DNA of 64,000 nt, taken from the IMG/VR virus record IMGVR_UViG_3300045988_141012; one strand, given 5' to 3'. Both the position numbers and the translations under genes were made by a program. Positions within the stretch are counted from its first letter, which is position 1. Every line of letters starts with the position of its first letter. The notes below the pieces were generated by a model. That model saw nothing but the letters and a program-made list of their open reading frames with translations. It had not been told where the DNA came from and searched no databases. Below, in pieces: positions 1-64,000 of the stretch. The DNA is from a virus.

Positions 1-136
1 AAACTATCTTATGACGTAAATACTTTTTCAGTTCTTCCCAATTCAATATCTTTAATTTTTCGATGTTCGATGGGGTTAAGTTGTATTTGTTTGGATATTT
101 CTTTATTAAATTAAAATCTATGTAGAAATTTGCCAT
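1..136 (-). CDS. hypothetical protein, N-terminal part only (gene runs off the window start)
   Basis: ATG at 136-134 shortly after GGAGAG; frame open to base 1 (MANFYIDFNLIKKYPNKY...). Confidence 0.55.
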   Translation of the reverse strand, partial: MANFYIDFNLIKKYPNKYNLTPSNIEKLKILNWEELKKYLRHKIV

Positions 137-151
137 ATCTTTCTCTCCTTA

Positions 152-391
152 TTAATAATCATCTTCTTCATCGGATCTTTCTGGTTCTTCCAACTCCATT
201 CCCAATATTGTTCCGATGTCATAAGCAGCCCATGCAGTTGCACAATCATATCCGTCATTAAAGACATCTGGGAAATTTCCTTCTGAGCGTTCCCATGTCC
301 AACCAGTAGCATATTGTTTATAGTTTGCTTTTACCCAATCCTTCAAATTTGTTTCTATATTTTTATCCATAATTTTATCTCTCCTCTTCAA
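152..391 (-). CDS. hypothetical protein (79 aa, acidic C-terminus)
   Basis: ORF track; co-directional and tightly packed with neighbours; no motif recognised. Confidence 0.5.
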   Translation of the reverse strand: MKRRDKIMDKNIETNLKDWVKANYKQYATGWTWERSEGNFPDVFNDGYDCATAWAAYDIGTILGMELEEPERSDEEDDY

Positions 392-710
392 ATTTTCCTA
401 TTTTACATTCAGGCACATCACAAAAATGTTCTGCAAATACATTGTTGTCACTATATATGAATTTATTATCTTGAAATGGGCATCTATAATCAACGCAATC
501 AATCTGACCGCTTTCAAATACCTCTACAATTGCATGCTTACAATTAATACAAGTCTTAGCTTTCATAAAATGTTTACAATTATCCAAATCATTATAATCC
601 GGGACTTCTTGTTCAGTAATTGCACAACAACATTTCCCGTCATAAGAAGAATACATATTCTTACAGTTATTGCTCATGCAATTCATGATTTTCCTCCTCT
701 TGAAACTCAC
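375..710 (-). CDS. Cys-rich hypothetical protein (111 aa)
   Basis: ORF track; many Cys including CxxC-like pairs (CINCKH, CMSNNCKN); overlaps the downstream gene as in coupled operons. Confidence 0.55.
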   Translation of the reverse strand: MSFKRRKIMNCMSNNCKNMYSSYDGKCCCAITEQEVPDYNDLDNCKHFMKAKTCINCKHAIVEVFESGQIDCVDYRCPFQDNKFIYSDNNVFAEHFCDVPECKIGKFEEER

Positions 711-726
711 ATTTCATAATATACTT

Positions 727-987
727 TTAACTGATAGAAACATAACCACAACTGTTCGGTGCAATCAAATTCAAATCAATAATCATTTTCCCGTCAACAT
801 ACTCTTTGTTGATTTCAATATTTTTGATTATAATTGCATCTTCTGTTATTTCGGTTATTTCACCTATGTAGTGGTTATGACAATTTGATTTTTCATTATA
901 TATCATAAATGCAATATCCTGCCCGACAGAAAATTTCAAATTATTATCTGCATTTAAAGTCTTTGTAGTTTTAATACTATATTTCAT
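727..987 (-). CDS. hypothetical protein (86 aa)
   Basis: ORF track; packed minus-strand operon. Confidence 0.5.
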   Translation of the reverse strand: MKYSIKTTKTLNADNNLKFSVGQDIAFMIYNEKSNCHNHYIGEITEITEDAIIIKNIEINKEYVDGKMIIDLNLIAPNSCGYVSIS

Positions 988-1023
988 ATGTTACACTACC
1001 TTCCTAATAAAGTGTCCTAATCC

Positions 1024-1503
1024 TTATCCAAATGTAATCACTCCGTCGGGATATTTTTCAAAGAATTCTGAAACCTTGTCAAGTTGTTCTTTGGTTAATT
1101 TAAAATAATCCTTACGCATCCAACGTCTTAGATTCCTACGGTTTGTAATTACTTTTCTTGGATAATGTTTAACTCTAAAAATATCTTCATATTCTGGGAT
1201 ATCGACAAACAATCCGCTACGACCTCGTATCTCATAAATATAAGCAGAACCATTTAATAATTTTGGATTTCCTGTACCGTAACCAAGTTGCCACCAATAC
1301 TTTCCATATACACATGGAACATTTTTAATAAACGATTTCATCAATTGTTTATATAAAAATTCATTGTTTAATCCCAATTCAATATTTTCTTCCGAAGAGC
1401 CAGTCAAGTCAAATATTTCTATTGGAGCATATTCTTTCATTAACTGAAATTCTTTATCTGTTATAGGTCTACTGAATGATGTATGACATCCCATTATTTT
1501 CAC
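1024..1503 (-). CDS. hypothetical protein (159 aa)
   Basis: ORF track; packed minus-strand operon. Confidence 0.6.
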   Translation of the reverse strand: MKIMGCHTSFSRPITDKEFQLMKEYAPIEIFDLTGSSEENIELGLNNEFLYKQLMKSFIKNVPCVYGKYWWQLGYGTGNPKLLNGSAYIYEIRGRSGLFVDIPEYEDIFRVKHYPRKVITNRRNLRRWMRKDYFKLTKEQLDKVSEFFEKYPDGVITFG

Positions 1504-1539
1504 TCTCCTCTAATCCCTATGAAAGTTTTATTTGCAATC

Positions 1540-1776
1540 TTATTCGTCATCTTGCTCCATTGGATAAATATTGCCGTCTTCCGTAACATAATACATTTTA
1601 AAGTAAACACCACAATCTTTATCAACAGAGGTAAGAATTATCTTTACCGGTTTTTCGCCCTCAAAGTCATCAGAAACTTTCACACCCACTTGATTAAGGC
1701 TTAAAGTTGTAACCGATACATTATTCGGATTTTCACATGCCACTGGCAGAACAACTTTGTTTTTATTTTTCTTCAT
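1540..1776 (-). CDS. hypothetical protein (78 aa)
   Basis: ORF track; abuts the next gene with a 2-nt gap. Confidence 0.5.
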   Translation of the reverse strand: MKKNKNKVVLPVACENPNNVSVTTLSLNQVGVKVSDDFEGEKPVKIILTSVDKDCGVYFKMYYVTEDGNIYPMEQDDE

Positions 1777-1778
1777 AT

Positions 1779-2102
1779 TTAATATTCTCCTAACACTAAC
1801 TCAATATTGTTAATAAAATTTTCATTGCCTGTCTCTTTCGTCCAACAAACATTTGTACCTCGATATTTCACTTTTCCGTCAGACGGAAGAATACCTATAT
1901 TAATAAGAAGCTTTTTGATTACTTTTGCTTGGTCATCAATGTTTTTGATACAACCTTGTCCATGAATATACGAATTTTTAGGAAGAGAAATGTAAATAGT
2001 ATTTTCACCCACATTCACTCTCTCAACACATATTCCATGTTTTAAAAATGTTCCTAATAATGCTCTAAATGTTATTTCATATGCCATAAGCACCTCCGTC
2101 AT
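1779..2102 (-). CDS. hypothetical protein (107 aa)
   Basis: ORF track; preceded by a 136-nt intergenic region carrying the TTGAAA-N6-TTTCAA motif. Confidence 0.55.
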   Translation of the reverse strand: MTEVLMAYEITFRALLGTFLKHGICVERVNVGENTIYISLPKNSYIHGQGCIKNIDDQAKVIKKLLINIGILPSDGKVKYRGTNVCWTKETGNENFINNIELVLGEY

Positions 2103-2176
2103 GTTTTACTCATTTTTAACCACTATATATTGTATTTACATTTTAAATATCATCTATATATAGCATTAAAATCTCT

Positions 2177-2194
2177 TTGAAATCTCAGTTTCAA
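2177..2194 (-). promoter_or_regulatory. intercistronic palindrome TTGAAA-N6-TTTCAA (copy 1 of a recurring motif)
   Basis: Minus strand reads TTGAAACTGAGATTTCAA; intergenic, upstream of gene 1779-2102. Confidence 0.45.
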
Positions 2195-2239
2195 CCATTA
2201 GTCATTTCTTTGGTTTTTAAATTCTTCAAATTTGTCTTG

Positions 2240-2506
2240 TTACCAGTCCATAAACTCGTCTTTTGACATTCTTATCATTTGAAATATTATGATAACGCCC
2301 GATATGTTTAAAATAGGAACAAACATTAGTAGGATAAGAGAAATAAATGATCGAATAAACCTAAGATAATATCGAATATTTTTCTTACCTTTAATATCTT
2401 CCACATACCCATTTCGTTCCAAAACATTTTTCGAAAACATCATAACTCCAAAAAATGTAATCATGCACAATATTGAAAATGCAAAATGCAACTTTAATAA
2501 CCACAT
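2240..2506 (-). CDS. small membrane protein (88 aa)
   Basis: Two long hydrophobic stretches (LLKLHFAFSILCMITFFGVMMF; FISLILLMFVPILNISGVIIIF). Confidence 0.55.
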   Translation of the reverse strand: MWLLKLHFAFSILCMITFFGVMMFSKNVLERNGYVEDIKGKKNIRYYLRFIRSFISLILLMFVPILNISGVIIIFQMIRMSKDEFMDW

Positions 2507-2567
2507 ATACTTATTCTCCTTCCTACCAATCGCAATGCAATTTTCTATTGGCCTATTACAAATTTCT

Positions 2568-2792
2568 TCATTCCAAGTCCTCCATATTATAATTTTTTCT
2601 TATATATTCACACAAATCTTCCATTGTTCTTTTAATATACCAATCATTCTTGAATAACTTATTAACTCGACAAGTACAAGAATATTTTGATCCATATTTT
2701 TTGAAGAATTTTAGATTAACACTAATACTCAACAACGGCACTTTAGTGAATCCATCCGTTAGCCACTTCTTAAACCACTCCATGATTACCAC
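2568..2792 (-). CDS. hypothetical protein (74 aa)
   Basis: ORF track; start abuts the stop of the HD gene. Confidence 0.5.
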   Translation of the reverse strand: MVIMEWFKKWLTDGFTKVPLLSISVNLKFFKKYGSKYSCTCRVNKLFKNDWYIKRTMEDLCEYIRKNYNMEDLE

Positions 2793-3533
2793 CTATATTT
2801 TTGTCAAAAGAGTTCTAAGTGGTTCTCTTGTTATATTCTCTTTCGCCCACGAGATATAACTTGGATCAGTATGAACAACATCTGTCAATTTTTCACCGCT
2901 ATGTTTGCCAAAGGTCAATATGTATGTATCAAGCGATGGTGTTGTATTGGATGTCTCATATCCATTAAACAGAACTTCAATATCTTTTCTACTCGCCAAA
3001 TAGTCTGCCAAATGAAGAATTTTTTGAAATTTATTCGTTGGTAAAGGCAAGACAGTTGAACTTCTTTTATCTGTATTCCATTCGCCCATATGACTTTCGA
3101 TGGTTGTAGCAATCATTTCAACTTCATCGTCTGCCAACTCATGACCTCTTAAATTTCGAATAACATCTCCTGCAAGTAATGGATGATTAAATTTTGTGTA
3201 TTTATTCTTCTGAAAATCTTCATTACTTCCACTCTTTCGTGAATCGTGCATCATTCCGGCTACTCTCATTAAATCTTTCTCTCTTTGTGTAAAATTCTCG
3301 CCGAAACATTTAACTGCAAAGATGTGATTTAAGAATCTGACCAATGCACATGTATGTCTTGCCAATCCTAAATCTCCAAGAGCATATTGAGGATGGTATC
3401 TTCCCGTACTTGATGCTCCTACATCCCAGAAATAATCTGGGATTGTTTGGATACATCTTTCTGCGAACTTTCTAATGTCTTCTGACTCAATCGTATCTAA
3501 AATTGAATTAAATATACTTGACTTACTATTCAT
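2793..3533 (-). CDS. HD-domain phosphohydrolase
   Basis: H...HD signature (RYHPQYALGDLGLARHT ... AGMMHDSRK ... HLADYL); overlaps the helicase gene by 8 nt. Confidence 0.75.
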   Translation of the reverse strand: MNSKSSIFNSILDTIESEDIRKFAERCIQTIPDYFWDVGASSTGRYHPQYALGDLGLARHTCALVRFLNHIFAVKCFGENFTQREKDLMRVAGMMHDSRKSGSNEDFQKNKYTKFNHPLLAGDVIRNLRGHELADDEVEMIATTIESHMGEWNTDKRSSTVLPLPTNKFQKILHLADYLASRKDIEVLFNGYETSNTTPSLDTYILTFGKHSGEKLTDVVHTDPSYISWAKENITREPLRTLLTKI

Positions 3534-5871
3534 TTGTTTGAACTGTTTCCTTTCTTATTTTGTTGTTTTCAGCATTTGTCAATGATTCGCCAATCTTTTT
3601 GCATATATCTTTCAGCAATTTTTGCATAAATGTATTCCTAGCAAAATTCGCCTTCTTCTTAACAGCCAAATTCACCGTATCTACATTACCTAAATGGAAA
3701 CATTTTTCTTTCATTCTTGTCAATCCAACATATATTAGATTCGAATTGAGCATAAATGTATGAGCTTGAGGAGTAAGTAAGATTACAACTTTAATAGAAC
3801 TGCCTTGTGATTTATGAATTGTGATACAATATCCAAGCCCAACCATTTGCATATCATTTCTAAAATATTTAACTATTACGCCGTCAAAATCAATCAACAA
3901 ATATTCTTTTTTGATTGCTATAACAACTCCCGTCTCACCATTTGCAATAAAAGTTTCGTCCATATCTTCATCTAAGCAGAATTCATCATCTACATATAAT
4001 TGTGCGTGATAATTATTGACATTTTGAATTACAAGATCACCTTTATAATAAACCGTATCTCCAATTTTCATATATTCATCGCAGCCATAATTCTTATTGG
4101 CAACTTTCTGAATGGCATTATTAATCGAGATTGACCCAATGTCACCTTTTTTGTATGCAGTTAATACTTGAATTTCTTCTGCTTTGTAACCTTGAGAAAG
4201 TAACTTGCTATATAATGCAACTGCATTTTTGACCATAATATCACTACCAATGTTCACAAATGCATAATCTTTATTGTCGCCAAACCATGTAAATCGTTCA
4301 CATACATTATTAAGATACGGTTTACAAAAACGGACATCTGTTGCTACTTTCATTAACCCGCCTTCGCCATAACGAAACACCTTTGTTAATGTAACAGTTG
4401 GAATAATATGTGATTCCATAAAATCATGTAATAAGTTTCCACATGATACTGATGGTAATTGGGCATTGTCTCCAATCAATAATAATTTTGTTCTACTAAA
4501 ATCAATTGCATCTAATATTCTTTTAAACAAGAAAATATCTGTCATAGAAAACTCATCAATAATAAGTACATCACAATCAAGTTTATGTTCTTCATTATAA
4601 CTCCAAGTGTTAGGTGGCATATACCCCAAACCTCTATGTATTGTTGTGGCATTTTCTTGCGTGTAATCTGACAGCACTTTTGCAGCTTTGCCAGTTGGTG
4701 AAAATAATTTAAATGATTTATTATTGTCTTTAAGCATATTAATGACTGCTTGTGTACAAAATGATTTTCCTGTACCGCCTGCACCATTAAGAATGCATAT
4801 GTTATATCTACAAATATTTTTTACAATCTCTAATTGTTCATCTGACAATTCACAACCATTTACAATATAATATTTTGCACAATCAAAGTCCCATTGATGA
4901 TGTAGATTAATCAATCCTAACATTATATTCTCTGCTATATATTTTTCTATTTCATATGTAGACTTCAATGATACAGCCATGGAATCTTTATTGTAATAAA
5001 TACTTTCATGTTTCATACATTCAACAAAATGATTAGAGCATGCCGGAACCATTTTCATACATTGATTTCTTAAATCATTAATTGACATCAATGTATGTCC
5101 TTCTTCTTCATTTTTTTCTAAAAGATACAACATACACGACAAACATCTATGCTTGCTGGTTTTTAAATCTGTATCAAATTCAATAATAATATCTTTATTA
5201 TTTTTTTTATTCTCTTTTGATATTTTTTCAAGTTCTAATAGAATTCCGTCGGCAGTTGTAAACCCAACCTTTGCCAATCCACACAAACATTTATATGGGT
5301 CTTCACGAAGTTTTTTCTTTATCATATTAACAGAAGTATATTTCTCATATAATTTCTTTAACATGGAAAGACTTAATAAGCCTTGAAACTCAATTACTAA
5401 CTCAGCCAAGCAAAAATTCTCAATAATTTTTTCTTTAATAATATTGAATGTGTACTCTTTAATACCAGGCAATTTATTTAAGTCTATATCTTCAAGGCGG
5501 TCGTTCATTACCCTGTCAACAATATCAGGGTAAATTTCATATAATGTGTTTGTCTGTTTCAAAGTGAGTATCTCCTCTAAAAATATATACATATCTGAAG
5601 CTGATTTTGGCTTGTCTCTTCTTATATTAAGAACTTTATAACTATATCCATATTTTGTATTCTGTTCGATTGCTTTGATTTCATATTCTATACCAATTCC
5701 TAATTCATGCATTTCTCCTGTTATTGTTGCGTTTCCGTACTTTGTAAATTTAATTTCTGGGTAAATTTCTTTATCAACATCTAGTGCATAAATTTTATAG
5801 TCGCCACCATCATAGGTTTGTCTTATAACTCTTCCTTTGAAAATAATTTCCTTGTCTTCTTTTTCTTTCAA
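3526..5871 (-). CDS. RecD-like SF1 DNA helicase
   Basis: 781 aa; Walker A NGAGGTGKSF, Walker B LIIDEFSM, C-terminal ITIHKSQGSS motif. Confidence 0.85.
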   Translation of the reverse strand: MKEKEDKEIIFKGRVIRQTYDGGDYKIYALDVDKEIYPEIKFTKYGNATITGEMHELGIGIEYEIKAIEQNTKYGYSYKVLNIRRDKPKSASDMYIFLEEILTLKQTNTLYEIYPDIVDRVMNDRLEDIDLNKLPGIKEYTFNIIKEKIIENFCLAELVIEFQGLLSLSMLKKLYEKYTSVNMIKKKLREDPYKCLCGLAKVGFTTADGILLELEKISKENKKNNKDIIIEFDTDLKTSKHRCLSCMLYLLEKNEEEGHTLMSINDLRNQCMKMVPACSNHFVECMKHESIYYNKDSMAVSLKSTYEIEKYIAENIMLGLINLHHQWDFDCAKYYIVNGCELSDEQLEIVKNICRYNICILNGAGGTGKSFCTQAVINMLKDNNKSFKLFSPTGKAAKVLSDYTQENATTIHRGLGYMPPNTWSYNEEHKLDCDVLIIDEFSMTDIFLFKRILDAIDFSRTKLLLIGDNAQLPSVSCGNLLHDFMESHIIPTVTLTKVFRYGEGGLMKVATDVRFCKPYLNNVCERFTWFGDNKDYAFVNIGSDIMVKNAVALYSKLLSQGYKAEEIQVLTAYKKGDIGSISINNAIQKVANKNYGCDEYMKIGDTVYYKGDLVIQNVNNYHAQLYVDDEFCLDEDMDETFIANGETGVVIAIKKEYLLIDFDGVIVKYFRNDMQMVGLGYCITIHKSQGSSIKVVILLTPQAHTFMLNSNLIYVGLTRMKEKCFHLGNVDTVNLAVKKKANFARNTFMQKLLKDICKKIGESLTNAENNKIRKETVQTNE

Positions 5872-8800
5872 CTTTTTATCACCTCATACTCCGTTAAGAC
5901 ATCTTCGGTTTCATCTGTTACACTCCATTTACCATCAGTAAACTTCTTTTTAAATTCTGGCATAAATTCTTTTATTTTTAATACCGAATATAAGCCAAAT
6001 GGATTTTCCTTAAATATTTTACTTTGTTTAATCCTAGAATGAACTTCTTCACCGGTCTTTATTTTTCGAGCCGTAAAATATGGTTTAGTCGTATCTTTGT
6101 AGGTTTTATAATCTACAATAATATAATAGTCATTTCCAACTTGTTTATTTGTATAAACGACCATCTCAAGATGTTCCTTTTCAAACTTAACCATTTCAAT
6201 AATACCCATTTCTATATTTTCTAAATTCTTGCACAATTCTGTAATCAATCCTATATTATCAATACCTTTGAATAAAGAAGGTGTTTCTTTTTCAGAATAT
6301 TTTTTTGCAATAAATTCTGAAATTCCCAAAGATTCTAATTTTGATCTGTTAATTTGTTTACATGATGAGAATTTATTATAGATATTTATAACATTAAGAA
6401 GATATTTGTTTTTGCCAAACTCAGAGAAGAAATTAAGACCTGTTAATATTTCTAATTGTCTAGTATTTACAGATGTTTTACTTTTAATATCCGCAATCAA
6501 TTCAATAAATGAATTATATTTATTGTTTCTTAATGAATATAATTCATCAGCTATAATACTGTTACAAAATTTGATAGAAGCGATTCCTTGATATATTTTA
6601 TTATTCTCTTTATCAAATTCATATTCCGCTCTTGATTTTCTGAATTTAATTGGCTCAATTACATATCCTTTTGATATCGCATATTCTTTTATATTCAATG
6701 ATTTTTCTTTGTCTGATACATAGATGTTTAAAGCAGATGTGATAGTTTCTAAAGTATAATAATGTCTAAGATAGGCACAAGCAAAGCCAAGAAATGTGTA
6801 TGGATCAGCATGGTTTTTTGAGAACAAATAATCCGATGCATCAATAATAACTTGCAAGAAATTTCCGATAAGTTTTTCAGCCTCGCCCTTTTCTACTCCA
6901 TATTCTTCTTTCATTGTTTGCACAAAGCCTTTAATGTAATGTGTTTTGTTACTAGTTAAATATCCTCCATCTTTTATAATAGGGATATCAGTCTCTGTTC
7001 CTGTTTTCTTACTAAAATGTCTTCTAACGACATCGGCTTCGCCCATTGTAAATCCACAAAACTTATGTAAAAATTCAATAATCTGTTCTTGATATACCAA
7101 ATAACCTAATGTTGGAGCAAGGAAATCATTTAATGCAGGATGTCCATTATCTCTATAAATTCCTTGTGATAATTCTGTTCGATACGATTCGCCTGCCGGT
7201 CTAATAGCACCATTTGCCATGCTCATCAAGTCAATATATGAGAAATTTGGATTATTCTTTTTTATGTTTTTAATTGTAGATTCTCGAAGAATATCTCTAA
7301 GGTACGAACCTGCAAAATCTGACTCAAATTGAAAAATAAGAGTCGTGTCTTTCGAAATATCATCCCATACAGCCTTGTCATTAAAATCAAGATTGTCAGG
7401 TGTTAAAAATGGAATATTTGCTGCCTTGCAAGTCCTATCTATAAGTCCCACACAGTCCAAACCCAACACGTCTAATTTAACATAATTAAGCGAATCAATT
7501 TCTTTCATATTTATTTGTGAAATAGGTTTATCGTCAGAAGAAATATATAATGTTCCAAATGCCTTGTCCACTTCATGTGGAGAAACCACAAGTCCCGCTG
7601 CATGTCTACCCAAAGAAGTGATAGTTCCAGTGACTATATCAACATATTCGAATAACTGCTTATGTTTTTCTCTAATCTTATCTTCAACAAATTCCTTTTT
7701 GTTTTCATCTTCTTGTACTAAATTACACAATTCTTGCGTTTCTTGGAGTGTCATTCCTAAAGCTCTGCCAACGTCTTTAATTGCGCCACGCATTTTAATT
7801 GTATTAAATGTCACAATATTGCAACAATATAAGCCATCTTTTTCAAAAAGATATTTTCTAACTTTCCATCGATCTTCGCTAAACCAATCAGAATCAACGT
7901 CAGCAAGACTTATACGTTCTTTATTCATAAAACGCTCAAAATTCAAGTTATATTTAATACTATCTACATCAGTAATTCCCAAAAGGTATGCTATAATACT
8001 TCCCGAAACTGAACCTCTTGAATATCCATAATGAACACCTTGTTTTCTAAGTTCTCGCTTGTAATCTTCTTCTAATAGCATAAAGTCAATAGCATCATTA
8101 TGTTTATACGTTTCAAGTTCATATATAATTTTATCTTTATATTGCTGAAAATTTTTATATTTATCAACCCCACGTTGCTTTATGCCTTCTAAAATTTTTT
8201 GCTTAAATACTGCCATTGAATCGTTGTATAATTTAGGATATTTTTTAGAATAATCTAATGAAAATTCTTCAATACTATCAGCCATAACATTTGTATTTTC
8301 AATTGCTGTTAGATAGACATTTTTTGATAGTGCATCTTGTTTTTCATATGCAGACACTAATTCATCATAGGTTTTAAAAGTCAAATCCCAATTACTTTCC
8401 GAATCAAAATTAACACCTTTAGACTTCTGCATAATTGCTCTACCTCGTAAATGATTATCATTTAAAGCATGTGTATCTGTGCCTGCAATTAGTGGAATGT
8501 CGTATTTTTGAGAAATCACATTTAAAAATTGATTATATTTTATTTGCATATCATCATTGTGATGCTGTATTTCAAGATAGCATCTATCCTTATTTTCAAT
8601 AAGAAACTTCAAAAATGCCTCTTTAATTTTAGGTGTGCCACTAGCCAAGATGCCTCCGATACAAGCAGTACATATAATAATATTATTAGAAGTAGACACT
8701 AACTCATCAAATGAAATTCGTGGATTGTAATAAAAATGTCCATCTCTTTGAAAGGCTTTTGATGATAGGTGATTTAATTCAATTACACCATCATAATTTT

Positions 8801-9191
8801 TAGCAATCAAAACCACATGATAATTATCTCTCTTTTGAGTTCTATTATCTTCAATATATTTTTTAATTTTGACTTGCATTTCTTTCTCATCAGTATCTGC
8901 CGTAGATTCATACATTTCATTTGGTATTTCTGGTTCAAAATACAATTTTTCAGTTACATAAAATTCTTCTGCATGAATATATTTCATTCCGTTTTCTTCT
9001 ATTTTGTTTTTTTTATGTACCCATTCAAGTATTGAACCGTGTTCAGCAAACCCCATTGCTTTCATACCACATTTTTTTGCTGCTTCGATATATTCATAAT
9101 ATTTAGTTACGCTATCAATATTTGTTACACCATTTGACAAATCGCTATGTAAATGATATATTGTGTAATTCTTATTCGATATTGTTCTCAT
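5868..9191 (-). CDS. DNA polymerase III alpha subunit (DnaE-like, PHP domain)
   Basis: 1107 aa; N-terminal PHP motifs HLHSDLSNG and FAEHGS; length and layout of C-family polymerases. Confidence 0.85.
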   Translation of the reverse strand: MRTISNKNYTIYHLHSDLSNGVTNIDSVTKYYEYIEAAKKCGMKAMGFAEHGSILEWVHKKNKIEENGMKYIHAEEFYVTEKLYFEPEIPNEMYESTADTDEKEMQVKIKKYIEDNRTQKRDNYHVVLIAKNYDGVIELNHLSSKAFQRDGHFYYNPRISFDELVSTSNNIIICTACIGGILASGTPKIKEAFLKFLIENKDRCYLEIQHHNDDMQIKYNQFLNVISQKYDIPLIAGTDTHALNDNHLRGRAIMQKSKGVNFDSESNWDLTFKTYDELVSAYEKQDALSKNVYLTAIENTNVMADSIEEFSLDYSKKYPKLYNDSMAVFKQKILEGIKQRGVDKYKNFQQYKDKIIYELETYKHNDAIDFMLLEEDYKRELRKQGVHYGYSRGSVSGSIIAYLLGITDVDSIKYNLNFERFMNKERISLADVDSDWFSEDRWKVRKYLFEKDGLYCCNIVTFNTIKMRGAIKDVGRALGMTLQETQELCNLVQEDENKKEFVEDKIREKHKQLFEYVDIVTGTITSLGRHAAGLVVSPHEVDKAFGTLYISSDDKPISQINMKEIDSLNYVKLDVLGLDCVGLIDRTCKAANIPFLTPDNLDFNDKAVWDDISKDTTLIFQFESDFAGSYLRDILRESTIKNIKKNNPNFSYIDLMSMANGAIRPAGESYRTELSQGIYRDNGHPALNDFLAPTLGYLVYQEQIIEFLHKFCGFTMGEADVVRRHFSKKTGTETDIPIIKDGGYLTSNKTHYIKGFVQTMKEEYGVEKGEAEKLIGNFLQVIIDASDYLFSKNHADPYTFLGFACAYLRHYYTLETITSALNIYVSDKEKSLNIKEYAISKGYVIEPIKFRKSRAEYEFDKENNKIYQGIASIKFCNSIIADELYSLRNNKYNSFIELIADIKSKTSVNTRQLEILTGLNFFSEFGKNKYLLNVINIYNKFSSCKQINRSKLESLGISEFIAKKYSEKETPSLFKGIDNIGLITELCKNLENIEMGIIEMVKFEKEHLEMVVYTNKQVGNDYYIIVDYKTYKDTTKPYFTARKIKTGEEVHSRIKQSKIFKENPFGLYSVLKIKEFMPEFKKKFTDGKWSVTDETEDVLTEYEVIKS

Positions 9192-9197
9192 CTCCTT

Positions 9198-10391
9198 CTA
9201 CAGTTGCTCCAACCAAGACAAATCTTCTTTTTCAACTGTATTATTCTCTGTTGACAACTTTTCTTTTTTTACATCTGTTCCTAAACCATCGAAAAAACTT
9301 CCCCCATTTTTCTTAGATTCTAGTTTATCTAAATATAATTTATATGGCTTATGGAGTTTTGGCGAATATGCACATAATGTTGAAAAATAATAACTTTGCT
9401 TTGCTACCTGCTCAGGAGAGTCGTAAAAAATCATTTCATCATGACTTTCATAATATTTATTCTCCATATTTTCAATCTTATCAATTGTATTTATTATATC
9501 TGCCGTCCACCTATCAATTAAGTCTTGTGTTAAATCAACATAAACTATACAATCATGAAATACAAAATTTGCTTGTACATCTTGAGGCAAACAGTTAATA
9601 TCATTTGTCTGTGCCAACATATCAAGATATTCTATAAGTTTATCTTCATAACCACATTTTTTTAACCACATTTTTGCACTTGATTGTAATTTTGAACCAA
9701 TCTCACATCTTTCGATTTCTCTTGTTGTCCATTTGCCATTAGCCTGTTTACAATCTACTTTTACATATTTTAAAAAGTCCCAACAGATTTTTATTTTCTC
9801 AAACGGCACACCCATTTGATGTAATCCAATAGCATATACAACCAATTGCCCACATTCATTAAGTGCCTTTTCGCCTTTATAAATACTACTAGTTTTCCAA
9901 TCTAAAATATTGTAATTGCCGTCTTTATCTTTATAACATGCATCTATATATCCTTGAAAGACATTTTTGCCAACTAATGCAGTAATAAATTGCTCAATTT
10001 GCATTTTGTGAGGAATCATAATATGATGATTAAAGAAGTGTTTAAGATTTTTATAATACTTATCAGATATTTTCTTATTTTTTCCAGAGTCATTTCTATC
10101 GAACTTTAATTCTGCAATATTAGCAGTAATCCATGCATCTTCAAAATCTGAATCCATATTTTCATATTCAATTTTACCCGTGTATAAACTCTCCATAATG
10201 TCATGAGCCATACCACCGGTTGTTGTATAAATACAATCTTGTCTATCTTCTGGTTTCTTGATTATATATTTTAAATAATACTCATATGGACTATTATGAT
10301 AAGTATTAAATTTACTCCAACTCCACAAACGATTTACATTATATTTCTTTGTTATTTCTTTTAATTCTTCTTTCGTCTTTCTTCCCATCAA
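9198..10391 (-). CDS. PD-(D/E)XK family nuclease (RecB/Cas4-like exonuclease)
   Basis: 397 aa; YIDACYKD...ILDWKTS fits the D...(D/E)xK core; 4-nt overlap with the primase gene. Confidence 0.65.
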   Translation of the reverse strand: MMGRKTKEELKEITKKYNVNRLWSWSKFNTYHNSPYEYYLKYIIKKPEDRQDCIYTTTGGMAHDIMESLYTGKIEYENMDSDFEDAWITANIAELKFDRNDSGKNKKISDKYYKNLKHFFNHHIMIPHKMQIEQFITALVGKNVFQGYIDACYKDKDGNYNILDWKTSSIYKGEKALNECGQLVVYAIGLHQMGVPFEKIKICWDFLKYVKVDCKQANGKWTTREIERCEIGSKLQSSAKMWLKKCGYEDKLIEYLDMLAQTNDINCLPQDVQANFVFHDCIVYVDLTQDLIDRWTADIINTIDKIENMENKYYESHDEMIFYDSPEQVAKQSYYFSTLCAYSPKLHKPYKLYLDKLESKKNGGSFFDGLGTDVKKEKLSTENNTVEKEDLSWLEQL

Positions 10392-11479
10392 GCACCAACC
10401 TTTTTTAAATTTTTTATATGTTTTTTATGTTCATATTCGTCATAAAGAATTCTATATTCAAATAAATACTCATATATTTTATTGATAGCATCCGCAGGAC
10501 TATCCTTCTTGTCTAACAAATCATATTTGTCCCATATATAAGATACTTTTCTTATCCCATAAAACTTTTCACAACAATATCGAATATGTTCAATACTTAT
10601 ATCCTTATCGAATGCTATTATAATTTCGCAATTCAATCCAATAAGTATTTTGGCTTGTTCATCTGATATCTCATGACCACTAACTGCAACACCGGTCGGA
10701 TCATTTAAGCTATCTCTTTTTAAAACTGATTTTTCCGCTTCGAAAACGACCACATGCCCTTTTTCTTGGATACTATCTTTGTTCTCCCATAAGCCAAAAA
10801 GGTTCATTTGTTTTGGATATCCTGGTGTTATATAATATTTTTTTATATCAAATAATTCGTAATTCTCAATTGATGTCCTCATATTAAATCCAAGCAACTC
10901 ACCAGTTAACCAATATCTTAATGGAATTACATTTCGTTTATATCTATAACTATATGCAAGCCCGAATTTTTTGATAGTCCATGGCATTATTCCTTCTCTA
11001 AATAAATCAATATGAATATACGGAACAAAATCATGCAATTTGCTTTCGTTTAATATATTGAAATCAAGCACATTTTGTCTTTTTTTTCGTAGTTTAACCT
11101 TTTTAAATATATATAGGGGATCATTTTTTTTCTCTTCTTTATTTTCTTTTTTTAAAGTTAATGGAAGTCCTAATATTTTATGCAAATATTTAATCGTATC
11201 AAAAAAAGAAAATTTTTTATCTTTTAGGCTTTTATTATACTGTACAAGAGTGAGCAAATCCGAATTATCGTCAAAATACTTTTCTCTTGTATAATTTTTG
11301 CAGCCTAAATATTCATTATTTTTTATATTGATAGCCGTTTTATTATCGCCATCACAATTTGAACAACTATAATATTCTTTGGCTGGGTGGTATAATATAT
11401 GACCGCACCCAATCTCATTTAAAATAAATTCAATTTTACCTTTTTGGAAAATATATTTTTTTAACTCCAAAACGGTCAT
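10388..11479 (-). CDS. DNA primase (zinc finger + Toprim)
   Basis: CGH...CSNCDG zinc motif; Toprim Glu (VVFEAEKS) and DxD (IAFDKD). Confidence 0.75.
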   Translation of the reverse strand: MTVLELKKYIFQKGKIEFILNEIGCGHILYHPAKEYYSCSNCDGDNKTAINIKNNEYLGCKNYTREKYFDDNSDLLTLVQYNKSLKDKKFSFFDTIKYLHKILGLPLTLKKENKEEKKNDPLYIFKKVKLRKKRQNVLDFNILNESKLHDFVPYIHIDLFREGIMPWTIKKFGLAYSYRYKRNVIPLRYWLTGELLGFNMRTSIENYELFDIKKYYITPGYPKQMNLFGLWENKDSIQEKGHVVVFEAEKSVLKRDSLNDPTGVAVSGHEISDEQAKILIGLNCEIIIAFDKDISIEHIRYCCEKFYGIRKVSYIWDKYDLLDKKDSPADAINKIYEYLFEYRILYDEYEHKKHIKNLKKVGA

Positions 11480-11494
11480 ATAATACTCACCACC

Positions 11495-13027
11495 TTAAAA
11501 ATCAACAGGCACATTTGTGATACCAATTTCATGCATAATATTTCTTGACATATCATGCGAAAATACTACTTGATATCTATTAGCAGAGCCTTCTCTATTT
11601 TTAATAATAAAAGCAATTTGATAATGTTTGTCCTTGTCTAACTTAACTGGAATTTTCGTTTTGCCGTTTTTCCCTTCAAGCCTATATACTTTTAATTCTC
11701 TTTTTTCGCCAGTATATTCATCATCATATAAATCACGAATCATAATACAAGTCGAAGCGGGATCGATAATATTCTTTGACATTCCAATATTATCTTGAGT
11801 ATAGTATCTTTGTTTTACACTTCCTTTTGCTAATTGGAATGTAATAAGAATATGTAAATTCTTCGATTCGGGTTTAATTACATCATTAATTTCAACCATG
11901 TTCTGTTGCATTTCAAGCCAAGATTTGTCGCTTACATCACCAGCATCCATTTTAAATGTATCAAGAATAAAGTATTTTACACCCATACTCGAATATTTTT
12001 TTATAATTTTAATTGCATTCTTTGTCTTATATTGTTTAAAAGGAACAATTGTAAGTATATGATTTTGTGTTTGTTCTTTAATCCAATCAGCGGCTTTATA
12101 GAGCAATTCCTTTGTGTCGTCTTGATAATGTCCATCTCTGACGATATGCTTTTGTAAATCCTCTTTAATTATGTTATTTGCAACAAATATAAGAAGTTCT
12201 CTTTGCCACTTTTTTAAGTTATCTTCGTTAATCATTGCAACAACACGTTCTTTTTCTTTTATTGCAGTTGGGACTGTAGCGTTTCTAGCAAATGTAGACT
12301 TTCCTACATTGCTTAATCCCCCAACTAATGTAATAGAACCTAAGTACTGCCCACCTGTTTCTTTTGTAATCATATCCATATTATGATATGGAAGCCCGAT
12401 CGCCAGCCCCTCATCAAGTTCTTCGATTAAATCATAAATACCATCGCATATATCATAACTTTTTACATCGCAATCTATATTTACAAATATATCATTAATA
12501 AAAGCCTCCCATTCATTATAGATTTCCTCAGCCGCCATATCACAATAATCACTTAATCTATCTCTCACAGGGCAGCCACGTTTTGCTAATTTTATAACAC
12601 TATTCCACTTGCGTAATTCCTGAATATATCCATATAGATTTTCTGTATTTACATAAGCACTTGCACTTACAATGGTGTCATATCCACCATATTCTTCATA
12701 TTTGCTTCTTAATTTGGGATGTTTTTCGAGATACAAACCAACTGTAATATCATCAAGTGCATTTTTCTTTTCAATTTTTACTATATCATTTGCAATAGTC
12801 CAATACACACGCCAAATATTATTATGAAATTCTTCCAATGTTAAATTGGTTTCAAATATTGAATCTGGCTTTTTATATAAAATACTTACCACATTAGCTT
12901 CGCAAGCTTCTTTATATTCATTTATCTTCTTTACTGTCTCAATTAGCTCCTGTTCAAATGGAGTTATCTTGTTGCCTTTTGTAACATTTTTCGTTGCTAT
13001 TGTCCTCGCCGCCTTACCATAACTCAT
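11495..13027 (-). CDS. replicative DNA helicase (DnaB-like, P-loop)
   Basis: 510 aa; Walker A GGLSNVGKST, Walker B-like YFILDTF; located beside the primase. Confidence 0.7.
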   Translation of the reverse strand: MSYGKAARTIATKNVTKGNKITPFEQELIETVKKINEYKEACEANVVSILYKKPDSIFETNLTLEEFHNNIWRVYWTIANDIVKIEKKNALDDITVGLYLEKHPKLRSKYEEYGGYDTIVSASAYVNTENLYGYIQELRKWNSVIKLAKRGCPVRDRLSDYCDMAAEEIYNEWEAFINDIFVNIDCDVKSYDICDGIYDLIEELDEGLAIGLPYHNMDMITKETGGQYLGSITLVGGLSNVGKSTFARNATVPTAIKEKERVVAMINEDNLKKWQRELLIFVANNIIKEDLQKHIVRDGHYQDDTKELLYKAADWIKEQTQNHILTIVPFKQYKTKNAIKIIKKYSSMGVKYFILDTFKMDAGDVSDKSWLEMQQNMVEINDVIKPESKNLHILITFQLAKGSVKQRYYTQDNIGMSKNIIDPASTCIMIRDLYDDEYTGEKRELKVYRLEGKNGKTKIPVKLDKDKHYQIAFIIKNREGSANRYQVVFSHDMSRNIMHEIGITNVPVDF

Positions 13028-13484
13028 TTAATCGTTCATTCTTTAGGTCTTCTGTTTTTTTCTGATATGTACCACCGTTATGAGAAAGAATATCCGTGTC
13101 CATATTCTGAATGCTTTCTTGCGTCTTTTCTGCGTTCTTTAATCTCATATATATATTGGGAATATCATTTTCAATAATTTTACATATATATCTCATTTGA
13201 GAAATCTCATTAGTAAAATTTTTCCCTTGTATGCTATTTAATATTTTATTTTTGTTTATTTGAAATGCAATGAGAACAGATTTAATTGGATACTTACTTT
13301 CTCCGTTATATTCTCTATGTCCAAAATCTTTGCCATTTACAAGACCTCTTAGTTGCAAACAGGATGCTTGTTTTAATTTTTGATTTTCATCATATTTGAA
13401 AATTTCTCTTTCTATATATTTACATAAATCAAAAAATTCTTGATTTTTATTTTCCTTTTTTCTTATTTCTCTCATAAAAATCAA
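13014..13484 (-). CDS. hypothetical protein (156 aa)
   Basis: ORF track; overlaps the helicase gene start by 14 nt. Confidence 0.55.
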   Translation of the reverse strand: MIFMREIRKKENKNQEFFDLCKYIEREIFKYDENQKLKQASCLQLRGLVNGKDFGHREYNGESKYPIKSVLIAFQINKNKILNSIQGKNFTNEISQMRYICKIIENDIPNIYMRLKNAEKTQESIQNMDTDILSHNGGTYQKKTEDLKNERLNELW

Positions 13485-13538
13485 CCTCCTATTTCATGGG
13501 GACAACATATATCGTGCATATTGTCCCCATATAGAATT

Positions 13539-14678
13539 TTACGAAATAAGTTCTAATACTATTTCAGCATCTTCAACCTTACTAATTGTTGTCGGATTTT
13601 CATATCCAAGTTCTTTTGTCTTGGCAATAATAGGCTTAATCTTGTCCATATCGGACTTATTATTTTTAATATAATCTGTAATTTGTGTAACTACATCTTC
13701 AAGTTTTTTGGTTTCTTTTTTTACCTGCTCTGCTTTTGCTACTTCTTTCAACTTTTTTGCTGTTTCTAATTCTTGCTCAGCCTTTGATTGTTCAAAAGTT
13801 TTGCCTGACTTAGATTGTTCTGCTTTAATTGCATCGGTAATCGCTTTTATAAGTGCGTCTGGAGTAAATTCAATTTCAGGAACAATATCTGCGAAACGAC
13901 TTTTGCTATCAATACAATAAGAATCATCTCTAAAAGTAATCTTTCTGCTTTCTTTAGCAACTACGCCTTTCATCTTTTCATTACCTTTATTGTCTTTTTT
14001 GCCTGTTTTTTGCTGAACAATTTCTCTATCAATGGAAGCCACTCCCAAAAAATGAAGCTTTGTTTTTATTGCATTAAAATCTCTTATTGACATGTTTGTT
14101 GTCAACGAACGATACTTTTGGTCAGTAAACATATCTTCTTGGTCACGTCGTTTAACATGTCCAATAATGATAAATGAAACACCAACTCTTTTTAAATTCC
14201 ATAACTTTTCTAAAACCATATCTACAGCTTTGTCTTCACCAGCCATATAGCCACCAAAAGCAGCCTTAATTGATTTGACTGGTTTGTCGGGATTTTCACG
14301 GTTATGCATTTCAATAACCTCTGCTTTTGCGATATCAATCAATTGGTCATATGTATCAATGACAACCGTTCTCAACAATGGATATTCTGTAGTTTTATTA
14401 TCAATGATATCATCAACCACATCTTCGAAACCAATAGAATTTTCTATCTCATCATAGTCGGCAGACCATTCACGGCAATTAATATAATTAATACCTTGAA
14501 TTGCGTCTGCACCATCTTCCTTGCCGCATTCCAAAAACAAATAACCATCATTTGAACCCGTAAGCTTTTCACACATTTCCTTAATAATTGTCGTTTTACC
14601 AATTCCACTTTCTCCTATCAAGCCAATATTATAAGCCAATGGATCAATTTTAACTACATTTTTTATTCCGTATGCCAT
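13539..14678 (-). CDS. AAA/RecA-fold ATPase (Sak4-like phage recombination/replication ATPase)
   Basis: Walker A GESGIGKTT, Walker B VVIDTYD; start moved to ATG 14678 behind AAGGAG (track start 14717 has no SD). Confidence 0.7.
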   Translation of the reverse strand: MAYGIKNVVKIDPLAYNIGLIGESGIGKTTIIKEMCEKLTGSNDGYLFLECGKEDGADAIQGINYINCREWSADYDEIENSIGFEDVVDDIIDNKTTEYPLLRTVVIDTYDQLIDIAKAEVIEMHNRENPDKPVKSIKAAFGGYMAGEDKAVDMVLEKLWNLKRVGVSFIIIGHVKRRDQEDMFTDQKYRSLTTNMSIRDFNAIKTKLHFLGVASIDREIVQQKTGKKDNKGNEKMKGVVAKESRKITFRDDSYCIDSKSRFADIVPEIEFTPDALIKAITDAIKAEQSKSGKTFEQSKAEQELETAKKLKEVAKAEQVKKETKKLEDVVTQITDYIKNNKSDMDKIKPIIAKTKELGYENPTTISKVEDAEIVLELIS

Positions 14679-14761
14679 ATAAAAATCTCCTTTGTTTAAT
14701 TTGTTTTGAGGTCGCATTTTACGACCTCATTTATATTTTTTATTCGTACTTATATTTATAT

Positions 14762-15943
14762 TTACAGTCTATTTAACCAATCGTTGTCATCGTTAGATGT
14801 ACTTTTATTTTCATCTGAATCTGTATCATCATCTATCTCATTTTCATAATCCTCATCTTCTGTGCTATACATAAAATCAGGGATTAGGTCTTCTTCTTCG
14901 TATTTTCGTTCAAACTTCTGAATAACAGGAGTTTTATTACCCTCTTTATCTTCGACTAGTTTAATAACTGGCTTTCGAATAACCATTCTTTTTTCTCGAC
15001 CAGAGTTTGCAGTGCACTTTGCAAGTGCCTCTTCAAGCGTAAATACATTAATTGCAATAAGTGCTTTAATATCATCGGGAAGGTCGTCTTCTGTTGCTGT
15101 GACCAAAGCACCACCCTCAATAAGATCTCCTTCAAAAGTCACTTCTGTAACATCTTTTCTAACTTTAAATATCTTATCTATGACTTTTTGTGCAATGTCA
15201 GGTGTTGATAAATCAAGTTCGAATTCAAATGTCTTATTATACGGAATATTAGCTCTTACTTCCTTACCTTTGTATTCCTTAATATAGTCCAACACCTTTG
15301 CATAGATTGGAAGAATGCCAGTTGTCTTATCTACCTTGCCGAGACTATCTTTTGTTAATAGCATTGTCTGTGTGAATTTAGCACAATACTTACTTGAGTC
15401 ATTAACTTTAGAAAGAACAACGCTATTTATCTCCTTTTTAACTTGCAATTCATCATTATACATAGAATATTTCAAGTTGCCCTTTACATTAACAACCATT
15501 CCATCTTCAAGATTTTCATTAATATACGCAATCATGTCATATGGTGCTAGAAATTTCTTATAGTAAACCTTGCCACCCTTATCTCTCTCAATGCCTACAG
15601 TTAAGTAACAAAGATCACCCACAGATTCTAGAATTGTTTCATCAAATCTGTCTTCCCAATCAATAGTAAATTTATTACTAAAATCATCTTTGCCGTTTTC
15701 GTCCTTGCCATGAACATAAATAACATTATCTCTTTCTGCACCGTAACCACCCATAAGTTCTGCATATACAGTTCCACAAGTTTCACCACAGTACACACCA
15801 AGATTCAAACTGTTATAAATCCAATCGGATTGTCCAGCTTTTGCGTCTAACTTATATGTATAATCATTAATTTTTGCTTCTCCAATAAGCATAAACGAGT
15901 TAGACCAATTTTTTTTCTCTAGTATTTTCTTTGTTTTCGCCAT
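14762..15943 (-). CDS. putative single-stranded DNA-binding protein
   Basis: Start moved to ATG 15943 behind AGGAGG; long acidic C-terminal tail (DDDTDSDENKSTSNDDNDW); replisome context. Confidence 0.45.
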   Translation of the reverse strand: MAKTKKILEKKNWSNSFMLIGEAKINDYTYKLDAKAGQSDWIYNSLNLGVYCGETCGTVYAELMGGYGAERDNVIYVHGKDENGKDDFSNKFTIDWEDRFDETILESVGDLCYLTVGIERDKGGKVYYKKFLAPYDMIAYINENLEDGMVVNVKGNLKYSMYNDELQVKKEINSVVLSKVNDSSKYCAKFTQTMLLTKDSLGKVDKTTGILPIYAKVLDYIKEYKGKEVRANIPYNKTFEFELDLSTPDIAQKVIDKIFKVRKDVTEVTFEGDLIEGGALVTATEDDLPDDIKALIAINVFTLEEALAKCTANSGREKRMVIRKPVIKLVEDKEGNKTPVIQKFERKYEEEDLIPDFMYSTEDEDYENEIDDDTDSDENKSTSNDDNDWLNRL

Positions 15944-16114
15944 TAAAATAAAATCCTCCTTGAAATAAAAATTAACGTAATAAAATCTATCTGAACGTCC
16001 AAATGGACGGAACATAGAATTAAATTTATGTGAACTATATGAACAGTGGTTTATGGACACAAATAGTCCAAGGGTATGCTAATTCCCACCCAAACAAAAT
16101 GATAAAAATAACAC

Positions 16115-16143
16115 TTGATATTTCTGCAAAATTATGTTAGAAT
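16115..16143 (+). promoter_or_regulatory. sigma-A-type promoter (TTGATA-17-TAGAAT with TGn)
   Basis: -35 at 16115-16120, 17-nt spacer, TGT then TAGAAT at 16138-16143; points against the surrounding minus-strand genes. Confidence 0.5.
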
Positions 16144-16149
16144 ATAAAA

Positions 16150-16238
16150 GTACAGACTAATGGCATATCCCATTACGAAGTATCCTTTTATATAGGCAAT
16201 CAACTCCTCGACCAAAATTTGTTGATTGTCTATTTTTT
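16150..16238 (+). ncRNA. candidate small RNA (about 90 nt) between promoter and intrinsic terminator
   Basis: No ORF; hairpin AATGG-CATATC-CCATT, then terminator hairpin; see finding. Confidence 0.4.
16195..16238 (+). terminator. intrinsic terminator (plus-strand specific)
   Basis: GGCAATCAAC ... GTTGATTGTC stem followed by TATTTTTT; the opposite strand lacks a T tail. Confidence 0.55.
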
Positions 16239-16327
16239 ATATACCATATATAGTAGTTGACATCATCTTGAAGCTGCTATATATGGTTTTTCTTGCTGTT
16301 GAAATTTAATTTTCATTAGGTTACTAA

Positions 16328-16498
16328 TTATTCGCATACTTTTGTAAAAAACAAATACATAACATCTATGTCACATTCATTCTTTGCAATAAGCGTTGAA
16401 ACCAAATTAAACCCATAATCTGAATATTGATTTAACACTTCTTCTAATTCGCCAGTACAATAATTACTAACTTTACAACAAGTATTGTATACTTTCAA
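16328..16498 (-). CDS. possible small ORF (56 aa, TTG start)
   Basis: GAGGTGATAGA then TTG; open to TAA at 16330-16328; below the ORF-track size cut-off. Confidence 0.25.
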   Translation of the reverse strand: MKVYNTCCKVSNYCTGELEEVLNQYSDYGFNLVSTLIAKNECDIDVMYLFFTKVCE

Positions 16499-16577
16499 TC
16501 TATCACCTCTATAATCTTATCCCTACTTATAGTTTTCCAATTAGACCTTACGAACATTTTCATCATGACGCCCTATC

Positions 16578-17144
16578 TTATGACTCTAATATCCATCCTG
16601 TTCTAATCTCTTCTAGTGTTCTCGGCGTATAATCCATATACTTCATCATCGCACCGACATTGTACATATGACAAGGTTTATCATACAAAGTTCCCATTTC
16701 ATATCTAAAATGTTGTATCATATTTTCTTCAAAGCTGTTATGTACATGCCCATAAAGATGTACCCAATCATAATAATGATTTTTAAAACATGGCATTGGA
16801 TAATGACATAGAACAACTGAAACTTCATTGTCAATTTTTAGTTCCTTGTAATCTACAACCTCGACAAACAAGTTGTATAATTCTTTATTTTTTAATATTC
16901 TATTGTCATGATTTCCTTGAACTAAATGTATGTGCCCTTTTAACTGTTTAAAAATTTCAATAGTTTTGGTGGCATTGTGCCAAGATATATCTCCAAGAAC
17001 ATATACGTCATCATCAATTCCTACTACACTGTTCCAATTATCAATAATTGTTTTGTCATGTTCTTCTATATTGATAAATGGACGATTATCAAACTTTAAA
17101 ACATTCTTATGACCCAAATGTAAATCTGAAATAAAATAGTTCAT
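16578..17144 (-). CDS. calcineurin-type metallophosphoesterase
   Basis: Motifs DLHLGH, GDISWH, GNHD, GHVH. Confidence 0.85.
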   Translation of the reverse strand: MNYFISDLHLGHKNVLKFDNRPFINIEEHDKTIIDNWNSVVGIDDDVYVLGDISWHNATKTIEIFKQLKGHIHLVQGNHDNRILKNKELYNLFVEVVDYKELKIDNEVSVVLCHYPMPCFKNHYYDWVHLYGHVHNSFEENMIQHFRYEMGTLYDKPCHMYNVGAMMKYMDYTPRTLEEIRTGWILES

Positions 17145-17146
17145 GC

Positions 17147-17554
17147 TTAATTATTCTCCTTTAACAATCCACTCTTGACTAAATGCTGATGGATAATTTC
17201 TATAATCTGATTTTCTAAGAATTCATCAACATTATCTCGATCTCTAACATAATCCAATTCATCATTGATAAAATCTTCTATTATAGAAGTAAAGTCCATA
17301 TCCTCAATTGTTTTTACAATTTTCTTATGAATAAGTTCTTTATGTTCTTTTGTAAGAAATTCTTTAATATCATTCATATCAATATATTCTCCTTCTTGAT
17401 AAACTCTTTTGAACAGTTCCGTCAATTTTCTCAAATCGTCCTTGTCTAAGAGAAGGTATTTCCCAGGTGGATGTTCTTTCCTTATAGCCTGATACAAAAT
17501 ATCCATATACTCATCCCGAAACTTTTGTTCTCTATTAGATAACTCTTTACTCAT
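17147..17554 (-). CDS. hypothetical protein (135 aa, acidic, helical)
   Basis: ORF track; 2-nt gap to the phosphoesterase gene. Confidence 0.55.
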   Translation of the reverse strand: MSKELSNREQKFRDEYMDILYQAIRKEHPPGKYLLLDKDDLRKLTELFKRVYQEGEYIDMNDIKEFLTKEHKELIHKKIVKTIEDMDFTSIIEDFINDELDYVRDRDNVDEFLENQIIEIIHQHLVKSGLLKENN

Positions 17555-17566
17555 ATATTTCCTTTA

Positions 17567-18451
17567 TCACCTCTGTATATCGCATTCATGAAAATCCATA
17601 AGTATCTTATACTTATATTCTCCGAATCTTTTTCGCCAGCGTTGTTTCGTTTTTTCACTTTCCCAACTAAACGGCAACATATGATAATTGATAAGGAAAC
17701 ATATGTCTAATACTTCTAAATTTTGAGGTATTCGACTCAATACAAAATACGAACCGTATGCGTGATGGTCAAAGTAATGAGCTATGCCAAGATCATCAAA
17801 TGTTTGAGTTGACAATTTACCTAAGTCATGCATCATCGCACCGCCCAGCCAAGGATTTTCATAACCCTTTTCTTTCATTAATTTCTTAGTATTTAAACAA
17901 TGCTTGTACAAATCCATTGTGTGATGAGGATTCTTTTGGTCGAAATCTCCCATATAAGCTATTTCATTAACCAAATTTCTCACATGATTTTTAAATTCAT
18001 CATGAATAATAATCTTGCTCCACCCTTCCTCAATGAAAGGGATTTCAAATCTTCTAATTTGCTTTTCCAACACTTCATCGGGAACAGGGTGTGGTCTATT
18101 TTTATTATCTTGTTGACACCACTCGAATGGTTTCGGTATTATGTAACAAATCTTTTCTATGTCTAATCCGTTAACCTTATTTAGAATTGCCCGGCGAGAT
18201 TTCATTGTAATATTTGTTGCATCAGCTATCACATTGTATTTATTCTCCAAACGCTTTCGGATTAGTGTATGAAAAATTTCAAAGACTTCATCATTCTGAG
18301 ATTGGTCTCCGATTTCGCCGGTTAATTGTTCTCGTATCATATCAGTTGATATAATAACTGTATCAGGATTATCATTTGTAATCTGTTTTGCAATAGTAGA
18401 TTTGCCACTTCCGGACAAACCACACATAACATATAGTTTTGGTTTACTCAT
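17567..18451 (-). CDS. P-loop kinase fused to HD phosphohydrolase (polynucleotide kinase/phosphatase-like)
   Basis: N-terminal CGLSGSGKST P-loop; C-terminal HD signature (NPHHTMDLYKH ... GGAMMHDLGK ... FDHHAYG); start set to ATG 18451 behind GAGGTG. Confidence 0.7.
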   Translation of the reverse strand: MSKPKLYVMCGLSGSGKSTIAKQITNDNPDTVIISTDMIREQLTGEIGDQSQNDEVFEIFHTLIRKRLENKYNVIADATNITMKSRRAILNKVNGLDIEKICYIIPKPFEWCQQDNKNRPHPVPDEVLEKQIRRFEIPFIEEGWSKIIIHDEFKNHVRNLVNEIAYMGDFDQKNPHHTMDLYKHCLNTKKLMKEKGYENPWLGGAMMHDLGKLSTQTFDDLGIAHYFDHHAYGSYFVLSRIPQNLEVLDICFLINYHMLPFSWESEKTKQRWRKRFGEYKYKILMDFHECDIQR

Positions 18452-19247
18452 TCCTACACACCTCATTTTTTATACTGAATGTAATTAAGTTTGTCATCAC
18501 CTTTTCCATAACATCTTTTGCTTCAGTATTAATCTCCAATGGATTATTCTCCATATACTCTTGTTTATATTGTTTAATCCACTCACACGTTTCTTTTGCT
18601 AAATTTTTTGAATATTCTAATTCATAATGATAATTAGATTTAATATCGAGCAACATATCCTTATTTTTAGGGATTAAAATAGTACGGTAACTTTCGCCAT
18701 TACAATATCTTTCGATAAAATCTTTCAAACGTAAAATATGATGTAATTGTTTGGGGTCACAACCATATTTCTCAATCTTATCTACAATACTTGGATACGG
18801 ATATGTAAGAGCTTTGTACTTTTCAAATGCCATTCCGCACATACAATTAACACTTGCGTAATTGTTGTACCTTGCAATTTTTTCGGCATTATCAAGCATA
18901 GGTGCGAATAGTTCTTCATAAATTGGATTTAAAATATAATATTGAGTAAACAAAAGTTCAACAAAGTTAATATTTTGTTTCTTAAAACACTCAAACATTT
19001 TACGAATATCTTTCACATCACATAAGCAACCATTCCCCATATCAAGTGTCGTACTTACCGGTTGACGATTAAACACAATATCGTTTAATGTAGGAAGAAT
19101 TATTGCTTTTGAATCGACATCTGAACCAGAGTAATCCAACTCATAATTTTGTGAACCGTATAAAAATACACCAACAACATTGTAGCCTAACGATATAAGT
19201 TTGTCATAATGTTGTTGAATTTGATTTTGCACTTCTTGTTTAAACAT
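18444..19247 (-). CDS. Pol-beta-fold nucleotidyltransferase
   Basis: VFLYGSQNYELDYSGSDVDSKAI fits the hG[GS]-x(9-13)-DxD signature. Confidence 0.65.
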   Translation of the reverse strand: MFKQEVQNQIQQHYDKLISLGYNVVGVFLYGSQNYELDYSGSDVDSKAIILPTLNDIVFNRQPVSTTLDMGNGCLCDVKDIRKMFECFKKQNINFVELLFTQYYILNPIYEELFAPMLDNAEKIARYNNYASVNCMCGMAFEKYKALTYPYPSIVDKIEKYGCDPKQLHHILRLKDFIERYCNGESYRTILIPKNKDMLLDIKSNYHYELEYSKNLAKETCEWIKQYKQEYMENNPLEINTEAKDVMEKVMTNLITFSIKNEVCRNE

Positions 19248-20547
19248 CCTTCAATTCCTCCTTGAAGAGTACAGAATAATCGTCTACTCCCATTTCCTTT
19301 AATTTTTTATATCGAGGTGACTTTTTGTTGCCACTTTTTAAAACATTGATATCATGACCATAATATAATTCTCTACAATATACTTGATACTCCTTAGGAA
19401 CATTTTCTGAAACATATATCATAAAATCTTTTTTATTGGTTTTGGGAGCATCATCATAGTATTGTTTTATATTTTTTGTGGTCTCATTAATATACTTCAT
19501 AACAACGGTTGCTATCTTCTTAACATTTTCATGATAAGCCTTTGGTAATTTCGATAGTAAATCATCATAACAGCCGTCGGCGATAGAAGAAATCACTAAA
19601 TTGATAGACGATAACTTAGATAATACTTTATGAATATGAACATAATCATTGTATTTTAATTTAACCTTATAACCGTCAATGTTGATTACAAAACCTTCCG
19701 CTTCATCAGATGACTTATCGTCTAATTCGGTCATAACATCATCCAAGGTCTTGTTGAAGATTTCTGTTGTTGGAATATTGTATAATTTTGCGAATTTGAG
19801 AATTGATTCATATGAATATTCTTCGCCGGTCAAATTACTTCTCATGCCGATAAGATATAATCCTTCTTGCTCTTTTGTGTATTTAACGACATGTGTATCT
19901 TTCAATGAAATGTACTCAAAAACAAAAGTGATATCGGGATATTCTCGCAACATTTGCTCATAACCAGGTAGCTGATATATCATTTTATAACCATCTTGTA
20001 ATCTCCAAGACATATTTGGGTCAATAGATTGACTCCCTGCCATTATAATTTGACCGTTATACCAAGTAGCTGATTGCATAGAACCGTCCAACTTATTTGA
20101 AAATTCAACTGTTTTTGCATTATCAATTCTACTTTGTATATTCTCCAAACTTGTTTCTTCAAGTTCATTAATATTAAAGAATTTAGCAAAGGGACACAAA
20201 ACTATTTTGTCATTTACTATATCAATTACTATACTTCTACATTCACGATAAAATCCATCATATATACTCCATAATTCCTCACCAGAATTATCAATTTCTC
20301 CATTGTAGATGTCACTATATTGACCATATCTCAAAAGAAGAAAGTGTCCATTTTGATTTAGTTCTAATCGTGAAAGTAAGTCCGCATATTCAGAATATTG
20401 ATTTATGGGTTCAATACTATTTAAACATTCGACCCATAATTCCAAACATGTTTTCTTCTCATCCATGTTATATGTAATATATCCCATTCTTTTATGAAAC
20501 TCATTTTTTATTTCAATGAATTTATTCATTACTGGATTCCAACTCAT
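19240..20547 (-). CDS. RNA ligase (T4 Rnl1-like) with N-terminal extension
   Basis: Motif I NKLDGS, motif IV AEGFVI, motif V YKVKLK. Confidence 0.7.
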   Translation of the reverse strand: MSWNPVMNKFIEIKNEFHKRMGYITYNMDEKKTCLELWVECLNSIEPINQYSEYADLLSRLELNQNGHFLLLRYGQYSDIYNGEIDNSGEELWSIYDGFYRECRSIVIDIVNDKIVLCPFAKFFNINELEETSLENIQSRIDNAKTVEFSNKLDGSMQSATWYNGQIIMAGSQSIDPNMSWRLQDGYKMIYQLPGYEQMLREYPDITFVFEYISLKDTHVVKYTKEQEGLYLIGMRSNLTGEEYSYESILKFAKLYNIPTTEIFNKTLDDVMTELDDKSSDEAEGFVINIDGYKVKLKYNDYVHIHKVLSKLSSINLVISSIADGCYDDLLSKLPKAYHENVKKIATVVMKYINETTKNIKQYYDDAPKTNKKDFMIYVSENVPKEYQVYCRELYYGHDINVLKSGNKKSPRYKKLKEMGVDDYSVLFKEELKDV

Positions 20548-21091
20548 TAAACAACCTCCTCAATAATCCTCTTGGTCTTGGTTTGCTCCACCAACCCGAC
20601 ACAAAATCATAATTATCTTTATCATGAGTATAATGACCTCTGTATGTTTTCAATTCAGGAGTAAGCTTATCTATTACTTTGTCATATTCAATATGGTCAA
20701 ATGGAGCTTTTATATCATAATCGTCTTTTGTACTTATATCAAAACGAATATCGTCTAAGTCGGATTCTTGAGCATTATACTTCATATACTTGACTTCCTG
20801 ACATTCCGCCCAATTTATTAACTCATCTTCTAATTCATTTAAAGTAAGAAATCGTTCAGATTCATCATATATAGAAATCTTATCGGAATTTGTGGATAAA
20901 AATTCTTTCATTTCTTCAACAGAAGTATATGCATCGTTGTGTTGATTAAACAAAGGTTTCCATCCACCACTTCTATGTCCAATACAAATCTCATAGCCGA
21001 AACAAGGTTCGTCCACAAGTCTATACTCATTAAAGAAATATTTCTCAACAAATTCCTTGTTTTGCGTATGTATATAATATCTTGTACTCAT
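20522..21091 (-). CDS. hypothetical protein (189 aa)
   Basis: ORF track; overlaps the ligase gene start. Confidence 0.6.
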   Translation of the reverse strand: MSTRYYIHTQNKEFVEKYFFNEYRLVDEPCFGYEICIGHRSGGWKPLFNQHNDAYTSVEEMKEFLSTNSDKISIYDESERFLTLNELEDELINWAECQEVKYMKYNAQESDLDDIRFDISTKDDYDIKAPFDHIEYDKVIDKLTPELKTYRGHYTHDKDNYDFVSGWWSKPRPRGLLRRLFNELESSNE

Positions 21092-21151
21092 TATATTTTC
21101 TACCCTTCTACCTATACATTCTCCGTTTCATCCGATGAAAAGTTTATTTAC

Positions 21152-21649
21152 TTATACAAATTTAACACCTAATTTTGCACTTGCCTTTGCCACATTCCTA
21201 AAAAGTTCATCTACTACATCATATTTCATTTGACGAATTTCAGAATTAACCATGTCTTGAAGAATTTTTATAAACAATCTATTGCTTGCTAGGAATAAAC
21301 CTATCTCCTCATTATATGTATCATCTTTATGGCAACAAGCCTCTGCTTTATATTTCCCACTTCGTACTTGAATCTTTTTGCCATCGGTTCTGTATTCATA
21401 AACAAATGCATAAAATCTTCCATCACTGTTGAAGTAATTCCCACCATTTTTCTTTCTCCATTCGCTCCACTTGTGAACTTCATCAAAATATTCTGCACAC
21501 ACATCTTCTGAGATACAGCCTTCATATTTATTTTTGTATCTAAAAGAAATTATGCCGTCTTCTGACACATCAGTCACTTCGCATATTGCACCAATATGTC
21601 TAAGTGTACCTATTCCCTTTTTCAATTTTATCTTATCGCCCTTCATCAT
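21152..21649 (-). CDS. hypothetical protein (165 aa)
   Basis: ORF track; SD AAGGGAGAG upstream. Confidence 0.6.
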   Translation of the reverse strand: MMKGDKIKLKKGIGTLRHIGAICEVTDVSEDGIISFRYKNKYEGCISEDVCAEYFDEVHKWSEWRKKNGGNYFNSDGRFYAFVYEYRTDGKKIQVRSGKYKAEACCHKDDTYNEEIGLFLASNRLFIKILQDMVNSEIRQMKYDVVDELFRNVAKASAKLGVKFV

Positions 21650-21680
21650 GTCACAACACTCTCCCTTTGAAACATTGTTT

Positions 21681-21863
21681 TCATCTATTTATATTCTCCG
21701 AATCAAAACCATAATCGCCAAGCTTCTTATCAATCACTCTATCAATATCATCAGAAAATCTTCTCAAAAGCTCTTGCTTAGCCTTCATGATATTCTCTGC
21801 TATGATCGTATATTCTTCATTAATTGTCAGCTTATATAGCCCATTCATACATATAATATCCAT
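21681..21863 (-). CDS. hypothetical protein (60 aa)
   Basis: Start moved to ATG 21863 behind AAGGAG; the track's longer start overlaps the upstream gene. Confidence 0.5.
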   Translation of the reverse strand: MDIICMNGLYKLTINEEYTIIAENIMKAKQELLRRFSDDIDRVIDKKLGDYGFDSENINR

Positions 21864-21867
21864 AACA

Positions 21868-22224
21868 TTACTCCTTTGCAGTTGTAAGAATTGCACCATC
21901 ACCATAACTCCACGACACATTGAATGAAGTCATATTATCTGTATTAATCTTTTCGCCACGATGTATAATCATTGGCATTTGACCCATATCACTCATCTTT
22001 TTTGATGGTATAAGAACAATTGAATCATATGCCTTTCCATCTTTAAAATTATTTTTGATAAGGCAATCAACTTGTTCTTCAAGCAACTTTACTCTATCTG
22101 AATCTTCAGGCTTATCAATTATAGTTTCATTAATTATTTTTAATTGATCTCTGATAACAGTCATATCCCACCGAATATCACAAATCACTTTTCTTATACA
22201 GTTAATGTTTCTAAAAAATCCCAT
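21868..22224 (-). CDS. hypothetical protein (118 aa)
   Basis: ORF track; AGGAGG upstream. Confidence 0.55.
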   Translation of the reverse strand: MGFFRNINCIRKVICDIRWDMTVIRDQLKIINETIIDKPEDSDRVKLLEEQVDCLIKNNFKDGKAYDSIVLIPSKKMSDMGQMPMIIHRGEKINTDNMTSFNVSWSYGDGAILTTAKE

Positions 22225-22265
22225 AATCTTTATCCTCCTAGTTATCTATTCTCCATTTGTGTAAA

Positions 22266-22577
22266 TTAAGTTGCCTCTTTTAAATCAACATATCTATCAA
22301 TGTAATCAAGAAGCTTATCTTTATTTTCTTCTTTTGTAAATTCCCCTACATATTCAATAGAATCTACATCTATACAATTAATCATTTCATTAATGTCCAA
22401 ATCTAAAATACCAGCTATTTCTTCTATTTGTTTTGGAGATAAAAACAATCTTCCGTCTAAAATTTTTCCGATATCTTTTGTAGAATATCCGCTTTCTTCA
22501 GCCAACGATTGAATGCTCTTATTCTGTTCCATCATTTTTAGTTTAATGAAACTTCCTATTTTGTGAAAATCATTCAT
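22266..22577 (-). CDS. XRE-family helix-turn-helix regulator
   Basis: QNKSIQSLAEESGYSTKDIGKILDGR HTH pattern. Confidence 0.7.
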   Translation of the reverse strand: MNDFHKIGSFIKLKMMEQNKSIQSLAEESGYSTKDIGKILDGRLFLSPKQIEEIAGILDLDINEMINCIDVDSIEYVGEFTKEENKDKLLDYIDRYVDLKEAT

Positions 22578-22640
22578 AATTTACTCCTAAATTCTTCCTT
22601 TGAAATGTTTCATTCATCAGCTTTTGTCTGCCATTCATAA

Positions 22641-23873
22641 TTACAAATTTATAATTACAGGATGTGAATATGCACCCACTATCTCATTTGCTTTCACATT
22701 TGAGAATACTTTGCGCATTATTTGAAATGCCCCATTAACATCGGCATTTATATATTTTCCGTTGTTGCTTCTAAAAAGCCCTCTATAGACTCTTCGTAAT
22801 TTGTTGTAATTTTCTTTTATAGGTAATTCATCATCTAAGAAAGATGTTCCTGATGTATAAGTCTCTTCTGTTTCAATTAAATCAATGCCAACCTCTTCAC
22901 ATTTGTATTCAAGTTTTTTAATGAAACTCTCATACGGTATTTGAGTAAATGTTTGATTAACAACCTTATGCATATTTGATTTCTGTTTCCAACCATCGTT
23001 TTTACCAATAATAAGTGTTCCAATATTATGATTTACACAATAGTCAACGACCCACCTACTTGTACAATGCATGAAATATTCCATCTTGAAATATCTTTTA
23101 TTCGTGAGATTTTGCATCCGTTTAGTCCAATCCGATCCATTTATAGCTTTCGCAATTCTTCTTAGATTAGAAACTTTCTTATTCCAATATTGGTTATAAG
23201 ATTTGATTCCTTTGCCATTTATAACAATAGAAGGTTCTTCTATGTTATTTACCATTGTTACAAAGTTGTTTATTCCTAAATCAATTGAGGAGATTCTGTT
23301 TCTATCCAAATTATTTATAAACTGCTTTTCATCCCTATAGACAATTTCAATAATGTAACAACCACCCTTAGGAATAATTCTTGTCCCAAGATGATAGCCT
23401 ATAACTTTTGTGTGAATAAGATTATTGTACTTCTTCATTCTTTTAAAAGAAAAATATAAATATCCATCTTTAATATGTGTCTGCATATTAGTCAATGTGC
23501 AAATAAATCTGCCATCTTTCTTTTTATAAGCAGGAATTTTAGGTTTACCCAAATACTTTTTGGGATGCATCGTGTAATCTTTAACTGCTACAAGAAATGA
23601 TTTCCATGACTTACATAAAGATTTTGTAACCATCTGTGCTGCATTTGATCCAAGTTCCACAAAAGCGTCAGTATGCTTTAATTCCTTATTCAAGACACCA
23701 TACTTCTTAACTGTCTTTGTTCTGAAGAACTCTTGCCGAATTGTATAATTACAAAGGTTATACATGTTCTTTGCCAAAAAGCATAAATTATCACAAGCTA
23801 AATACATTGGATGATTTTTGTTGATTATATGTCTCTCTACTTTATTAAAATTAATACCCCCTTTACTTAACAT
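22641..23873 (-). CDS. tnpB: TnpB-family RNA-guided nuclease (IS200/IS605 orfB type, no zinc finger)
   Basis: RuvC triad: SIDLGINNF, IETEETYTS, INADVNGAFQIMRK; no CxxC pair between E and D; start uncertain (ATG 23873 or TTG 23924). Confidence 0.8.
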   Translation of the reverse strand: MLSKGGINFNKVERHIINKNHPMYLACDNLCFLAKNMYNLCNYTIRQEFFRTKTVKKYGVLNKELKHTDAFVELGSNAAQMVTKSLCKSWKSFLVAVKDYTMHPKKYLGKPKIPAYKKKDGRFICTLTNMQTHIKDGYLYFSFKRMKKYNNLIHTKVIGYHLGTRIIPKGGCYIIEIVYRDEKQFINNLDRNRISSIDLGINNFVTMVNNIEEPSIVINGKGIKSYNQYWNKKVSNLRRIAKAINGSDWTKRMQNLTNKRYFKMEYFMHCTSRWVVDYCVNHNIGTLIIGKNDGWKQKSNMHKVVNQTFTQIPYESFIKKLEYKCEEVGIDLIETEETYTSGTSFLDDELPIKENYNKLRRVYRGLFRSNNGKYINADVNGAFQIMRKVFSNVKANEIVGAYSHPVIINL

Positions 23874-23878
23874 ATTCT

Positions 23879-24198
23879 CTATTTTATAAAACTTAATATA
23901 TGAGATATTACTGAAACCGTCCAACCATTACCAATACTTGTGCTTCGGAAACACCGTCGCAGAATGTATAATTATCAGGCAATGTTTGCAATCGATCTGC
24001 TACTGTTGTATTTAATTTTCTCACCTCATTTCACATCAAATACAATCCAGTACATGCACCAAGTCCACCGCCATTCGTTGTAATCGAACAGGCAATGCCC
24101 TCACTGCTATATACTCTGTATCCTTGTTTATAATTTCGTGAAAGTTGTTTACCGTCCTTTAACCACATATTACTATCAACTCCACCAACAAAAATTAA
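23879..24198 (-). pseudogene. decayed C-terminal fragment of a second C5 cytosine methyltransferase
   Basis: Reads QGYRVYSSEGIACSITTNGGGLG...TGLY, in-frame TGA (24033-24031), RKLN..RLQTLPDNYTF, then a frameshift before GNGWTVSVI; no start codon and no N-terminal catalytic motifs. Confidence 0.7.
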
Positions 24199-25697
24199 TT
24201 CATTGGCGGTTTCTGAAAATTTATCATTTTCTCATCGGTACAAACATATGTATTATCGTACTGAGCTTTATAAAGGTGTTCTGCTAATAATGAAATAACA
24301 GTTGTTACAATACTATTTCCCGACTGTTTATATCCTTGAGAATCTGACATACCGACCGCCTTACATCTTTCATAATCAATGTCATCAAAACCCATAAGTC
24401 TATGTGCTTCTTTAGGAGTAAGTTTTCTCACCACTCTAAGGTTATTTCTTTCAACCTTTGGCTCTGTATTGCCACCTCCACAAGTATGCATTGTTGGTGC
24501 AATACCGTCTTCGCTATATACTCTGCGAGATTGTTCATTCGTTTTTTGAAATCTTTCGCTACATAAATCAGCAATATGAATTAAATTATTTGAATCTGCA
24601 AAAATCTGTTTAGGTTGTTTATAATCTGTTGCCACCAATGCACCCATAATTGCATCTTCCTTATAAACTAAATCCCTCTGACCTATAGTTCTAAATTCAG
24701 GTTTTGTTGTGCCAATAATATTCTTCTCGAATTTGGAATCGGTAATTTGAAGTCTTTGTTGTACCTCATCAGATAAAAAATATTTTTCCAAAACATCTTT
24801 ATCTGTTTCTAATAAATCCTTTAATCTGATTCCTGTATCAAATGGTTTTGGAAATGTAAATAACTTTGTATCAATATCTTTACGAATTGATATACAAAAA
24901 ATTCTATTACGATTTTGTGGAATACCTGCATTCTTCGCATTAATTGTTTGATAATATGAATTGTATCCAAGATTATCAAGTCTACCAATCCAATCCTTAA
25001 AACTATCAATATATTTTTTCGATATAAGAGCATCGACATTTTCCATAAGTAAATATTTTGGCAATGTATTATTCTCTTTTGCCGTTACAAGAAGTCGTTC
25101 AACTTCATACAACAAACCCGAACGAGTTGATTTAATATTATGGCTACCACAATTGGGACAAGTATAACGAGTATCAACATCTAATTCTGATGGATTATAT
25201 TCACACTCACAATCTTGACAAGTCCATTTTAAACCCTCTTGTTTGCCAGCGATTGAAAGATCAGTACAGGGTGTAGAGTATGTAAGTAAATCGCTATATG
25301 GAAGGGATTTTATTTGCATCATATCTCCAAGATTATGTGATAGATAATCTGCTAACCAATATTTTTCAATTCCTTTTGTTTTATCTTTTCTTCGCGATAA
25401 TTTTTCCCAATCATATGGCTTGTCTTTCTTAAAATCATATCCAAGTCTTTTATCTGTTAGTTCTTTGACCATCATTTCTTTACTCGGATAATCTGCATAA
25501 TTTTCTATCATATCAGTGGTTAAGCCACAATGTATTGCAGCGTAACTGACTACTACTTCTTTATCCAAATCTGCTGTTGCAATCATATTAGCATTGAACA
25601 AGTGAGTATTATTTATACCTTTCATCTGTGCTCCAATGCCACTACAAAGTTCAATAACTGTTAAATTTTCTAATAAATTATTTTTCTCTGTGTTCAA
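24195..25697 (-). CDS. dcm: DNA (cytosine-5)-methyltransferase
   Basis: Motif I ELCSGIG, IV TPCTDLS, VI MENV, VIII QNRNRIF, RKLTPKEAHRLMGF, X GNSIV; TTG start. Confidence 0.9.
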   Translation of the reverse strand: MNTEKNNLLENLTVIELCSGIGAQMKGINNTHLFNANMIATADLDKEVVVSYAAIHCGLTTDMIENYADYPSKEMMVKELTDKRLGYDFKKDKPYDWEKLSRRKDKTKGIEKYWLADYLSHNLGDMMQIKSLPYSDLLTYSTPCTDLSIAGKQEGLKWTCQDCECEYNPSELDVDTRYTCPNCGSHNIKSTRSGLLYEVERLLVTAKENNTLPKYLLMENVDALISKKYIDSFKDWIGRLDNLGYNSYYQTINAKNAGIPQNRNRIFCISIRKDIDTKLFTFPKPFDTGIRLKDLLETDKDVLEKYFLSDEVQQRLQITDSKFEKNIIGTTKPEFRTIGQRDLVYKEDAIMGALVATDYKQPKQIFADSNNLIHIADLCSERFQKTNEQSRRVYSEDGIAPTMHTCGGGNTEPKVERNNLRVVRKLTPKEAHRLMGFDDIDYERCKAVGMSDSQGYKQSGNSIVTTVISLLAEHLYKAQYDNTYVCTDEKMINFQKPPMN

Positions 25698-25799
25698 ATT
25701 TATTTACCATACAGAGATTGTACAATCATTTATAACCGGTGTTTACTGTTTTATCCTTTCTATATTTTTATTTCTATAAAATAAACACGTCTGCTTATT

Positions 25800-26529
25800 T
25801 TATTTTGAATAATGCTGTATGTATTTTAAATTATTTTGATGTACAAACAATTTTTCTGTGACTTTAAACTGATTGTTTTTGTTTACATCTAAAGTTCTTG
25901 TAAATGGTTTACTCCAAATTGCCACAAAATCATCTGGTGCATTTTGTTCGGAGATAAACACAATATGATCTTTGCTTGTTTCTCTCATATAATTCCAAAA
26001 TTCGTTTGAGTCAAATTTTTCTTTTCCATACCCTGTTGTTCCATTATACGGAGGATCGGCATATACTACGCAATTTTGCGGAAGTTCTACCTCACGATAA
26101 TCTTTGCATATAAATTCCGCATCCATAAGAGTATTCATATCCTTTAACAACGATCTTTTGCTCTGGGCTGCATAATTTGTTCCTGTTTTATTCCTTGCAT
26201 ATCCGCCAAACCATTTACCTCCAAACGAACATCCAAATCCTACAAACCCAGCTAAAACTTTATCCTCGTCCTTATGTTCTTTTATATACTTATAATCATC
26301 TACAGATATATTCTCTGGCAAATCATATCCATGTTTAACCCCATTTAAGAGTTCAATCAAATATTCATGTTTATCATTTAATATTTTTCTTGCAAATCCA
26401 TCAACTTTACTTTCTATTGAACAACTTCCACAGAAAAGACTTACAAATGTCAGATTATCCCCCCCCAGTTCCTGTTATTATCATTGCAATTTGTTTCGCT
26501 ATTCTTGATTTTCCACCTTGGTATCTCAT
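25800..26529 (-). CDS. dam: Dam-family N6-adenine DNA methyltransferase, split by a +1 frame break at a G8 run
   Basis: ATG 26529 behind GGAGG gives MRYQGGKSRIAKQI; stop right after G8; the rest (FVSLFCGS ... YADPPYNG) continues in another frame to 25800; largest intact ORF is 25800-26360. Confidence 0.8.
26459..26466 (-). repeat. homopolymer G8 (C8 on plus strand) inside the dam gene
   Basis: Counted directly: cagattat-cccccccc-agtt. Confidence 0.9.
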
Positions 26530-26776
26530 TTATTACCTCCGAAATTTGTTTACTAATTCGACTTTTACCGCCTAAATATTGCATATTATATTCGGAGCGT
26601 GTACACTTTAAAACGTTACTCAATACCTTTCTTAATATTGTTATAGATGTTTGCAACCATCTAAATAAAATTTATAATCTAAAATTGAATTATCGGGCGA
26701 ATAGCCCAAAGACGTAGTAAATACTACATGAAATTATTCTCTATTTAAAAATCAAAATGAAAGCAAAATTTCAAGC

Positions 26777-27148
26777 TTAAATATATACTCTTTTGCCTTT
26801 TACTTTAATGTATCTGCCTTTTGTGTTAAAATAACAATCCTTTAGAACTGTTTGTTCTATATAACCACCACTTTTATATTTTAAATAAACAGAATCACCA
26901 AAGTCTTTAACCACCGTACCATCAGGAATATCAAACGGTGTCTCTTTTATATATTTTTCAATACATTTTGAACAATACTTCACTGTTTCCAAATCAATAA
27001 TTAAAACATCTTTTTTCCCTAAAGAGTGTCCACAATTTTCACAAAACAATTCTGCTTCTCGATCCGGAAATTTTGATTGCGGACATTCTTTATATTTTCT
27101 TTTACTTTTGTCCAATTTGTTTTTCGCTCTATCACATAACAAACTCAT
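26777..27148 (-). CDS. zinc-ribbon hypothetical protein (123 aa)
   Basis: CENCGH ... CSKCIE Cys pairs. Confidence 0.55.
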   Translation of the reverse strand: MSLLCDRAKNKLDKSKRKYKECPQSKFPDREAELFCENCGHSLGKKDVLIIDLETVKYCSKCIEKYIKETPFDIPDGTVVKDFGDSVYLKYKSGGYIEQTVLKDCYFNTKGRYIKVKGKRVYI

Positions 27149-27166
27149 AATAATTCCTCCTTATAA

Positions 27167-28027
27167 TTAAACTCTCACGCCAACACATTCATAAAATATA
27201 TCAGCATCAAAATACGGTAATGACTTAATAAATTCTTTATCATCATCGCTAACATCTTCATCCCACCATTTTTGCTTGTCAGCTTCAACTATTATTGTTT
27301 TGATATATCCGCCAATAGTTTCACATTCAGGGTGTCTAATAATTTCTTCTTCATTCATTTCGCTTTTGTCAATAAAATCCGAATATTTATATGATTGAGG
27401 ACAATCCAATAAAATCTCGTTAAATCTAACTATTGACTTATCATTAAAATCAAATTCAGTTTCATGATTAAACATTCTCACTTTAAGTGAATTTGTATTA
27501 CAATATCCGCTGTTATAATTTCCGCTGTTCCAATTTCCACTGTTCCAATATCCGCTGTTATAATCTCCGCTGTTACGATTTCCGCTGTTACACTTTCCGC
27601 TGTTCCAATATCCGCTGTTATAATCTCCGCTGTTACGATTTCCGCTGTTACACTTTCCGCTGTTCCAATATCCGCTGTTATAATCTCCGCTGTTACGATT
27701 TCCGCTGTTACGATCTCCGGAATTTCCTTTTCCAGTATTACACATATCCAACACTTCACTCCACTTCAATTCTTTTAAGATAACTATCTTATTTGTGCAA
27801 CACTTAGAGTTGGTATCATCAAAATCAATTTCTCCTATTGCCTCAATTTCAGCCACCTTATTGTTTGGGTCAAATGAATAATAATTAAAGCAATCTACCA
27901 ATTTTTCACAAAAATGAAAACCTACCTTACAACACTTTGGATTTTCTATTATCTCATAAGTCTTTCCAATTTCATATTGATAACCTCTGCATGTCCAATC
28001 TGAATTAAATACTTTATAACCTTTCAT
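27167..28027 (-). CDS. repeat protein: conserved N-domain plus about 15 five-residue NSGxx repeats (pentapeptide-repeat-like beta-helix)
   Basis: NSGDRNSGNRNSGDYNSGYWNSGKC... ; start moved to ATG 28027 behind AAGGAGG. Confidence 0.7.
   Translation of the reverse strand: MKGYKVFNSDWTCRGYQYEIGKTYEIIENPKCCKVGFHFCEKLVDCFNYYSFDPNNKVAEIEAIGEIDFDDTNSKCCTNKIVILKELKWSEVLDMCNTGKGNSGDRNSGNRNSGDYNSGYWNSGKCNSGNRNSGDYNSGYWNSGKCNSGNRNSGDYNSGYWNSGNWNSGNYNSGYCNTNSLKVRMFNHETEFDFNDKSIVRFNEILLDCPQSYKYSDFIDKSEMNEEEIIRHPECETIGGYIKTIIVEADKQKWWDEDVSDDDKEFIKSLPYFDADIFYECVGVRV
27503..27727. repeat. 15-bp periodic coding array; contains 60-bp units repeated identically (27541-27600 = 27601-27660 = 27661-27712)
   Basis: Three consecutive sequence lines are identical for 60, 60 and 52 nt. 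Confidence 0.95.
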
Positions 28028-28100
28028 TTTAAATTCCTCCTTATAATTGATTACAATCATCTTCATTGAATATAATTGTATTCATATATACATTCTCTTT

Positions 28101-28328
28101 TTATTTAAACTTAAATAAAACTTTAGCAAATTGAATTGGCTGTATAATTTCTGCTCCACATTGAGAGCAATATAATTTTTTAGGAATATCTGTAATCACT
28201 TGATAGCTTCCTTCTGTTAAATTATCACAACATGGACAACAAATTTTTATATATGGTTTGCCTCCAAGATCGAAACATGTTTTTATTAATTCATATTTTT
28301 CGTCTCTATCTTTTATATCTTTAACCAT
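28101..28328 (-). CDS. zinc-ribbon hypothetical protein (75 aa)
   Basis: CCPCC ... CSQCG. Confidence 0.55.
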   Translation of the reverse strand: MVKDIKDRDEKYELIKTCFDLGGKPYIKICCPCCDNLTEGSYQVITDIPKKLYCSQCGAEIIQPIQFAKVLFKFK

Positions 28329-28341
28329 TACAATATTCTCC

Positions 28342-28358
28342 TTGAAATCAGGTTTTCA
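28342..28358 (-). promoter_or_regulatory. TGAAA-N6-TTTCA intercistronic motif copy
   Basis: Minus strand TGAAAACCTGATTTCAAGGAG, running straight into the SD of gene 28101-28328. Confidence 0.4.
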
Positions 28359-28625
28359 TTCTTTTGTCTCTATAACTGTCACCGTGCCTTGAATGATTCC
28401 CAAGTTAGACGACTCTTTAAATGTATGCGTTTCTGCAACATCATCCTTTGTCATTGGACGTGTAAGATACCACAACGAATCATCTTTCCACGTTATTTCC
28501 TCTAATTTCAGATTTGGATCTAATTCAATAGTTGTAGATCCACCCCATTTTCTTGTTGTTGCTTGACAACCTGCCAAACTCAATGTTGCCATAATTGCCA
28601 ATGCTACGCAAATTTTCTTTTTCAT
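28356..28625 (-). CDS. lipoprotein (89 aa)
   Basis: Signal peptide with lipobox MKKKICVALAIMATLSLAGCQ. Confidence 0.75.
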   Translation of the reverse strand: MKKKICVALAIMATLSLAGCQATTRKWGGSTTIELDPNLKLEEITWKDDSLWYLTRPMTKDDVAETHTFKESSNLGIIQGTVTVIETKE

Positions 28626-28645
28626 AAGTTTATTCTCCTTTTTAT

Positions 28646-28858
28646 TTATTCGTCCAAAATCACTTCACAAATGATGGATTCCGGTGATTCATTTACAGGT
28701 ACAAATGAATTTTTATCATCTTTTAATACTCTTGGAAATATTGTTGTGCCATTAATTTCTTCTCCATTCAAATCTTTAAAAGGACAATTATGTACCTCTA
28801 TTCTATATGTCCCATCACTATTTTTTATAAGAATCATTTCTTCGCCATAAACATTCAT
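28646..28858 (-). CDS. hypothetical protein (70 aa)
   Basis: ORF track. Confidence 0.5.
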   Translation of the reverse strand: MNVYGEEMILIKNSDGTYRIEVHNCPFKDLNGEEINGTTIFPRVLKDDKNSFVPVNESPESIICEVILDE

Positions 28859-28927
28859 AAATTATTTCCTCATATCATAATTTGCAAAATTCAAATTCCT
28901 CACCACAACTACATTGAATTGTGCCGG

Positions 28928-29080
28928 AAATTCCTATGCTTGTCGGAACAAAATGATAAGTGTATCTACCGCAATCGCCCAACCGAATGTATGTAAAATC
29001 ATATTAATCCACCATAGAAGACCACTATTTCTAAATTCGTCCCATGATTTTTCAACGACCATATTTTTACTATCGTCCAT
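28928..29080 (-). CDS. small hypothetical protein (50 aa)
   Basis: ATG shares one base with the upstream TAA (TAATG); MDDSKNMVVEKSWDEFRNSGLLWWINMILHTFGWAIAV...; ends at a TAG after which the frame stays open. Confidence 0.45.
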
Positions 29081-29523
29081 TAAACATTCTCCTTTTTAAT
29101 AGATTCTCTATTCCTTCTAATTTTGAACAATTCATAGAGTATTTTTTGTTTTATATCAAAAGTACCTCTTTCCCAATTGTCCATCTCGCCGACGGTATTT
29201 ATTTTAGATTCAATAAGTTTACTGTCATTTATTAGCATAATACATTTTGCTCCCTCAAAACTATTTCTTGCTACCCATAATCGAGTTGCATCAAGAACTA
29301 CTTCCGAGTAGGTTATTATAACGATATTCTTATTTTCTTCATAATTCTTTTGTATAAATTTTAAAATGTAATCACATAGATCATATGAATGGCAAATTTC
29401 TGTTTCAGGAAATTTAAGAATATTTTCATATCCTTCAAAATCCCTACCATATTCTTGCAAAATTCCTTTTATATCCATACCTCGTCGACCAGTAATAATT
29501 TTGATATTCATATTAATCGCCAT
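29080..29523 (-). CDS. hypothetical protein (147 aa)
   Basis: ORF track; start may be the second ATG (29511). Confidence 0.55.
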   Translation of the reverse strand: MAINMNIKIITGRRGMDIKGILQEYGRDFEGYENILKFPETEICHSYDLCDYILKFIQKNYEENKNIVIITYSEVVLDATRLWVARNSFEGAKCIMLINDSKLIESKINTVGEMDNWERGTFDIKQKILYELFKIRRNRESIKKENV

Positions 29524-29794
29524 CTCCTCCCAACATTATATCCCTATATTCTTCGCTGAAAATTTTGCCAAGCTTCATATCTACATAGGCAGCCAATTCA
29601 CGAGTACGAATAAAATCACAATCCTGTAAACAATCTCGTATAATATCACAAGCGTCCGTTGAATGGATATCGCACATACTTTCTCTCACAAGGGCGTTAC
29701 TCATTCTAAGTGTTGCCCTACGGTATTGTTCGATGATGTAAATAAGTTGTTCTTTAGATAGCTTTGTTAATTGTCCTAAAATATCTTCCCACAT
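29513..29794 (-). CDS. hypothetical protein (93 aa)
   Basis: ORF track; AGGAG upstream. Confidence 0.55.
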   Translation of the reverse strand: MWEDILGQLTKLSKEQLIYIIEQYRRATLRMSNALVRESMCDIHSTDACDIIRDCLQDCDFIRTRELAAYVDMKLGKIFSEEYRDIMLGGDGD

Positions 29795-29798
29795 ATGA

Positions 29799-30230
29799 TT
29801 ATTCTCCTAATTCTAATAACTTATTGACCAAATCTTGTAATCTTGAATTATTCGGATATTTCTTTGCCATATCTTCATAATACGCAACTGTTTTGTATTT
29901 ATTGATTTCTTGCTCCAGTTCCGTTTTAATTTTAGTTTTCTTTTCTGCTGTCTCTTTTAATCTTTGTTCTTCCGTAAATCTTTTGTTATATGCATTCATA
30001 TTCACGACTCCAACAACTTGCCCCACTATTTCTTCATTACAATCTTCAATAGGAATAATTCGTTTAATTTGTCCAAGTATTCTTGTATTTTCATTTCCCC
30101 AACCATTTACAACAACCAACCATGGATTGCATAGTAATCCTACCTCGTCTTCATATAATGCAACTGCATAATCGTAGTGTGCCAAATCATCAAACAAATT
30201 AACAATTGCCACTCTATTAAAATCTTTCAT
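29799..30230 (-). CDS. hypothetical protein (143 aa)
   Basis: ORF track; GGAGG upstream. Confidence 0.55.
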   Translation of the reverse strand: MKDFNRVAIVNLFDDLAHYDYAVALYEDEVGLLCNPWLVVVNGWGNENTRILGQIKRIIPIEDCNEEIVGQVVGVVNMNAYNKRFTEEQRLKETAEKKTKIKTELEQEINKYKTVAYYEDMAKKYPNNSRLQDLVNKLLELGE

Positions 30231-30384
30231 ATCGTACCTCCATAAATTGTACTTTTAAATTAAATTATTGAAATATCATTTTTGTATAATTGCAATTATG
30301 ACATATAATACGATCATTATTACAAATACTGTAAGCAATATGCTGTCCAGCACTTTCCTCACCCCTTTGTCTTGAAATTAAGCT

Positions 30385-30735
30385 TTAATCGAATATTTCA
30401 ATTTTATCTCCAATGTATTTCTGAACATATTCTTGAACATTCTCAGGATACGAATCTACAACATAATCTGTATCAATTGTTATCTTCGTAATAATATTCT
30501 CCGTCTTATCCAAAAATATATTGCCAACCGTACCACCTGGAATTCTTATGTACAAAAGTCTTTGTTTCATATCCGCTTCAGTTGCCAATATATAATGTCC
30601 ATATTCATATTCATCAATCATTTTCTTATCAAAACCAGCCAAATCATCAAGTTCTTTGGTTAGCTCACAATGATATTCATGAGAAAGATATTCGTTTAAT
30701 TCTAAATAACAATCATATCTATGAGTTAGTTTCAT
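30385..30735 (-). CDS. hypothetical protein (116 aa)
   Basis: ORF track; 4-nt overlap with the upstream gene. Confidence 0.55.
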   Translation of the reverse strand: MKLTHRYDCYLELNEYLSHEYHCELTKELDDLAGFDKKMIDEYEYGHYILATEADMKQRLLYIRIPGGTVGNIFLDKTENIITKITIDTDYVVDSYPENVQEYVQKYIGDKIEIFD

Positions 30736-31025
30736 TTCTTTTCACCCTTTCTGTAAAGCCATATAAAACCATACATTGTCCAAACCACCACTTGCCCTAT
30801 TAAACAAAACACCAAAGATGTAAATTGTAATATAAAACAAATAATACCGATAATAATTCCAAATGCATTTTTATTAAAAAATAATTCTTTGAATACATTC
30901 TGCCATATATTAAACCCAAACATTCTTAAATCATCAGTATCACTAAATCGTAGTAAAGTAAATGAATATAAAGCAGATGCAATTATGTATACTGCCATAA
31001 ATCCTCCGAATATATCATTATTCAT
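30732..31025 (-). CDS. membrane protein (97 aa)
   Basis: Three hydrophobic segments. Confidence 0.55.
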   Translation of the reverse strand: MNNDIFGGFMAVYIIASALYSFTLLRFSDTDDLRMFGFNIWQNVFKELFFNKNAFGIIIGIICFILQFTSLVFCLIGQVVVWTMYGFIWLYRKGEKK

Positions 31026-31027
31026 AA

Positions 31028-31480
31028 TTAATTCTCCTTATTATATTGATCCCATGCATCTAACACTGTAAGAAACATCTCGCCTTTTTCAGTCAACCAA
31101 CAGCCGCCGATACTACTACCATGCTCTGTAAAGCCACGGTCGTCCAAAATATATGCCATGAATTGTAATAAGCCCCACTGTATATCATCTTGAGCATCTA
31201 TATTCAATTCTGTCTTATACCTTTGTTGCACTTCATCATAATCACACTTGTTGTCCTTCCAATCTTTTCGAATATGAAGATATTTGCGTATGACATCTAA
31301 TGTGTCATTAGGACAACCGCAACCGCACAATCTTAATACGTCATATGAATAATAGTCTATTAATGGGTCGATTAGATATTCTTCATACCCTTCTTCTCTA
31401 TTACCAACTATAACCTCATTCTCCAAGGAAAGATTAGATTCTTTTTTTATAATCTTTTCTGCAATTTCACTCAATAACAT
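31028..31480 (-). CDS. hypothetical protein (150 aa)
   Basis: ORF track. Confidence 0.55.
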   Translation of the reverse strand: MLLSEIAEKIIKKESNLSLENEVIVGNREEGYEEYLIDPLIDYYSYDVLRLCGCGCPNDTLDVIRKYLHIRKDWKDNKCDYDEVQQRYKTELNIDAQDDIQWGLLQFMAYILDDRGFTEHGSSIGGCWLTEKGEMFLTVLDAWDQYNKEN

Positions 31481-31489
31481 ATTTTGTTT

Positions 31490-31717
31490 TCACCCTTTTA
31501 TATATTGCTTAATTTCTTCATTCGTTGCAATCTTCACTTCACTAAGCAAATATTCTCCACACCAACTTTCTTTATAACCCGAAACCATAACCACATCTTC
31601 TTCATCCTCCTCTGTTACGCATTGGTAACAAGCCACTGTACCCAATCTCTTTGTATTTCCTACTTGAACAACAACAAATGTTCCTGTATTGATTGGGAAT
31701 GTTTTTGTAAAACTCAT
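31490..31717 (-). CDS. hypothetical protein (75 aa)
   Basis: ORF track; AGGAAG upstream. Confidence 0.5.
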   Translation of the reverse strand: MSFTKTFPINTGTFVVVQVGNTKRLGTVACYQCVTEEDEEDVVMVSGYKESWCGEYLLSEVKIATNEEIKQYIKG

Positions 31718-31737
31718 AATGATACTTCCTTTCTTAA

Positions 31738-31950
31738 CTAATTATTTACTTCCCTGAAATTGCTATATCCCAAAAAAGAAATTCTTCCGTCCTCTTTCTG
31801 CTTATAATTCTTATTCACTTTGAATTTTCTGTCACATTCCCTACATACAAAATAATCCGTACTATTTAATGTTCCTTCAAAATGTAAATGACCAGTACAA
31901 TATGGACAATTATTTCTCTCTTCGAATTTATAGAATTCGATATCTCTCAT
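31738..31950 (-). CDS. zinc-ribbon hypothetical protein
   Basis: CPYC ... CREC; start moved to ATG 31950 behind AAGGAG. Confidence 0.5.
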   Translation of the reverse strand: MRDIEFYKFEERNNCPYCTGHLHFEGTLNSTDYFVCRECDRKFKVNKNYKQKEDGRISFLGYSNFREVNN

Positions 31951-31954
31951 ACAA

Positions 31955-32167
31955 CTATTCTCCTTTTTCGTAACCATTTCTAATAATTTGTAGTTCTCTC
32001 ATCAAATTAGAAGTTGAGTACAAAGCTGATTCATCACTTAATTCTTTTAAATTCTGCAATGTATCTTTCAAATTTTTATCAATTTCTTTTTGTGATAAAT
32101 CATTATGCGATACTTGTTGTTCTTCAATCCTTTCTCGCAATGTCTTATATTTCATAATATCATCCAA
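31955..32167 (-). CDS. hypothetical protein (70 aa)
   Basis: ORF track. Confidence 0.5.
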   Translation of the reverse strand: MDDIMKYKTLRERIEEQQVSHNDLSQKEIDKNLKDTLQNLKELSDESALYSTSNLMRELQIIRNGYEKGE

Positions 32168-32169
32168 TC

Positions 32170-32448
32170 TTAATGTCGATTAATCCATGCCTTGAACTGA
32201 TGGAATTCATTTTCCGTCATACAAATATCTGAATAATAAAAGTCTTTATTGAATATAATCGCCCAAATCTTCTTTAACTTTTTAATGAATCCAAAATCTT
32301 GCTCTGCATAAAATTTGCCATTCGTAAATAATAAAAAGGCATAGTGAGATTTATCATATTTATCAATTTTAATATGTATTCCCTCATCGCAACCGCAAGT
32401 GCAACTTACGCATAATTCGTTTCCATCAAAATTCTTCAGCACCGCCAT
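32170..32448 (-). CDS. hypothetical protein (about 92 aa)
   Basis: Start moved to ATG 32448 behind AAGGAG. Confidence 0.5.
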   Translation of the reverse strand: MAVLKNFDGNELCVSCTCGCDEGIHIKIDKYDKSHYAFLLFTNGKFYAEQDFGFIKKLKKIWAIIFNKDFYYSDICMTENEFHQFKAWINRH

Positions 32449-32971
32449 AGTGAATTTCTCCTTCCATTGCAACCTTCTTTTTAAAAATTGTTTTGCTCGC
32501 TACCTTTTTCACTCTAAAATTTACTGGACATTTATCATATATCTTTTTGTCAGTTACCGATACGATTCCTGTCCCATATTTTGTTTTGCAAAGTATTACA
32601 TCGCCAATTTGGACATTATCTCTGAATCTCATCCAATTTGAAGGAACTCTCCACATGTATGTTTTATTATCAACATCATTTTCATTAATATGTCTACCGT
32701 AAATATACATCGTTCGTTCATTTCTATAACTACTTGCTCCCCAATCTTCGACTCTGACTTCTACGTCTTCTATATTATTCTCTTTGTAAATAAGATACAT
32801 AATATAGCCGTCGGTAAGAATTCCGTCGGAAGCAACCACAATTTCTCTATCTGGCTTTCCGAATTTTTCGAAATAATTCCTACATTTCTGAAGTTTTCTT
32901 TCGGACACATGAGTCCTTGCAAAAGCATCCGAAATCTTTATATCTGATAGTTTCATAGTTTTTGTTATCAT
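32426..32971 (-). CDS. hypothetical protein, possible ParB-N-like fold at the N-terminus
   Basis: LSDIKISDAF...REIVVASDGILTDGYIMYL resembles ParB/Srx-type N-domains; weak, read by eye only. Confidence 0.5.
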   Translation of the reverse strand: MITKTMKLSDIKISDAFARTHVSERKLQKCRNYFEKFGKPDREIVVASDGILTDGYIMYLIYKENNIEDVEVRVEDWGASSYRNERTMYIYGRHINENDVDNKTYMWRVPSNWMRFRDNVQIGDVILCKTKYGTGIVSVTDKKIYDKCPVNFRVKKVASKTIFKKKVAMEGEIHYGGAEEF

Positions 32972-32991
32972 AACAATATTCTCCTTTGTGT

Positions 32992-33285
32992 TTAATTTTC
33001 GGCAATCGAAAGGTTAAGTTTTAGATTTAATTTTTCACATATATCACAAATTTGAGAAAGAGAAAAATCATAATCACCACTTTCATAATTGGATAGCATT
33101 GAAGAACTTACTTCCAAATAACTTGCCATATCTTTTAAGGTCAAGTTATGTTTTAACCGATATTCCAATAATGTTGTCGAAAGTGTATATTGAATATCGT
33201 AATAGTATGATTTTGATGCACTCATATCAGCACATAATTTGTTGAGATACTCGCCAGCATTGACCAATTCTATATCATCACTCAT
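32992..33285 (-). CDS. XRE-family helix-turn-helix regulator
   Basis: LKHNLTLKDMASYLEVSSSMLSNYESG. Confidence 0.7.
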   Translation of the reverse strand: MSDDIELVNAGEYLNKLCADMSASKSYYYDIQYTLSTTLLEYRLKHNLTLKDMASYLEVSSSMLSNYESGDYDFSLSQICDICEKLNLKLNLSIAEN

Positions 33286-33304
33286 TTATACTACCTTACT
33301 TTCC

Positions 33305-34339
33305 TTACATCACAATACCAATGTTATTAATTTGTCTATTCTCACTTGTACTCTTTTGAATTTCTCCATTGATTTTACAATAGAAGCTTCCACCACCATC
33401 AACTTTAATAACATCTGAAAATCCACAGTCTTTAATTTTGTCGTAAACTTCTCCACTTGTAATACAATTTGAGGTCTTTGTTTCAATGTAAAAATAATAG
33501 ATATAATTGTCTTTGATACCAAGAAATCCGTGAACAGTTGGTCTAACTATTGAATTATCCCAACCTTCGTCCAAATATTCTGTCGTTGCTCTCAATTCAT
33601 CAATTATAATCGGAGCACCCGAAACGGCATATTTAACATCTTCATCATATAAACTGTTGTACTTATCAATAAAAACTGTATTGTCGTTACAAATAATCAA
33701 CGTAGACACGTCTTTCTTTTTAAACTGGTCAGACGCATTTTGACTTGCATAGAAATAAACCTTATTATCCTTGACTTTTCGTTCCCTCAAATACTTCAAA
33801 CATGGCGATGAAAGTGTGTTTTCATCTAAATCAGCAACAAGGTTTGCAACGGGCAAAGTAAAGAAAATTCCGTCCTCTTTGAAGTTTGCAAAATAACCAA
33901 GATTAAAATATGTATCTTCGTCCAAGTTGCTCTTTGATTTATCAACCAATTTAATTTGAAATCTATTCGCCGGCACTCTTAACATACAAATACCATTATG
34001 TGAAACTATCTTTGTTTCATTCTTATTTAACAGTTCAGAATATCGGTTAATAATCACATTTAAATCATCCAAGTGAACGAGTTTCTTCCTATTAAATATA
34101 TCATTCCAATATTCAATTTCGTCATCAGGAATAACACCATCGTTCTTCAATACCTTTGTTTGTTTTTCCAATGTAATTGGATAGACAATTTTACCATCTG
34201 GGTCAAATACTTTATATCCCTGTTGAACCCTTTCTTCTGTGCATTCTTGAATAGCTTTTTGCTTGTCCGTATATGCACAAATTTGTGAACTATCCCACTT
34301 GCCATTGTTCCAATTTTTACGCACTCTGTAATATCCCAT
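33305..34339 (-). CDS. phosphodiester glycosidase-family protein (NAGPA/DUF2233-like)
   Basis: YAVSGAPIIIDE ... FSDVIKVDGGGSFY C-terminal pattern; start moved to ATG 34339 behind AAGGAGAG. Confidence 0.45.
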   Translation of the reverse strand: MGYYRVRKNWNNGKWDSSQICAYTDKQKAIQECTEERVQQGYKVFDPDGKIVYPITLEKQTKVLKNDGVIPDDEIEYWNDIFNRKKLVHLDDLNVIINRYSELLNKNETKIVSHNGICMLRVPANRFQIKLVDKSKSNLDEDTYFNLGYFANFKEDGIFFTLPVANLVADLDENTLSSPCLKYLRERKVKDNKVYFYASQNASDQFKKKDVSTLIICNDNTVFIDKYNSLYDEDVKYAVSGAPIIIDELRATTEYLDEGWDNSIVRPTVHGFLGIKDNYIYYFYIETKTSNCITSGEVYDKIKDCGFSDVIKVDGGGSFYCKINGEIQKSTSENRQINNIGIVM

Positions 34340-34343
34340 TTGT

Positions 34344-34907
34344 TCACTCTCCTTGTTCTTCATCAAGACGTTGTTGATATTTCGTAAAATACCATATCAG
34401 TTCATCTTTGAATACTTCGATAGCTTCTTCGGCTTTTTGGAATGTTGAGAAATATATAGCATTCGGTCGTCTTAATTTCTGTTCTATTCCTATGCTTAAT
34501 TCATTTAAACTATAATTATATGCAATACAATATTTATTGATTTTATCATTTTTCCAATCAGACACAGAAATAACCTTGTCATTTTGCGCCTGCCACTGTC
34601 TTAACTGACGGAGCAATCTGTCTGCACGAGCATTGTTCTCGGAAATTATCTTGTCACTGTAATAGTTTCCTGTGCTATAACATTGCTTATCACCTTGGTC
34701 ATTATCTTCTGTAACTCTCATTATATTATTGTATATATCGACAAGATAATACATTTCACCTTTTTCAACCCTCTCATACCCAGTTCTAGGTTTATCCTCA
34801 ATCAATCCCAGCTTTTTTAGCTGTTCAAACAATACTGTCTCTTTTAACTGTTCCTCAGGTATTTCAGCCTGAACGCTTTTATCGTTCACTTTCAACTCTA
34901 CTTTCAT
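34344..34907 (-). CDS. hypothetical protein (187 aa)
   Basis: ORF track. Confidence 0.6.
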   Translation of the reverse strand: MKVELKVNDKSVQAEIPEEQLKETVLFEQLKKLGLIEDKPRTGYERVEKGEMYYLVDIYNNIMRVTEDNDQGDKQCYSTGNYYSDKIISENNARADRLLRQLRQWQAQNDKVISVSDWKNDKINKYCIAYNYSLNELSIGIEQKLRRPNAIYFSTFQKAEEAIEVFKDELIWYFTKYQQRLDEEQGE

Positions 34908-34921
34908 TACTGTTCCTCCGT

Positions 34922-35209
34922 TTATTTTTCTTGAAATTCCTTTAATCTGTCCTCTAAATATTTAATCTCATCTTTCCAATGCTCAATTAGCATTTCTTCG
35001 ATTTGTTGCTTTGCGTCATCTATACTATCAGCCCACAATATATCGTTATCTGCATTTAATTCTTTTGTTGTGTAATAAAACACCTCGCTATCTGATTCAT
35101 CTTGCATCAAACTTGCGATTATATCCTCGTCATCTCCATAAAATTGATCGAAATGCAGTTCGTGCCATTCTACACCGATTTCATTCTTTTTGACTTTCCA
35201 TTCTTTCAT
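34922..35209 (-). CDS. hypothetical protein (95 aa, acidic)
   Basis: ORF track. Confidence 0.55.
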   Translation of the reverse strand: MKEWKVKKNEIGVEWHELHFDQFYGDDEDIIASLMQDESDSEVFYYTTKELNADNDILWADSIDDAKQQIEEMLIEHWKDEIKYLEDRLKEFQEK

Positions 35210-35417
35210 TGCTCTGTTCCTCGCTGTCTTTTTTATAACCGAGCATAAATGACATCATCAATGCCCCAAATTCAAAACTTGCCTCTTTATCATCGAAATT
35301 CGCCAAATATTCTTTGATGATTTCAACAATCAATGCGCGTATATGTTCTGCTTGACCGTTAAGATAAACATTTGACGTAGCTTTTTTATTAGCTCGATCA
35401 CTAATCCTCGTTGCCAT
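35181..35417 (-). CDS. hypothetical protein (78 aa); true start may be ATG 35490 via a frame break at a C6 run
   Basis: No SD before ATG 35417; a strong SD (GAGGAATAAAAA) precedes ATG 35490 in another frame. Confidence 0.5.
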   Translation of the reverse strand: MATRISDRANKKATSNVYLNGQAEHIRALIVEIIKEYLANFDDKEASFEFGALMMSFMLGYKKDSEEQSNERMESQKE

Positions 35418-35512
35418 TATAACGGCATTTTCGGGGGGAATTCATACCCATCGCCAGTTTTCCTGCAAGTCTTTTATAATCGTTTGTCATTTTTTATTCC
35501 TCACTTTCTTTA

Positions 35513-35659
35513 TCACAAAATCACTTCTTTGCTATCTTCGTATATCTCTGCCTTTTCAGCTACTAACGGAGCAAGTCCTGCGTCAGTTGACACCGTATAT
35601 TCGCCATATCCTTGTTCCATTAATTCTTTGAATTTTTTATAAAAATCTGCGACTGTCAT
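35513..35659 (-). CDS. small hypothetical protein (48 aa)
   Basis: GAGGAATAAAAAA then ATG; MTVADFYKKFKELMEQGYGEY... Confidence 0.45.
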   Translation of the reverse strand: MTVADFYKKFKELMEQGYGEYTVSTDAGLAPLVAEKAEIYEDSKEVIL

Positions 35660-35663
35660 TTTT

Positions 35664-36302
35664 TTATTCCTCAAACAATTCGGGATTATCATTCATATCG
35701 TGTATATTGCCTATAACACTGGCTGATTTCCCGTCACCGCACCAGTATAATAAATCTTCTCGTAGCGTCATTAACGGCTCATGTTGCCACTCTATGACAA
35801 AACCACAGTCATTACACGCACGTTGTCTGTCGTATGTATTTCTGTATTTAACTATTCCTAAACACGCTTTCTCCGTTGTGAAATGCGGTTCATATCGGAA
35901 TATACTTCCCTCAAAAACTCGGTTTCCTTTTTTGTCGGTAACTCCTGTAAATTGTCCTACTGTTTCAGGTATAACCCTATGTGCCCAGTCAACATCATTT
36001 GATGAATTATCAATTATATACACTACTTCATCTTTTACATCATCAGCTTTTTGCTGAAATATACCGCCTGTTATCCATTCTCCGTTATCTATTCTTTTAC
36101 CTCTGAATAATATCTCACGCATTTCGATTTCCTCCATTATTTCATCTACACATTTTGCACAATAACAGCCTTCAAGACCTTCTATTTTGTATAGAAAACT
36201 CATCCACATTCGATTCCATATGCCTTTATCAACACATCTTTTGCAAGAACCTTGACCTTCGCCCTCGCAACATGTAACTTTTACTTTTTTTAAATCATTC
36301 AT
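35664..36302 (-). CDS. YopX-family protein with N-terminal Cys-rich region
   Basis: REILFRGKRIDNGEWITGG ... ETVGQFTGVTDKKGNRVFEGSIF. Confidence 0.7.
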   Translation of the reverse strand: MNDLKKVKVTCCEGEGQGSCKRCVDKGIWNRMWMSFLYKIEGLEGCYCAKCVDEIMEEIEMREILFRGKRIDNGEWITGGIFQQKADDVKDEVVYIIDNSSNDVDWAHRVIPETVGQFTGVTDKKGNRVFEGSIFRYEPHFTTEKACLGIVKYRNTYDRQRACNDCGFVIEWQHEPLMTLREDLLYWCGDGKSASVIGNIHDMNDNPELFEE

Positions 36303-36444
36303 TTATTTTTCCTTTCAATCTTTTTACAATCTCTGAACACTTGTTAATATAAGATCTTGTTACTCGACCACCGTTTATTTTCTTTTTATCTTTTTCGTTA
36401 ATAAATACTTCAAAAACATTAGATTTGCTTATTTCTTTCATCAT
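36295..36444 (-). CDS. small hypothetical protein (49 aa, basic)
   Basis: TAATG coupling to the upstream stop and ATGAATGA overlap with the yopX-like start. Confidence 0.4.
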   Translation of the reverse strand: MMKEISKSNVFEVFINEKDKKKINGGRVTRSYINKCSEIVKRLKGKINE

Positions 36445-36743
36445 TAATATTCTCCTTTTTTTATTTTCATTTTTAACGCTTCTTTAAATTCTTGTTCGGT
36501 CATCTTATCGCTGTTTCCGATGTACCTTGTATATCCCTTATTTATATTCTCTCCCATTGTTTGAAAAGCCATTGCCATGCCCTCAAAACTCTTAGCACAT
36601 ACTTCTGTCGGTACATTATTCTCTTTCTTTGAAACAGATTTTTCATCGTTGTCATTACAACAATTAAGAATCAAAGCAAACACACCTACACCGCCGGCAA
36701 ATCCAACAATCATTGCAACCAATAGCATCAATACTTCACCCAT
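36444..36743 (-). CDS. membrane-anchored protein (99 aa)
   Basis: N-terminal TM LMLLVAMIVGFAGGVGVFALIL; GGAGG upstream. Confidence 0.6.
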   Translation of the reverse strand: MGEVLMLLVAMIVGFAGGVGVFALILNCCNDNDEKSVSKKENNVPTEVCAKSFEGMAMAFQTMGENINKGYTRYIGNSDKMTEQEFKEALKMKIKKGEY

Positions 36744-36744
36744 A

Positions 36745-37257
36745 TTATTTATCCTCCAATTCGAAGTGGATTTTTACCAAATCAATTAACGCAAGATATT
36801 CTTTGGCAAACTTACTATTACCGTGTGTTTCTTTTACCTTGTCAACAAATTCGGCTAATGTTCCGTAAAAGCAACCGCATTTAACAGCTATATTTTCCTT
36901 TGTTTTGAAAATGGTTGTATTTCTATATTTTGAACCTAATCCTTTTATTGTTATATAGTCAGCCTTGCCAAACACCTCTGCCTTGCCAAACACCTCTGCA
37001 TTACCGCACACCTTTGCATTGCCGTACACCTCTGCATTATCATACACCTCTGCATTATCATACACCTCTGCATTATCATACACCTCTGCATTACCGCACA
37101 CCCAACAGTTACCTTCTTGAGATAAATTGTGTTCGCTTTCAACATAACCTCCAAGCTCTCCTTTTTTTACATTACCAAAATCTTTTAGAGCTTTAATTCT
37201 GTGTAATGCTGTTCCATACACCTCTATTGTTTCATCAGTCAATTCATATTTTTTCAT
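36745..37257 (-). CDS. hexapeptide-repeat (beta-helix-like) protein
   Basis: GNAEVYDNAEVYDNAEVYDNAEVYGNAKVCGNAEVFGKAEVFGKA. Confidence 0.65.
   Translation of the reverse strand: MKKYELTDETIEVYGTALHRIKALKDFGNVKKGELGGYVESEHNLSQEGNCWVCGNAEVYDNAEVYDNAEVYDNAEVYGNAKVCGNAEVFGKAEVFGKADYITIKGLGSKYRNTTIFKTKENIAVKCGCFYGTLAEFVDKVKETHGNSKFAKEYLALIDLVKIHFELEDK
36955..37098. repeat. 18-bp periodic coding array, three units identical (37027-37080)
   Basis: cacctctgcattatcata x3, flanked by diverged units. Confidence 0.9.
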
Positions 37258-37274
37258 ACTGTTTTACCTCCAAT

Positions 37275-37424
37275 TTACTTAGTTTTCTTTACTTTTTTCT
37301 TTAATTTGACTTTTAATCGTTCCATTTGCTTATATTCTTCACTATCCCACAATCCATGTGCCAATAAGCTGTCTTGTTTATTGCACACCAGTTCTAATAG
37401 TTTTTGATACTCTTTTTGTTTCAT
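37275..37424 (-). CDS. small hypothetical protein (49 aa)
   Basis: AAAGGAGAAAAAAC then ATG; overlaps the 3' end of the upstream ORF by 47 nt. Confidence 0.4.
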   Translation of the reverse strand: MKQKEYQKLLELVCNKQDSLLAHGLWDSEEYKQMERLKVKLKKKVKKTK

Positions 37425-38163
37425 GTTTTTTCTCCTTTCTGTACTTTCCATTACAATAATCTATAAATAAACTCTTAGATATTCTTCTTGGTTTATGTGG
37501 TGTAGTCATAATCTTATGTATTTCGTTTGATAAGTTTTTATCTTTAATTTTATTTATATCATCTTTAATTAACTCAAGAATAAGTCTATTTCGTTTAATC
37601 TTTTTTCTATATTGATCTACTTGTTGTCCATAATATCCTCCACGTTGCATTGCAACACCACTCAATTTTGTTTCATCCTCTACAAGAGTATGTCTGATAT
37701 CAAAAATTCTTAAATCCATTTCTCTTTCAAGATATTTTATACTTTCATAATATCTGTCCAAATTTGAAAGTATTTTGTTCGCTGATTGCAATACATTTGC
37801 TATATTCTCCAAATCCAATTCAGCATCTCCATAGTAAGTATATGGATTATATTCATCTGGTAAATGAGGTGTCTTTAACAATCTGTCTATGTCCATTGAT
37901 TTAATATCATCAACATCATTTAAATTTTCTTCGCAACAATTCTCTGGTTTTTCAACGGGCATATAACCATCTGTCAATTCGATAACACAACTTCTTCTTG
38001 AATTCCCTTTCAAGAAATTTTGTACTCTTTTGGTCTTTAAGAAACCCAATGCAGCTGGGAAGGTCTCAAACGAGTTGGCTAAAGTCGGATTACCCGACCA
38101 TGCCAATCGTCCATTTGGATTGGTTCTAATGTATTGTTCTCCATTCGTGATTACATATATCAT
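37378..38163 (-). CDS. hypothetical protein (261 aa)
   Basis: ORF track; 4-nt overlap with the phosphoesterase gene. Confidence 0.6.
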   Translation of the reverse strand: MIYVITNGEQYIRTNPNGRLAWSGNPTLANSFETFPAALGFLKTKRVQNFLKGNSRRSCVIELTDGYMPVEKPENCCEENLNDVDDIKSMDIDRLLKTPHLPDEYNPYTYYGDAELDLENIANVLQSANKILSNLDRYYESIKYLEREMDLRIFDIRHTLVEDETKLSGVAMQRGGYYGQQVDQYRKKIKRNRLILELIKDDINKIKDKNLSNEIHKIMTTPHKPRRISKSLFIDYCNGKYRKEKKHETKRVSKTIRTGVQ

Positions 38164-38933
38164 TGAGCATCGCCACCAATCTCTATAATGTTATGATACA
38201 AAACAGTTATATTATCTTTGTAACGATTATTCTCGTGCATATGTCCACAATACCAACTACTATATTGGACATCTTGTTGAATTTCTTGAAGATAATTTGT
38301 TAATCTATCTGGTTTCAATTTATTAAAGAAACCTCTACTCATATTCATTACATCTAAAGTCTTTGTTGGTGGGCAATGTGTTATAATATAATCCACCTTA
38401 TTACCGTATTTAACTAAATTTTCAATACCTTCGTCCATTTCCTTTTGGGAAGGCAATTCTTCCTGCCACCATGATATATGATTTATACGAAACATCTTGC
38501 AATAATCATATTGCCATTCCGCAATTCTTGGGTCATCAGTTTCCAATATACCATCTCGAATATCATGAGATTGTGCTCCACCGAAAGTAAAAAATTTCTT
38601 ACCATCAATAGTAAACACTTGTCCTCTCATCAAGTGAATTATATGTGGACGGATTTTATGTACTTTTCCTCCGTTCCATTCTTCAACCGGCAATTTCTTT
38701 AGTCGGTCAAAGTTACTATGGTTCCCGTCTACAAATAATGTAGTCCATGGTTGATTTTCAAGCCAATCAAGGTTATTCCTTTCAATATCAGTGTCGTGCC
38801 AATAACCAAAGTCACCACACACAATGACATAATCACTTCGATTTAAACTTTGTCCTATCGGAAAACATTCAGGTTTAAACCGATTTTTCCAATCTCCATG
38901 CGTGTCTCCTGTTATAAATATCATTTGTATCAC
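38160..38933 (-). CDS. calcineurin-type metallophosphoesterase (Ser/Thr phosphatase-like)
   Basis: ITGDTHGD, VCGDFG, DGNHSN, GHMH. Confidence 0.85.
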   Translation of the reverse strand: MIQMIFITGDTHGDWKNRFKPECFPIGQSLNRSDYVIVCGDFGYWHDTDIERNNLDWLENQPWTTLFVDGNHSNFDRLKKLPVEEWNGGKVHKIRPHIIHLMRGQVFTIDGKKFFTFGGAQSHDIRDGILETDDPRIAEWQYDYCKMFRINHISWWQEELPSQKEMDEGIENLVKYGNKVDYIITHCPPTKTLDVMNMSRGFFNKLKPDRLTNYLQEIQQDVQYSSWYCGHMHENNRYKDNITVLYHNIIEIGGDAQ

Positions 38934-38939
38934 TCTCCT

Positions 38940-40391
38940 TTACGCCACATTCTTTTCTTGATTAAGCATATACTCAATGAAAAGTTTCTTCATATTATTA
39001 TAGTTCTCTGTTTTATTGTTCGAAATTAATACACTTTCGTCTATCGTTTTTAACCATTTTTCTAACGCCATATCATAATCTTTTTCACAAGAATAATCTA
39101 TCAGCTTAACTAATTCGTCGTGTGCTTTTTGTGCCAGTTCGGAATTACTTGGCAACACGTCTTCAATCATTGTTTCGTAAAATTCTATATCTTCTTGCTC
39201 AATTCCTTCTAATATATTATTCTCTATTTCCTGTACACTGTTTTGAGTATTGTCGCAAACATCATTTTCAACATTTTCTTCATTTGACAATGCATCATTA
39301 TCTTCAATACCCAAAAATTCTTTCATTAAATATAGAATATGGTCTACTTTGTTTTTAACAACCTTCTTATCTTTAGTGCTTTTGTTTTCATCGAGTTCTT
39401 CCCAAGTAATGCCATTCACTTCTTTGTTTCTCATGCTCTCAAAAGCATTTAAAAATTCTCCAAAATTCTTATCATCTAAGCCAAGCTTATCAAATTTATC
39501 AAATGCCATTATCCATACCACTGTATCTTTTAATGTGAATAAATCTGCTACTTTTCTATTTTCAAGTTTATCTGAATATGGAGCAATCCTGTTAAAATAC
39601 TGTTCAATTTGTTGATATTCTTCCATTGTAGAATTGAAGTTCAAATAATCACATATTTTCTTAGGAGCTTTTTTCCAATTATCAAAATGATACACGCCCA
39701 TAACACACTCTGAAATAACTCTTTCCCATATTCCGTCATTCTTTTGTTTTTCTGTTAAAATTGTACCGTCTTTCAAAAATTCATTGGTATTTTTTATTTT
39801 TCTTATTTCTTTTGCAAAATTTCCTACATACGTAAGGGCTTTCTGTGAAGCATTCATTGCAATGTGATTATTATAAATGTTAACAAGTGTGGGTAAATCT
39901 CCTTGTTCACAATTTTGATAAATTGTTACCGCTAACTGACCTTTGTTCAACTGTCGTTTTAATTCCGTTGGAAGGTCTTCATATGTTTTACCTCTCAAAT
40001 CATATTCGACTGTTTCCCATATAATATCACCATATTGATTTTTTACCACTTTACCTTCTTCATTGAGTTTCTTCCTATTATATCTGACTATAGGCTCACG
40101 AATTTCATTAGTAACTTTATATTCACCATATCTAAATCTTCTCAAGGCTTCTGTTCTGTGACCACCATCTACAATATATGTAGACTTTATACCGGATTCA
40201 GACTTTGTTTCAGCAAGAATTAAATTTGGAATAAAAACTATCCCACTGACAGCTGACCATATTAGTCCGTTTAAAGCCTCTTTTGTCCAAGACCAACCAC
40301 GTTGTACTGTTGGTTCAGGCTGTATTATTTGTGTATGTACATCGTCCATATATTGTTCTACCGACCATCTTTCAATTCTATATCCATCCAT
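38940..40391 (-). CDS. DUF262-like ParB/Srx-fold domain protein with long helical C-terminal region
   Basis: VQRGWSWTKEALNGLIWS ... YIVDGGHRTEALRRF matches the QR-x-W ... DGxxR layout. Confidence 0.55.
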   Translation of the reverse strand: MDGYRIERWSVEQYMDDVHTQIIQPEPTVQRGWSWTKEALNGLIWSAVSGIVFIPNLILAETKSESGIKSTYIVDGGHRTEALRRFRYGEYKVTNEIREPIVRYNRKKLNEEGKVVKNQYGDIIWETVEYDLRGKTYEDLPTELKRQLNKGQLAVTIYQNCEQGDLPTLVNIYNNHIAMNASQKALTYVGNFAKEIRKIKNTNEFLKDGTILTEKQKNDGIWERVISECVMGVYHFDNWKKAPKKICDYLNFNSTMEEYQQIEQYFNRIAPYSDKLENRKVADLFTLKDTVVWIMAFDKFDKLGLDDKNFGEFLNAFESMRNKEVNGITWEELDENKSTKDKKVVKNKVDHILYLMKEFLGIEDNDALSNEENVENDVCDNTQNSVQEIENNILEGIEQEDIEFYETMIEDVLPSNSELAQKAHDELVKLIDYSCEKDYDMALEKWLKTIDESVLISNNKTENYNNMKKLFIEYMLNQEKNVA

Positions 40392-40397
40392 GTTATT

Positions 40398-41018
40398 TTA
40401 CCTCCTAATAAGCATTCGTATTTTTCTTTTATTTTTTTCATCTTTAATAGCCATAATGCTATCTTTGTATAAAAAATCATCAATATTTAACATATCAATA
40501 ATTTCTTCTTTTTTATATCCATCTGCTAAATGGATAAGAATTTTTCTTTGAACTTTTGATAGCCCATTTAGATATTCCTCCATTTGCGGAGATAATTCTT
40601 CCTCATCAGTATTATTCTCCACACATGCTATCTTTTCTGCTAAGTCAATTCCGTCTTCCGTTTTCACATCTAATGATACATTGGGAATTGAAATAGTTTG
40701 TCCTCGTTCATTCTTCTTTAAATTACCACGTTCATCAGTTTCAAGATTACACCTTTTCCAACGATGCCTATCTCGCAACCAATCTTGAAACGAACGTTTA
40801 ATATTGCCAATAAGAAATGTCTTGAATGAACAATTGCGTTCTTGATTAAAATTTTCGACACTTTCCAATACAACATTCATCGCATCGGAATATAAATCAT
40901 CATATTCTGACAACGGAACATTCATTAATCGAATAATCGGATCGCAAATTTCTCTCAATTGTTTCATTTTATTACCACAATATTGACTTATTAAACCTTC
41001 TTTTTCTTTATCGTTCAC
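40398..41018 (-). CDS. sigma-70 family (ECF-like) RNA polymerase sigma factor
   Basis: Region 2-like YSDAMNVVLESVENF...FKTFLIGNIKRSFQDWLRDRHR and region 4-like LSKVQRKILIHLADGYKKEEI; GTG start behind AAGGAG. Confidence 0.6.
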   Translation of the reverse strand: MNDKEKEGLISQYCGNKMKQLREICDPIIRLMNVPLSEYDDLYSDAMNVVLESVENFNQERNCSFKTFLIGNIKRSFQDWLRDRHRWKRCNLETDERGNLKKNERGQTISIPNVSLDVKTEDGIDLAEKIACVENNTDEEELSPQMEEYLNGLSKVQRKILIHLADGYKKEEIIDMLNIDDFLYKDSIMAIKDEKNKRKIRMLIRR

Positions 41019-41253
41019 TCTATACACTCCTTGTCTCAAATTCTATGATTATTCTCCACTAATAATCTTGCAGTTTACATGTCAACACTATACCAATGCC
41101 GACACCTGTTATAGCCAAGCCAATTAAATACATACATTTCACATCCTTTCCCTTTTATCATATACATAGCAAAACTACTTTTTTGTCTTTCCGCTCGGAA
41201 AAGTATAACCCGTATAGGTGAGTGTTTCATTTCAACGCTCAATATAATATTCT

Positions 41254-41526
41254 CTACGAAAAATATTTTTTATTAATATATTTTCGCAATTTCCAAACCC
41301 ATTCATCCACATCAATCTGAATTTCGGGATTAAAAATATTGAATAAATCACCTTGTTTAATAGTTCCTGTTATATTATTCTCCGTTTTCTCTAACATGAA
41401 GATATAATTCGGATTGATTTTAATTATGTACTTTGAACCATTACACAAACAAACATTTTTGAATGTGTTAATATCTGACTTACGTCGTATTTTAAAACTG
41501 ACTGGTTTTTGAATTATTGAAATCAT
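41254..41526 (-). CDS. hypothetical protein (90 aa), first gene of the leftward operon
   Basis: ORF track; GGAAGCGATGAAAC upstream. Confidence 0.55.
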   Translation of the reverse strand: MISIIQKPVSFKIRRKSDINTFKNVCLCNGSKYIIKINPNYIFMLEKTENNITGTIKQGDLFNIFNPEIQIDVDEWVWKLRKYINKKYFS

Positions 41527-41592
41527 AGTTTCATCGCTTCCTTTCTTGTTACAATTTCTTTTCTTTTATTACATTTTCTTTACAAAATTTAC

Positions 41593-41607
41593 GTCAATAT
41601 GATTGAC
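41593..41607. promoter_or_regulatory. inverted repeat GTCAAT-ATG-ATTGAC (two back-to-back -35-like hexamers)
   Basis: Read directly; overlaps the -35 of the plus-strand promoter. Confidence 0.55.
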
Positions 41608-41631
41608 ATTTCCCTTATAATGTGCTATAAT
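41603..41631 (+). promoter_or_regulatory. consensus sigma-A promoter TTGACA-17-TATAAT driving the repressor gene
   Basis: -35 at 41603-41608, 17-nt spacer ending in TGC, -10 at 41626-41631. Confidence 0.7.
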
Positions 41632-41707
41632 AAACACATAAAAAGCAAGGATATTTCTTTTATCCATTATGAAATAAACGTGTTGGGGAACACATTTATT
41701 CAAGGAT

Positions 41708-41727
41708 TTCAATATGGGGATATTGAA
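41708..41727. promoter_or_regulatory. perfect palindrome TTCAATAT-GGGG-ATATTGAA (candidate operator)
   Basis: Lies between face-to-face promoters; a second GGGG-centred palindrome GTGTT-GGGG-AACAC is at 41680-41693. Confidence 0.5.
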
Positions 41728-41762
41728 GTGAGAAATATTTAGTTTTTAAAACCAACATAATC

Positions 41763-41791
41763 ATATTATCACATCGCGGAGGGATAGTCAA
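41763..41791 (-). promoter_or_regulatory. sigma-A promoter TTGACT-17-TGaTAATAT firing leftward
   Basis: -35 at 41791-41786 and -10 at 41768-41763 on the minus strand. Confidence 0.6.
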
Positions 41792-41852
41792 TATAAAAAT
41801 CAATCTGCGATGGGATTTTGTGATTTTTAAACAACTTTTAGGAGGGATTTTT

Positions 41853-42461
41853 ATGCACAATTCACAAACTATTATAGATAATATAAAAAGAATTGCGAAC
41901 GAGCAAAACATCTCTTTAAGTAAACTTGCTGTTATCAGCGGTCTTGGAAAGAACACAATCACAAGTATGACAGCTAAAACAAACATCAAAATTGAAACTT
42001 TAACGGCTATTGCTAAAAGTCTTAATGTTTCAATCCATGACTTAACAGGCGAAGCCCCAACTGAAGAAATGGTTGAACTTCCTATACTGGGTGAAGTTTC
42101 TGCTGGTTTTGGTGTCTATGCAGACAATGATGTTATAGGTACAAGATTTGTCCCTCAAAAATGGATAAGCGGTGATGAACCTCATGTTCTTCTTAAAGTT
42201 AAAGGCGATAGTATGATTCCAAAATTTGAAGAAGGTGATATTGTACTTGTCCGCTGCCAAACTTCTGTTGACAATGGTAGTTATGCCGTTGTTATGATAG
42301 ATGGCGAAAACGGAGTTATAAAAAGAGTTATATACGATCCAAACAGTATTGAACTCCAATCACTTAATCCGATGTATGCACCAAGACGATTTGAAGGTGA
42401 AGATGTTACTCGTCTTCGTATATTTGGTTTGGTGCGTAAAATCGCCGAGAGAGATGTTTAA
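41853..42461 (+). CDS. LexA/CI-like repressor (HTH + S24 self-cleaving peptidase)
   Basis: HTH NISLSKLAVISGLGKNTITS; S24 KVKGDSMIPKFEEGDIVLV ... GVIKRV; ATG behind AGGAGG. Confidence 0.85.
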   Translation: MHNSQTIIDNIKRIANEQNISLSKLAVISGLGKNTITSMTAKTNIKIETLTAIAKSLNVSIHDLTGEAPTEEMVELPILGEVSAGFGVYADNDVIGTRFVPQKWISGDEPHVLLKVKGDSMIPKFEEGDIVLVRCQTSVDNGSYAVVMIDGENGVIKRVIYDPNSIELQSLNPMYAPRRFEGEDVTRLRIFGLVRKIAERDV

Positions 42462-42601
42462 ATACCACGCGCTCATTTCCTTAAAGACACAAATTTAACG
42501 TTTTGTTTCTTTAAGGACACATATATATTAACACCATGAGTTTTCATTGTCAACAATGATTTCTCTTTTGTAATATCATTGTAATATAAGGAGTTGTCAT
42601 T

Positions 42602-42943
42602 ATGTCATCTATCGGAAATATCATCAAAGATAAAAGACAAGAAAGAAATATGTCTTTAGATGAACTCAGCAAGTTAATAAACGTTGGCAAAAGCACCATT
42701 AGTAAATGGGAAACTGGTGTTATAACGGACTTAAAAATGTCTAGCATAATCTCTTTATGTAAAGTTTTCAATATGACACCTAATGAAATTTTTAAATTAA
42801 ATCCCAATAAAAATTATTTGTCTTATGGTGGGGAAAAAATCAATGCCAAAAAAGAAAGCCTATTGAAAGAAATTGCTGAAACAAATATTCCTGATTCAAC
42901 AATAGATTTAATTAAAAACGTTATTGAACAATACAAAAAATAA
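42602..42943 (+). CDS. XRE-family HTH regulator (Cro/CI-like)
   Basis: RNMSLDELSKLINVGKSTISKWETG. Confidence 0.75.
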   Translation: MSSIGNIIKDKRQERNMSLDELSKLINVGKSTISKWETGVITDLKMSSIISLCKVFNMTPNEIFKLNPNKNYLSYGGEKINAKKESLLKEIAETNIPDSTIDLIKNVIEQYKK

Positions 42944-42971
42944 GTATCTGATATAGGTGCTTATTTTTTTT
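42939..42971 (+). terminator. possible intrinsic terminator
   Basis: AATAAG ... CTTATT stem followed by T8; the stem is AT-rich. Confidence 0.4.
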
Positions 42972-43039
42972 GTATTTCTAATTTACTACCAAACTCAACA
43001 CTATTATTGCCATAGAATACATCTACGTTTTTTGGGCAC

Positions 43040-43058
43040 AATAAGATATAATCTTATT
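43040..43058. promoter_or_regulatory. palindromic operator AATAAGAT-ATA-ATCTTATT embedding a TATAAT
   Basis: Perfect 8-bp arms; TATAAT at 43047-43052; 20 nt upstream of the XRE/ImmA pair. Confidence 0.5.
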
Positions 43059-43077
43059 AGTAAAGGAATAGATTTCT

Positions 43078-43437
43078 ATGGATGAATTTATAGTCAACCA
43101 GCACATTGTGGAGATTTGTAAGCAACGAAATCTGTCTATATATAAACTTGCAAAAATGTCTGATATGCCTTATTCGTCACTCAATAATATGATTAAACAT
43201 AGACACGTCCCGACGATATATAATTTAATGAAAATCTGTAATGGTCTAAATATTTCCCTTTCTCAATTCTTTGCAGGAATTGAAAATAATGCGGATAATA
43301 ATGTCTTGTTTTCTGAACAACAAGACGTTCTGTCATTGTGGAATCTCTTAGACTCAAAATCAAAACAATTTGCATTAATCTATATGAAAGGGTTGGCTCA
43401 CTTGCCAATAATAGGTGTCGAAGATGAGAAGTTTTAA
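43078..43437 (+). CDS. XRE-family HTH regulator (ImmR-like)
   Basis: RNLSIYKLAKMSDMPYSSLNNMIKH; overlaps the ImmA-like gene by 23 nt. Confidence 0.75.
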   Translation: MDEFIVNQHIVEICKQRNLSIYKLAKMSDMPYSSLNNMIKHRHVPTIYNLMKICNGLNISLSQFFAGIENNADNNVLFSEQQDVLSLWNLLDSKSKQFALIYMKGLAHLPIIGVEDEKF

Positions 43438-43975
43438 ACAATTATTGGATATTACACAAATCTATACAAAACAGTTTACAAGTTTCCCTTGTAATCCATT
43501 TTTACTATGCACTCAATTACAAATATCTTTTAAAGTAAGATCTCAAGCAGTAGAAGATTTTGCCGGTACCAATCCGTTAATCTCCACTCCTGCTATTCTT
43601 TACAAGGAATCAGGTAAAGTGCCTTCATATATAATTTACTTTGATGAAACGTCTATGTATTGGCGTTTCTACATATTCCACGAGATTGCTCATTATGTGT
43701 TGGGACATACTTCCGATTCTCTACAAGAAGAACAAGAAGCAAATTTAATGGCTTGTCTTTTAATTGCACCAAAAGATAAGCTTCCTACATATCTCAAAAA
43801 CGCAAGAGACTTGTCTGTATTTGCTGAAATTCCTATTGCATATGCAGAAGAATATTGGAATTACTTACATAAAAAAATAATTAAACCAAAAATGATTTTT
43901 AATATAATGATTTCTGTCTGTATTCTTACGGTGATACTTGACATAGTATCATTCGCATTAATATTATCAAATTGA
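43415..43975 (+). CDS. ImmA/IrrE-family zinc metallopeptidase with C-terminal TM segment
   Basis: HEIAHYVLGH (HExxH); IFNIMISVCILTVILDIVSFALIL. Confidence 0.75.
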   Translation: MSKMRSFKQLLDITQIYTKQFTSFPCNPFLLCTQLQISFKVRSQAVEDFAGTNPLISTPAILYKESGKVPSYIIYFDETSMYWRFYIFHEIAHYVLGHTSDSLQEEQEANLMACLLIAPKDKLPTYLKNARDLSVFAEIPIAYAEEYWNYLHKKIIKPKMIFNIMISVCILTVILDIVSFALILSN

Positions 43976-43984
43976 ATTACACAA

Positions 43985-44028
43985 AAAAATAAAGGCGACA
44001 GTCAATTCGCTGTCGTCTCTATTTTTTT
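43985..44028. terminator. bidirectional intrinsic terminator between convergent genes
   Basis: GGCGACAG-loop-CTGTCGTC with an A run before and a T run after. Confidence 0.6.
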
Positions 44029-44130
44029 ACTCCGATTATTTTCTTTTTCTTTGTCCATAGTGAGAATTTCTTTTGCCTTGTTTAAGCAATCGACTCTCCA
44101 TTCTTCAAAATCTTGTTCATTATTGAACAT
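44002..44130 (-). CDS. small hypothetical protein (42 aa) with its own promoter and terminator
   Basis: ATG 44130 behind GGGAGATAATCAA; the track's TTG start at 44235 lies upstream of the promoter. Confidence 0.45.
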   Translation of the reverse strand: MFNNEQDFEEWRVDCLNKAKEILTMDKEKENNRSKKIETTAN

Positions 44131-44161
44131 TTGATTATCTCCCTTACAATATAATATATCT

Positions 44162-44190
44162 ATTATACCAAAGAAGATATTTTTCGTCAA
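44162..44190 (-). promoter_or_regulatory. sigma-A promoter TTGACG-17-TGgTATAAT
   Basis: -35 at 44190-44185, -10 at 44167-44162 on the minus strand. Confidence 0.6.
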
Positions 44191-44226
44191 TATAACAGTA
44201 TTTTCTTCATAATACCATTTCCTTTC

Positions 44227-44295
44227 GCCAAACAATCAAACTTTCTTATTATATCCTTTCCAAAAATTCATTCGTAGTTCCATTGAAACTGGTTT
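44227..44295. repeat. 69-bp direct repeat, copy A (68/69 identical to 51901-51969)
   Basis: Aligned by eye; single A/G mismatch at position 40. Confidence 0.9.
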
Positions 44296-44493
44296 ATTTA
44301 TAAGTTCGTCCATTTCATCGACATCCAACATATCCATTAGTTTGCCAATTTCCTGATTTAATTCATCGGATATATAAGGCATTGTTCTTTTAATCATTGT
44401 TGTGATACTTCTCATAGGAAACATATCACATTGTCCCTGGAACGGATCGTTAAATCCTTTTAGCTGAGTTAATTGGGCATATACACTGCCCAT
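44236..44493 (-). CDS. hypothetical protein (85 aa)
   Basis: ORF track; its last 19 codons lie inside repeat copy A. Confidence 0.55.
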   Translation of the reverse strand: MGSVYAQLTQLKGFNDPFQGQCDMFPMRSITTMIKRTMPYISDELNQEIGKLMDMLDVDEMDELINKPVSMELRMNFWKGYNKKV

Positions 44494-44538
44494 CGCCTCT
44501 AAATTTTATACTGTATACATTATTAATTTCTCCTTTTC

Positions 44539-44814
44539 TTAAAACAAATCCGAATGGCTACCTGTCCTGGTTAAATATAAAATTGGTTCGTCCTCTGTAT
44601 ATCTATATATAAGCAACCAATCAGGTTGAATATGGCATTCTCTATGACCATTCCAATTGCCAGATAAACTATGATCTTTATACTTTTCTTCTAATGGCAT
44701 ACCATTAGATAATTTTTTTATTACCTTTTTTATTATCTCAGTATCCCAACCTCGACTTTTACATAGTTTTAAGTCTTTTGTAAATCTAGTAGAAGGTTGT
44801 ACTTTATATTTCAT
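44539..44814 (-). CDS. yafQ: YafQ/RelE-family type II toxin (mRNA interferase)
   Basis: KDHSLSGNWNGHRECHIQPDWLLIYRY ... LTRTGSHSDLF. Confidence 0.85.
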   Translation of the reverse strand: MKYKVQPSTRFTKDLKLCKSRGWDTEIIKKVIKKLSNGMPLEEKYKDHSLSGNWNGHRECHIQPDWLLIYRYTEDEPILYLTRTGSHSDLF

Positions 44815-45089
44815 CCCAGCAAATCCTCCATCATCAAATCCACATCATCATATGTTTTTCTTGCTTCGGGATGTTCTATTAAATACTCAGTTTCCATCAT
44901 TGCTTTTAATGTTTCAAAATTCGGTGTTTCTTGTCTTGTAGGTCTAAATGGCAGCGCCTGCTCTCTAACGGCTTGTTTAGCTACCACTATGAAAAATGTA
45001 TTTACATCCATTCCCAAATCATTCATAAGATTTTGTAGCTCTGTTTTTGTTGTTTCGTCCATACGAATTGTAACATCTGTGTTTGCCAT
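44811..45089 (-). CDS. dinJ: DinJ/RelB-family antitoxin
   Basis: MANTDVTIRMDETTKTELQNLMNDLGMDVNTFF; 4-nt overlap with the toxin; ATG behind AAGGAG. Confidence 0.8.
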   Translation of the reverse strand: MANTDVTIRMDETTKTELQNLMNDLGMDVNTFFIVVAKQAVREQALPFRPTRQETPNFETLKAMMETEYLIEHPEARKTYDDVDLMMEDLLG

Positions 45090-45115
45090 TACAATCAACT
45101 CCTTTCGTTATGTTA

Positions 45116-45144
45116 ATTATATTGCAAAATAATCTTATTGTCAA
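45116..45144 (-). promoter_or_regulatory. consensus promoter TTGACA-17-TATAAT for dinJ-yafQ
   Basis: -35 at 45144-45139, -10 at 45121-45116 on the minus strand. Confidence 0.7.
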
Positions 45145-45305
45145 TATGCCTTGAAACTAACATTTCTTTGTTTTTAAGTTGTTTTTCAATAAATCACGAT
45201 TCAATTTATCTACATAATTCATTCGTTCATTTTCGGCAATAGAATCTTTTTTTATGCCATTTTCAGTATATATAAATTGTATAGGCAACCTCATTATATC
45301 ACTCC

Positions 45306-45569
45306 TTAATTTATTTCAATGACTTCCCAAGTCCATATATATTCTTTGTCATCCACTGACAAATAAGCTACACCATCATCTCCACATGTAAAATCAATCT
45401 TTGCATTCCAATCATCATCTGAATTATGGCTTTTTTGTTTATATAAATTTTGTGAATCTTCTTTTACAAATATGTACGCATCTTTTTTATTATCGAATGT
45501 TTTATATCTTTCAATTTTCTCCTCATGTACTGCATAGCAGATTACTACATATTTCTCCATATTCTCCAT
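45306..45569 (-). CDS. hypothetical protein (87 aa)
   Basis: ORF track. Confidence 0.5.
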   Translation of the reverse strand: MENMEKYVVICYAVHEEKIERYKTFDNKKDAYIFVKEDSQNLYKQKSHNSDDDWNAKIDFTCGDDGVAYLSVDDKEYIWTWEVIEIN

Positions 45570-45582
45570 ATAAATATCACTC

Positions 45583-45780
45583 CTAATTTATTGTGTTATT
45601 TTTTAATTTTTCATCATACCACCTGCCCGATATTACATGTGTCAATTCTACCTGTAATACAAACATAGCTCGTAAGGCGAATTCCGCTTCATATTTTTCT
45701 TTAATTCTCCCAAGTTCAGTATCTCTTTCAAAATTTCCTGATTTCTCTGCTTTAAGAAATTGTGAATATAACTTTATCAA
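45583..45780 (-). CDS. hypothetical protein (65 aa)
   Basis: ORF track. Confidence 0.45.
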   Translation of the reverse strand: MIKLYSQFLKAEKSGNFERDTELGRIKEKYEAEFALRAMFVLQVELTHVISGRWYDEKLKNNTIN

Positions 45781-45840
45781 TTCATCATTAGTTTTGCCTT
45801 CAAATTTATTTGTCCAACTTATTTTATGTCCTCCAATTTT

Positions 45841-46173
45841 TTAATTAAATGTAAATTCAATTTTATCATTAATGAAGTCTGCTACATTATTAACTCTAAA
45901 GTCCTCTACCGCAAAACATCCTTGACCATTTTCACATCTATATCCAACTACTGGTTCTTCCCAACCTGTGACCTCAATCCAATATGATGTACCGTCATTA
46001 TCTATTGCCGGCATACCAAAACAAAGTGTTCCATTCGGATTGGGACATCTTGGAGCTTCGGTGTAAGGTGTTTTTGATATGATTTCTTTTATAAGAGCCT
46101 TTCCGCTTTCGGTAAACTCTCTTTCATATTTTTGCACCTTTATTGATAGAGGTGCATTTCTGTATTCTTTCAT
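45841..46173 (-). CDS. hypothetical protein (110 aa)
   Basis: ORF track. Confidence 0.55.
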   Translation of the reverse strand: MKEYRNAPLSIKVQKYEREFTESGKALIKEIISKTPYTEAPRCPNPNGTLCFGMPAIDNDGTSYWIEVTGWEEPVVGYRCENGQGCFAVEDFRVNNVADFINDKIEFTFN

Positions 46174-46224
46174 TTTAATCGCCTCTTAATCTTTCCTTTA
46201 TTTTACCATATTTATGTTGAATAG

Positions 46225-47223
46225 TCAACGGCTAAATATATCGTCAAGTAACGAAACAGCTTTTTTCTTTGTTTGTCCATCATTTACAATATATCTTTGT
46301 GTAGTTTCAATATTTTTATGACCGACCGCTTGAGATACAAAGTTTATATCCTTTGTTTCATCATATAAAATTGTACAAAACGCAGACCTTAATTTATGAG
46401 GACTTATTTCCGTTCCGATTCCTGCCTTTGAATATTTTTTTACCAAGTCCGAAACAGCTCTTGGAGATATTCTACTTCTTTGAACAGAAATAAATAATGC
46501 ATCAGAACGCATATCTTCTAATAATAATTCTCTGTCTTGTATCCATTCTATTAATGCTTCCTTTAGTCGATTATTAATAATGTATTCTTGTGTTTTATGC
46601 CTTTTATCAATGATTTTGAATGTATTATTTTCAAAGTCTATCTCATTCAAATTAATTTCCGTTAATGCTGTTTCACGCATTCCTGTATATATAAAGAGCA
46701 GCAGAATTGCTTTGTCTCTTGAACGCCAAGGTCTTTGAGTCTCAATAGCTCTATGCGAACCAACACCTCTATCCACCGCACTTATAATATTCTCCATATC
46801 ATTTGCAGTCAGTCTTATTCTTTTTACATTGTCCGAGTTTCGGACAGGTTTTATTTCATCCATAGGATTATCTTTAATAATTTTTTTCTTTTTCAAATAA
46901 AAAAGAAAGTTGTTCAATGCGGCATAAACAACTTTTCTATATGAAAAACTCGTACTTTGAACTTGTCCTTCTTTATTAGTTTTTTGTTCTTTTGTCTTTA
47001 AATATCGTGTTACAACAGTCTCATCAATATTATTTATGGATATATTTAATTCTTCTATAAATTCAATAAATCCCTTTATTATCATAATATACATATAACA
47101 TGACTTTGGTTCAGTAGATGTTGAGATGTTATAATAAAAGTCTGCTACAATTTGTGGCAGACTTTTAAGTGTTCGCTTGATTTTCTGTTCAGTTTTTATT
47201 TGATTTTCTAATCTTCCTGTCAT
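46225..47223 (-). CDS. int: tyrosine recombinase / phage integrase
   Basis: C-terminal catalytic pattern TGMRETAL, HKLRSAFCT, GHKNIETTQRY. Confidence 0.85.
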   Translation of the reverse strand: MTGRLENQIKTEQKIKRTLKSLPQIVADFYYNISTSTEPKSCYMYIMIIKGFIEFIEELNISINNIDETVVTRYLKTKEQKTNKEGQVQSTSFSYRKVVYAALNNFLFYLKKKKIIKDNPMDEIKPVRNSDNVKRIRLTANDMENIISAVDRGVGSHRAIETQRPWRSRDKAILLLFIYTGMRETALTEINLNEIDFENNTFKIIDKRHKTQEYIINNRLKEALIEWIQDRELLLEDMRSDALFISVQRSRISPRAVSDLVKKYSKAGIGTEISPHKLRSAFCTILYDETKDINFVSQAVGHKNIETTQRYIVNDGQTKKKAVSLLDDIFSR

Positions 47224-47244
47224 TAATGTTCACTCCTTCTTTTG

Positions 47245-48087
47245 TTATATAGGCATTGACACTAGACAATGACTTACAGTTGTGTCATAATGTCCCCACC
47301 AAACCTGAGGTTCAGAAAACTCCATATATTTTTTTGTAAGTTTTCCATCTGGAGTATATTTATAAAACTGTCTTAACTTATCAGTTGGAACATTTACCGA
47401 AGGTACTCCCGTATAGTTATGAAAAATCCTATCATATTTGTTAGGCATAGCTTCTCCTATAGCATATTTCTTCCATTTCCCTTCTTCGTCTTTTACACCT
47501 TTATATTCACTAAAAGCTTTATCTATTTTTAATTTCATATCATACAAATATTCTGCTCCCGCAGGTGATAAACAACCTCTATCCTCTTTACGTATATTAA
47601 GATAATCTTCCATCTCATAATCATGAGCATCTCTACCATACTCTCTTTCTTCTTTAATAAACGCTTGTCGTTTCACATATATCGCCATTGCTTTCTTTTT
47701 CAATTCAGTAGGCATATCGTCAATCCATTCTTGAGCAAATGCCTTTCCCCATTCACGTTTTCTCGCTGCAATCAAACATTCATCATCAAATTCCTTTTGC
47801 CTTTCAGCCTTTTCTTCATCAGTCAACTTATCGTAAAATTCCCAATGTTTGCGATTGCTTTCATGTAATTTTTCCATATACTGATCGTGTAAGCTTTGTG
47901 AAATTCCGTTGTTACCACCTGTTCTTTCTTTGTGTTTAGAATATGATATAATACCGGCTACTCCAAAAATAAATATCGTAAGAAGTGTACCACCAACTGG
48001 TGTACACAATGCACAAAGTGGTATCCAGCAAATTAAACCCACGATTATTATGGTTCTTATCTCTCCTGCATCTCCATTAATTTTCAT
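47245..48087 (-). CDS. membrane-anchored hypothetical protein (280 aa)
   Basis: Two N-terminal TM segments, then a charged soluble domain. Confidence 0.6.
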   Translation of the reverse strand: MKINGDAGEIRTIIIVGLICWIPLCALCTPVGGTLLTIFIFGVAGIISYSKHKERTGGNNGISQSLHDQYMEKLHESNRKHWEFYDKLTDEEKAERQKEFDDECLIAARKREWGKAFAQEWIDDMPTELKKKAMAIYVKRQAFIKEEREYGRDAHDYEMEDYLNIRKEDRGCLSPAGAEYLYDMKLKIDKAFSEYKGVKDEEGKWKKYAIGEAMPNKYDRIFHNYTGVPSVNVPTDKLRQFYKYTPDGKLTKKYMEFSEPQVWWGHYDTTVSHCLVSMPI

Positions 48088-48121
48088 TTTATTTCCTCAC
48101 TTTCTACTTTCCCTCTAATTC

Positions 48122-48340
48122 TTAGCCTTCCAAAAATATTAAACTATCTTCATATTCGTCAAGTTGTTCTTCTGCTGCTACCACACTTCTGCTCTTAAAC
48201 CCAAGTTCTAGAAGTTCTTCGGGTTCAAATCCGACATAGAGCAAATGCTTTGCAACAACCAACGGTTTTCCTCCATACCTCATATTTGCGACTAATTTTT
48301 TCAATAATTCTATTGCTCGTTCGTGTGATATATTTTCCAT
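48122..48340 (-). CDS. hypothetical protein (72 aa)
   Basis: ORF track; GAAAGGAAAA upstream. Confidence 0.5.
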   Translation of the reverse strand: MENISHERAIELLKKLVANMRYGGKPLVVAKHLLYVGFEPEELLELGFKSRSVVAAEEQLDEYEDSLIFLEG

Positions 48341-48399
48341 TTCTAATTTTCCTTTCTATATTTACCTTTCATTTAATATATACCACTATTTGCTATTTT

Positions 48400-48640
48400 T
48401 AAACAAAATTCTGTGATATTTTTTATTATACATACATCCTATACCCTTTTATGTCCCATATAAAGGACTTGAAACCTTGCTGTGAACCACCACGAAGCTA
48501 AAGACTTCGTGGCTTCTTGCTTCTACGTCCTCGTAACCTACTAACTCCACAAGCGTAAATTCCGATAGTTCCTACCGTACTATATATTTTACTAAGCTGT
48601 TTTCTCTAACAATCTTAATCCTTCATTAAGAATATTCTTA
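48400..48640 (-). ncRNA. probable TnpB guide RNA scaffold (omega/right-end RNA)
   Basis: Locally GC-rich, hairpin-dense non-coding stretch directly 3' of tnpB; limits approximate. Confidence 0.45.
48490..48512. repeat. right-end hairpin CCACGAAG-CTAAAGA-CTTCGTGG
   Basis: Perfect 8-bp stem read directly. Confidence 0.8.
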
Positions 48641-49704
48641 GCAGCATTGATGTCCCTATCGTGATGAACGCCACACTTAGGACATGTCCATTCTCTGACT
48701 GATAAGTCTTTAGTTTCTACATTGATAAAACCACAGCAACTACAAGTTTGACTACTTGGAACAAATCTCCCAATTTTAATATACTGGCGATTATTCCAAT
48801 CAGCTTTATATGTTAATTGTCTTGTTAGCTCATACCAATCACAATCAGATATTACTTTTGCAAGATTATGATTCTTCATCATATTACTTACAGACAAATT
48901 CTCACTAACTATTACTTGGTTTTCGCTAATAAGTTGATGTGAAATCTTGTGTAAATTATTAATTCTGATATTATGAATCTTTTCATGTACCTGTGCTACT
49001 TTGATTCTCTGTTTGTTCCAGTTTTTACTACCTTTTTCTTTATGAGATAACTTGCGTTGTTCCTTTGCAAGTTTCTTCTCATATTTTTTAGTAGTACGAA
49101 TATTGTCAAACTTTTCTCCATCAGAAGTGATAAGTAAATCTTTTATACCTAAATCAACACCAACCATACAACCAGTAGATTCTATTGGAATGTGTTCAGT
49201 CTCTACTAATATCGAAACATAATATTTACCGGATGGAACTTGTGAGATAGTTGCGGATTTGATTATTCCTGTAAACTCTCTATGAATTTTAGATTTAACC
49301 CATTTGAGCTTTGGAAGTTTAATTGTGTTCTTCTTAAAATCTACTGTTATATTGCCATTCGTAAAATTTGTTATGTATGACTTATGACTATCATGTTTAC
49401 TCTTAAACTTCGGATATCCGCTATGTTCCTTGAAGAATTTTTTGTATGCTGAATCCATATTATATACAGCATTAGTTAATGCAAATTTATCTACTTCTTT
49501 CAACCATTCGTATTCTTTTTTAAGAATTTGATTTACATAGTTATTGCAAGCAAATTTATTCATAGATTCTTTTTTCGTTTCATACATTTCTTTCCTATAA
49601 GATAATGTTCGGTTATATACAAATCTACAACATCCAAGAGTCTTTTGAATTTGTTCTTCTTGTTGGTTGCTCGGATATAATCTGTATTTACAAGCTTTTA
49701 ACAT
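48592..49704 (-). CDS. tnpB: TnpB RNA-guided nuclease (IS605 orfB type)
   Basis: [13 protein letters not shown]-terminus; [11 protein letters not shown]; VIVSENLSV; CSCCG...CPKCG zinc finger; [11 protein letters not shown]. Confidence 0.9.
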
Positions 49705-49756
49705 TTACTTAACACCTCCTTCCGTTTGTATATTCTCTGTTTTATATGATTCTTTA

Positions 49757-49779
49757 CCGATAGGCTAAAGATCTATCGG
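49757..49779. repeat. left-end hairpin CCGATAG-GCTAAAGAT-CTATCGG
   Basis: Perfect 7-bp stem; loop shares GCTAAAGA with the right-end hairpin. Confidence 0.75.
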
Positions 49780-49799
49780 ATTGCGAGTCTCTATCACTT

Positions 49800-50081
49800 T
49801 CAAGACTTAATCTTATGTAAAATTTCAATCAAATTATCTACATTATATCCTCTGCTATCTAATTCATATATTAAACTGCTATCAGTTACTTTATCCATAG
49901 CCGCTGGATCACCGATAACCTCACGCAAGGCTCTTATTGCCATACTACATGCATGATATTTAGAACGTTGTTCTCTCTTAAACACACTGCATTTTGCTCG
50001 TATTGAAGATATAACTGAAATTGCATCCCATACTTCTTCCTCGTCCCACTGTTCCATATTAATCCTCCTCAATCTTAACAA
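49800..50081 (-). CDS. hypothetical protein (93 aa)
   Basis: ORF track. Confidence 0.5.
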   Translation of the reverse strand: MLRLRRINMEQWDEEEVWDAISVISSIRAKCSVFKREQRSKYHACSMAIRALREVIGDPAAMDKVTDSSLIYELDSRGYNVDNLIEILHKIKS

Positions 50082-50412
50082 TTATTTCCGTACCCTCATA
50101 ATTGCCCGACAATCTTTTTACTTTCATAACATTGCCCGATTCGTAATCTTCGATAAACTCGATTAATGAATCTATCATCGTGCAAAAATCTCCAAGTATC
50201 CAATAATGAGAGGCTCCAACCCTCAGATGTTCACACAAGAATTCCTCCAAGAATTCTCTTGCTTCTCTCCTAACCTCACATTCATCACCTACTTTAAATT
50301 CTTTTGTTCCTGCATACTCCCAATCATTAATTTTCTGGCAATTAATTTCTTCTGGATTTTCTATGCGAAAATCACCATCATGGTATAAGTTATATATTAT
50401 GTTTATTTTCAT
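50059..50412 (-). CDS. hypothetical protein (117 aa)
   Basis: ORF track; GAGGAGG upstream. Confidence 0.55.
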   Translation of the reverse strand: MKINIIYNLYHDGDFRIENPEEINCQKINDWEYAGTKEFKVGDECEVRREAREFLEEFLCEHLRVGASHYWILGDFCTMIDSLIEFIEDYESGNVMKVKRLSGNYEGTEIIVKIEED

Positions 50413-50426
50413 TTCTTAGTCCTCCT

Positions 50427-50576
50427 CTATTCATTATCCCAAAACACTTCTGGATATGCAAATTTATCAAAGTATTTACTCATTTGATTAATATATTCCC
50501 TTGCTTCTACATTTGTTTTGAATCCTTTAATCGTTCGTATATCTCCTTCACTATCTATCCATTCCACCCTATACAT
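50427..50576 (-). CDS. small hypothetical protein (49 aa)
   Basis: GGAGGTAGCAAA then ATG; MYRVEWIDSEGDIRTIKGF... Confidence 0.45.
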   Translation of the reverse strand: MYRVEWIDSEGDIRTIKGFKTNVEAREYINQMSKYFDKFAYPEVFWDNE

Positions 50577-50588
50577 TTTGCTACCTCC

Positions 50589-50605
50589 TTGAAATCCGAC
50601 TTTCA
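50589..50605 (-). promoter_or_regulatory. TGAAA-N6-TTTCA intercistronic motif copy
   Basis: Minus strand TGAAAGTCGGATTTCAAGGAGG. Confidence 0.4.
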
Positions 50606-50634
50606 TTATATACTCTTTATATTTATCATAACTA

Positions 50635-50802
50635 TTAAATGATAAGCGTACATGGCACTATACTGGGGAACACCACTCTTGCTGAACAGTACAATTCATA
50701 TAATTCAGCATATAATTTTACATTCTTAACTGTTGCAACAAAATCATAATCATGTATTTGTTCTAAATCAAGTTCATCAATCGTCACAAAACTCTCTGAC
50801 AT
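50635..50802 (-). CDS. small hypothetical protein (55 aa)
   Basis: GGAGGGGGG then ATG 50802. Confidence 0.4.
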   Translation of the reverse strand: MSESFVTIDELDLEQIHDYDFVATVKNVKLYAELYELYCSARVVFPSIVPCTLII

Positions 50803-50846
50803 AATATCAACCCCCCTCCACTTATTGTCCTTCGATTATATTTTCT

Positions 50847-51044
50847 TTAATCAAACTTCATTGGTTCGCTTACCCTTACTACTTCAAAAATTCTCTTACC
50901 AGTACCTTCCCACACAAGCTCTGCATAATTTTCCACACAATAACTATTTTCTTCATCAAAATCTGAATCTTCAAATGCAAAATCATAGTAATAATCCCAC
51001 ATCGATTCTAAATACTTACAAGCCTGTTCTTCCGTATCAAACAA
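50847..51044 (-). CDS. hypothetical protein (65 aa as tracked); probably starts at ATG 51103 with a frame break at an A5 run
   Basis: Frame is open upstream without a start; a strong SD plus ATG is out of frame by one base. Confidence 0.5.
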   Translation of the reverse strand: MFDTEEQACKYLESMWDYYYDFAFEDSDFDEENSYCVENYAELVWEGTGKRIFEVVRVSEPMKFD

Positions 51045-51130
51045 ATAAACTTCATTTTCCGGTTCGCCAAATGTATAATAAACTATAACTGTATATTTTT
51101 CATATTATTTACCTCCTTAAAATGTGCTTT

Positions 51131-51433
51131 TCATTGTCTTGTATAATATGCTCCATATTTACTTTCAACTCTCTTTGTAAGTCCTTCTACATCAAAGAAT
51201 TGCGCTTCATCTTCTGTTACTTCCATAACACAAGTACAATTTTCAATTAATTCCCTTTCCCATTGTTCTCTTGGCTCTCCAAACAGAATTTTCAATGCAA
51301 CCTTATCATCAATTGTAGGTGGAATTTCTGTTTTTATTACATAACTACAAGCTTTATTACTATCATATTTTTCACTTTCTGTATCCTCATCGCCAAAGAA
51401 ACATAATTCATACCAATATATATTTTTATCCAT
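51131..51433 (-). CDS. hypothetical protein (100 aa)
   Basis: Start moved to ATG 51433 behind GGAGGTAAATAAA. Confidence 0.55.
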   Translation of the reverse strand: MDKNIYWYELCFFGDEDTESEKYDSNKACSYVIKTEIPPTIDDKVALKILFGEPREQWERELIENCTCVMEVTEDEAQFFDVEGLTKRVESKYGAYYTRQ

Positions 51434-51500
51434 TTTATTTACCTCCAATTCAGACTTGAAATTTCCGTTTTATATTTACTCATTACTCTCCACTCGTAAA

Positions 51501-51734
51501 CTACCATTTGAAATCAATATAATGACAAGGAATTTCCATTTTATCTCCATGTTCTGTTACGATGGGTAAAGTTCCCCATTCATCAGATATGACTACTCCA
51601 TCTCTAATATCACGGCTAATCATGAATGAATCTTCATAATCTATCCATGTTGCTCCAACAATCCAACCTTGATCTCTGAACACACAAAGTTCTTTAGCTT
51701 GCGTTTTCTTTAAACAAAAATCCTGTACTCTCAT
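51501..51734 (-). CDS. hypothetical protein (77 aa)
   Basis: ORF track. Confidence 0.5.
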   Translation of the reverse strand: MRVQDFCLKKTQAKELCVFRDQGWIVGATWIDYEDSFMISRDIRDGVVISDEWGTLPIVTEHGDKMEIPCHYIDFKW

Positions 51735-51900
51735 TACTTTTTCCTTTCTAAAATCTACATTTCATTATACATATAAATGTCGTCCTATATAATGTCTTTC
51801 CCATGAGGAATCGTATTTTACACTCTGTAAAAAGTCAATAATTTTAGTATTATCTTCACATTCTCTATCTTTTGTACTCGGAAAAACATCATATGCGTTT

Positions 51901-51969
51901 GCCAAACAATCAAACTTTCTTATTATATCCTTTCCAAAAGTTCATTCGTAGTTCCATTGAAACTGGTTT
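51901..51969. repeat. 69-bp direct repeat, copy B
   Basis: See copy A at 44227-44295. Confidence 0.9.
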
Positions 51970-52069
51970 TTTCAATAGCTTCCGTTTTGTCAAAACCAAT
52001 AACAAAAAACGAAAAGTTTTCATCTATCATTCGGATTACCCATAGGTTATTCATATCAAAAATTTTCAT
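51923..52069 (-). CDS. small hypothetical protein (48 aa as read)
   Basis: AAGGAGAGATAATT then ATG 52069; runs into repeat copy B out of frame relative to copy A (A6 run at 51967-51972). Confidence 0.4.
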   Translation of the reverse strand: MKIFDMNNLWVIRMIDENFSFFVIGFDKTEAIEKTSFNGTTNELLERI

Positions 52070-52083
52070 AATTATCTCTCCTT

Positions 52084-52281
52084 TTAAAATTTAATCTCAA
52101 AACCAAAATGACAATATCCGTAAGTATCAGATAGCCAATCGGATATATCATCTAATAATTGTTCTTCATCATCTTCATAATCATTAACATCAAATTCATC
52201 AGTAATGTCAATTTCTGTTGGCAATGTTTTTAATAATTCTTTATCGCCGTCTGTATCCCATTTAATATTTATTATTTTCAT
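52084..52281 (-). CDS. hypothetical acidic protein (65 aa)
   Basis: Start moved to ATG 52281 behind GGAGG. Confidence 0.5.
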   Translation of the reverse strand: MKIINIKWDTDGDKELLKTLPTEIDITDEFDVNDYEDDEEQLLDDISDWLSDTYGYCHFGFEIKF

Positions 52282-52298
52282 AGCTATTACCTCCAAAC

Positions 52299-52946
52299 TT
52301 AAATATGGCAATCAACTACTGTTACAATAGTATCTTCATCTAAATTGTCAAGAAATTCTTTAAACTCTGATTTCCAATTATCTGTAGCTTTTTCATTGGA
52401 AACACAAGCCCACCAACCCATTTTGCCACGTTCGTGCCATTTTCCAATAGGAGTAACAAAGGCAAAAGGTATTATATCTTTCCAATCAATTTTGGATACA
52501 TAATCTTCGTTTGTAGCTTCACCGGACAATGTTTTGAGATAATTATTCCATCTTCCTCCAATAGTATACCAGTCCCATTTTGAATTGGGATTATAAATAG
52601 ATAATAAATCTCCATTTGGTTCAATCATATCTTCATCAAAACTCCGTTTTATGTCCTCATAACATTCGTCATCAGTCCATTCCAATTTTTTGGGGAATTT
52701 ATTTTTTAAATAATTAATATGTTCTACATTGGAGTGACTTTCCTCATACTTTTTTGGATTTGATAAATATTCTGCATAAAGTCCATTCTTGTAGTCCTCT
52801 ATTTCTTTTCTTATTTTTGCTATTGCTTGTTCTCGTGTATACTGTACGTACGGAGCGTACACAATATTTTCATCATATGGAGCAAGCAATTCCTCAACTG
52901 TTCTTCCATTTTCTTTTGTAAACACTAATGTAATAAAATGTGACAT
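52299..52946 (-). CDS. hypothetical protein (215 aa)
   Basis: ORF track; AAGGAGG upstream. Confidence 0.6.
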   Translation of the reverse strand: MSHFITLVFTKENGRTVEELLAPYDENIVYAPYVQYTREQAIAKIRKEIEDYKNGLYAEYLSNPKKYEESHSNVEHINYLKNKFPKKLEWTDDECYEDIKRSFDEDMIEPNGDLLSIYNPNSKWDWYTIGGRWNNYLKTLSGEATNEDYVSKIDWKDIIPFAFVTPIGKWHERGKMGWWACVSNEKATDNWKSEFKEFLDNLDEDTIVTVVDCHI

Positions 52947-52978
52947 AGTATTTTCCTCCTTATAATTATTATTTTCTC

Positions 52979-52995
52979 TTGAAATCGTTGTTTTA
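52979..52995 (-). promoter_or_regulatory. TAAAA-N6-TTTCAA intercistronic motif copy (one half degenerate)
   Basis: Minus strand TAAAACAACGATTTCAAGAGAAAATAA; about 25 nt shared with the copy at 55341-55372. Confidence 0.35.
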
Positions 52996-53280
52996 AAATT
53001 TTAATACTTCATTGATTATTTCTAATGTGTTTTGAGCTTCTTGTAATTTTTGTTCCGCAATACCTCTTTCCTTCTCAAGCCACTCTGTAACATACTTCTG
53101 TATCATTTTTTCGTCCATTAAATCTGTTTGAACATCAATATTTTTATCAATTATCTTCACGGAAATATGGCTAATTTGTTCCCATTTCCCGCTAAAATCC
53201 TGATAATATAATCTCGGAAACATTTCTCTATGTGTCTCGTATATCTTATCTTCTTTTAGTTGTTGATTAACTAATATCAC
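52993..53280 (-). CDS. hypothetical protein (95 aa)
   Basis: GTG start behind GAGGTC. Confidence 0.5.
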   Translation of the reverse strand: MILVNQQLKEDKIYETHREMFPRLYYQDFSGKWEQISHISVKIIDKNIDVQTDLMDEKMIQKYVTEWLEKERGIAEQKLQEAQNTLEIINEVLKF

Positions 53281-53347
53281 GTTATTGACCTCACTTTCTA
53301 ACCCAAGAAATTATCATTGTTTCATTTGTTAGTTAAAAATCATCTTT

Positions 53348-53668
53348 TCATTGATTTTTAATTTCCATTGGAATTAATTCATAAATTTTTAATTCATCAA
53401 CCTTAATTCTATTTTCGTTCTTTTCATCTATGATCTGTCCAATGATATTATTATTCTCAAATATATTTTCATTTTTAATATTCTTTATTTTTTCTAACAA
53501 ATTTTCAGCATCTTCATAATTCGGTAAGACTGATGCAGTGTTTAAGTCGCATTCATAATACACTTTTACAATTTCGTTCCAAGTTTTACACGCTTCCCAT
53601 GACGTCATTGTTCTTAATTTAATTTTAAGAAAATTCCATTCATTTAATCCTATTACATACATTAACAT
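53348..53668 (-). CDS. hypothetical protein (106 aa)
   Basis: ORF track. Confidence 0.5.
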   Translation of the reverse strand: MLMYVIGLNEWNFLKIKLRTMTSWEACKTWNEIVKVYYECDLNTASVLPNYEDAENLLEKIKNIKNENIFENNNIIGQIIDEKNENRIKVDELKIYELIPMEIKNQ

Positions 53669-53812
53669 CTACCTCACTTTTTTAGTAAATCATCGCTTCA
53701 TTATCTCTTTTCAAAATATTTTCCATTGTATGAATATCCATTAGATAAACAATGCTTTATTGCTTTCTGCTTAACGCACTCTTTATCTTCATTAGAAATA
53801 TTCCAAGCATCA

Positions 53813-54223
53813 TTATATAAAGGTATGTGGTAGATTTCCTCTTTCAAACATCAAAACCATTCCATCATTATAAGTAATACATATGTTGTAGTTCCTCAAC
53901 AGCCAATTACTAAAATCATTTTCATAATAAGTTTTTACTTTTTCATAATAAGTTTTTACTTTTTCATAATAAGTTTTTACTGTGTCTAACTTCTTAATGT
54001 TTTGCAATAATTCACAAAGGCAACCAGTTAGTCCTTCTATTGATTCAGAAATTACAACAGGTGTTCCAACTGTATTACGAGCTAATAATTGAACTCTATT
54101 TATATTAGGATTTGAACTTTTATATCTTTGTATAACAACTGCTGATTTTGAATTATAACTATTCATCAAAAGAGAATACCACTGTCTTGCATTACTTTTT
54201 CTTTTTTTTGCATTTGTTCTCAT
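53813..54223 (-). CDS. hypothetical protein (136 aa) with VKTYYEK x3
   Basis: ORF track. Confidence 0.5.
   Translation of the reverse strand: MRTNAKKRKSNARQWYSLLMNSYNSKSAVVIQRYKSSNPNINRVQLLARNTVGTPVVISESIEGLTGCLCELLQNIKKLDTVKTYYEKVKTYYEKVKTYYENDFSNWLLRNYNICITYNDGMVLMFERGNLPHTFI
53921..53983. repeat. 21-bp tandem repeat x3 (coding)
   Basis: ttcataataagtttttacttt repeated three times; last copy has one change. Confidence 0.9.
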
Positions 54224-54244
54224 AATATCTCTCCATTTCTAACC

Positions 54245-54263
54245 TTCTAAATCATCGTTTCAA
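54245..54263 (-). promoter_or_regulatory. TTGAAA-N6-TTTAGA intercistronic motif copy (degenerate)
   Basis: Minus strand TTGAAACGATGATTTAGAAGG. Confidence 0.3.
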
Positions 54264-54271
54264 CTTTTTTA

Positions 54272-55003
54272 CTAAATGATACACTGTACAATTTTATATC
54301 CTATCTCATCCAGATTGCATTCAGATGATTTTAGTTTACAATCACCTGTAAGCATATCAAATGTAAAGTCTAATAAAATACTAAATTTTGTTCCTGTATA
54401 CTCATCAATCTCATCGATTGTTTCATCAATTATTCTATTTCTTTCATCTTCCTCTAAAACATCGGCACATCTATTTGCTAATCGTTTTGCATAATATTTG
54501 GCTCTTTCAATCAAATCTTCTACATATCGCTTAGCAGTATCTTCCGTATCAAATGTCATTGGTTTACGTTCTTCATCAAACATAGAAATTCTTTCCATTT
54601 TCTTATTAAGCATGGAATATCCAGAAAAACTATTTTTATTCCCACATTCAATCGTCCAACCAAACTTAGTGTTTTTCCATCCATCAAGAGATTTCTGTCT
54701 TAATTTTTCTCCAATTGTTCTATCAAGAAAATATACAACATTGTCATGTCTTCCAAATAACTGTATTGACTTAATACAATCTCCATTTCCAGCCTTAATC
54801 ATATCAACTGCATCCTTGATTCGCCCTGAGAAAGAAAATTGTAAACAACTTGTAAGATTAGTATTCAATGCATTATCTACTTCAAAATACATTCCATACT
54901 GTTCATCAATCTTAATCTTTTTCTTTCTTGAACCGTCTGCAAAAATTGCATATTCATTTACTTTTCCATTTTCCAAGCATTTGACCACTCTAAAATCTTT
55001 CAT
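54272..55003 (-). CDS. hypothetical protein (243 aa)
   Basis: Start moved to ATG 55003 behind GGAGGATAATAAA. Confidence 0.6.
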   Translation of the reverse strand: MKDFRVVKCLENGKVNEYAIFADGSRKKKIKIDEQYGMYFEVDNALNTNLTSCLQFSFSGRIKDAVDMIKAGNGDCIKSIQLFGRHDNVVYFLDRTIGEKLRQKSLDGWKNTKFGWTIECGNKNSFSGYSMLNKKMERISMFDEERKPMTFDTEDTAKRYVEDLIERAKYYAKRLANRCADVLEEDERNRIIDETIDEIDEYTGTKFSILLDFTFDMLTGDCKLKSSECNLDEIGYKIVQCII

Positions 55004-55034
55004 TTTATTATCCTCCAACCTCCTCATGAAACTC

Positions 55035-55262
55035 TTATTTCGTTTGTTCTTGCCATGTGTTACAACTAAATTTTCGTAATTGTCTTAAAGCATCTTCTTC
55101 TGATGGATAAATAGTTACAAAATACACATCTCCACCGTTATAATCGGCTGATAAAGTTAATTTGTAACCATATATTTTATTTTTTGCATCTCTATGTGGA
55201 AAACCTAATCTTCTTGTGATACAAGCTGTGTTACCAAATATATCTTTAAAAATTCTCGTCAT
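55035..55262 (-). CDS. hypothetical protein (75 aa)
   Basis: ORF track. Confidence 0.5.
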   Translation of the reverse strand: MTRIFKDIFGNTACITRRLGFPHRDAKNKIYGYKLTLSADYNGGDVYFVTIYPSEEDALRQLRKFSCNTWQEQTK

Positions 55263-55352
55263 AATTAATCACTCCATTCTTAAAATCTCTGATTTGCTAT
55301 ATTATCTAATTCTTCAACAATATCATTCATAATAATCATCATTTATTTTCTC

Positions 55353-55370
55353 TTGAAATTGTCGTTTCAA
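55353..55370 (-). promoter_or_regulatory. perfect TTGAAA-N6-TTTCAA intercistronic palindrome
   Basis: Minus strand TTGAAACGACAATTTCAA. Confidence 0.45.
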
Positions 55371-55487
55371 TTAATACAATCTGTCGATACGTTCCAATAC
55401 CCTATCTCCGTCCTTCATTGTTTCTTCACCAAGTTTTACAAATGTATCTAAGTCAATATCCTCTATCAACTCCAAATAGGCATAAAA

Positions 55488-55619
55488 TTAAGCCATATGA
55501 TAGTTTGCATTGAGTATATTTGTCTTTTCTGACATAGTGCGACCATCTGTAATTTTTTCTGCATCTACCAAAGCTTCTTTCATTGCGTTCTTAGCTTTAT
55601 CAATTAACTTTTCTAACAT
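55488..55619 (-). CDS. small hypothetical protein (43 aa), possibly the truncated front of an 82-codon gene
   Basis: GGAGGTATAAA then ATG 55619; the TAA at 55490-55488 is followed by 38 more open in-frame codons. Confidence 0.4.
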   Translation of the reverse strand: MLEKLIDKAKNAMKEALVDAEKITDGRTMSEKTNILNANYHMA

Positions 55620-55639
55620 TTTATACCTCCGTTCGATTA

Positions 55640-55819
55640 TTATCTTCTGTCAAATATCATCATTTTTAATAATGTTTTAGCTTGTTCCTCTGTGTAATTG
55701 TCAACACGTCCATTGACTTCTTTTAGAGGACAAGCTCTTATACTCTTATATTCGCTTCTTAAAACTGCTTGTTTCTTCTCCTCTAACATATTGTTATATA
55801 TTGCATCTGATATACTCAT
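55640..55819 (-). CDS. small hypothetical protein (59 aa)
   Basis: GGAGTATATGTAA then ATG 55819. Confidence 0.45.
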   Translation of the reverse strand: MSISDAIYNNMLEEKKQAVLRSEYKSIRACPLKEVNGRVDNYTEEQAKTLLKMMIFDRR

Positions 55820-55832
55820 TTACATATACTCC

Positions 55833-56009
55833 TTAATTTTTATTTGTCTGCAAATTTGGGCACAAACCTAAACCTCCCACTTTTTCAGGTAATCTTCTAT
55901 ATGCTTCTCTATGAATGCAATTTTCTTTTTCGCATTCTGGACAATAGCACTTTATAAATGTTTCATAATCTAATTTTGTACTAAGTCTTTCATAAATTTC
56001 TCTTTCCAT
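55833..56009 (-). CDS. small Cys-rich hypothetical protein (58 aa)
   Basis: GAGAGGGAAATTAAA then ATG 56009; CYCPEC...C...C. Confidence 0.45.
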   Translation of the reverse strand: MEREIYERLSTKLDYETFIKCYCPECEKENCIHREAYRRLPEKVGGLGLCPNLQTNKN

Positions 56010-56010
56010 T

Positions 56011-56328
56011 TTAATTTCCCTCTCTATTCATTATTTCTTCGAGTATTTCATATACTTCGTTTTGATGTTCTTTCATATAAATGTAAAATCCATCAAATGT
56101 ATCTTCTATTCTTTCTTCTAAGCAATCTTCTCTATAATTCTCCCACATCACTTCTTCAATATCGTTACAGTTTATTCGCTTTCCCTTATATTCCACCTCC
56201 GAATCAGACCATTCACCATGATATACAAACCCTATATTTGGTATTCCATACCAATCAGGAAGCTCTTTCATTGGGAAATAAAATACACCGTTTTTACAAA
56301 TCCAATCTCGTTCTATTGTACTAATCAT
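56011..56328 (-). CDS. hypothetical protein (105 aa)
   Basis: ORF track. Confidence 0.55.
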   Translation of the reverse strand: MISTIERDWICKNGVFYFPMKELPDWYGIPNIGFVYHGEWSDSEVEYKGKRINCNDIEEVMWENYREDCLEERIEDTFDGFYIYMKEHQNEVYEILEEIMNREGN

Positions 56329-56331
56329 AAC

Positions 56332-57228
56332 TTATTTCTCCATTTCTACAACATCCTTTAGTGAGTGTTTCCAACAACTATCAATAAGTCCGTAAACTTC
56401 ATCTACATCATAACCTCTCATTCTACAACCCTCAACACATATTTCAGCGTATTTAATAGGTAGCTTTACGTCCTTGTCAAGCTTAATTCCCAATACCGAG
56501 CCGCTGCCGTTCCAACTATCATATAATCCACATGTTGTATCTTTCCCAAGTACAACATATGACTTTGATTTTTTATTTTGTGACAATTCTATTAAATCAA
56601 ACACTTGAAATAAACTCATTTTTACAAGGAAAGTAATCGTTCCCATGTGAGATGATAAGTTTTCTAATTCTTGAATACAACTATTGATAAAGGTATCATT
56701 TGTGTTACATTGTTGTTCACAACATTGCTTTAATAATTCCGCTTTCCCTTGTGTGTTTGCAAGCCATAGCATTGATGAATGTTCATCAAATTTACCATTT
56801 CCACAATAATTCAATACGTTATCACAAGAATAATCATAATCTCCGTTTCCACAATCAACCATAATATTGACATTTATTTCATTATTAAGCTCCTCTATGT
56901 CATAATAGAAATAAATGTTTTCTACAATATAATCAAATATTAGGTCATAGTTCTCAATAAACATTTCCCTTTCTTCATCCGTCAATCTCTTGTTGATTGT
57001 TTTTATGAGTTCATAATATCCATAGTCATATGAATAATTCATTTCATTATCAGACACCATGTCCACAAGTGTCTCTCGTGGATTATTGCTTTCAAATAAT
57101 ATTTTAATGGTTTCATTTGATAATTCTCTGTCTCTGTAATCGGTAGAGATTTGAATACCTCCATCTTCGTTATCTGCCGACTCTCTTGCAATTTTAATCA
57201 CTTTGTCAATTAATTCTTTAACTCGCAT
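56332..57228 (-). CDS. hypothetical protein (298 aa)
   Basis: Start moved to ATG 57228 behind GGAGGTAAACAAA. Confidence 0.6.
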   Translation of the reverse strand: MRVKELIDKVIKIARESADNEDGGIQISTDYRDRELSNETIKILFESNNPRETLVDMVSDNEMNYSYDYGYYELIKTINKRLTDEEREMFIENYDLIFDYIVENIYFYYDIEELNNEINVNIMVDCGNGDYDYSCDNVLNYCGNGKFDEHSSMLWLANTQGKAELLKQCCEQQCNTNDTFINSCIQELENLSSHMGTITFLVKMSLFQVFDLIELSQNKKSKSYVVLGKDTTCGLYDSWNGSGSVLGIKLDKDVKLPIKYAEICVEGCRMRGYDVDEVYGLIDSCWKHSLKDVVEMEK

Positions 57229-57310
57229 TTTGTTTACCTCCAAATCGTCATTTCTAAAAGTCGTGTTACTTTTCCTCGATAAAACATCATCATATGAAAT
57301 ATCTCTTTCG

Positions 57311-57514
57311 TCACTCTATTGTACAAACAGTTATAGTGCCGTCATAGTTGATAATTCCTCTACATATAAATTTGCCTTGTACAGTTGTTACTGTTACATT
57401 TTCGCCGTACATTCTACACAGCACTCGTGCATTACGAGTATCTGTATATGCCCTGTTCCCATATCCATAATGAACTATGTACTTTCTCATTTCCTTTACC
57501 TCCTTATTAATCAA
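57311..57514 (-). CDS. hypothetical protein (67 aa)
   Basis: ORF track; AAGGAGG upstream. Confidence 0.5.
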   Translation of the reverse strand: MINKEVKEMRKYIVHYGYGNRAYTDTRNARVLCRMYGENVTVTTVQGKFICRGIINYDGTITVCTIE

Positions 57515-57692
57515 TCTTTTCTCTCCATTTTTTTATTCTTACGGGATAATTTACATTTTCCCTATATGTTTTGAGTTGCTCTTTAGCATCTTTTCTATCT
57601 TCGCAATTACATTCAATGTCCCATCCGTATCCACAGTTTCCTTCGATTGCATAACGATCTTTTGTTTTTCGTTTGTATGCCATAGTAATCAC
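57507..57692 (-). CDS. hypothetical protein (61 aa)
   Basis: ORF track. Confidence 0.45.
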   Translation of the reverse strand: MITMAYKRKTKDRYAIEGNCGYGWDIECNCEDRKDAKEQLKTYRENVNYPVRIKKWREKID

Positions 57693-57701
57693 AGTTCCTT
57701 T

Positions 57702-58199
57702 CTATTTCTCACAATTTAATTTAATGTCAGTCAAAACATAATCCCAGCTTGTTCCATAATGAGTTACTCCCCATAGGTACATATCTAGTTCTTCATTGTA
57801 ATAAACAAGTTCATTTGTATAATCACGCAATATACTTGCACCTGCCTCTGAAATAATATACCATTGGAAAACATCTGCATTGTTAACACTGTCTTCTTCT
57901 TCTTTTAACTCGTTAATCTTATTTTGTAATTCTTCAATTTTTTCTTGAGCTTCATCTGACAAATTCTCTTGCGATTCTTTAATATCTATAATTTGTTCTT
58001 CAAGTTCTTCTATCTCATCAGAATAATCAATAAACCCATTTTCTTCTTCCCAATATCCATGCTTAATTATCTCATCGTTTGATACCGCATCAAACGCCTT
58101 TGCGAGTGTTGCATAATCAAGATAACCATTTTGAATTGCATAGTCACTTGCTTTGTTACCACAGAAATATTCACCGCTTAATTCCAATATTTTTTTCAT
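57702..58199 (-). CDS. hypothetical protein (165 aa) with an acidic coiled-coil centre
   Basis: Start moved to ATG 58199 behind GGAG. Confidence 0.55.
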   Translation of the reverse strand: MKKILELSGEYFCGNKASDYAIQNGYLDYATLAKAFDAVSNDEIIKHGYWEEENGFIDYSDEIEELEEQIIDIKESQENLSDEAQEKIEELQNKINELKEEEDSVNNADVFQWYIISEAGASILRDYTNELVYYNEELDMYLWGVTHYGTSWDYVLTDIKLNCEK

Positions 58200-58522
58200 A
58201 GTAATTCTCCTTCTTTCTCCAAACATTCCTTAACCCATTCCTGCATATTTTGCCAATTTTCAACATCTGTATACTCATATTTCAGGAAATACGAATATAG
58301 TAATTCTAAGATATTTATCTTGTGCTTATGCAAAGATATAATAATCTCATAAATTTCGCTTGGATATTCCCAACCTTTAATCAAAAAATCATATATTCGA
58401 GATTTTACATATATCTGATATGCAATCTCAAAGATATATTCTTTCGATAGATTTGTAAGAATACGTTGCTTATATTCTTTAAACTCTGCCTTGATAGTTC
58501 TCAGAGTTTTTTCTTTGAGCAT
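58196..58522 (-). CDS. hypothetical protein (108 aa)
   Basis: ORF track; GGGAGATGGTGAA upstream. Confidence 0.55.
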   Translation of the reverse strand: MLKEKTLRTIKAEFKEYKQRILTNLSKEYIFEIAYQIYVKSRIYDFLIKGWEYPSEIYEIIISLHKHKINILELLYSYFLKYEYTDVENWQNMQEWVKECLEKEGELL

Positions 58523-58542
58523 TTCACCATCTCCCTTCTAAA

Positions 58543-58576
58543 TATTCAAAAATGCCTATGATTTCTCTTAGGCATT
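58543..58576 (-). terminator. intrinsic terminator after hicA
   Basis: AATGCCTA-loop-TAGGCATT followed by a T run on the minus strand, 28 nt past the hicA stop. Confidence 0.6.
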
Positions 58577-58603
58577 CTGTCAGATACTTGTATATTCTCT
58601 TTT

Positions 58604-58786
58604 TCATGTTAAACTAAACTCCTTTGTGAGTCTTTTGGCAATCATTGCGTTTAGCTTGTTGTTTATAACAAGCGTTTCGCCATTTTCGTTTCGGTATATT
58701 TGATGACTACCTCGCATATGGTGCAAGGTGTAGCCATTCGCTCGTAGTTTCCGTTGGAACTTACGAACATCTATTTGAGTTCTCAT
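58604..58786 (-). CDS. hicA: HicA-family toxin (mRNA interferase), no adjacent HicB
   Basis: LRANGYTLHHMRGSHQIYRNENGETLVI pattern; 60 aa. Confidence 0.6.
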   Translation of the reverse strand: MRTQIDVRKFQRKLRANGYTLHHMRGSHQIYRNENGETLVINNKLNAMIAKRLTKEFSLT

Positions 58787-58855
58787 TGTATTTCACCTCC
58801 ATAAAAGCTTGACATATAATAATTATTGTGCTATTATATTAATATCAATAAAAGA

Positions 58856-58895
58856 CCATCAGAGATATTGACGGTATCTCACTCTGATGGCTTTT
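58856..58895. terminator. strong hairpin with T-rich flanks on both strands (bidirectional terminator)
   Basis: CCATCAGAGATA-loop-TATCTC..CTCTGATGG, then CTTTT; TCTTTTATT on the other strand. Confidence 0.55.
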
Positions 58896-59091
58896 GGGTT
58901 AATTGCGAGGATCGGCTTCACGAGCTTCATTCTCAGTGCTATAGAGTCTTCCATCGTAATCGCCAATATATCCTTCCGGAGTTAGCATCGCAATCCACCG
59001 CCTTTCATTGATATTAAATAGTCTTGTAGTGGTAGTACAAGGCTATTTTTTTATGTAAAAATATATAGCATGAACTATATACTTAAACATC

Positions 59092-59400
59092 TTAATGACA
59101 CTTTTTGACGGATAATATCTTATCATCCGTTTTATCATTCTCCGTACCGTTATCACTGAATGTAATGCGGTACTTATTACCTATTACAAAATTGTTATTC
59201 TCATACTCCCATATTTGACCATCACGAGTCATCAGAGTATTGACACCTATACACACTGCTTTAGTGGTATAGATAATCTTAAAGCCATTATGGGTGTAAT
59301 ATCCAAATGGCAAAGTTATCATTGCCTCTGCTGTTGAGCAAAGTGCAATGAATAGCAATATCATTGCTAAGATGATGGATAGTTTTTTTCTCATGTTCAT
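59092..59400 (-). CDS. secreted/exported small protein (102 aa)
   Basis: Signal peptide MNMRKKLSIILAMILLFIALCSTAEA. Confidence 0.6.
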   Translation of the reverse strand: MNMRKKLSIILAMILLFIALCSTAEAMITLPFGYYTHNGFKIIYTTKAVCIGVNTLMTRDGQIWEYENNNFVIGNKYRITFSDNGTENDKTDDKILSVKKCH

Positions 59401-59672
59401 GTTTTGTCCTCTCCTATCACTTTAATATACTTTTGCTGCAATGTCTTACTTACAATACATTTATTGTTGTAATGTAAAGCAAATTTTTCATTGTTTGCTC
59501 CATACAATGATACATCAATTAATCGTGCACCATTGTTAAAACAATAGGTTCTGTCTTTTTTTGCAATACATTTTAATCCATGTTGCAAATAGTCAATATA
59601 ATTATCAGCATCTGTTTTATTACTAAACAGATACGTCTTATTTTTGTCTTTTACTTCATACATATTTAACAT
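59397..59672 (-). CDS. hypothetical protein (91 aa)
   Basis: ORF track; 4-nt overlap. Confidence 0.55.
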   Translation of the reverse strand: MLNMYEVKDKNKTYLFSNKTDADNYIDYLQHGLKCIAKKDRTYCFNNGARLIDVSLYGANNEKFALHYNNKCIVSKTLQQKYIKVIGEDKT

Positions 59673-59676
59673 CTCC

Positions 59677-59898
59677 TTATATCATTGCTCGTACAAAACG
59701 TACGGCAATATCATATTTGTACTCATAGCTATGAGCATAGTGTCTTGGTTGAGTATGTGTAGATACATACGACTCAACCTTGTTTACTATTGTGTTATAG
59801 TCTACACAGAAATCTCTGCATAGACGTTTAGTATCCTTCTTCCATGTGTTCATTATTGTATTCTTCCTCTCATATATATTCTCTCTGTTTCGGCTCAT
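59677..59898 (-). CDS. hypothetical protein (73 aa)
   Basis: ORF track. Confidence 0.5.
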   Translation of the reverse strand: MSRNRENIYERKNTIMNTWKKDTKRLCRDFCVDYNTIVNKVESYVSTHTQPRHYAHSYEYKYDIAVRFVRAMI

Positions 59899-59932
59899 GC
59901 CTCATCAGTACGTGGACTTTTACCGCGTATAC

Positions 59933-59967
59933 AGAAAAAGGGTGTACACTTGTTAGCATACACCCTT
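59933..59967 (-). terminator. intrinsic terminator after gene 59982-60584
   Basis: AAGGGTGTA-loop-TACACCCTT plus a T run on the minus strand. Confidence 0.65.
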
Positions 59968-59981
59968 GAATGGTAAACCTA

Positions 59982-60584
59982 TTACTTGATGAATAGGTCT
60001 ATAAAAGTTGCCATAAACAGCTTATTGAACATCGTCTTGCTCATGGCTTTGGTTAGCGACTCTGCACCTGTAAGTAAGGTCTTCTGAGTTGCCATACTTA
60101 CACCTATGGCAGAGGTAAGCTTGCGTGCCCACTTTGGCATTATGGCAGTACCTACTTCAATACCCAAACCCTCAAGGAACTTACCGAACTCTTTATTGAA
60201 GTCGGCGTCATCGAATGTTTGAGCCTTCACCTGATACGCCTTATACATTCCCTCAGGGATAAAAGCGTAACAAGCCTTCAATGTTTTGTTGTAGTCCTTG
60301 ACGGCTGACTCATGTTCCGTCTTGAGTTTGGCAAGGATAGACTCCTCCTTGCTGATACTATACTTGACTATAGCATCATTGTAGCTCATACCATCTTGAA
60401 TGGCAGACTCTCGGAGTGCAAGAGTCTTTTCACGTTGTGCCTTAATAGGCTTAGTAGCTGAGCTATACTTAGCATTTTCCTCTGCTATTGCAATAATAGC
60501 TGTTTTGAAGTCGTGTAATAAGGTACGATTTTGGTCTGTGAAGTTAGTGAATGATACTTTTTGGTTATTGTTAGTTTTTTTCAT
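59982..60584 (-). CDS. hypothetical protein (200 aa), higher GC than its surroundings
   Basis: ORF track; AAGGAG upstream. Confidence 0.6.
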   Translation of the reverse strand: MKKTNNNQKVSFTNFTDQNRTLLHDFKTAIIAIAEENAKYSSATKPIKAQREKTLALRESAIQDGMSYNDAIVKYSISKEESILAKLKTEHESAVKDYNKTLKACYAFIPEGMYKAYQVKAQTFDDADFNKEFGKFLEGLGIEVGTAIMPKWARKLTSAIGVSMATQKTLLTGAESLTKAMSKTMFNKLFMATFIDLFIK

Positions 60585-61054
60585 GATATACTCCTTCTCC
60601 TATACTGAGCAATAGGTGCTTTACTTATTTTTTTTGATATTGTTGTACTACTCACTATTTATGCGGACTTGTAACCGCTTGCACCTCTAATATGCAAGTT
60701 AGTTTAATACGGTAATTTTTACAGTCGTTTAATTTTGTATTGCGTTAAAACGTACTCCCACTTTATAACGCTTTGCGCCGGATTTTCGTTGCTACCGGTA
60801 TTCCAAGAATTACCAAACTTGAAATAAAGGATTTTCACCTTCACACGCTCAAAATATTAGAAAATATTTCAAACGTAACTATATAACCGCCGTTACATAG
60901 TCAACGGGATTTTCCGGATTCCCGCACCTTTTTTATATAAACTTGTAACAAAAGTATCATATTATCAGACTTGCTATTTATGTTACTCCTGATGGAACTA
61001 AAAAAGTAGTATCTGCTTCTGTTACCTATTTATTTTTCAAAGTTCAGTCAAAAC

Positions 61055-61280
61055 GGATTATACATATAATCCTTGCATAGCTACCTAGCTATACTTTTGA
61101 AAAAACAAAAATTAAATAAATACAGATAACATTAATCCGATATTATCGGAACGGACAGACTTATTTTGATATGCTGTCCGCGTATCTCTTATTCTTTTTT
61201 TGTCCTTTTCCCTTTGACAATTATGACTATATCAGATAATAAAATTAAGTCAAATCCGCATAGGTATGCGAAAAAAGCGT
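61055..61280. repeat. cluster of five unrelated perfect palindromes in non-coding DNA
   Basis: GGATTATA-CA-TATAATCC (61055-72), ATAGCTA-CC-TAGCTAT (61077-92), TCCGATA-T-TATCGGA (61136-50), CGGACAG-N15-CTGTCCG (61152-80), CGCATA-GG-TATGCG (61267-80). Confidence 0.85.
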
Positions 61281-61360
61281 ATTTTATGAAGAGTTATGGA
61301 GGGGGTACAAAAAACAAGTCGGCAAGCCCCATTTTTCCTATATCTGTATATGTAGTCAAC

Positions 61361-61600
61361 TTACACACTAACCACAAAAAACACAAAACCCACCAAAACC
61401 CCAAATAACACAATAAAAATCACACATCACACATTCAAAATTTAAAATCGTCCCCTTTATCGAAAACCCCAAGAAAATCAAACAAAAAAATACCGCCACA
61501 ACCTCAAAAAATGCGATACAAAAATCCAAAATTTCCATTTCACAACCAACTCCCACACTACAAAACCCAATAAAATCCACAAAAATTACTCATCTACGCT
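61361..61600. other. G-depleted A/C-rich tract (extreme strand asymmetry)
   Basis: I count 7 G in these 240 nt, none in the first 60. Confidence 0.85.
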
Positions 61601-61631
61601 CCGATACTAAAATTACATATAAAAATGCAAC

Positions 61632-61665
61632 AAAAAAAAGACCTTCGTATTTCTACGAAAGTCTT
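61632..61665 (-). terminator. intrinsic terminator after gene 61707-62699
   Basis: GACTTTCGTA-loop-TACGAAGGTC followed by T8 on the minus strand. Confidence 0.7.
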
Positions 61666-61706
61666 TAATTCAATCCCATTGCAATCACAAACAAATTCCT
61701 ATCAAA

Positions 61707-62699
61707 TCATTGCTTTTTATACGTCCTTCTTGTAACAATTCCCACATCCACAATTTTCATATCTTTTGTATTATAATTTGCAATATATTCCCTATCATCT
61801 GTCCATTTCTCTATCGCATATTTGAAATTGTCTCTATAAGAATTCCTCTCAATAAGCCAATCAAGGTGATTGCATATCTCCATACGGCTTAATATATGTT
61901 CATCAACAATCATTTCCAATATTCTGTGTCGTTGTATTGAAGTTAATCCTATCACTTCACTTACATTATACCCCATTATATGTAAAACTGATTCTTTATT
62001 TAAATTACTATAAGATATCCCATTGTTATCTCTACGCCAAAACTTTTCTTCTACTACCTTGCAAATAATAACACCTTGTCTTTTTACCATTTGATAATGG
62101 CTTTCTAAGATATAATATTTATCACATCTCTCACAATGAGCGGCAGGAATTATAACTTCATTCACTTTACCAGTTGAAGATAAAACTTTAATCCTTGCCT
62201 TTATATCCGTCAATTTATGTCCATCTTTTACACATAACTTACCTATATTTGTTCTTGTCAGAAAATGTTTAGGTGTTATGTCATGAATTTTTGTATTTGT
62301 TTTATTAAATTCTTCTCCATGATGTGCTCCCATAAAATGATATAAACTAAAACTATTATTTTTACATATTCCTTTCATTATATCTGGTTGTATAATGGTT
62401 TTGCCGCACATTATACATCGTTTAAGAGGAACAGAAATATTTTCGCCATTATCATTGATTAATATTCCATCAAAATTGATAACTTTAATTTCTTGACTTA
62501 CACATTGATGTTCTCCAACAAAAATTGCCGTTCCCTTTGCTATCATACTATCTATTTCAAAATGTCGTTTCTCGCAAAAGAATAATGGATTTGGTCTTTG
62601 TTTTGGTTTTCTATTCTTTGGTCTATTAATTTCCGGTAATACACACGCTCTTTTCTGAGCTTTATTCATTTTTCTCTTTTTTCTTCGTTTCTTTCCCAT
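61707..62699 (-). CDS. hypothetical protein (330 aa) with a poly-basic N-terminus and CxxC pairs
   Basis: MGKKRRKKRKMNKAQKR...; CIMCGK, HCERCDK; monocistronic with its own terminator. Confidence 0.65.
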   Translation of the reverse strand: MGKKRRKKRKMNKAQKRACVLPEINRPKNRKPKQRPNPLFFCEKRHFEIDSMIAKGTAIFVGEHQCVSQEIKVINFDGILINDNGENISVPLKRCIMCGKTIIQPDIMKGICKNNSFSLYHFMGAHHGEEFNKTNTKIHDITPKHFLTRTNIGKLCVKDGHKLTDIKARIKVLSSTGKVNEVIIPAAHCERCDKYYILESHYQMVKRQGVIICKVVEEKFWRRDNNGISYSNLNKESVLHIMGYNVSEVIGLTSIQRHRILEMIVDEHILSRMEICNHLDWLIERNSYRDNFKYAIEKWTDDREYIANYNTKDMKIVDVGIVTRRTYKKQ

Positions 62700-63029
62700 A
62701 ACATATACACCTCCACGTAAATCATTTATTTACAATAATTGTATCAAAATTAATTATATATGTCAATCACTTCAATAGAAAATATAAATATGTGTCCCAA
62801 CCCGCCCATATATAAAACACTATATAGATAGGAAGAAACTCAGTCAAATTTGCAAAGAAAATCTGACAAAAATGAATTTTGATGTTTCTTAATCCTATAT
62901 TGTGAAGAAAATATAATTTATCTTCATAATCAATTCTTTAATGCAAAACATTATACAAAATGAAAAATAACAAAAGAGAATATATAAATAGAAACCTAAT
63001 CAAACAAAATTAATACGAAGGAGATTATT

Positions 63030-63797
63030 ATGAAAACAATCAAAGAAACAAAATTAAATACTATATCATCATTGACAAATACTCACATGACAAAATTACT
63101 CCCACAAGAACTATCTATTTATTCAAAAAAAGAATATCAAAAGTGTCCTCATATTACGAAATGTTCTAAATCGTATGGTTTTGTATATTTGATGATATGT
63201 GACACTGCCCAATGTAAAATTGGAATTACACAAAATTTATATCAAAGATTGCAACAAATTAATCGACAACTAATTCCATCAAAAACAAAAATAATGTATT
63301 TATATGCTTCGCCTTTATGTATGAATACGTTAGACATCGAAAAAAATTTTAAAGAATATTTTAAAAATTATAATATAAGCGGAAATGACTCTAAGCATGA
63401 ATGGTTTGATAAAGCTTATATTGATTTATATTTAGAGTATTTAAACAATTCATATTTTGATTTTAACTTTCCTTCTTCACAACAAATCGAAAAAGAAATT
63501 GAAAACATACATAAATTTGCAAATATTATTTTTTCTAACTATATGGAAAATCCTGTTCCTTCTAATAATGATTATAACCAATTATTAAAAGAATATATAA
63601 ACACAACCAACAAGGCGGCTGAACAATTAAATGAAATACATGATATATTTAATTACATTTTTCCAAAGGAGTACAAAGATTCTATTGATTATATTTGCGA
63701 ATACAACAAAATTAGTCGATTAGAATTATTGAAGTTAAGTTTAATTATGTATATAAATAATTTTAATAGAAAAATTAAATCTTCAAACGGAGAATAA
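63030..63797 (+). CDS. T5orf172/GIY-YIG-like domain protein
   Basis: GFVYLMICDTAQCKIGITQNLYQRLQQINR ... HEWF; AAGGAG upstream. Confidence 0.55.
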   Translation: MKTIKETKLNTISSLTNTHMTKLLPQELSIYSKKEYQKCPHITKCSKSYGFVYLMICDTAQCKIGITQNLYQRLQQINRQLIPSKTKIMYLYASPLCMNTLDIEKNFKEYFKNYNISGNDSKHEWFDKAYIDLYLEYLNNSYFDFNFPSSQQIEKEIENIHKFANIIFSNYMENPVPSNNDYNQLLKEYINTTNKAAEQLNEIHDIFNYIFPKEYKDSIDYICEYNKISRLELLKLSLIMYINNFNRKIKSSNGE

Positions 63798-63870
63798 TAC
63801 AGTGACGAAGAATATATTTGACACTCTTGCAATGGAATTGTGTCAAGATAAAACAAAGGAGAATGATATT

Positions 63871-64000
63871 ATGAAAAACACAGCATTAGAAACAACAAAT
63901 TTTGATTTTTATGGAGATGAACTCATTGCAGTTCAAGATAACGCAACCGGCGAAATTTATACTTCTATCAATGCAGTTCTGAAAGGAATAGGATTTAAAG
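63871..64000 (+). CDS. Bro-N/antirepressor-like protein, N-terminal part (runs off the window end)
   Basis: AAAGGAGAATGATATT then ATG; FDFYGDELIAVQDNATGEIYTSINAVLKGIGF; an in-frame GTG at 63802 is an alternative start. Confidence 0.5.
   Translation, partial: MKNTALETTNFDFYGDELIAVQDNATGEIYTSINAVLKGIGFK

What the first reader, a model, noticed from the sequence alone, without database searches (positions are those of the whole stretch)
16578..20547. Multi-gene RNA healing-and-sealing island with an added nucleotidyltransferase
Five consecutive minus-strand genes form the island.
- A calcineurin-type metallophosphoesterase (DLHLGH, GDISWH, GNHD, GHVH).
- A 135-aa protein of unknown function.
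- A P-loop kinase (CGLSGSGKST) fused to an HD phosphohydrolase.
- A Pol-beta-fold nucleotidyltransferase (YGSQN...SDVDSKAI).
- An Rnl1-type ligase (NKLDGS, EGFVI, KVKLK) with an N-terminal extension of about 150 aa.

T4 PseT plus RnlA repair tRNAs cut by host anticodon nucleases. Here the end-healing chemistry seems spread over three enzymes. A nucleotidyltransferase is also added, which could rebuild trimmed 3' ends. I do not recognise this five-gene layout as a described phage system. My inference is counter-defence against RNA-cleaving immunity.
Basis: partly seen in the sequence, partly recalled or inferred. Interest (0 to 1): 0.75.

Follow-up and report, generated by a model that had tools for sequence, protein, structure and literature searches.

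The report
Phage RNA break-repair gene cassette
A very common human-gut prophage carries a tight block of genes predicted to mend cut RNA (probably tRNA) by cleaning the broken ends, re-adding lost nucleotides and sealing the break; it is a well-preserved example of a repair-system type already described by comparative genomics, not a new kind of system.

Summary
The five minus-strand genes are real and sit exactly where reported. They encode an Rnl1-type RNA ligase, a Pol-beta nucleotidyltransferase, a polynucleotide kinase fused to an HD phosphohydrolase, a 135-aa ORFan and a binuclear metallophosphoesterase (MPE).

The nucleotidyltransferase is a divergent relative of RlaP (PF10127), the RNA-ligase-associated family. 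Burroughs & Aravind (2016) predicted that RlaP restores nucleotides lost at RNA breaks. A 2025 preprint showed it adds 1-2 NMPs to RNA 3'-OH ends. T4 itself encodes one (NrdC.11).

Across 82 diverged relatives:
- NTase and kinase-HD are next to each other in 56 of 58 viral loci.
- An RNA ligase is usually close by, but its family changes (PF09414 types in most, Rnl1 in few).
- The MPE recurs beside the NTase in several arrangements. In one it is apparently fused to the NTase; in another it follows a kinase that has no HD domain.
- The 135-aa protein is confined to this phage lineage and its function is unknown.

Two claims are not: the layout is not undescribed, and the ligase N-terminal extension is about 40-55 aa, not 150. 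I call it a new member of a known kind, of moderate interest. No step has been tested biochemically for these proteins.

The parts
19240..20547 (-). Rnl1-type (T4 RnlA family) ATP-dependent RNA ligase, 435 aa. Motif I lysine is K152 (NKLDGS), motif IV is EGFVI 284-288, motif V is KVKLK 294-298. The N-terminus is about 40-55 aa longer than in T4 Rnl1.
   Evidence: PF09511 5.8e-26, 92.2 bits against cut-off 28.3. phrog_562 1.4e-45. T4 Rnl1 structures 2c5u/5tt6 at about 4e-13, aligned over query 97-356. TIGR02308 scores 68 bits, below the equivalog cut-off of 242. Lysine positions compared.
18444..19247 (-). Pol-beta-fold nucleotidyltransferase, 267 aa, a divergent RlaP-like protein. GS motif at 31-32. 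Invariant carboxylates D43, D45 and D80.
   Evidence: phrog_388 3.6e-11. The window protein itself has no Pfam hit. 13 of 31 close homologues hit PF10127, best 6.4e-05. Homologues in phages LC76P1, Sundance and Phass-1 pass the PF10127 cut-off. hhalign of A1 against the LC76P1 protein gives 99.9%. The AF2 model has pLDDT 92.8. Its best structural neighbour is the Bacillus phage BCD7 NTase at TM 0.82; PDB aminoglycoside NTases reach only TM 0.41-0.45.
17567..18466 (-). Bifunctional end-healing enzyme, 299 aa (294 aa from M6). N-terminal P-loop 5'-OH polynucleotide kinase with G21 K22 and D42. C-terminal HD phosphohydrolase with H182, H213-D214, H234, H262 and D296.
   Evidence: AAA_33 5.9e-24 and HD 22.7 bits against cut-off 22. 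phrog_505 polynucleotide kinase 5.3e-21. With the family profile: CthPnkp kinase 4gp7 at 2.8e-25, T4 Pnk at 6.6e-9, and the HD part matching PDB 3wfp-3wfs chains (deposited as 'Poly A polymerase') at 2e-10. Invariant residues are from the 27-sequence alignment A2. The gene is next to the NTase in 56 of 58 diverged viral loci.
17147..17554 (-). 135-aa acidic, predicted all-helical protein of unknown function. It is a lineage-restricted ORFan.
   Evidence: No Pfam, PHROG, NCBIfam or PADLOC hit. Only 14 clusters match among 1.84 billion representatives; the distant ones are 71-100-aa proteins matching residues ~53-134. The 120 best hits listed (of 209) are all at least 96% identical. It is absent from every diverged locus. 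The AF2 single-sequence model is unusable at pLDDT 40.5.
16578..17144 (-). Binuclear metallophosphoesterase (calcineurin-like fold, aq_1665/phrog_547 type), 188 aa, with a complete metal-binding motif set. Probably a second 3'-end phosphoesterase of the system.
   Evidence: phrog_547 6.9e-45. PDB 1xm7 3.3e-11. Weak PdeM match, TIGR04123 4.3e-05. Homologues lie directly beside the NTase in L100, L104 and L114, one gene away in L109, and apparently fused to it in L110; a homologue directly follows a stand-alone kinase in L112. It is within 6 kb in 9 of 58 viral loci.
20522..21091 (-). 189-aa ORF of unknown function that overlaps the ligase start codon region by 26 nt. Possible sixth member; unproven.
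   Evidence: ORF. No family hit. Conserved at 92-100% only within the window's phage clade.

Best explanation
This is a phage-encoded RNA (most likely tRNA) break-repair cassette of the RlaP-associated, ATP-dependent-ligase type. Proposed order of events, all inferred from homology:
1. A host ribonuclease cuts an RNA and leaves 5'-OH and 2',3'-cyclic-phosphate (or 3'-phosphate) ends, sometimes removing one or two nucleotides as well.
2. The P-loop kinase domain phosphorylates the 5'-OH end.
3. The HD domain, helped or backed up by the separate MPE, removes the 2',3'-cyclic or 3'-phosphate to give a 3'-OH.
4. The RlaP-like NTase adds one or two nucleotides to that 3'-OH and so fills in what was excised.
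5. The Rnl1 ligase seals 3'-OH to 5'-phosphate.

Shown here: the family assignments, intact catalytic residues, and conserved, shuffled gene linkage across many phages. Shown elsewhere for relatives: tRNA repair by T4 Pnkp/Rnl1, RlaP adding 1-2 NMPs to RNA 3'-OH ends, and Runella HD-Pnk described as a dual end-healing enzyme. Not shown for these proteins: any activity, the natural RNA target, the host nuclease being countered, or any role for the 135-aa protein.
For: Family assignments:
- Ligase: PF09511 5.8e-26; aligned to T4 Rnl1 structures through motifs IV and V and into the C-terminal region.
- Kinase: closest to the C. thermocellum Pnkp and T4 Pnk kinases.
- HD domain: all of H, HD, H, H and D are invariant in 27 diverged homologues. 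Its best solved relatives are PDB 3wfp-3wfs ('Poly A polymerase') at 2e-10, and it weakly matches the actinobacterial CCA tRNA nucleotidyltransferase model TIGR02692 at 2e-4.
- NTase: carries the GS...DxD...D signature. It is linked by 99.9% hhalign probability to a phage protein that passes the RlaP cut-off. 13 of 31 homologues hit RlaP. Relatives in Sundance and Phass-1 pass the cut-off too.

Synteny:
- NTase and kinase-HD are adjacent in 56 of 58 diverged viral loci.
- An RNA ligase lies within 6 kb in 48 of 58 loci, drawn from three families and four sequence clusters.
- Rnl1-NTase-kinase-HD occurs in the same order at 42/52/36% identity in a Clostridium MAG, L095.
- Thg1, a tRNA 5'-end repair enzyme, lies within 6 kb in 4 viral loci, directly upstream of the NTase in L034 and L038, and again in genome locus L108.
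- The MPE is apparently fused to the NTase in L110, and follows a stand-alone kinase with no HD domain in L112.

Literature:
- RlaP adds 1-2 NMPs to RNA 3'-OH ends and is proposed as the antidote to nucleotide-excising ribotoxins such as RloC (PMC12776372).
- Phage RlaP distribution mirrors that of RNA ligases (PMC7824862).
- Runella HD-Pnk is described as a 2',3'-phosphoesterase plus 5'-OH kinase (PMC6097658).
Against: - The window NTase itself does not score against PF10127 at all. hhalign to T4 NrdC.11 covers only 33 columns at 39% probability.
- The best PDB fold matches are aminoglycoside NTases and the Hailong HalB enzyme, though only at TM 0.37-0.45.
- The published PfRlaP crystal structure was not among the sequence or fold matches, so no direct comparison with it was obtained.
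- The ligase falls well below the T4 RnlA equivalog cut-off.
- The block lies right next to a DNA-replication module, and some end-healing kinases of this class also act on DNA.
- The window has no tRNA genes and no Rfam-recognised RNA.
- Two phosphoesterases look redundant.
- Nothing ties the 135-aa protein to the pathway except its position.
- No biochemical or genetic test exists for this cassette.
Confidence: 0.72

Rival explanations
1. Only ligase + NTase + kinase-HD form the functional unit. The MPE and the 135-aa protein are unrelated neighbours in a long co-directional gene array, and the MPE does something else, such as degrading nucleotide signals or processing DNA ends.
For: - The MPE family occurs in 1,674 phage records across many hosts.
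- In Vibrio, Escherichia and Pseudomonas phages, which account for most MPE matches, neither the NTase nor the kinase-HD search found any match.
- Only 9 of 58 diverged viral loci have the MPE within 6 kb.
- The 135-aa protein is confined to one phage lineage.
- No terminator or promoter signal delimits an operon.
Against: - MPE homologues sit directly beside the NTase in L100, L104 and L114 and one gene away in L109.
- The MPE appears fused to the NTase in L110.
- It directly follows a kinase that lacks an HD domain in L112.
- These are several different arrangements, which is hard to get by chance for a single gene in a genome of 100-250 genes.
- For the MPE I therefore reject this rival; for the 135-aa protein it stays open.
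Confidence: 0.3
2. The cassette repairs DNA rather than RNA. It would heal and seal nicks or gaps with 5'-OH/3'-phosphate ends in phage DNA, as part of the adjacent replication/recombination module.
For: - The block lies immediately upstream of the AAA_24 ATPase, DnaB-like helicase, PDDEXK nuclease and Pol III alpha genes.
- Munir & Shuman's 2017 title calls Runella HD-Pnk a DNA/RNA end-healing enzyme, and its partner ligase sealed none of the substrates tested (both as cited in PMC6097658).
- The MPE has a weak match to the DNA-damage endonuclease PdeM.
Against: - The ligase belongs to the Rnl1/RnlA RNA-ligase family, and in relatives it is replaced by PF09414 RNA ligases, not by DNA ligases.
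- Thg1 lies beside the NTase in related loci.
- The kinase's next-best solved relative is a tRNA kinase, PSTK.
Confidence: 0.08
3. The NTase is not a repair enzyme. It would be a small-molecule or antibiotic nucleotidyltransferase, or a signalling or toxin NTase (KNTase-, HalB- or MenT-like), so the block would be a prophage defence or toxin module rather than counter-defence.
For: - The top PDB fold hits are ANT(4') kanamycin NTase and Hailong HalB.
- The element is a prophage carried in bacterial chromosomes.
- It lies next to a variable accessory region with TnpB and methyltransferases.
Against: - Those fold matches are weak (TM 0.37-0.45, 10-14% identity). Phage NTases related to RlaP match at TM 0.74-0.82.
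- No PADLOC defence model matches the NTase, ligase or MPE.
- The near-obligate pairing with a polynucleotide kinase and with RNA ligases fits repair, not small-molecule modification.
Confidence: 0.05

Closest known systems
Bacteriophage T4 tRNA repair (Pnkp + Rnl1, with NrdC.11 as an RlaP-family member)
   Same: - Rnl1-family ligase.
- 5'-OH polynucleotide kinase of the same P-loop clade.
- An RlaP-family NTase in the same genome: T4 NrdC.11 scores 46.6 bits on PF10127.
- A counter-defence role against anticodon nucleases (PMC12776372, PMC7824862).
   Different: - From my own knowledge, T4's 3'-phosphatase is a HAD-type domain fused to the kinase. Here it is an HD domain plus a separate MPE.
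- From my own knowledge of the T4 map, the T4 genes are scattered, whereas here they overlap or abut.
- The window ligase is only distantly related to T4 Rnl1 (E about 4e-13) and has a longer N-terminus.
RlaP (PF10127) RNA-ligase-associated NTases: PfRlaP and PaRlaP of Pseudomonas (Carruthers, Fatma & Huang 2025 preprint); family named by Burroughs & Aravind 2016
   Same: - GS...DxD...D catalytic signature.
- An NTase domain followed by a helical C-terminal domain.
- Genomic linkage to RNA ligases and end-healing enzymes.
- A predicted role in refilling nucleotides lost at RNA breaks.
   Different: - The characterised RlaPs sit in RtcB/RtcA operons with a 3'-phosphate ligase. This one accompanies 5'-phosphate ATP-dependent ligases.
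- The window protein is too divergent to score on the Pfam model and belongs to a subfamily of over 3,000 proteins; none of the 120 listed has a relevant precomputed Pfam hit.
Runella slithyformis HD-Pnk with its adjacent ligase (Munir & Shuman 2017, as described in PMC6097658)
   Same: A single polypeptide combines an HD 2',3'-phosphoesterase with a P-loop 5'-OH polynucleotide kinase, and it is encoded next to, and overlapping, an ATP-dependent ligase.
   Different: - The domain order is reversed: kinase at the N-terminus and HD at the C-terminus here.
- It is bacterial rather than phage.
- The cluster described in PMC6097658 lists Tpt1 and a methyltransferase-HIT protein, not an RlaP or an MPE.
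Clostridium thermocellum Pnkp (of the Pnkp/Hen1 bacterial RNA repair system)
   Same: - Its kinase domain is the closest solved structure (4gp7, 2.8e-25 with the family profile).
- From my own knowledge, it uses a binuclear metallophosphoesterase for 3'-end healing and an ATP-dependent ligase for sealing.
   Different: - From my own knowledge, CthPnkp has kinase, MPE and ligase in one polypeptide and works with the Hen1 2'-O-methyltransferase.
- Here the parts are separate genes, there is no methyltransferase, there is an extra HD domain and an NTase, and the MPE is of the small aq_1665/phrog_547 type.
Large Bacillus siphophages (e.g. vB_BanS_Skywalker, PK-3, pW2): RnlA-family ligase followed directly by kinase-HD
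   Same: - The same two-gene pair, Rnl1-type ligase then kinase-HD, already annotated as 'tRNA ligase' + 'polynucleotide kinase'.
- The same genomes also carry a homologue of the window NTase.
   Different: - In Skywalker and PK-3 the RlaP-like NTase lies 15-21 kb away rather than between ligase and kinase.
- No phrog_547-type MPE was detected beside the pair.
- Identities are low: 25% for the kinase-HD and 25% for the ligase.

Membership tests
Rnl1 / T4 RnlA RNA ligase family (PF09511, TIGR02308) | Scores above the Pfam RNA_lig_T4_1 gathering cut-off | tested here: met
   92.2 bits against 28.3, E 5.8e-26, residues 102-300.
Rnl1 / T4 RnlA RNA ligase family (PF09511, TIGR02308) | Covalent nucleotidyltransferase motifs I (KxDG lysine), IV (EGxV) and V (KxK) aligned with those of T4 Rnl1 | tested here: met
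   K152 in NKLDGS, EGFVI 284-288 and KVKLK 294-298. Motifs IV and V align to T4 'EGYVA...FKIKSD' in the phmmer alignment with 2c5u.
Rnl1 / T4 RnlA RNA ligase family (PF09511, TIGR02308) | Equivalog-level similarity to T4 RnlA (NCBIfam TIGR02308 cut-off) | tested here: not met
   68.2 bits against a cut-off of 242.25. It is a family member but not an orthologue-grade match.
Rnl1 / T4 RnlA RNA ligase family (PF09511, TIGR02308) | Seals 3'-OH/5'-phosphate RNA ends, with a preference for broken tRNA anticodon loops | not testable with these tools
   Needs enzyme assays.
RlaP (PF10127) RNA-ligase-associated Pol-beta NTase | Scores above the PF10127 gathering cut-off (23 bits) | tested here: not met
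   The window protein gives no PF10127 hit even at E <= 10. Of 31 close homologues, 13 give sub-threshold or marginal hits, best 6.4e-05.
RlaP (PF10127) RNA-ligase-associated Pol-beta NTase | Demonstrable homology to proteins that are members | tested here: met
   The LC76P1 phage protein (28.3 bits on PF10127) aligns to the window family profile at 99.9% probability over 229 columns. Sundance (39.3 bits) and Phass-1 (24.9 bits) are tblastn homologues at 30% and 38.5% identity. Direct hhalign to T4 NrdC.11 is weak: 33 columns, 39%.
RlaP (PF10127) RNA-ligase-associated Pol-beta NTase | GS motif and three conserved catalytic aspartates; NTase domain plus C-terminal helical domain | tested here: met
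   G31, S32, D43, D45 and D80 are invariant in A1. The AF2 model (pLDDT 92.8) has an N-terminal alpha/beta NTase domain followed by helices. The published PfRlaP structure was not among the matches, so no direct superposition was obtained.
RlaP (PF10127) RNA-ligase-associated Pol-beta NTase | Genomic association with RNA ligases and end-healing enzymes | tested here: met
   A ligase lies within 6 kb in 48 of 58 diverged viral loci, and the kinase-HD is adjacent in 56 of 58.
RlaP (PF10127) RNA-ligase-associated Pol-beta NTase | Adds 1-2 NMPs to RNA 3'-OH ends | not testable with these tools
   The activity is reported only for PfRlaP and PaRlaP (PMC12776372).
5'-OH polynucleotide kinase (Pnkp / T4 Pnk clade of P-loop kinases) | P-loop GxxxxGK[ST] plus a catalytic Asp, and closest similarity to polynucleotide kinases rather than nucleotide kinases | tested here: met
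   GLSGSGKST 16-24, and D42 and R45 invariant. CthPnkp kinase 2.8e-25, Pnkp1 6.2e-12 and T4 Pnk 6.6e-9, whereas adenylate kinases score about 4e-4. phrog_505 polynucleotide kinase 5.3e-21.
HD phosphohydrolase superfamily (PF01966) | Pfam cut-off and the H...HD...H...H...D metal-binding residues | tested here: met
   22.7 bits against a cut-off of 22, so marginal. H182, H213, D214, H234, H262 and D296 are invariant in 27 homologues. The profile matches PDB 3wfp-3wfs chains ('Poly A polymerase') at 2e-10.
Runella-type HD-Pnk bifunctional end-healing enzyme | Architecture: N-terminal HD domain, C-terminal kinase domain | tested here: not met
   The order here is kinase (about 1-150) then HD (about 180-296). 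It has the same two activities in one chain but a different architecture, so it probably works like HD-Pnk without being a member of that architecture.
Calcineurin-like binuclear metallophosphoesterases (PF00149 / PF12850) | Pfam cut-off | tested here: not met
   The window protein has no PF00149 or PF12850 hit even at E <= 10. Its homologues L100:4452-4976 (46% identical over the aligned part; 31.0 bits against 27) and L112:9714-10253 (42.6 bits against 21.5) do pass.
Calcineurin-like binuclear metallophosphoesterases (PF00149 / PF12850) | Signature DxH...GD...GNH[DE]...H...GHxH, and homology to a solved member | tested here: met
   D7/H9, D52, N78/H79, H114 and H133/H135 are all present. PDB 1xm7 (Aquifex aq_1665) 3.3e-11. 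phrog_547 'phosphoesterase' 6.9e-45.
Clostridium thermocellum-type Pnkp (kinase-phosphatase-ligase in one chain, partnered with Hen1) | Single-polypeptide kinase + MPE + ligase, with an adjacent Hen1 methyltransferase | tested here: not met
   The genes are separate here. TIGR04075 matches only the kinase part (63.6 bits against 750). No methyltransferase was found among the five block genes or the three flanking ORFs scanned.

The most novel reading that the evidence does not exclude
The evolutionarily stable core is not 'ligase plus healers' but the pair 'RlaP-like NTase + a 3'-phosphoesterase' (HD or MPE). This pair occurs in small phages with no ligase or kinase detected within 5 kb (L100, L104, L114), and once apparently as a single fused protein (L110). 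The pair could therefore be a self-sufficient 'dephosphorylate (or trim) and refill' device for RNA 3' ends. One possible job is rebuilding tRNA 3' tails cut by tail-cleaving immune nucleases; in larger phages such as this one a ligase and kinase would be added to handle internal breaks as well. In that reading the window's two phosphoesterases serve two different kinds of broken end, and the lineage-specific 135-aa protein could be a specificity or scaffolding factor.
Probability: 0.2. Interest if true: 0.6.

Novelty: new member of a known kind. Interest (0 to 1): 0.35.

Why it matters
If the prediction holds, a very widespread human-gut prophage of Clostridia carries a complete kit for undoing tRNA-cutting immunity, including cuts that remove a nucleotide. 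One variant of its 135-aa protein is indexed in 2,995 blocks of the public assembly collection.

The cassette would be a compact, natural test bed for three open points:
- whether phage RlaP enzymes really cooperate with 5'-phosphate RNA ligases, which the 2025 RlaP work inferred but did not test;
- why some cassettes carry two different 3'-phosphoesterases;
- what the obligate NTase/kinase-HD pairing means mechanistically.

It does not change how the field classifies RNA repair systems.

Tried and rejected
- **DNA match to known phages.** Megablast of the block against 50,697 phage records found nothing, so no close cultured relative exists.
- **Direct RlaP assignment by sequence.** The window NTase gave no Pfam or NCBIfam hit, and PDB sequence searches with the protein and with its profile gave nothing. 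The assignment had to be made through homologues.
- **Direct comparison with the PfRlaP crystal structure.** It did not appear among the PDB sequence or fold matches, so no comparison with it was obtained.
- **Aminoglycoside-NTase or HalB reading.** Considered because these are the top PDB fold hits. Rejected as generic fold similarity (TM 0.37-0.45) compared with TM 0.74-0.82 for phage RlaP-like NTases.
- **Defence-system reading.** PADLOC gave no meaningful hit.
- **The 135-aa protein.**
  - Homologue search, an exhaustive HMMER search, pairwise comparison with the same-position proteins of L001 and L095, and single-sequence AF2 all failed to give a function.
  - The one distant homologue whose context I could see sits on a 1.2-kb contig with no repair genes.
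- **Associated RNA.** No tRNA and no Rfam family in the window.
- **Operon limits.** The promoter and terminator scan was no better than shuffled sequence.
- **Literature.**
  - Burroughs & Aravind 2016 and Munir & Shuman 2017 are not held in the library. I cite them only through papers that describe them.
  - The RlaP preprint's supplementary operon figure is also not held.

Full report
**1. The observation**

The five ORFs exist on the minus strand at exactly the stated coordinates.

| Gene | Coordinates | Length |
|---|---|---|
| Ligase | 19240-20547 | 435 aa |
| Nucleotidyltransferase (NTase) | 18444-19247 | 267 aa |
| Kinase-HD | 17567-18466 | 299 aa (public gene calls use the M6 start, 294 aa) |
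| Unknown protein | 17147-17554 | 135 aa |
| Metallophosphoesterase (MPE) | 16578-17144 | 188 aa |

The genes overlap or nearly abut: overlaps of 8 and 23 nt, then gaps of 12 and 2 nt. All quoted motifs are present. A further 189-aa ORF (20522-21091) overlaps the ligase start by 26 nt. The window is about 31% G+C and almost wholly transcribed from the minus strand.

**2. What each protein is**

*Ligase.*
- It matches Pfam RNA_lig_T4_1 at 5.8e-26 and phrog_562 at 1.4e-45.
- It aligns to T4 Rnl1 crystal-structure sequences at about 4e-13 across motifs IV and V and into the C-terminal region.
- It falls below the NCBIfam equivalog cut-off for T4 RnlA (68 against 242 bits).
- The alignment starts at query residue 97 against T4 residue 50. 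The active-site lysine is K152, compared with T4 K99 (literature numbering), K114/K115 in Bacillus phage RnlA proteins and K94 in a metagenomic relative.
- The N-terminal extension is therefore about 40-55 aa, not about 150.

*Kinase-HD.*
- The N-terminal domain is a P-loop kinase. Its best solved relatives are the kinase domain of Clostridium thermocellum Pnkp (4.6e-14 with the single sequence, 2.8e-25 with the family profile), a tRNA kinase (PSTK), Pnkp1 and T4 Pnk.
- The C-terminal domain just passes the HD Pfam cut-off (22.7 against 22 bits).
- In an alignment of 27 homologues at 28-49% identity, H182, H213-D214, H234, H262 and D296 are invariant, as are the P-loop GK and D42.
- The HD part matches PDB 3wfp-3wfs chains, deposited as 'Poly A polymerase', at 2e-10. 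It also weakly matches the actinobacterial CCA tRNA nucleotidyltransferase model TIGR02692 at 2e-4.

*MPE.* It has the full binuclear metal-binding signature. It matches phrog_547 'phosphoesterase' at 6.9e-45 and Aquifex aq_1665 (PDB 1xm7) at 3.3e-11. There is a weak match to the ligase-associated endonuclease PdeM.

*NTase.*
- It matches phrog_388 'nucleotidyltransferase' at 3.6e-11 but nothing in Pfam or NCBIfam and nothing in PDB by sequence.
- It has more than 3,000 homologues. None of the 120 listed has a relevant precomputed Pfam hit (one fragment carries an unrelated PF03275).
- When 31 of them were scanned one by one, 13 hit PF10127 (RlaP), the best at 6.4e-05.
- Its homologues in Lysinibacillus phage LC76P1 (28.3 bits), Brevibacillus phage Sundance (39.3) and gut phage Phass-1 (24.9) pass the RlaP cut-off of 23. 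The T4 NrdC.11 control scores 46.6.
- The window family profile aligns to the LC76P1 protein at 99.9% probability. It aligns to T4 NrdC.11 only over the 33-column catalytic motif.
- The invariant residues G31, S32, D43, D45 and D80 fit the Pol-beta catalytic set.
- The AF2 model is confident (pLDDT 92.8). Its best matches among predicted viral structures are phage NTases (Bacillus phage BCD7 TM 0.82, Mater 0.75; also phage G gp218, PaBG and baculovirus HE65).
- Its best PDB matches are kanamycin NTase and Hailong HalB at TM 0.37-0.45 only. That is generic fold similarity.
- I conclude it is a divergent RlaP-like protein at the edge of PF10127.

*135-aa protein.*
- It has no family match.
- Only 14 clusters match among 1.84 billion representatives. 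The distant ones are 71-100-aa proteins matching residues ~53-134.
- The 120 best homologues listed (of 209) are all at least 96% identical.
- The single-sequence structure prediction is unusable.

**3. Conservation of the layout**

A scan of IMG/VR returned 80 loci.
- About 22 are the window's own phage clade (93-100% identity). They keep all five genes plus the two upstream ORFs.
- Among 58 loci analysed (57 diverged ones at 43-79% NTase identity plus one representative of the window's clade), the kinase-HD lies directly beside the NTase in 56.
- An RNA ligase lies within 6 kb in 48 of the 58, but its type changes:

| Ligase type | Loci |
|---|---|
| PF09414 with a PHA02142 OB-fold domain, cluster c2 | 38 |
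| PF09414 with a PHA02142 OB-fold domain, cluster c21 | 5 |
| PF09414 alone | 3 |
| Rnl1 (the window's clade and L029) | 2 |

- Thg1 (tRNA-His guanylyltransferase) lies within 6 kb of the NTase in four viral loci, directly upstream of it in L034 and L038.

A scan of one genome per species gave 24 more loci in Clostridia, Bacilli and others.
- They include chromosomal prophages in Konateibacter massiliensis and Clostridiales bacterium CCNA10.
- A Clostridium MAG (L095) has Rnl1-NTase-kinase-HD in the window's order at 42/52/36% identity.

In cultured Bacillus phages (Skywalker, PK-3, pW2 and others) an RnlA-family ligase is followed directly by a kinase-HD. The pair is annotated 'tRNA ligase' and 'polynucleotide kinase'. 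In Skywalker and PK-3 the RlaP-like gene lies 15-21 kb away.

**4. Is the MPE part of the system?**

It lies within 6 kb in only 9 of the 58 viral loci, and the family is very widespread in phages (1,674 records). On that evidence alone it could be a bystander.

The genome loci argue otherwise:
- MPE homologues are directly adjacent to the NTase, with no kinase-HD nearby, in L100, L104 and L114. In L109 one gene separates them.
- In L112 a stand-alone 182-aa kinase with no HD domain is followed immediately by an MPE.

Repeated adjacency in different arrangements, an apparent fusion, and apparent replacement of HD by MPE all point to a real functional link. I therefore count the MPE as a member. 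Nothing comparable supports the 135-aa protein or the upstream 189-aa ORF.

**5. Mechanism**

The most likely pathway is classical healing and sealing with a refill step:
1. The kinase phosphorylates the 5'-OH end.
2. The HD domain, the MPE or both convert 2',3'-cyclic or 3'-phosphate into 3'-OH.
3. The NTase adds back one or two nucleotides.
4. Rnl1 seals the break.

Each step rests on homology to characterised enzymes:
- T4 Pnkp/Rnl1 repair of PrrC-cut tRNA-Lys (summarised in PMC12776372 and PMC7824862).
- Runella HD-Pnk as a dual healer (PMC6097658).
- PfRlaP and PaRlaP, which add 1-2 NMPs to RNA 3'-OH ends and were needed to restore aminoacylation of over-damaged tRNA. The authors propose them as the antidote to nucleotide-excising ribotoxins such as RloC (PMC12776372).

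That preprint notes that RlaP products are directly compatible with 5'-phosphate ligases, which is the situation here. None of this has been tested for the window's proteins.

**6. Rivals**

- *DNA repair.* The adjacent replication module (AAA_24, YorH-like, DnaB-like, PDDEXK, Pol III alpha) suggests it. The RNA-ligase families, the RNA specificity reported for RlaP and the Thg1 neighbours argue against it.
- *Small-molecule or signalling NTase, or a prophage defence module.* The weak PDB fold hits suggest it. The PADLOC-negative result and the ligase and kinase linkage argue against it.
- *Some genes are bystanders.* I reject this for the MPE. It stays open for the 135-aa protein.

**7. Comparison with what is known, and novelty**

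- The general design of RNA ligase, NTase, kinase, phosphoesterase and optional cofactors, with frequent swapping of parts, is as I recall the thesis of Burroughs & Aravind 2016. That paper is not held here; I cite it through PMC12776372 and PMC7824862.
- Iyer et al. 2021 state that RlaP is the most prevalent such NTase in jumbo phages, that its distribution mirrors that of RNA ligases, and that a few phages use calcineurin-like and HD phosphatases.
- The window's cassette fits this description and adds one specific combination: Rnl1 + divergent RlaP + kinase-HD (the reverse domain order of Runella HD-Pnk) + MPE + ORFan.
- It is therefore a new member of a known kind.
- Three points are mildly new. 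The NTase/kinase-HD coupling in this subfamily is near-obligate. The NTase-MPE link includes an apparent fusion. The host phage is very abundant: one variant of the 135-aa protein is indexed in 2,995 assembly blocks and occurs on contigs over 3 Mb, under a name given by NCBI as Hominilimicola fabiformis (Oscillospiraceae).

**8. Verdict**

- Observation: confirmed, with the ligase extension corrected.
- Interpretation: partly supported. The function is right by inference; the novelty claim is wrong.
- Interest: 0.35.

Noticed in passing
window 22641-23924 (-): A 427-aa TnpB-type protein (OrfB_IS605 7.5e-14 plus the Cas12f1-like TNB domain 3.1e-09) sits about 2 kb upstream of the cassette. No adjacent TnpA was looked for, and no omega-RNA or transposon ends were searched.
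   Followed up: partly
window 24195-26360 (-): A C5 cytosine DNA methyltransferase (500 aa, 3.3e-49) and a short D12-class N6-adenine methyltransferase-like ORF (186 aa) lie just beyond the TnpB gene. They are probably anti-restriction genes. In sister strains this region varies: an N6_N4 methylase, a radical-SAM protein or an nSTAND3/AAA protein takes its place. It looks like a hot spot for accessory genes next to the repair cassette.
   Followed up: partly
window 1-16060 (-); loci L090-L092: Downstream of the cassette is a replication module with an AAA_24 ATPase, an SPbeta YorH-like protein, a DnaB-like helicase, a PDDEXK nuclease and a 1107-aa Pol III alpha/PHP polymerase. The element therefore looks like a large (about 110-160 kb) SPbeta-like prophage of gut Clostridia. 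The cassette's 135-aa protein variant P0169 is indexed in 2,995 blocks of the assembly collection.
   Followed up: partly
window 16578-17554 compared with L005-L027: Within the window's own clade the ligase, NTase and kinase-HD can be 100% identical while the 135-aa protein and the MPE are only 98% and 95% identical. The reverse pattern occurs in other strains, e.g. L005 with MPE at 98% and the ligase at 96%. This suggests recombination breakpoints inside the cassette.
   Followed up: no
L110:32-1132: A single open reading frame appears to join an RlaP-like NTase (C-terminal part; the contig ends inside it) to a calcineurin-like phosphoesterase domain (residues 193-329, PF12850 27.0 bits) in an Eubacteriales MAG. 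This apparent fusion needs checking on an independent assembly.
   Followed up: partly
L034:5153-5989, L038, L043, L045, L108: Thg1-family genes (PF04446 5.1e-31 for L034) lie within 6 kb of the RlaP-like NTase in several related phages, directly upstream of it in L034 and L038. This hints that some versions also repair tRNA 5' ends.
   Followed up: partly
L042, L048-L079 (upstream of the PF09414-type ligase); L007:about 500-1843 (same phage clade as the window; window position not mapped): Many related loci carry runs of three to six small paralogous genes with an N-terminal 'F-V-T-N-S-S-S-S-S-F' motif (clusters c4, c5, c6) just upstream of the ligase. A similar 'TNSSS' protein (c25) recurs next to a radical-SAM-like protein (c26), including in the window's own clade. 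One c25 member gave no Pfam match; c4-c6 were not scanned. Function unknown.
   Followed up: no
L065:11765-12769 and L033: A WGR + PARP catalytic-domain protein (PF00644 3.2e-17) lies near the NTase/kinase-HD pair in two related phages. It is directly upstream of the NTase in L033.
   Followed up: no
window 27167-28066 (-): A 299-aa protein combines DUF7666 (5.2e-35) with pentapeptide repeats (5.7e-15). Pentapeptide-repeat proteins can mimic DNA, so it may be an anti-restriction or anti-defence candidate.
   Followed up: no
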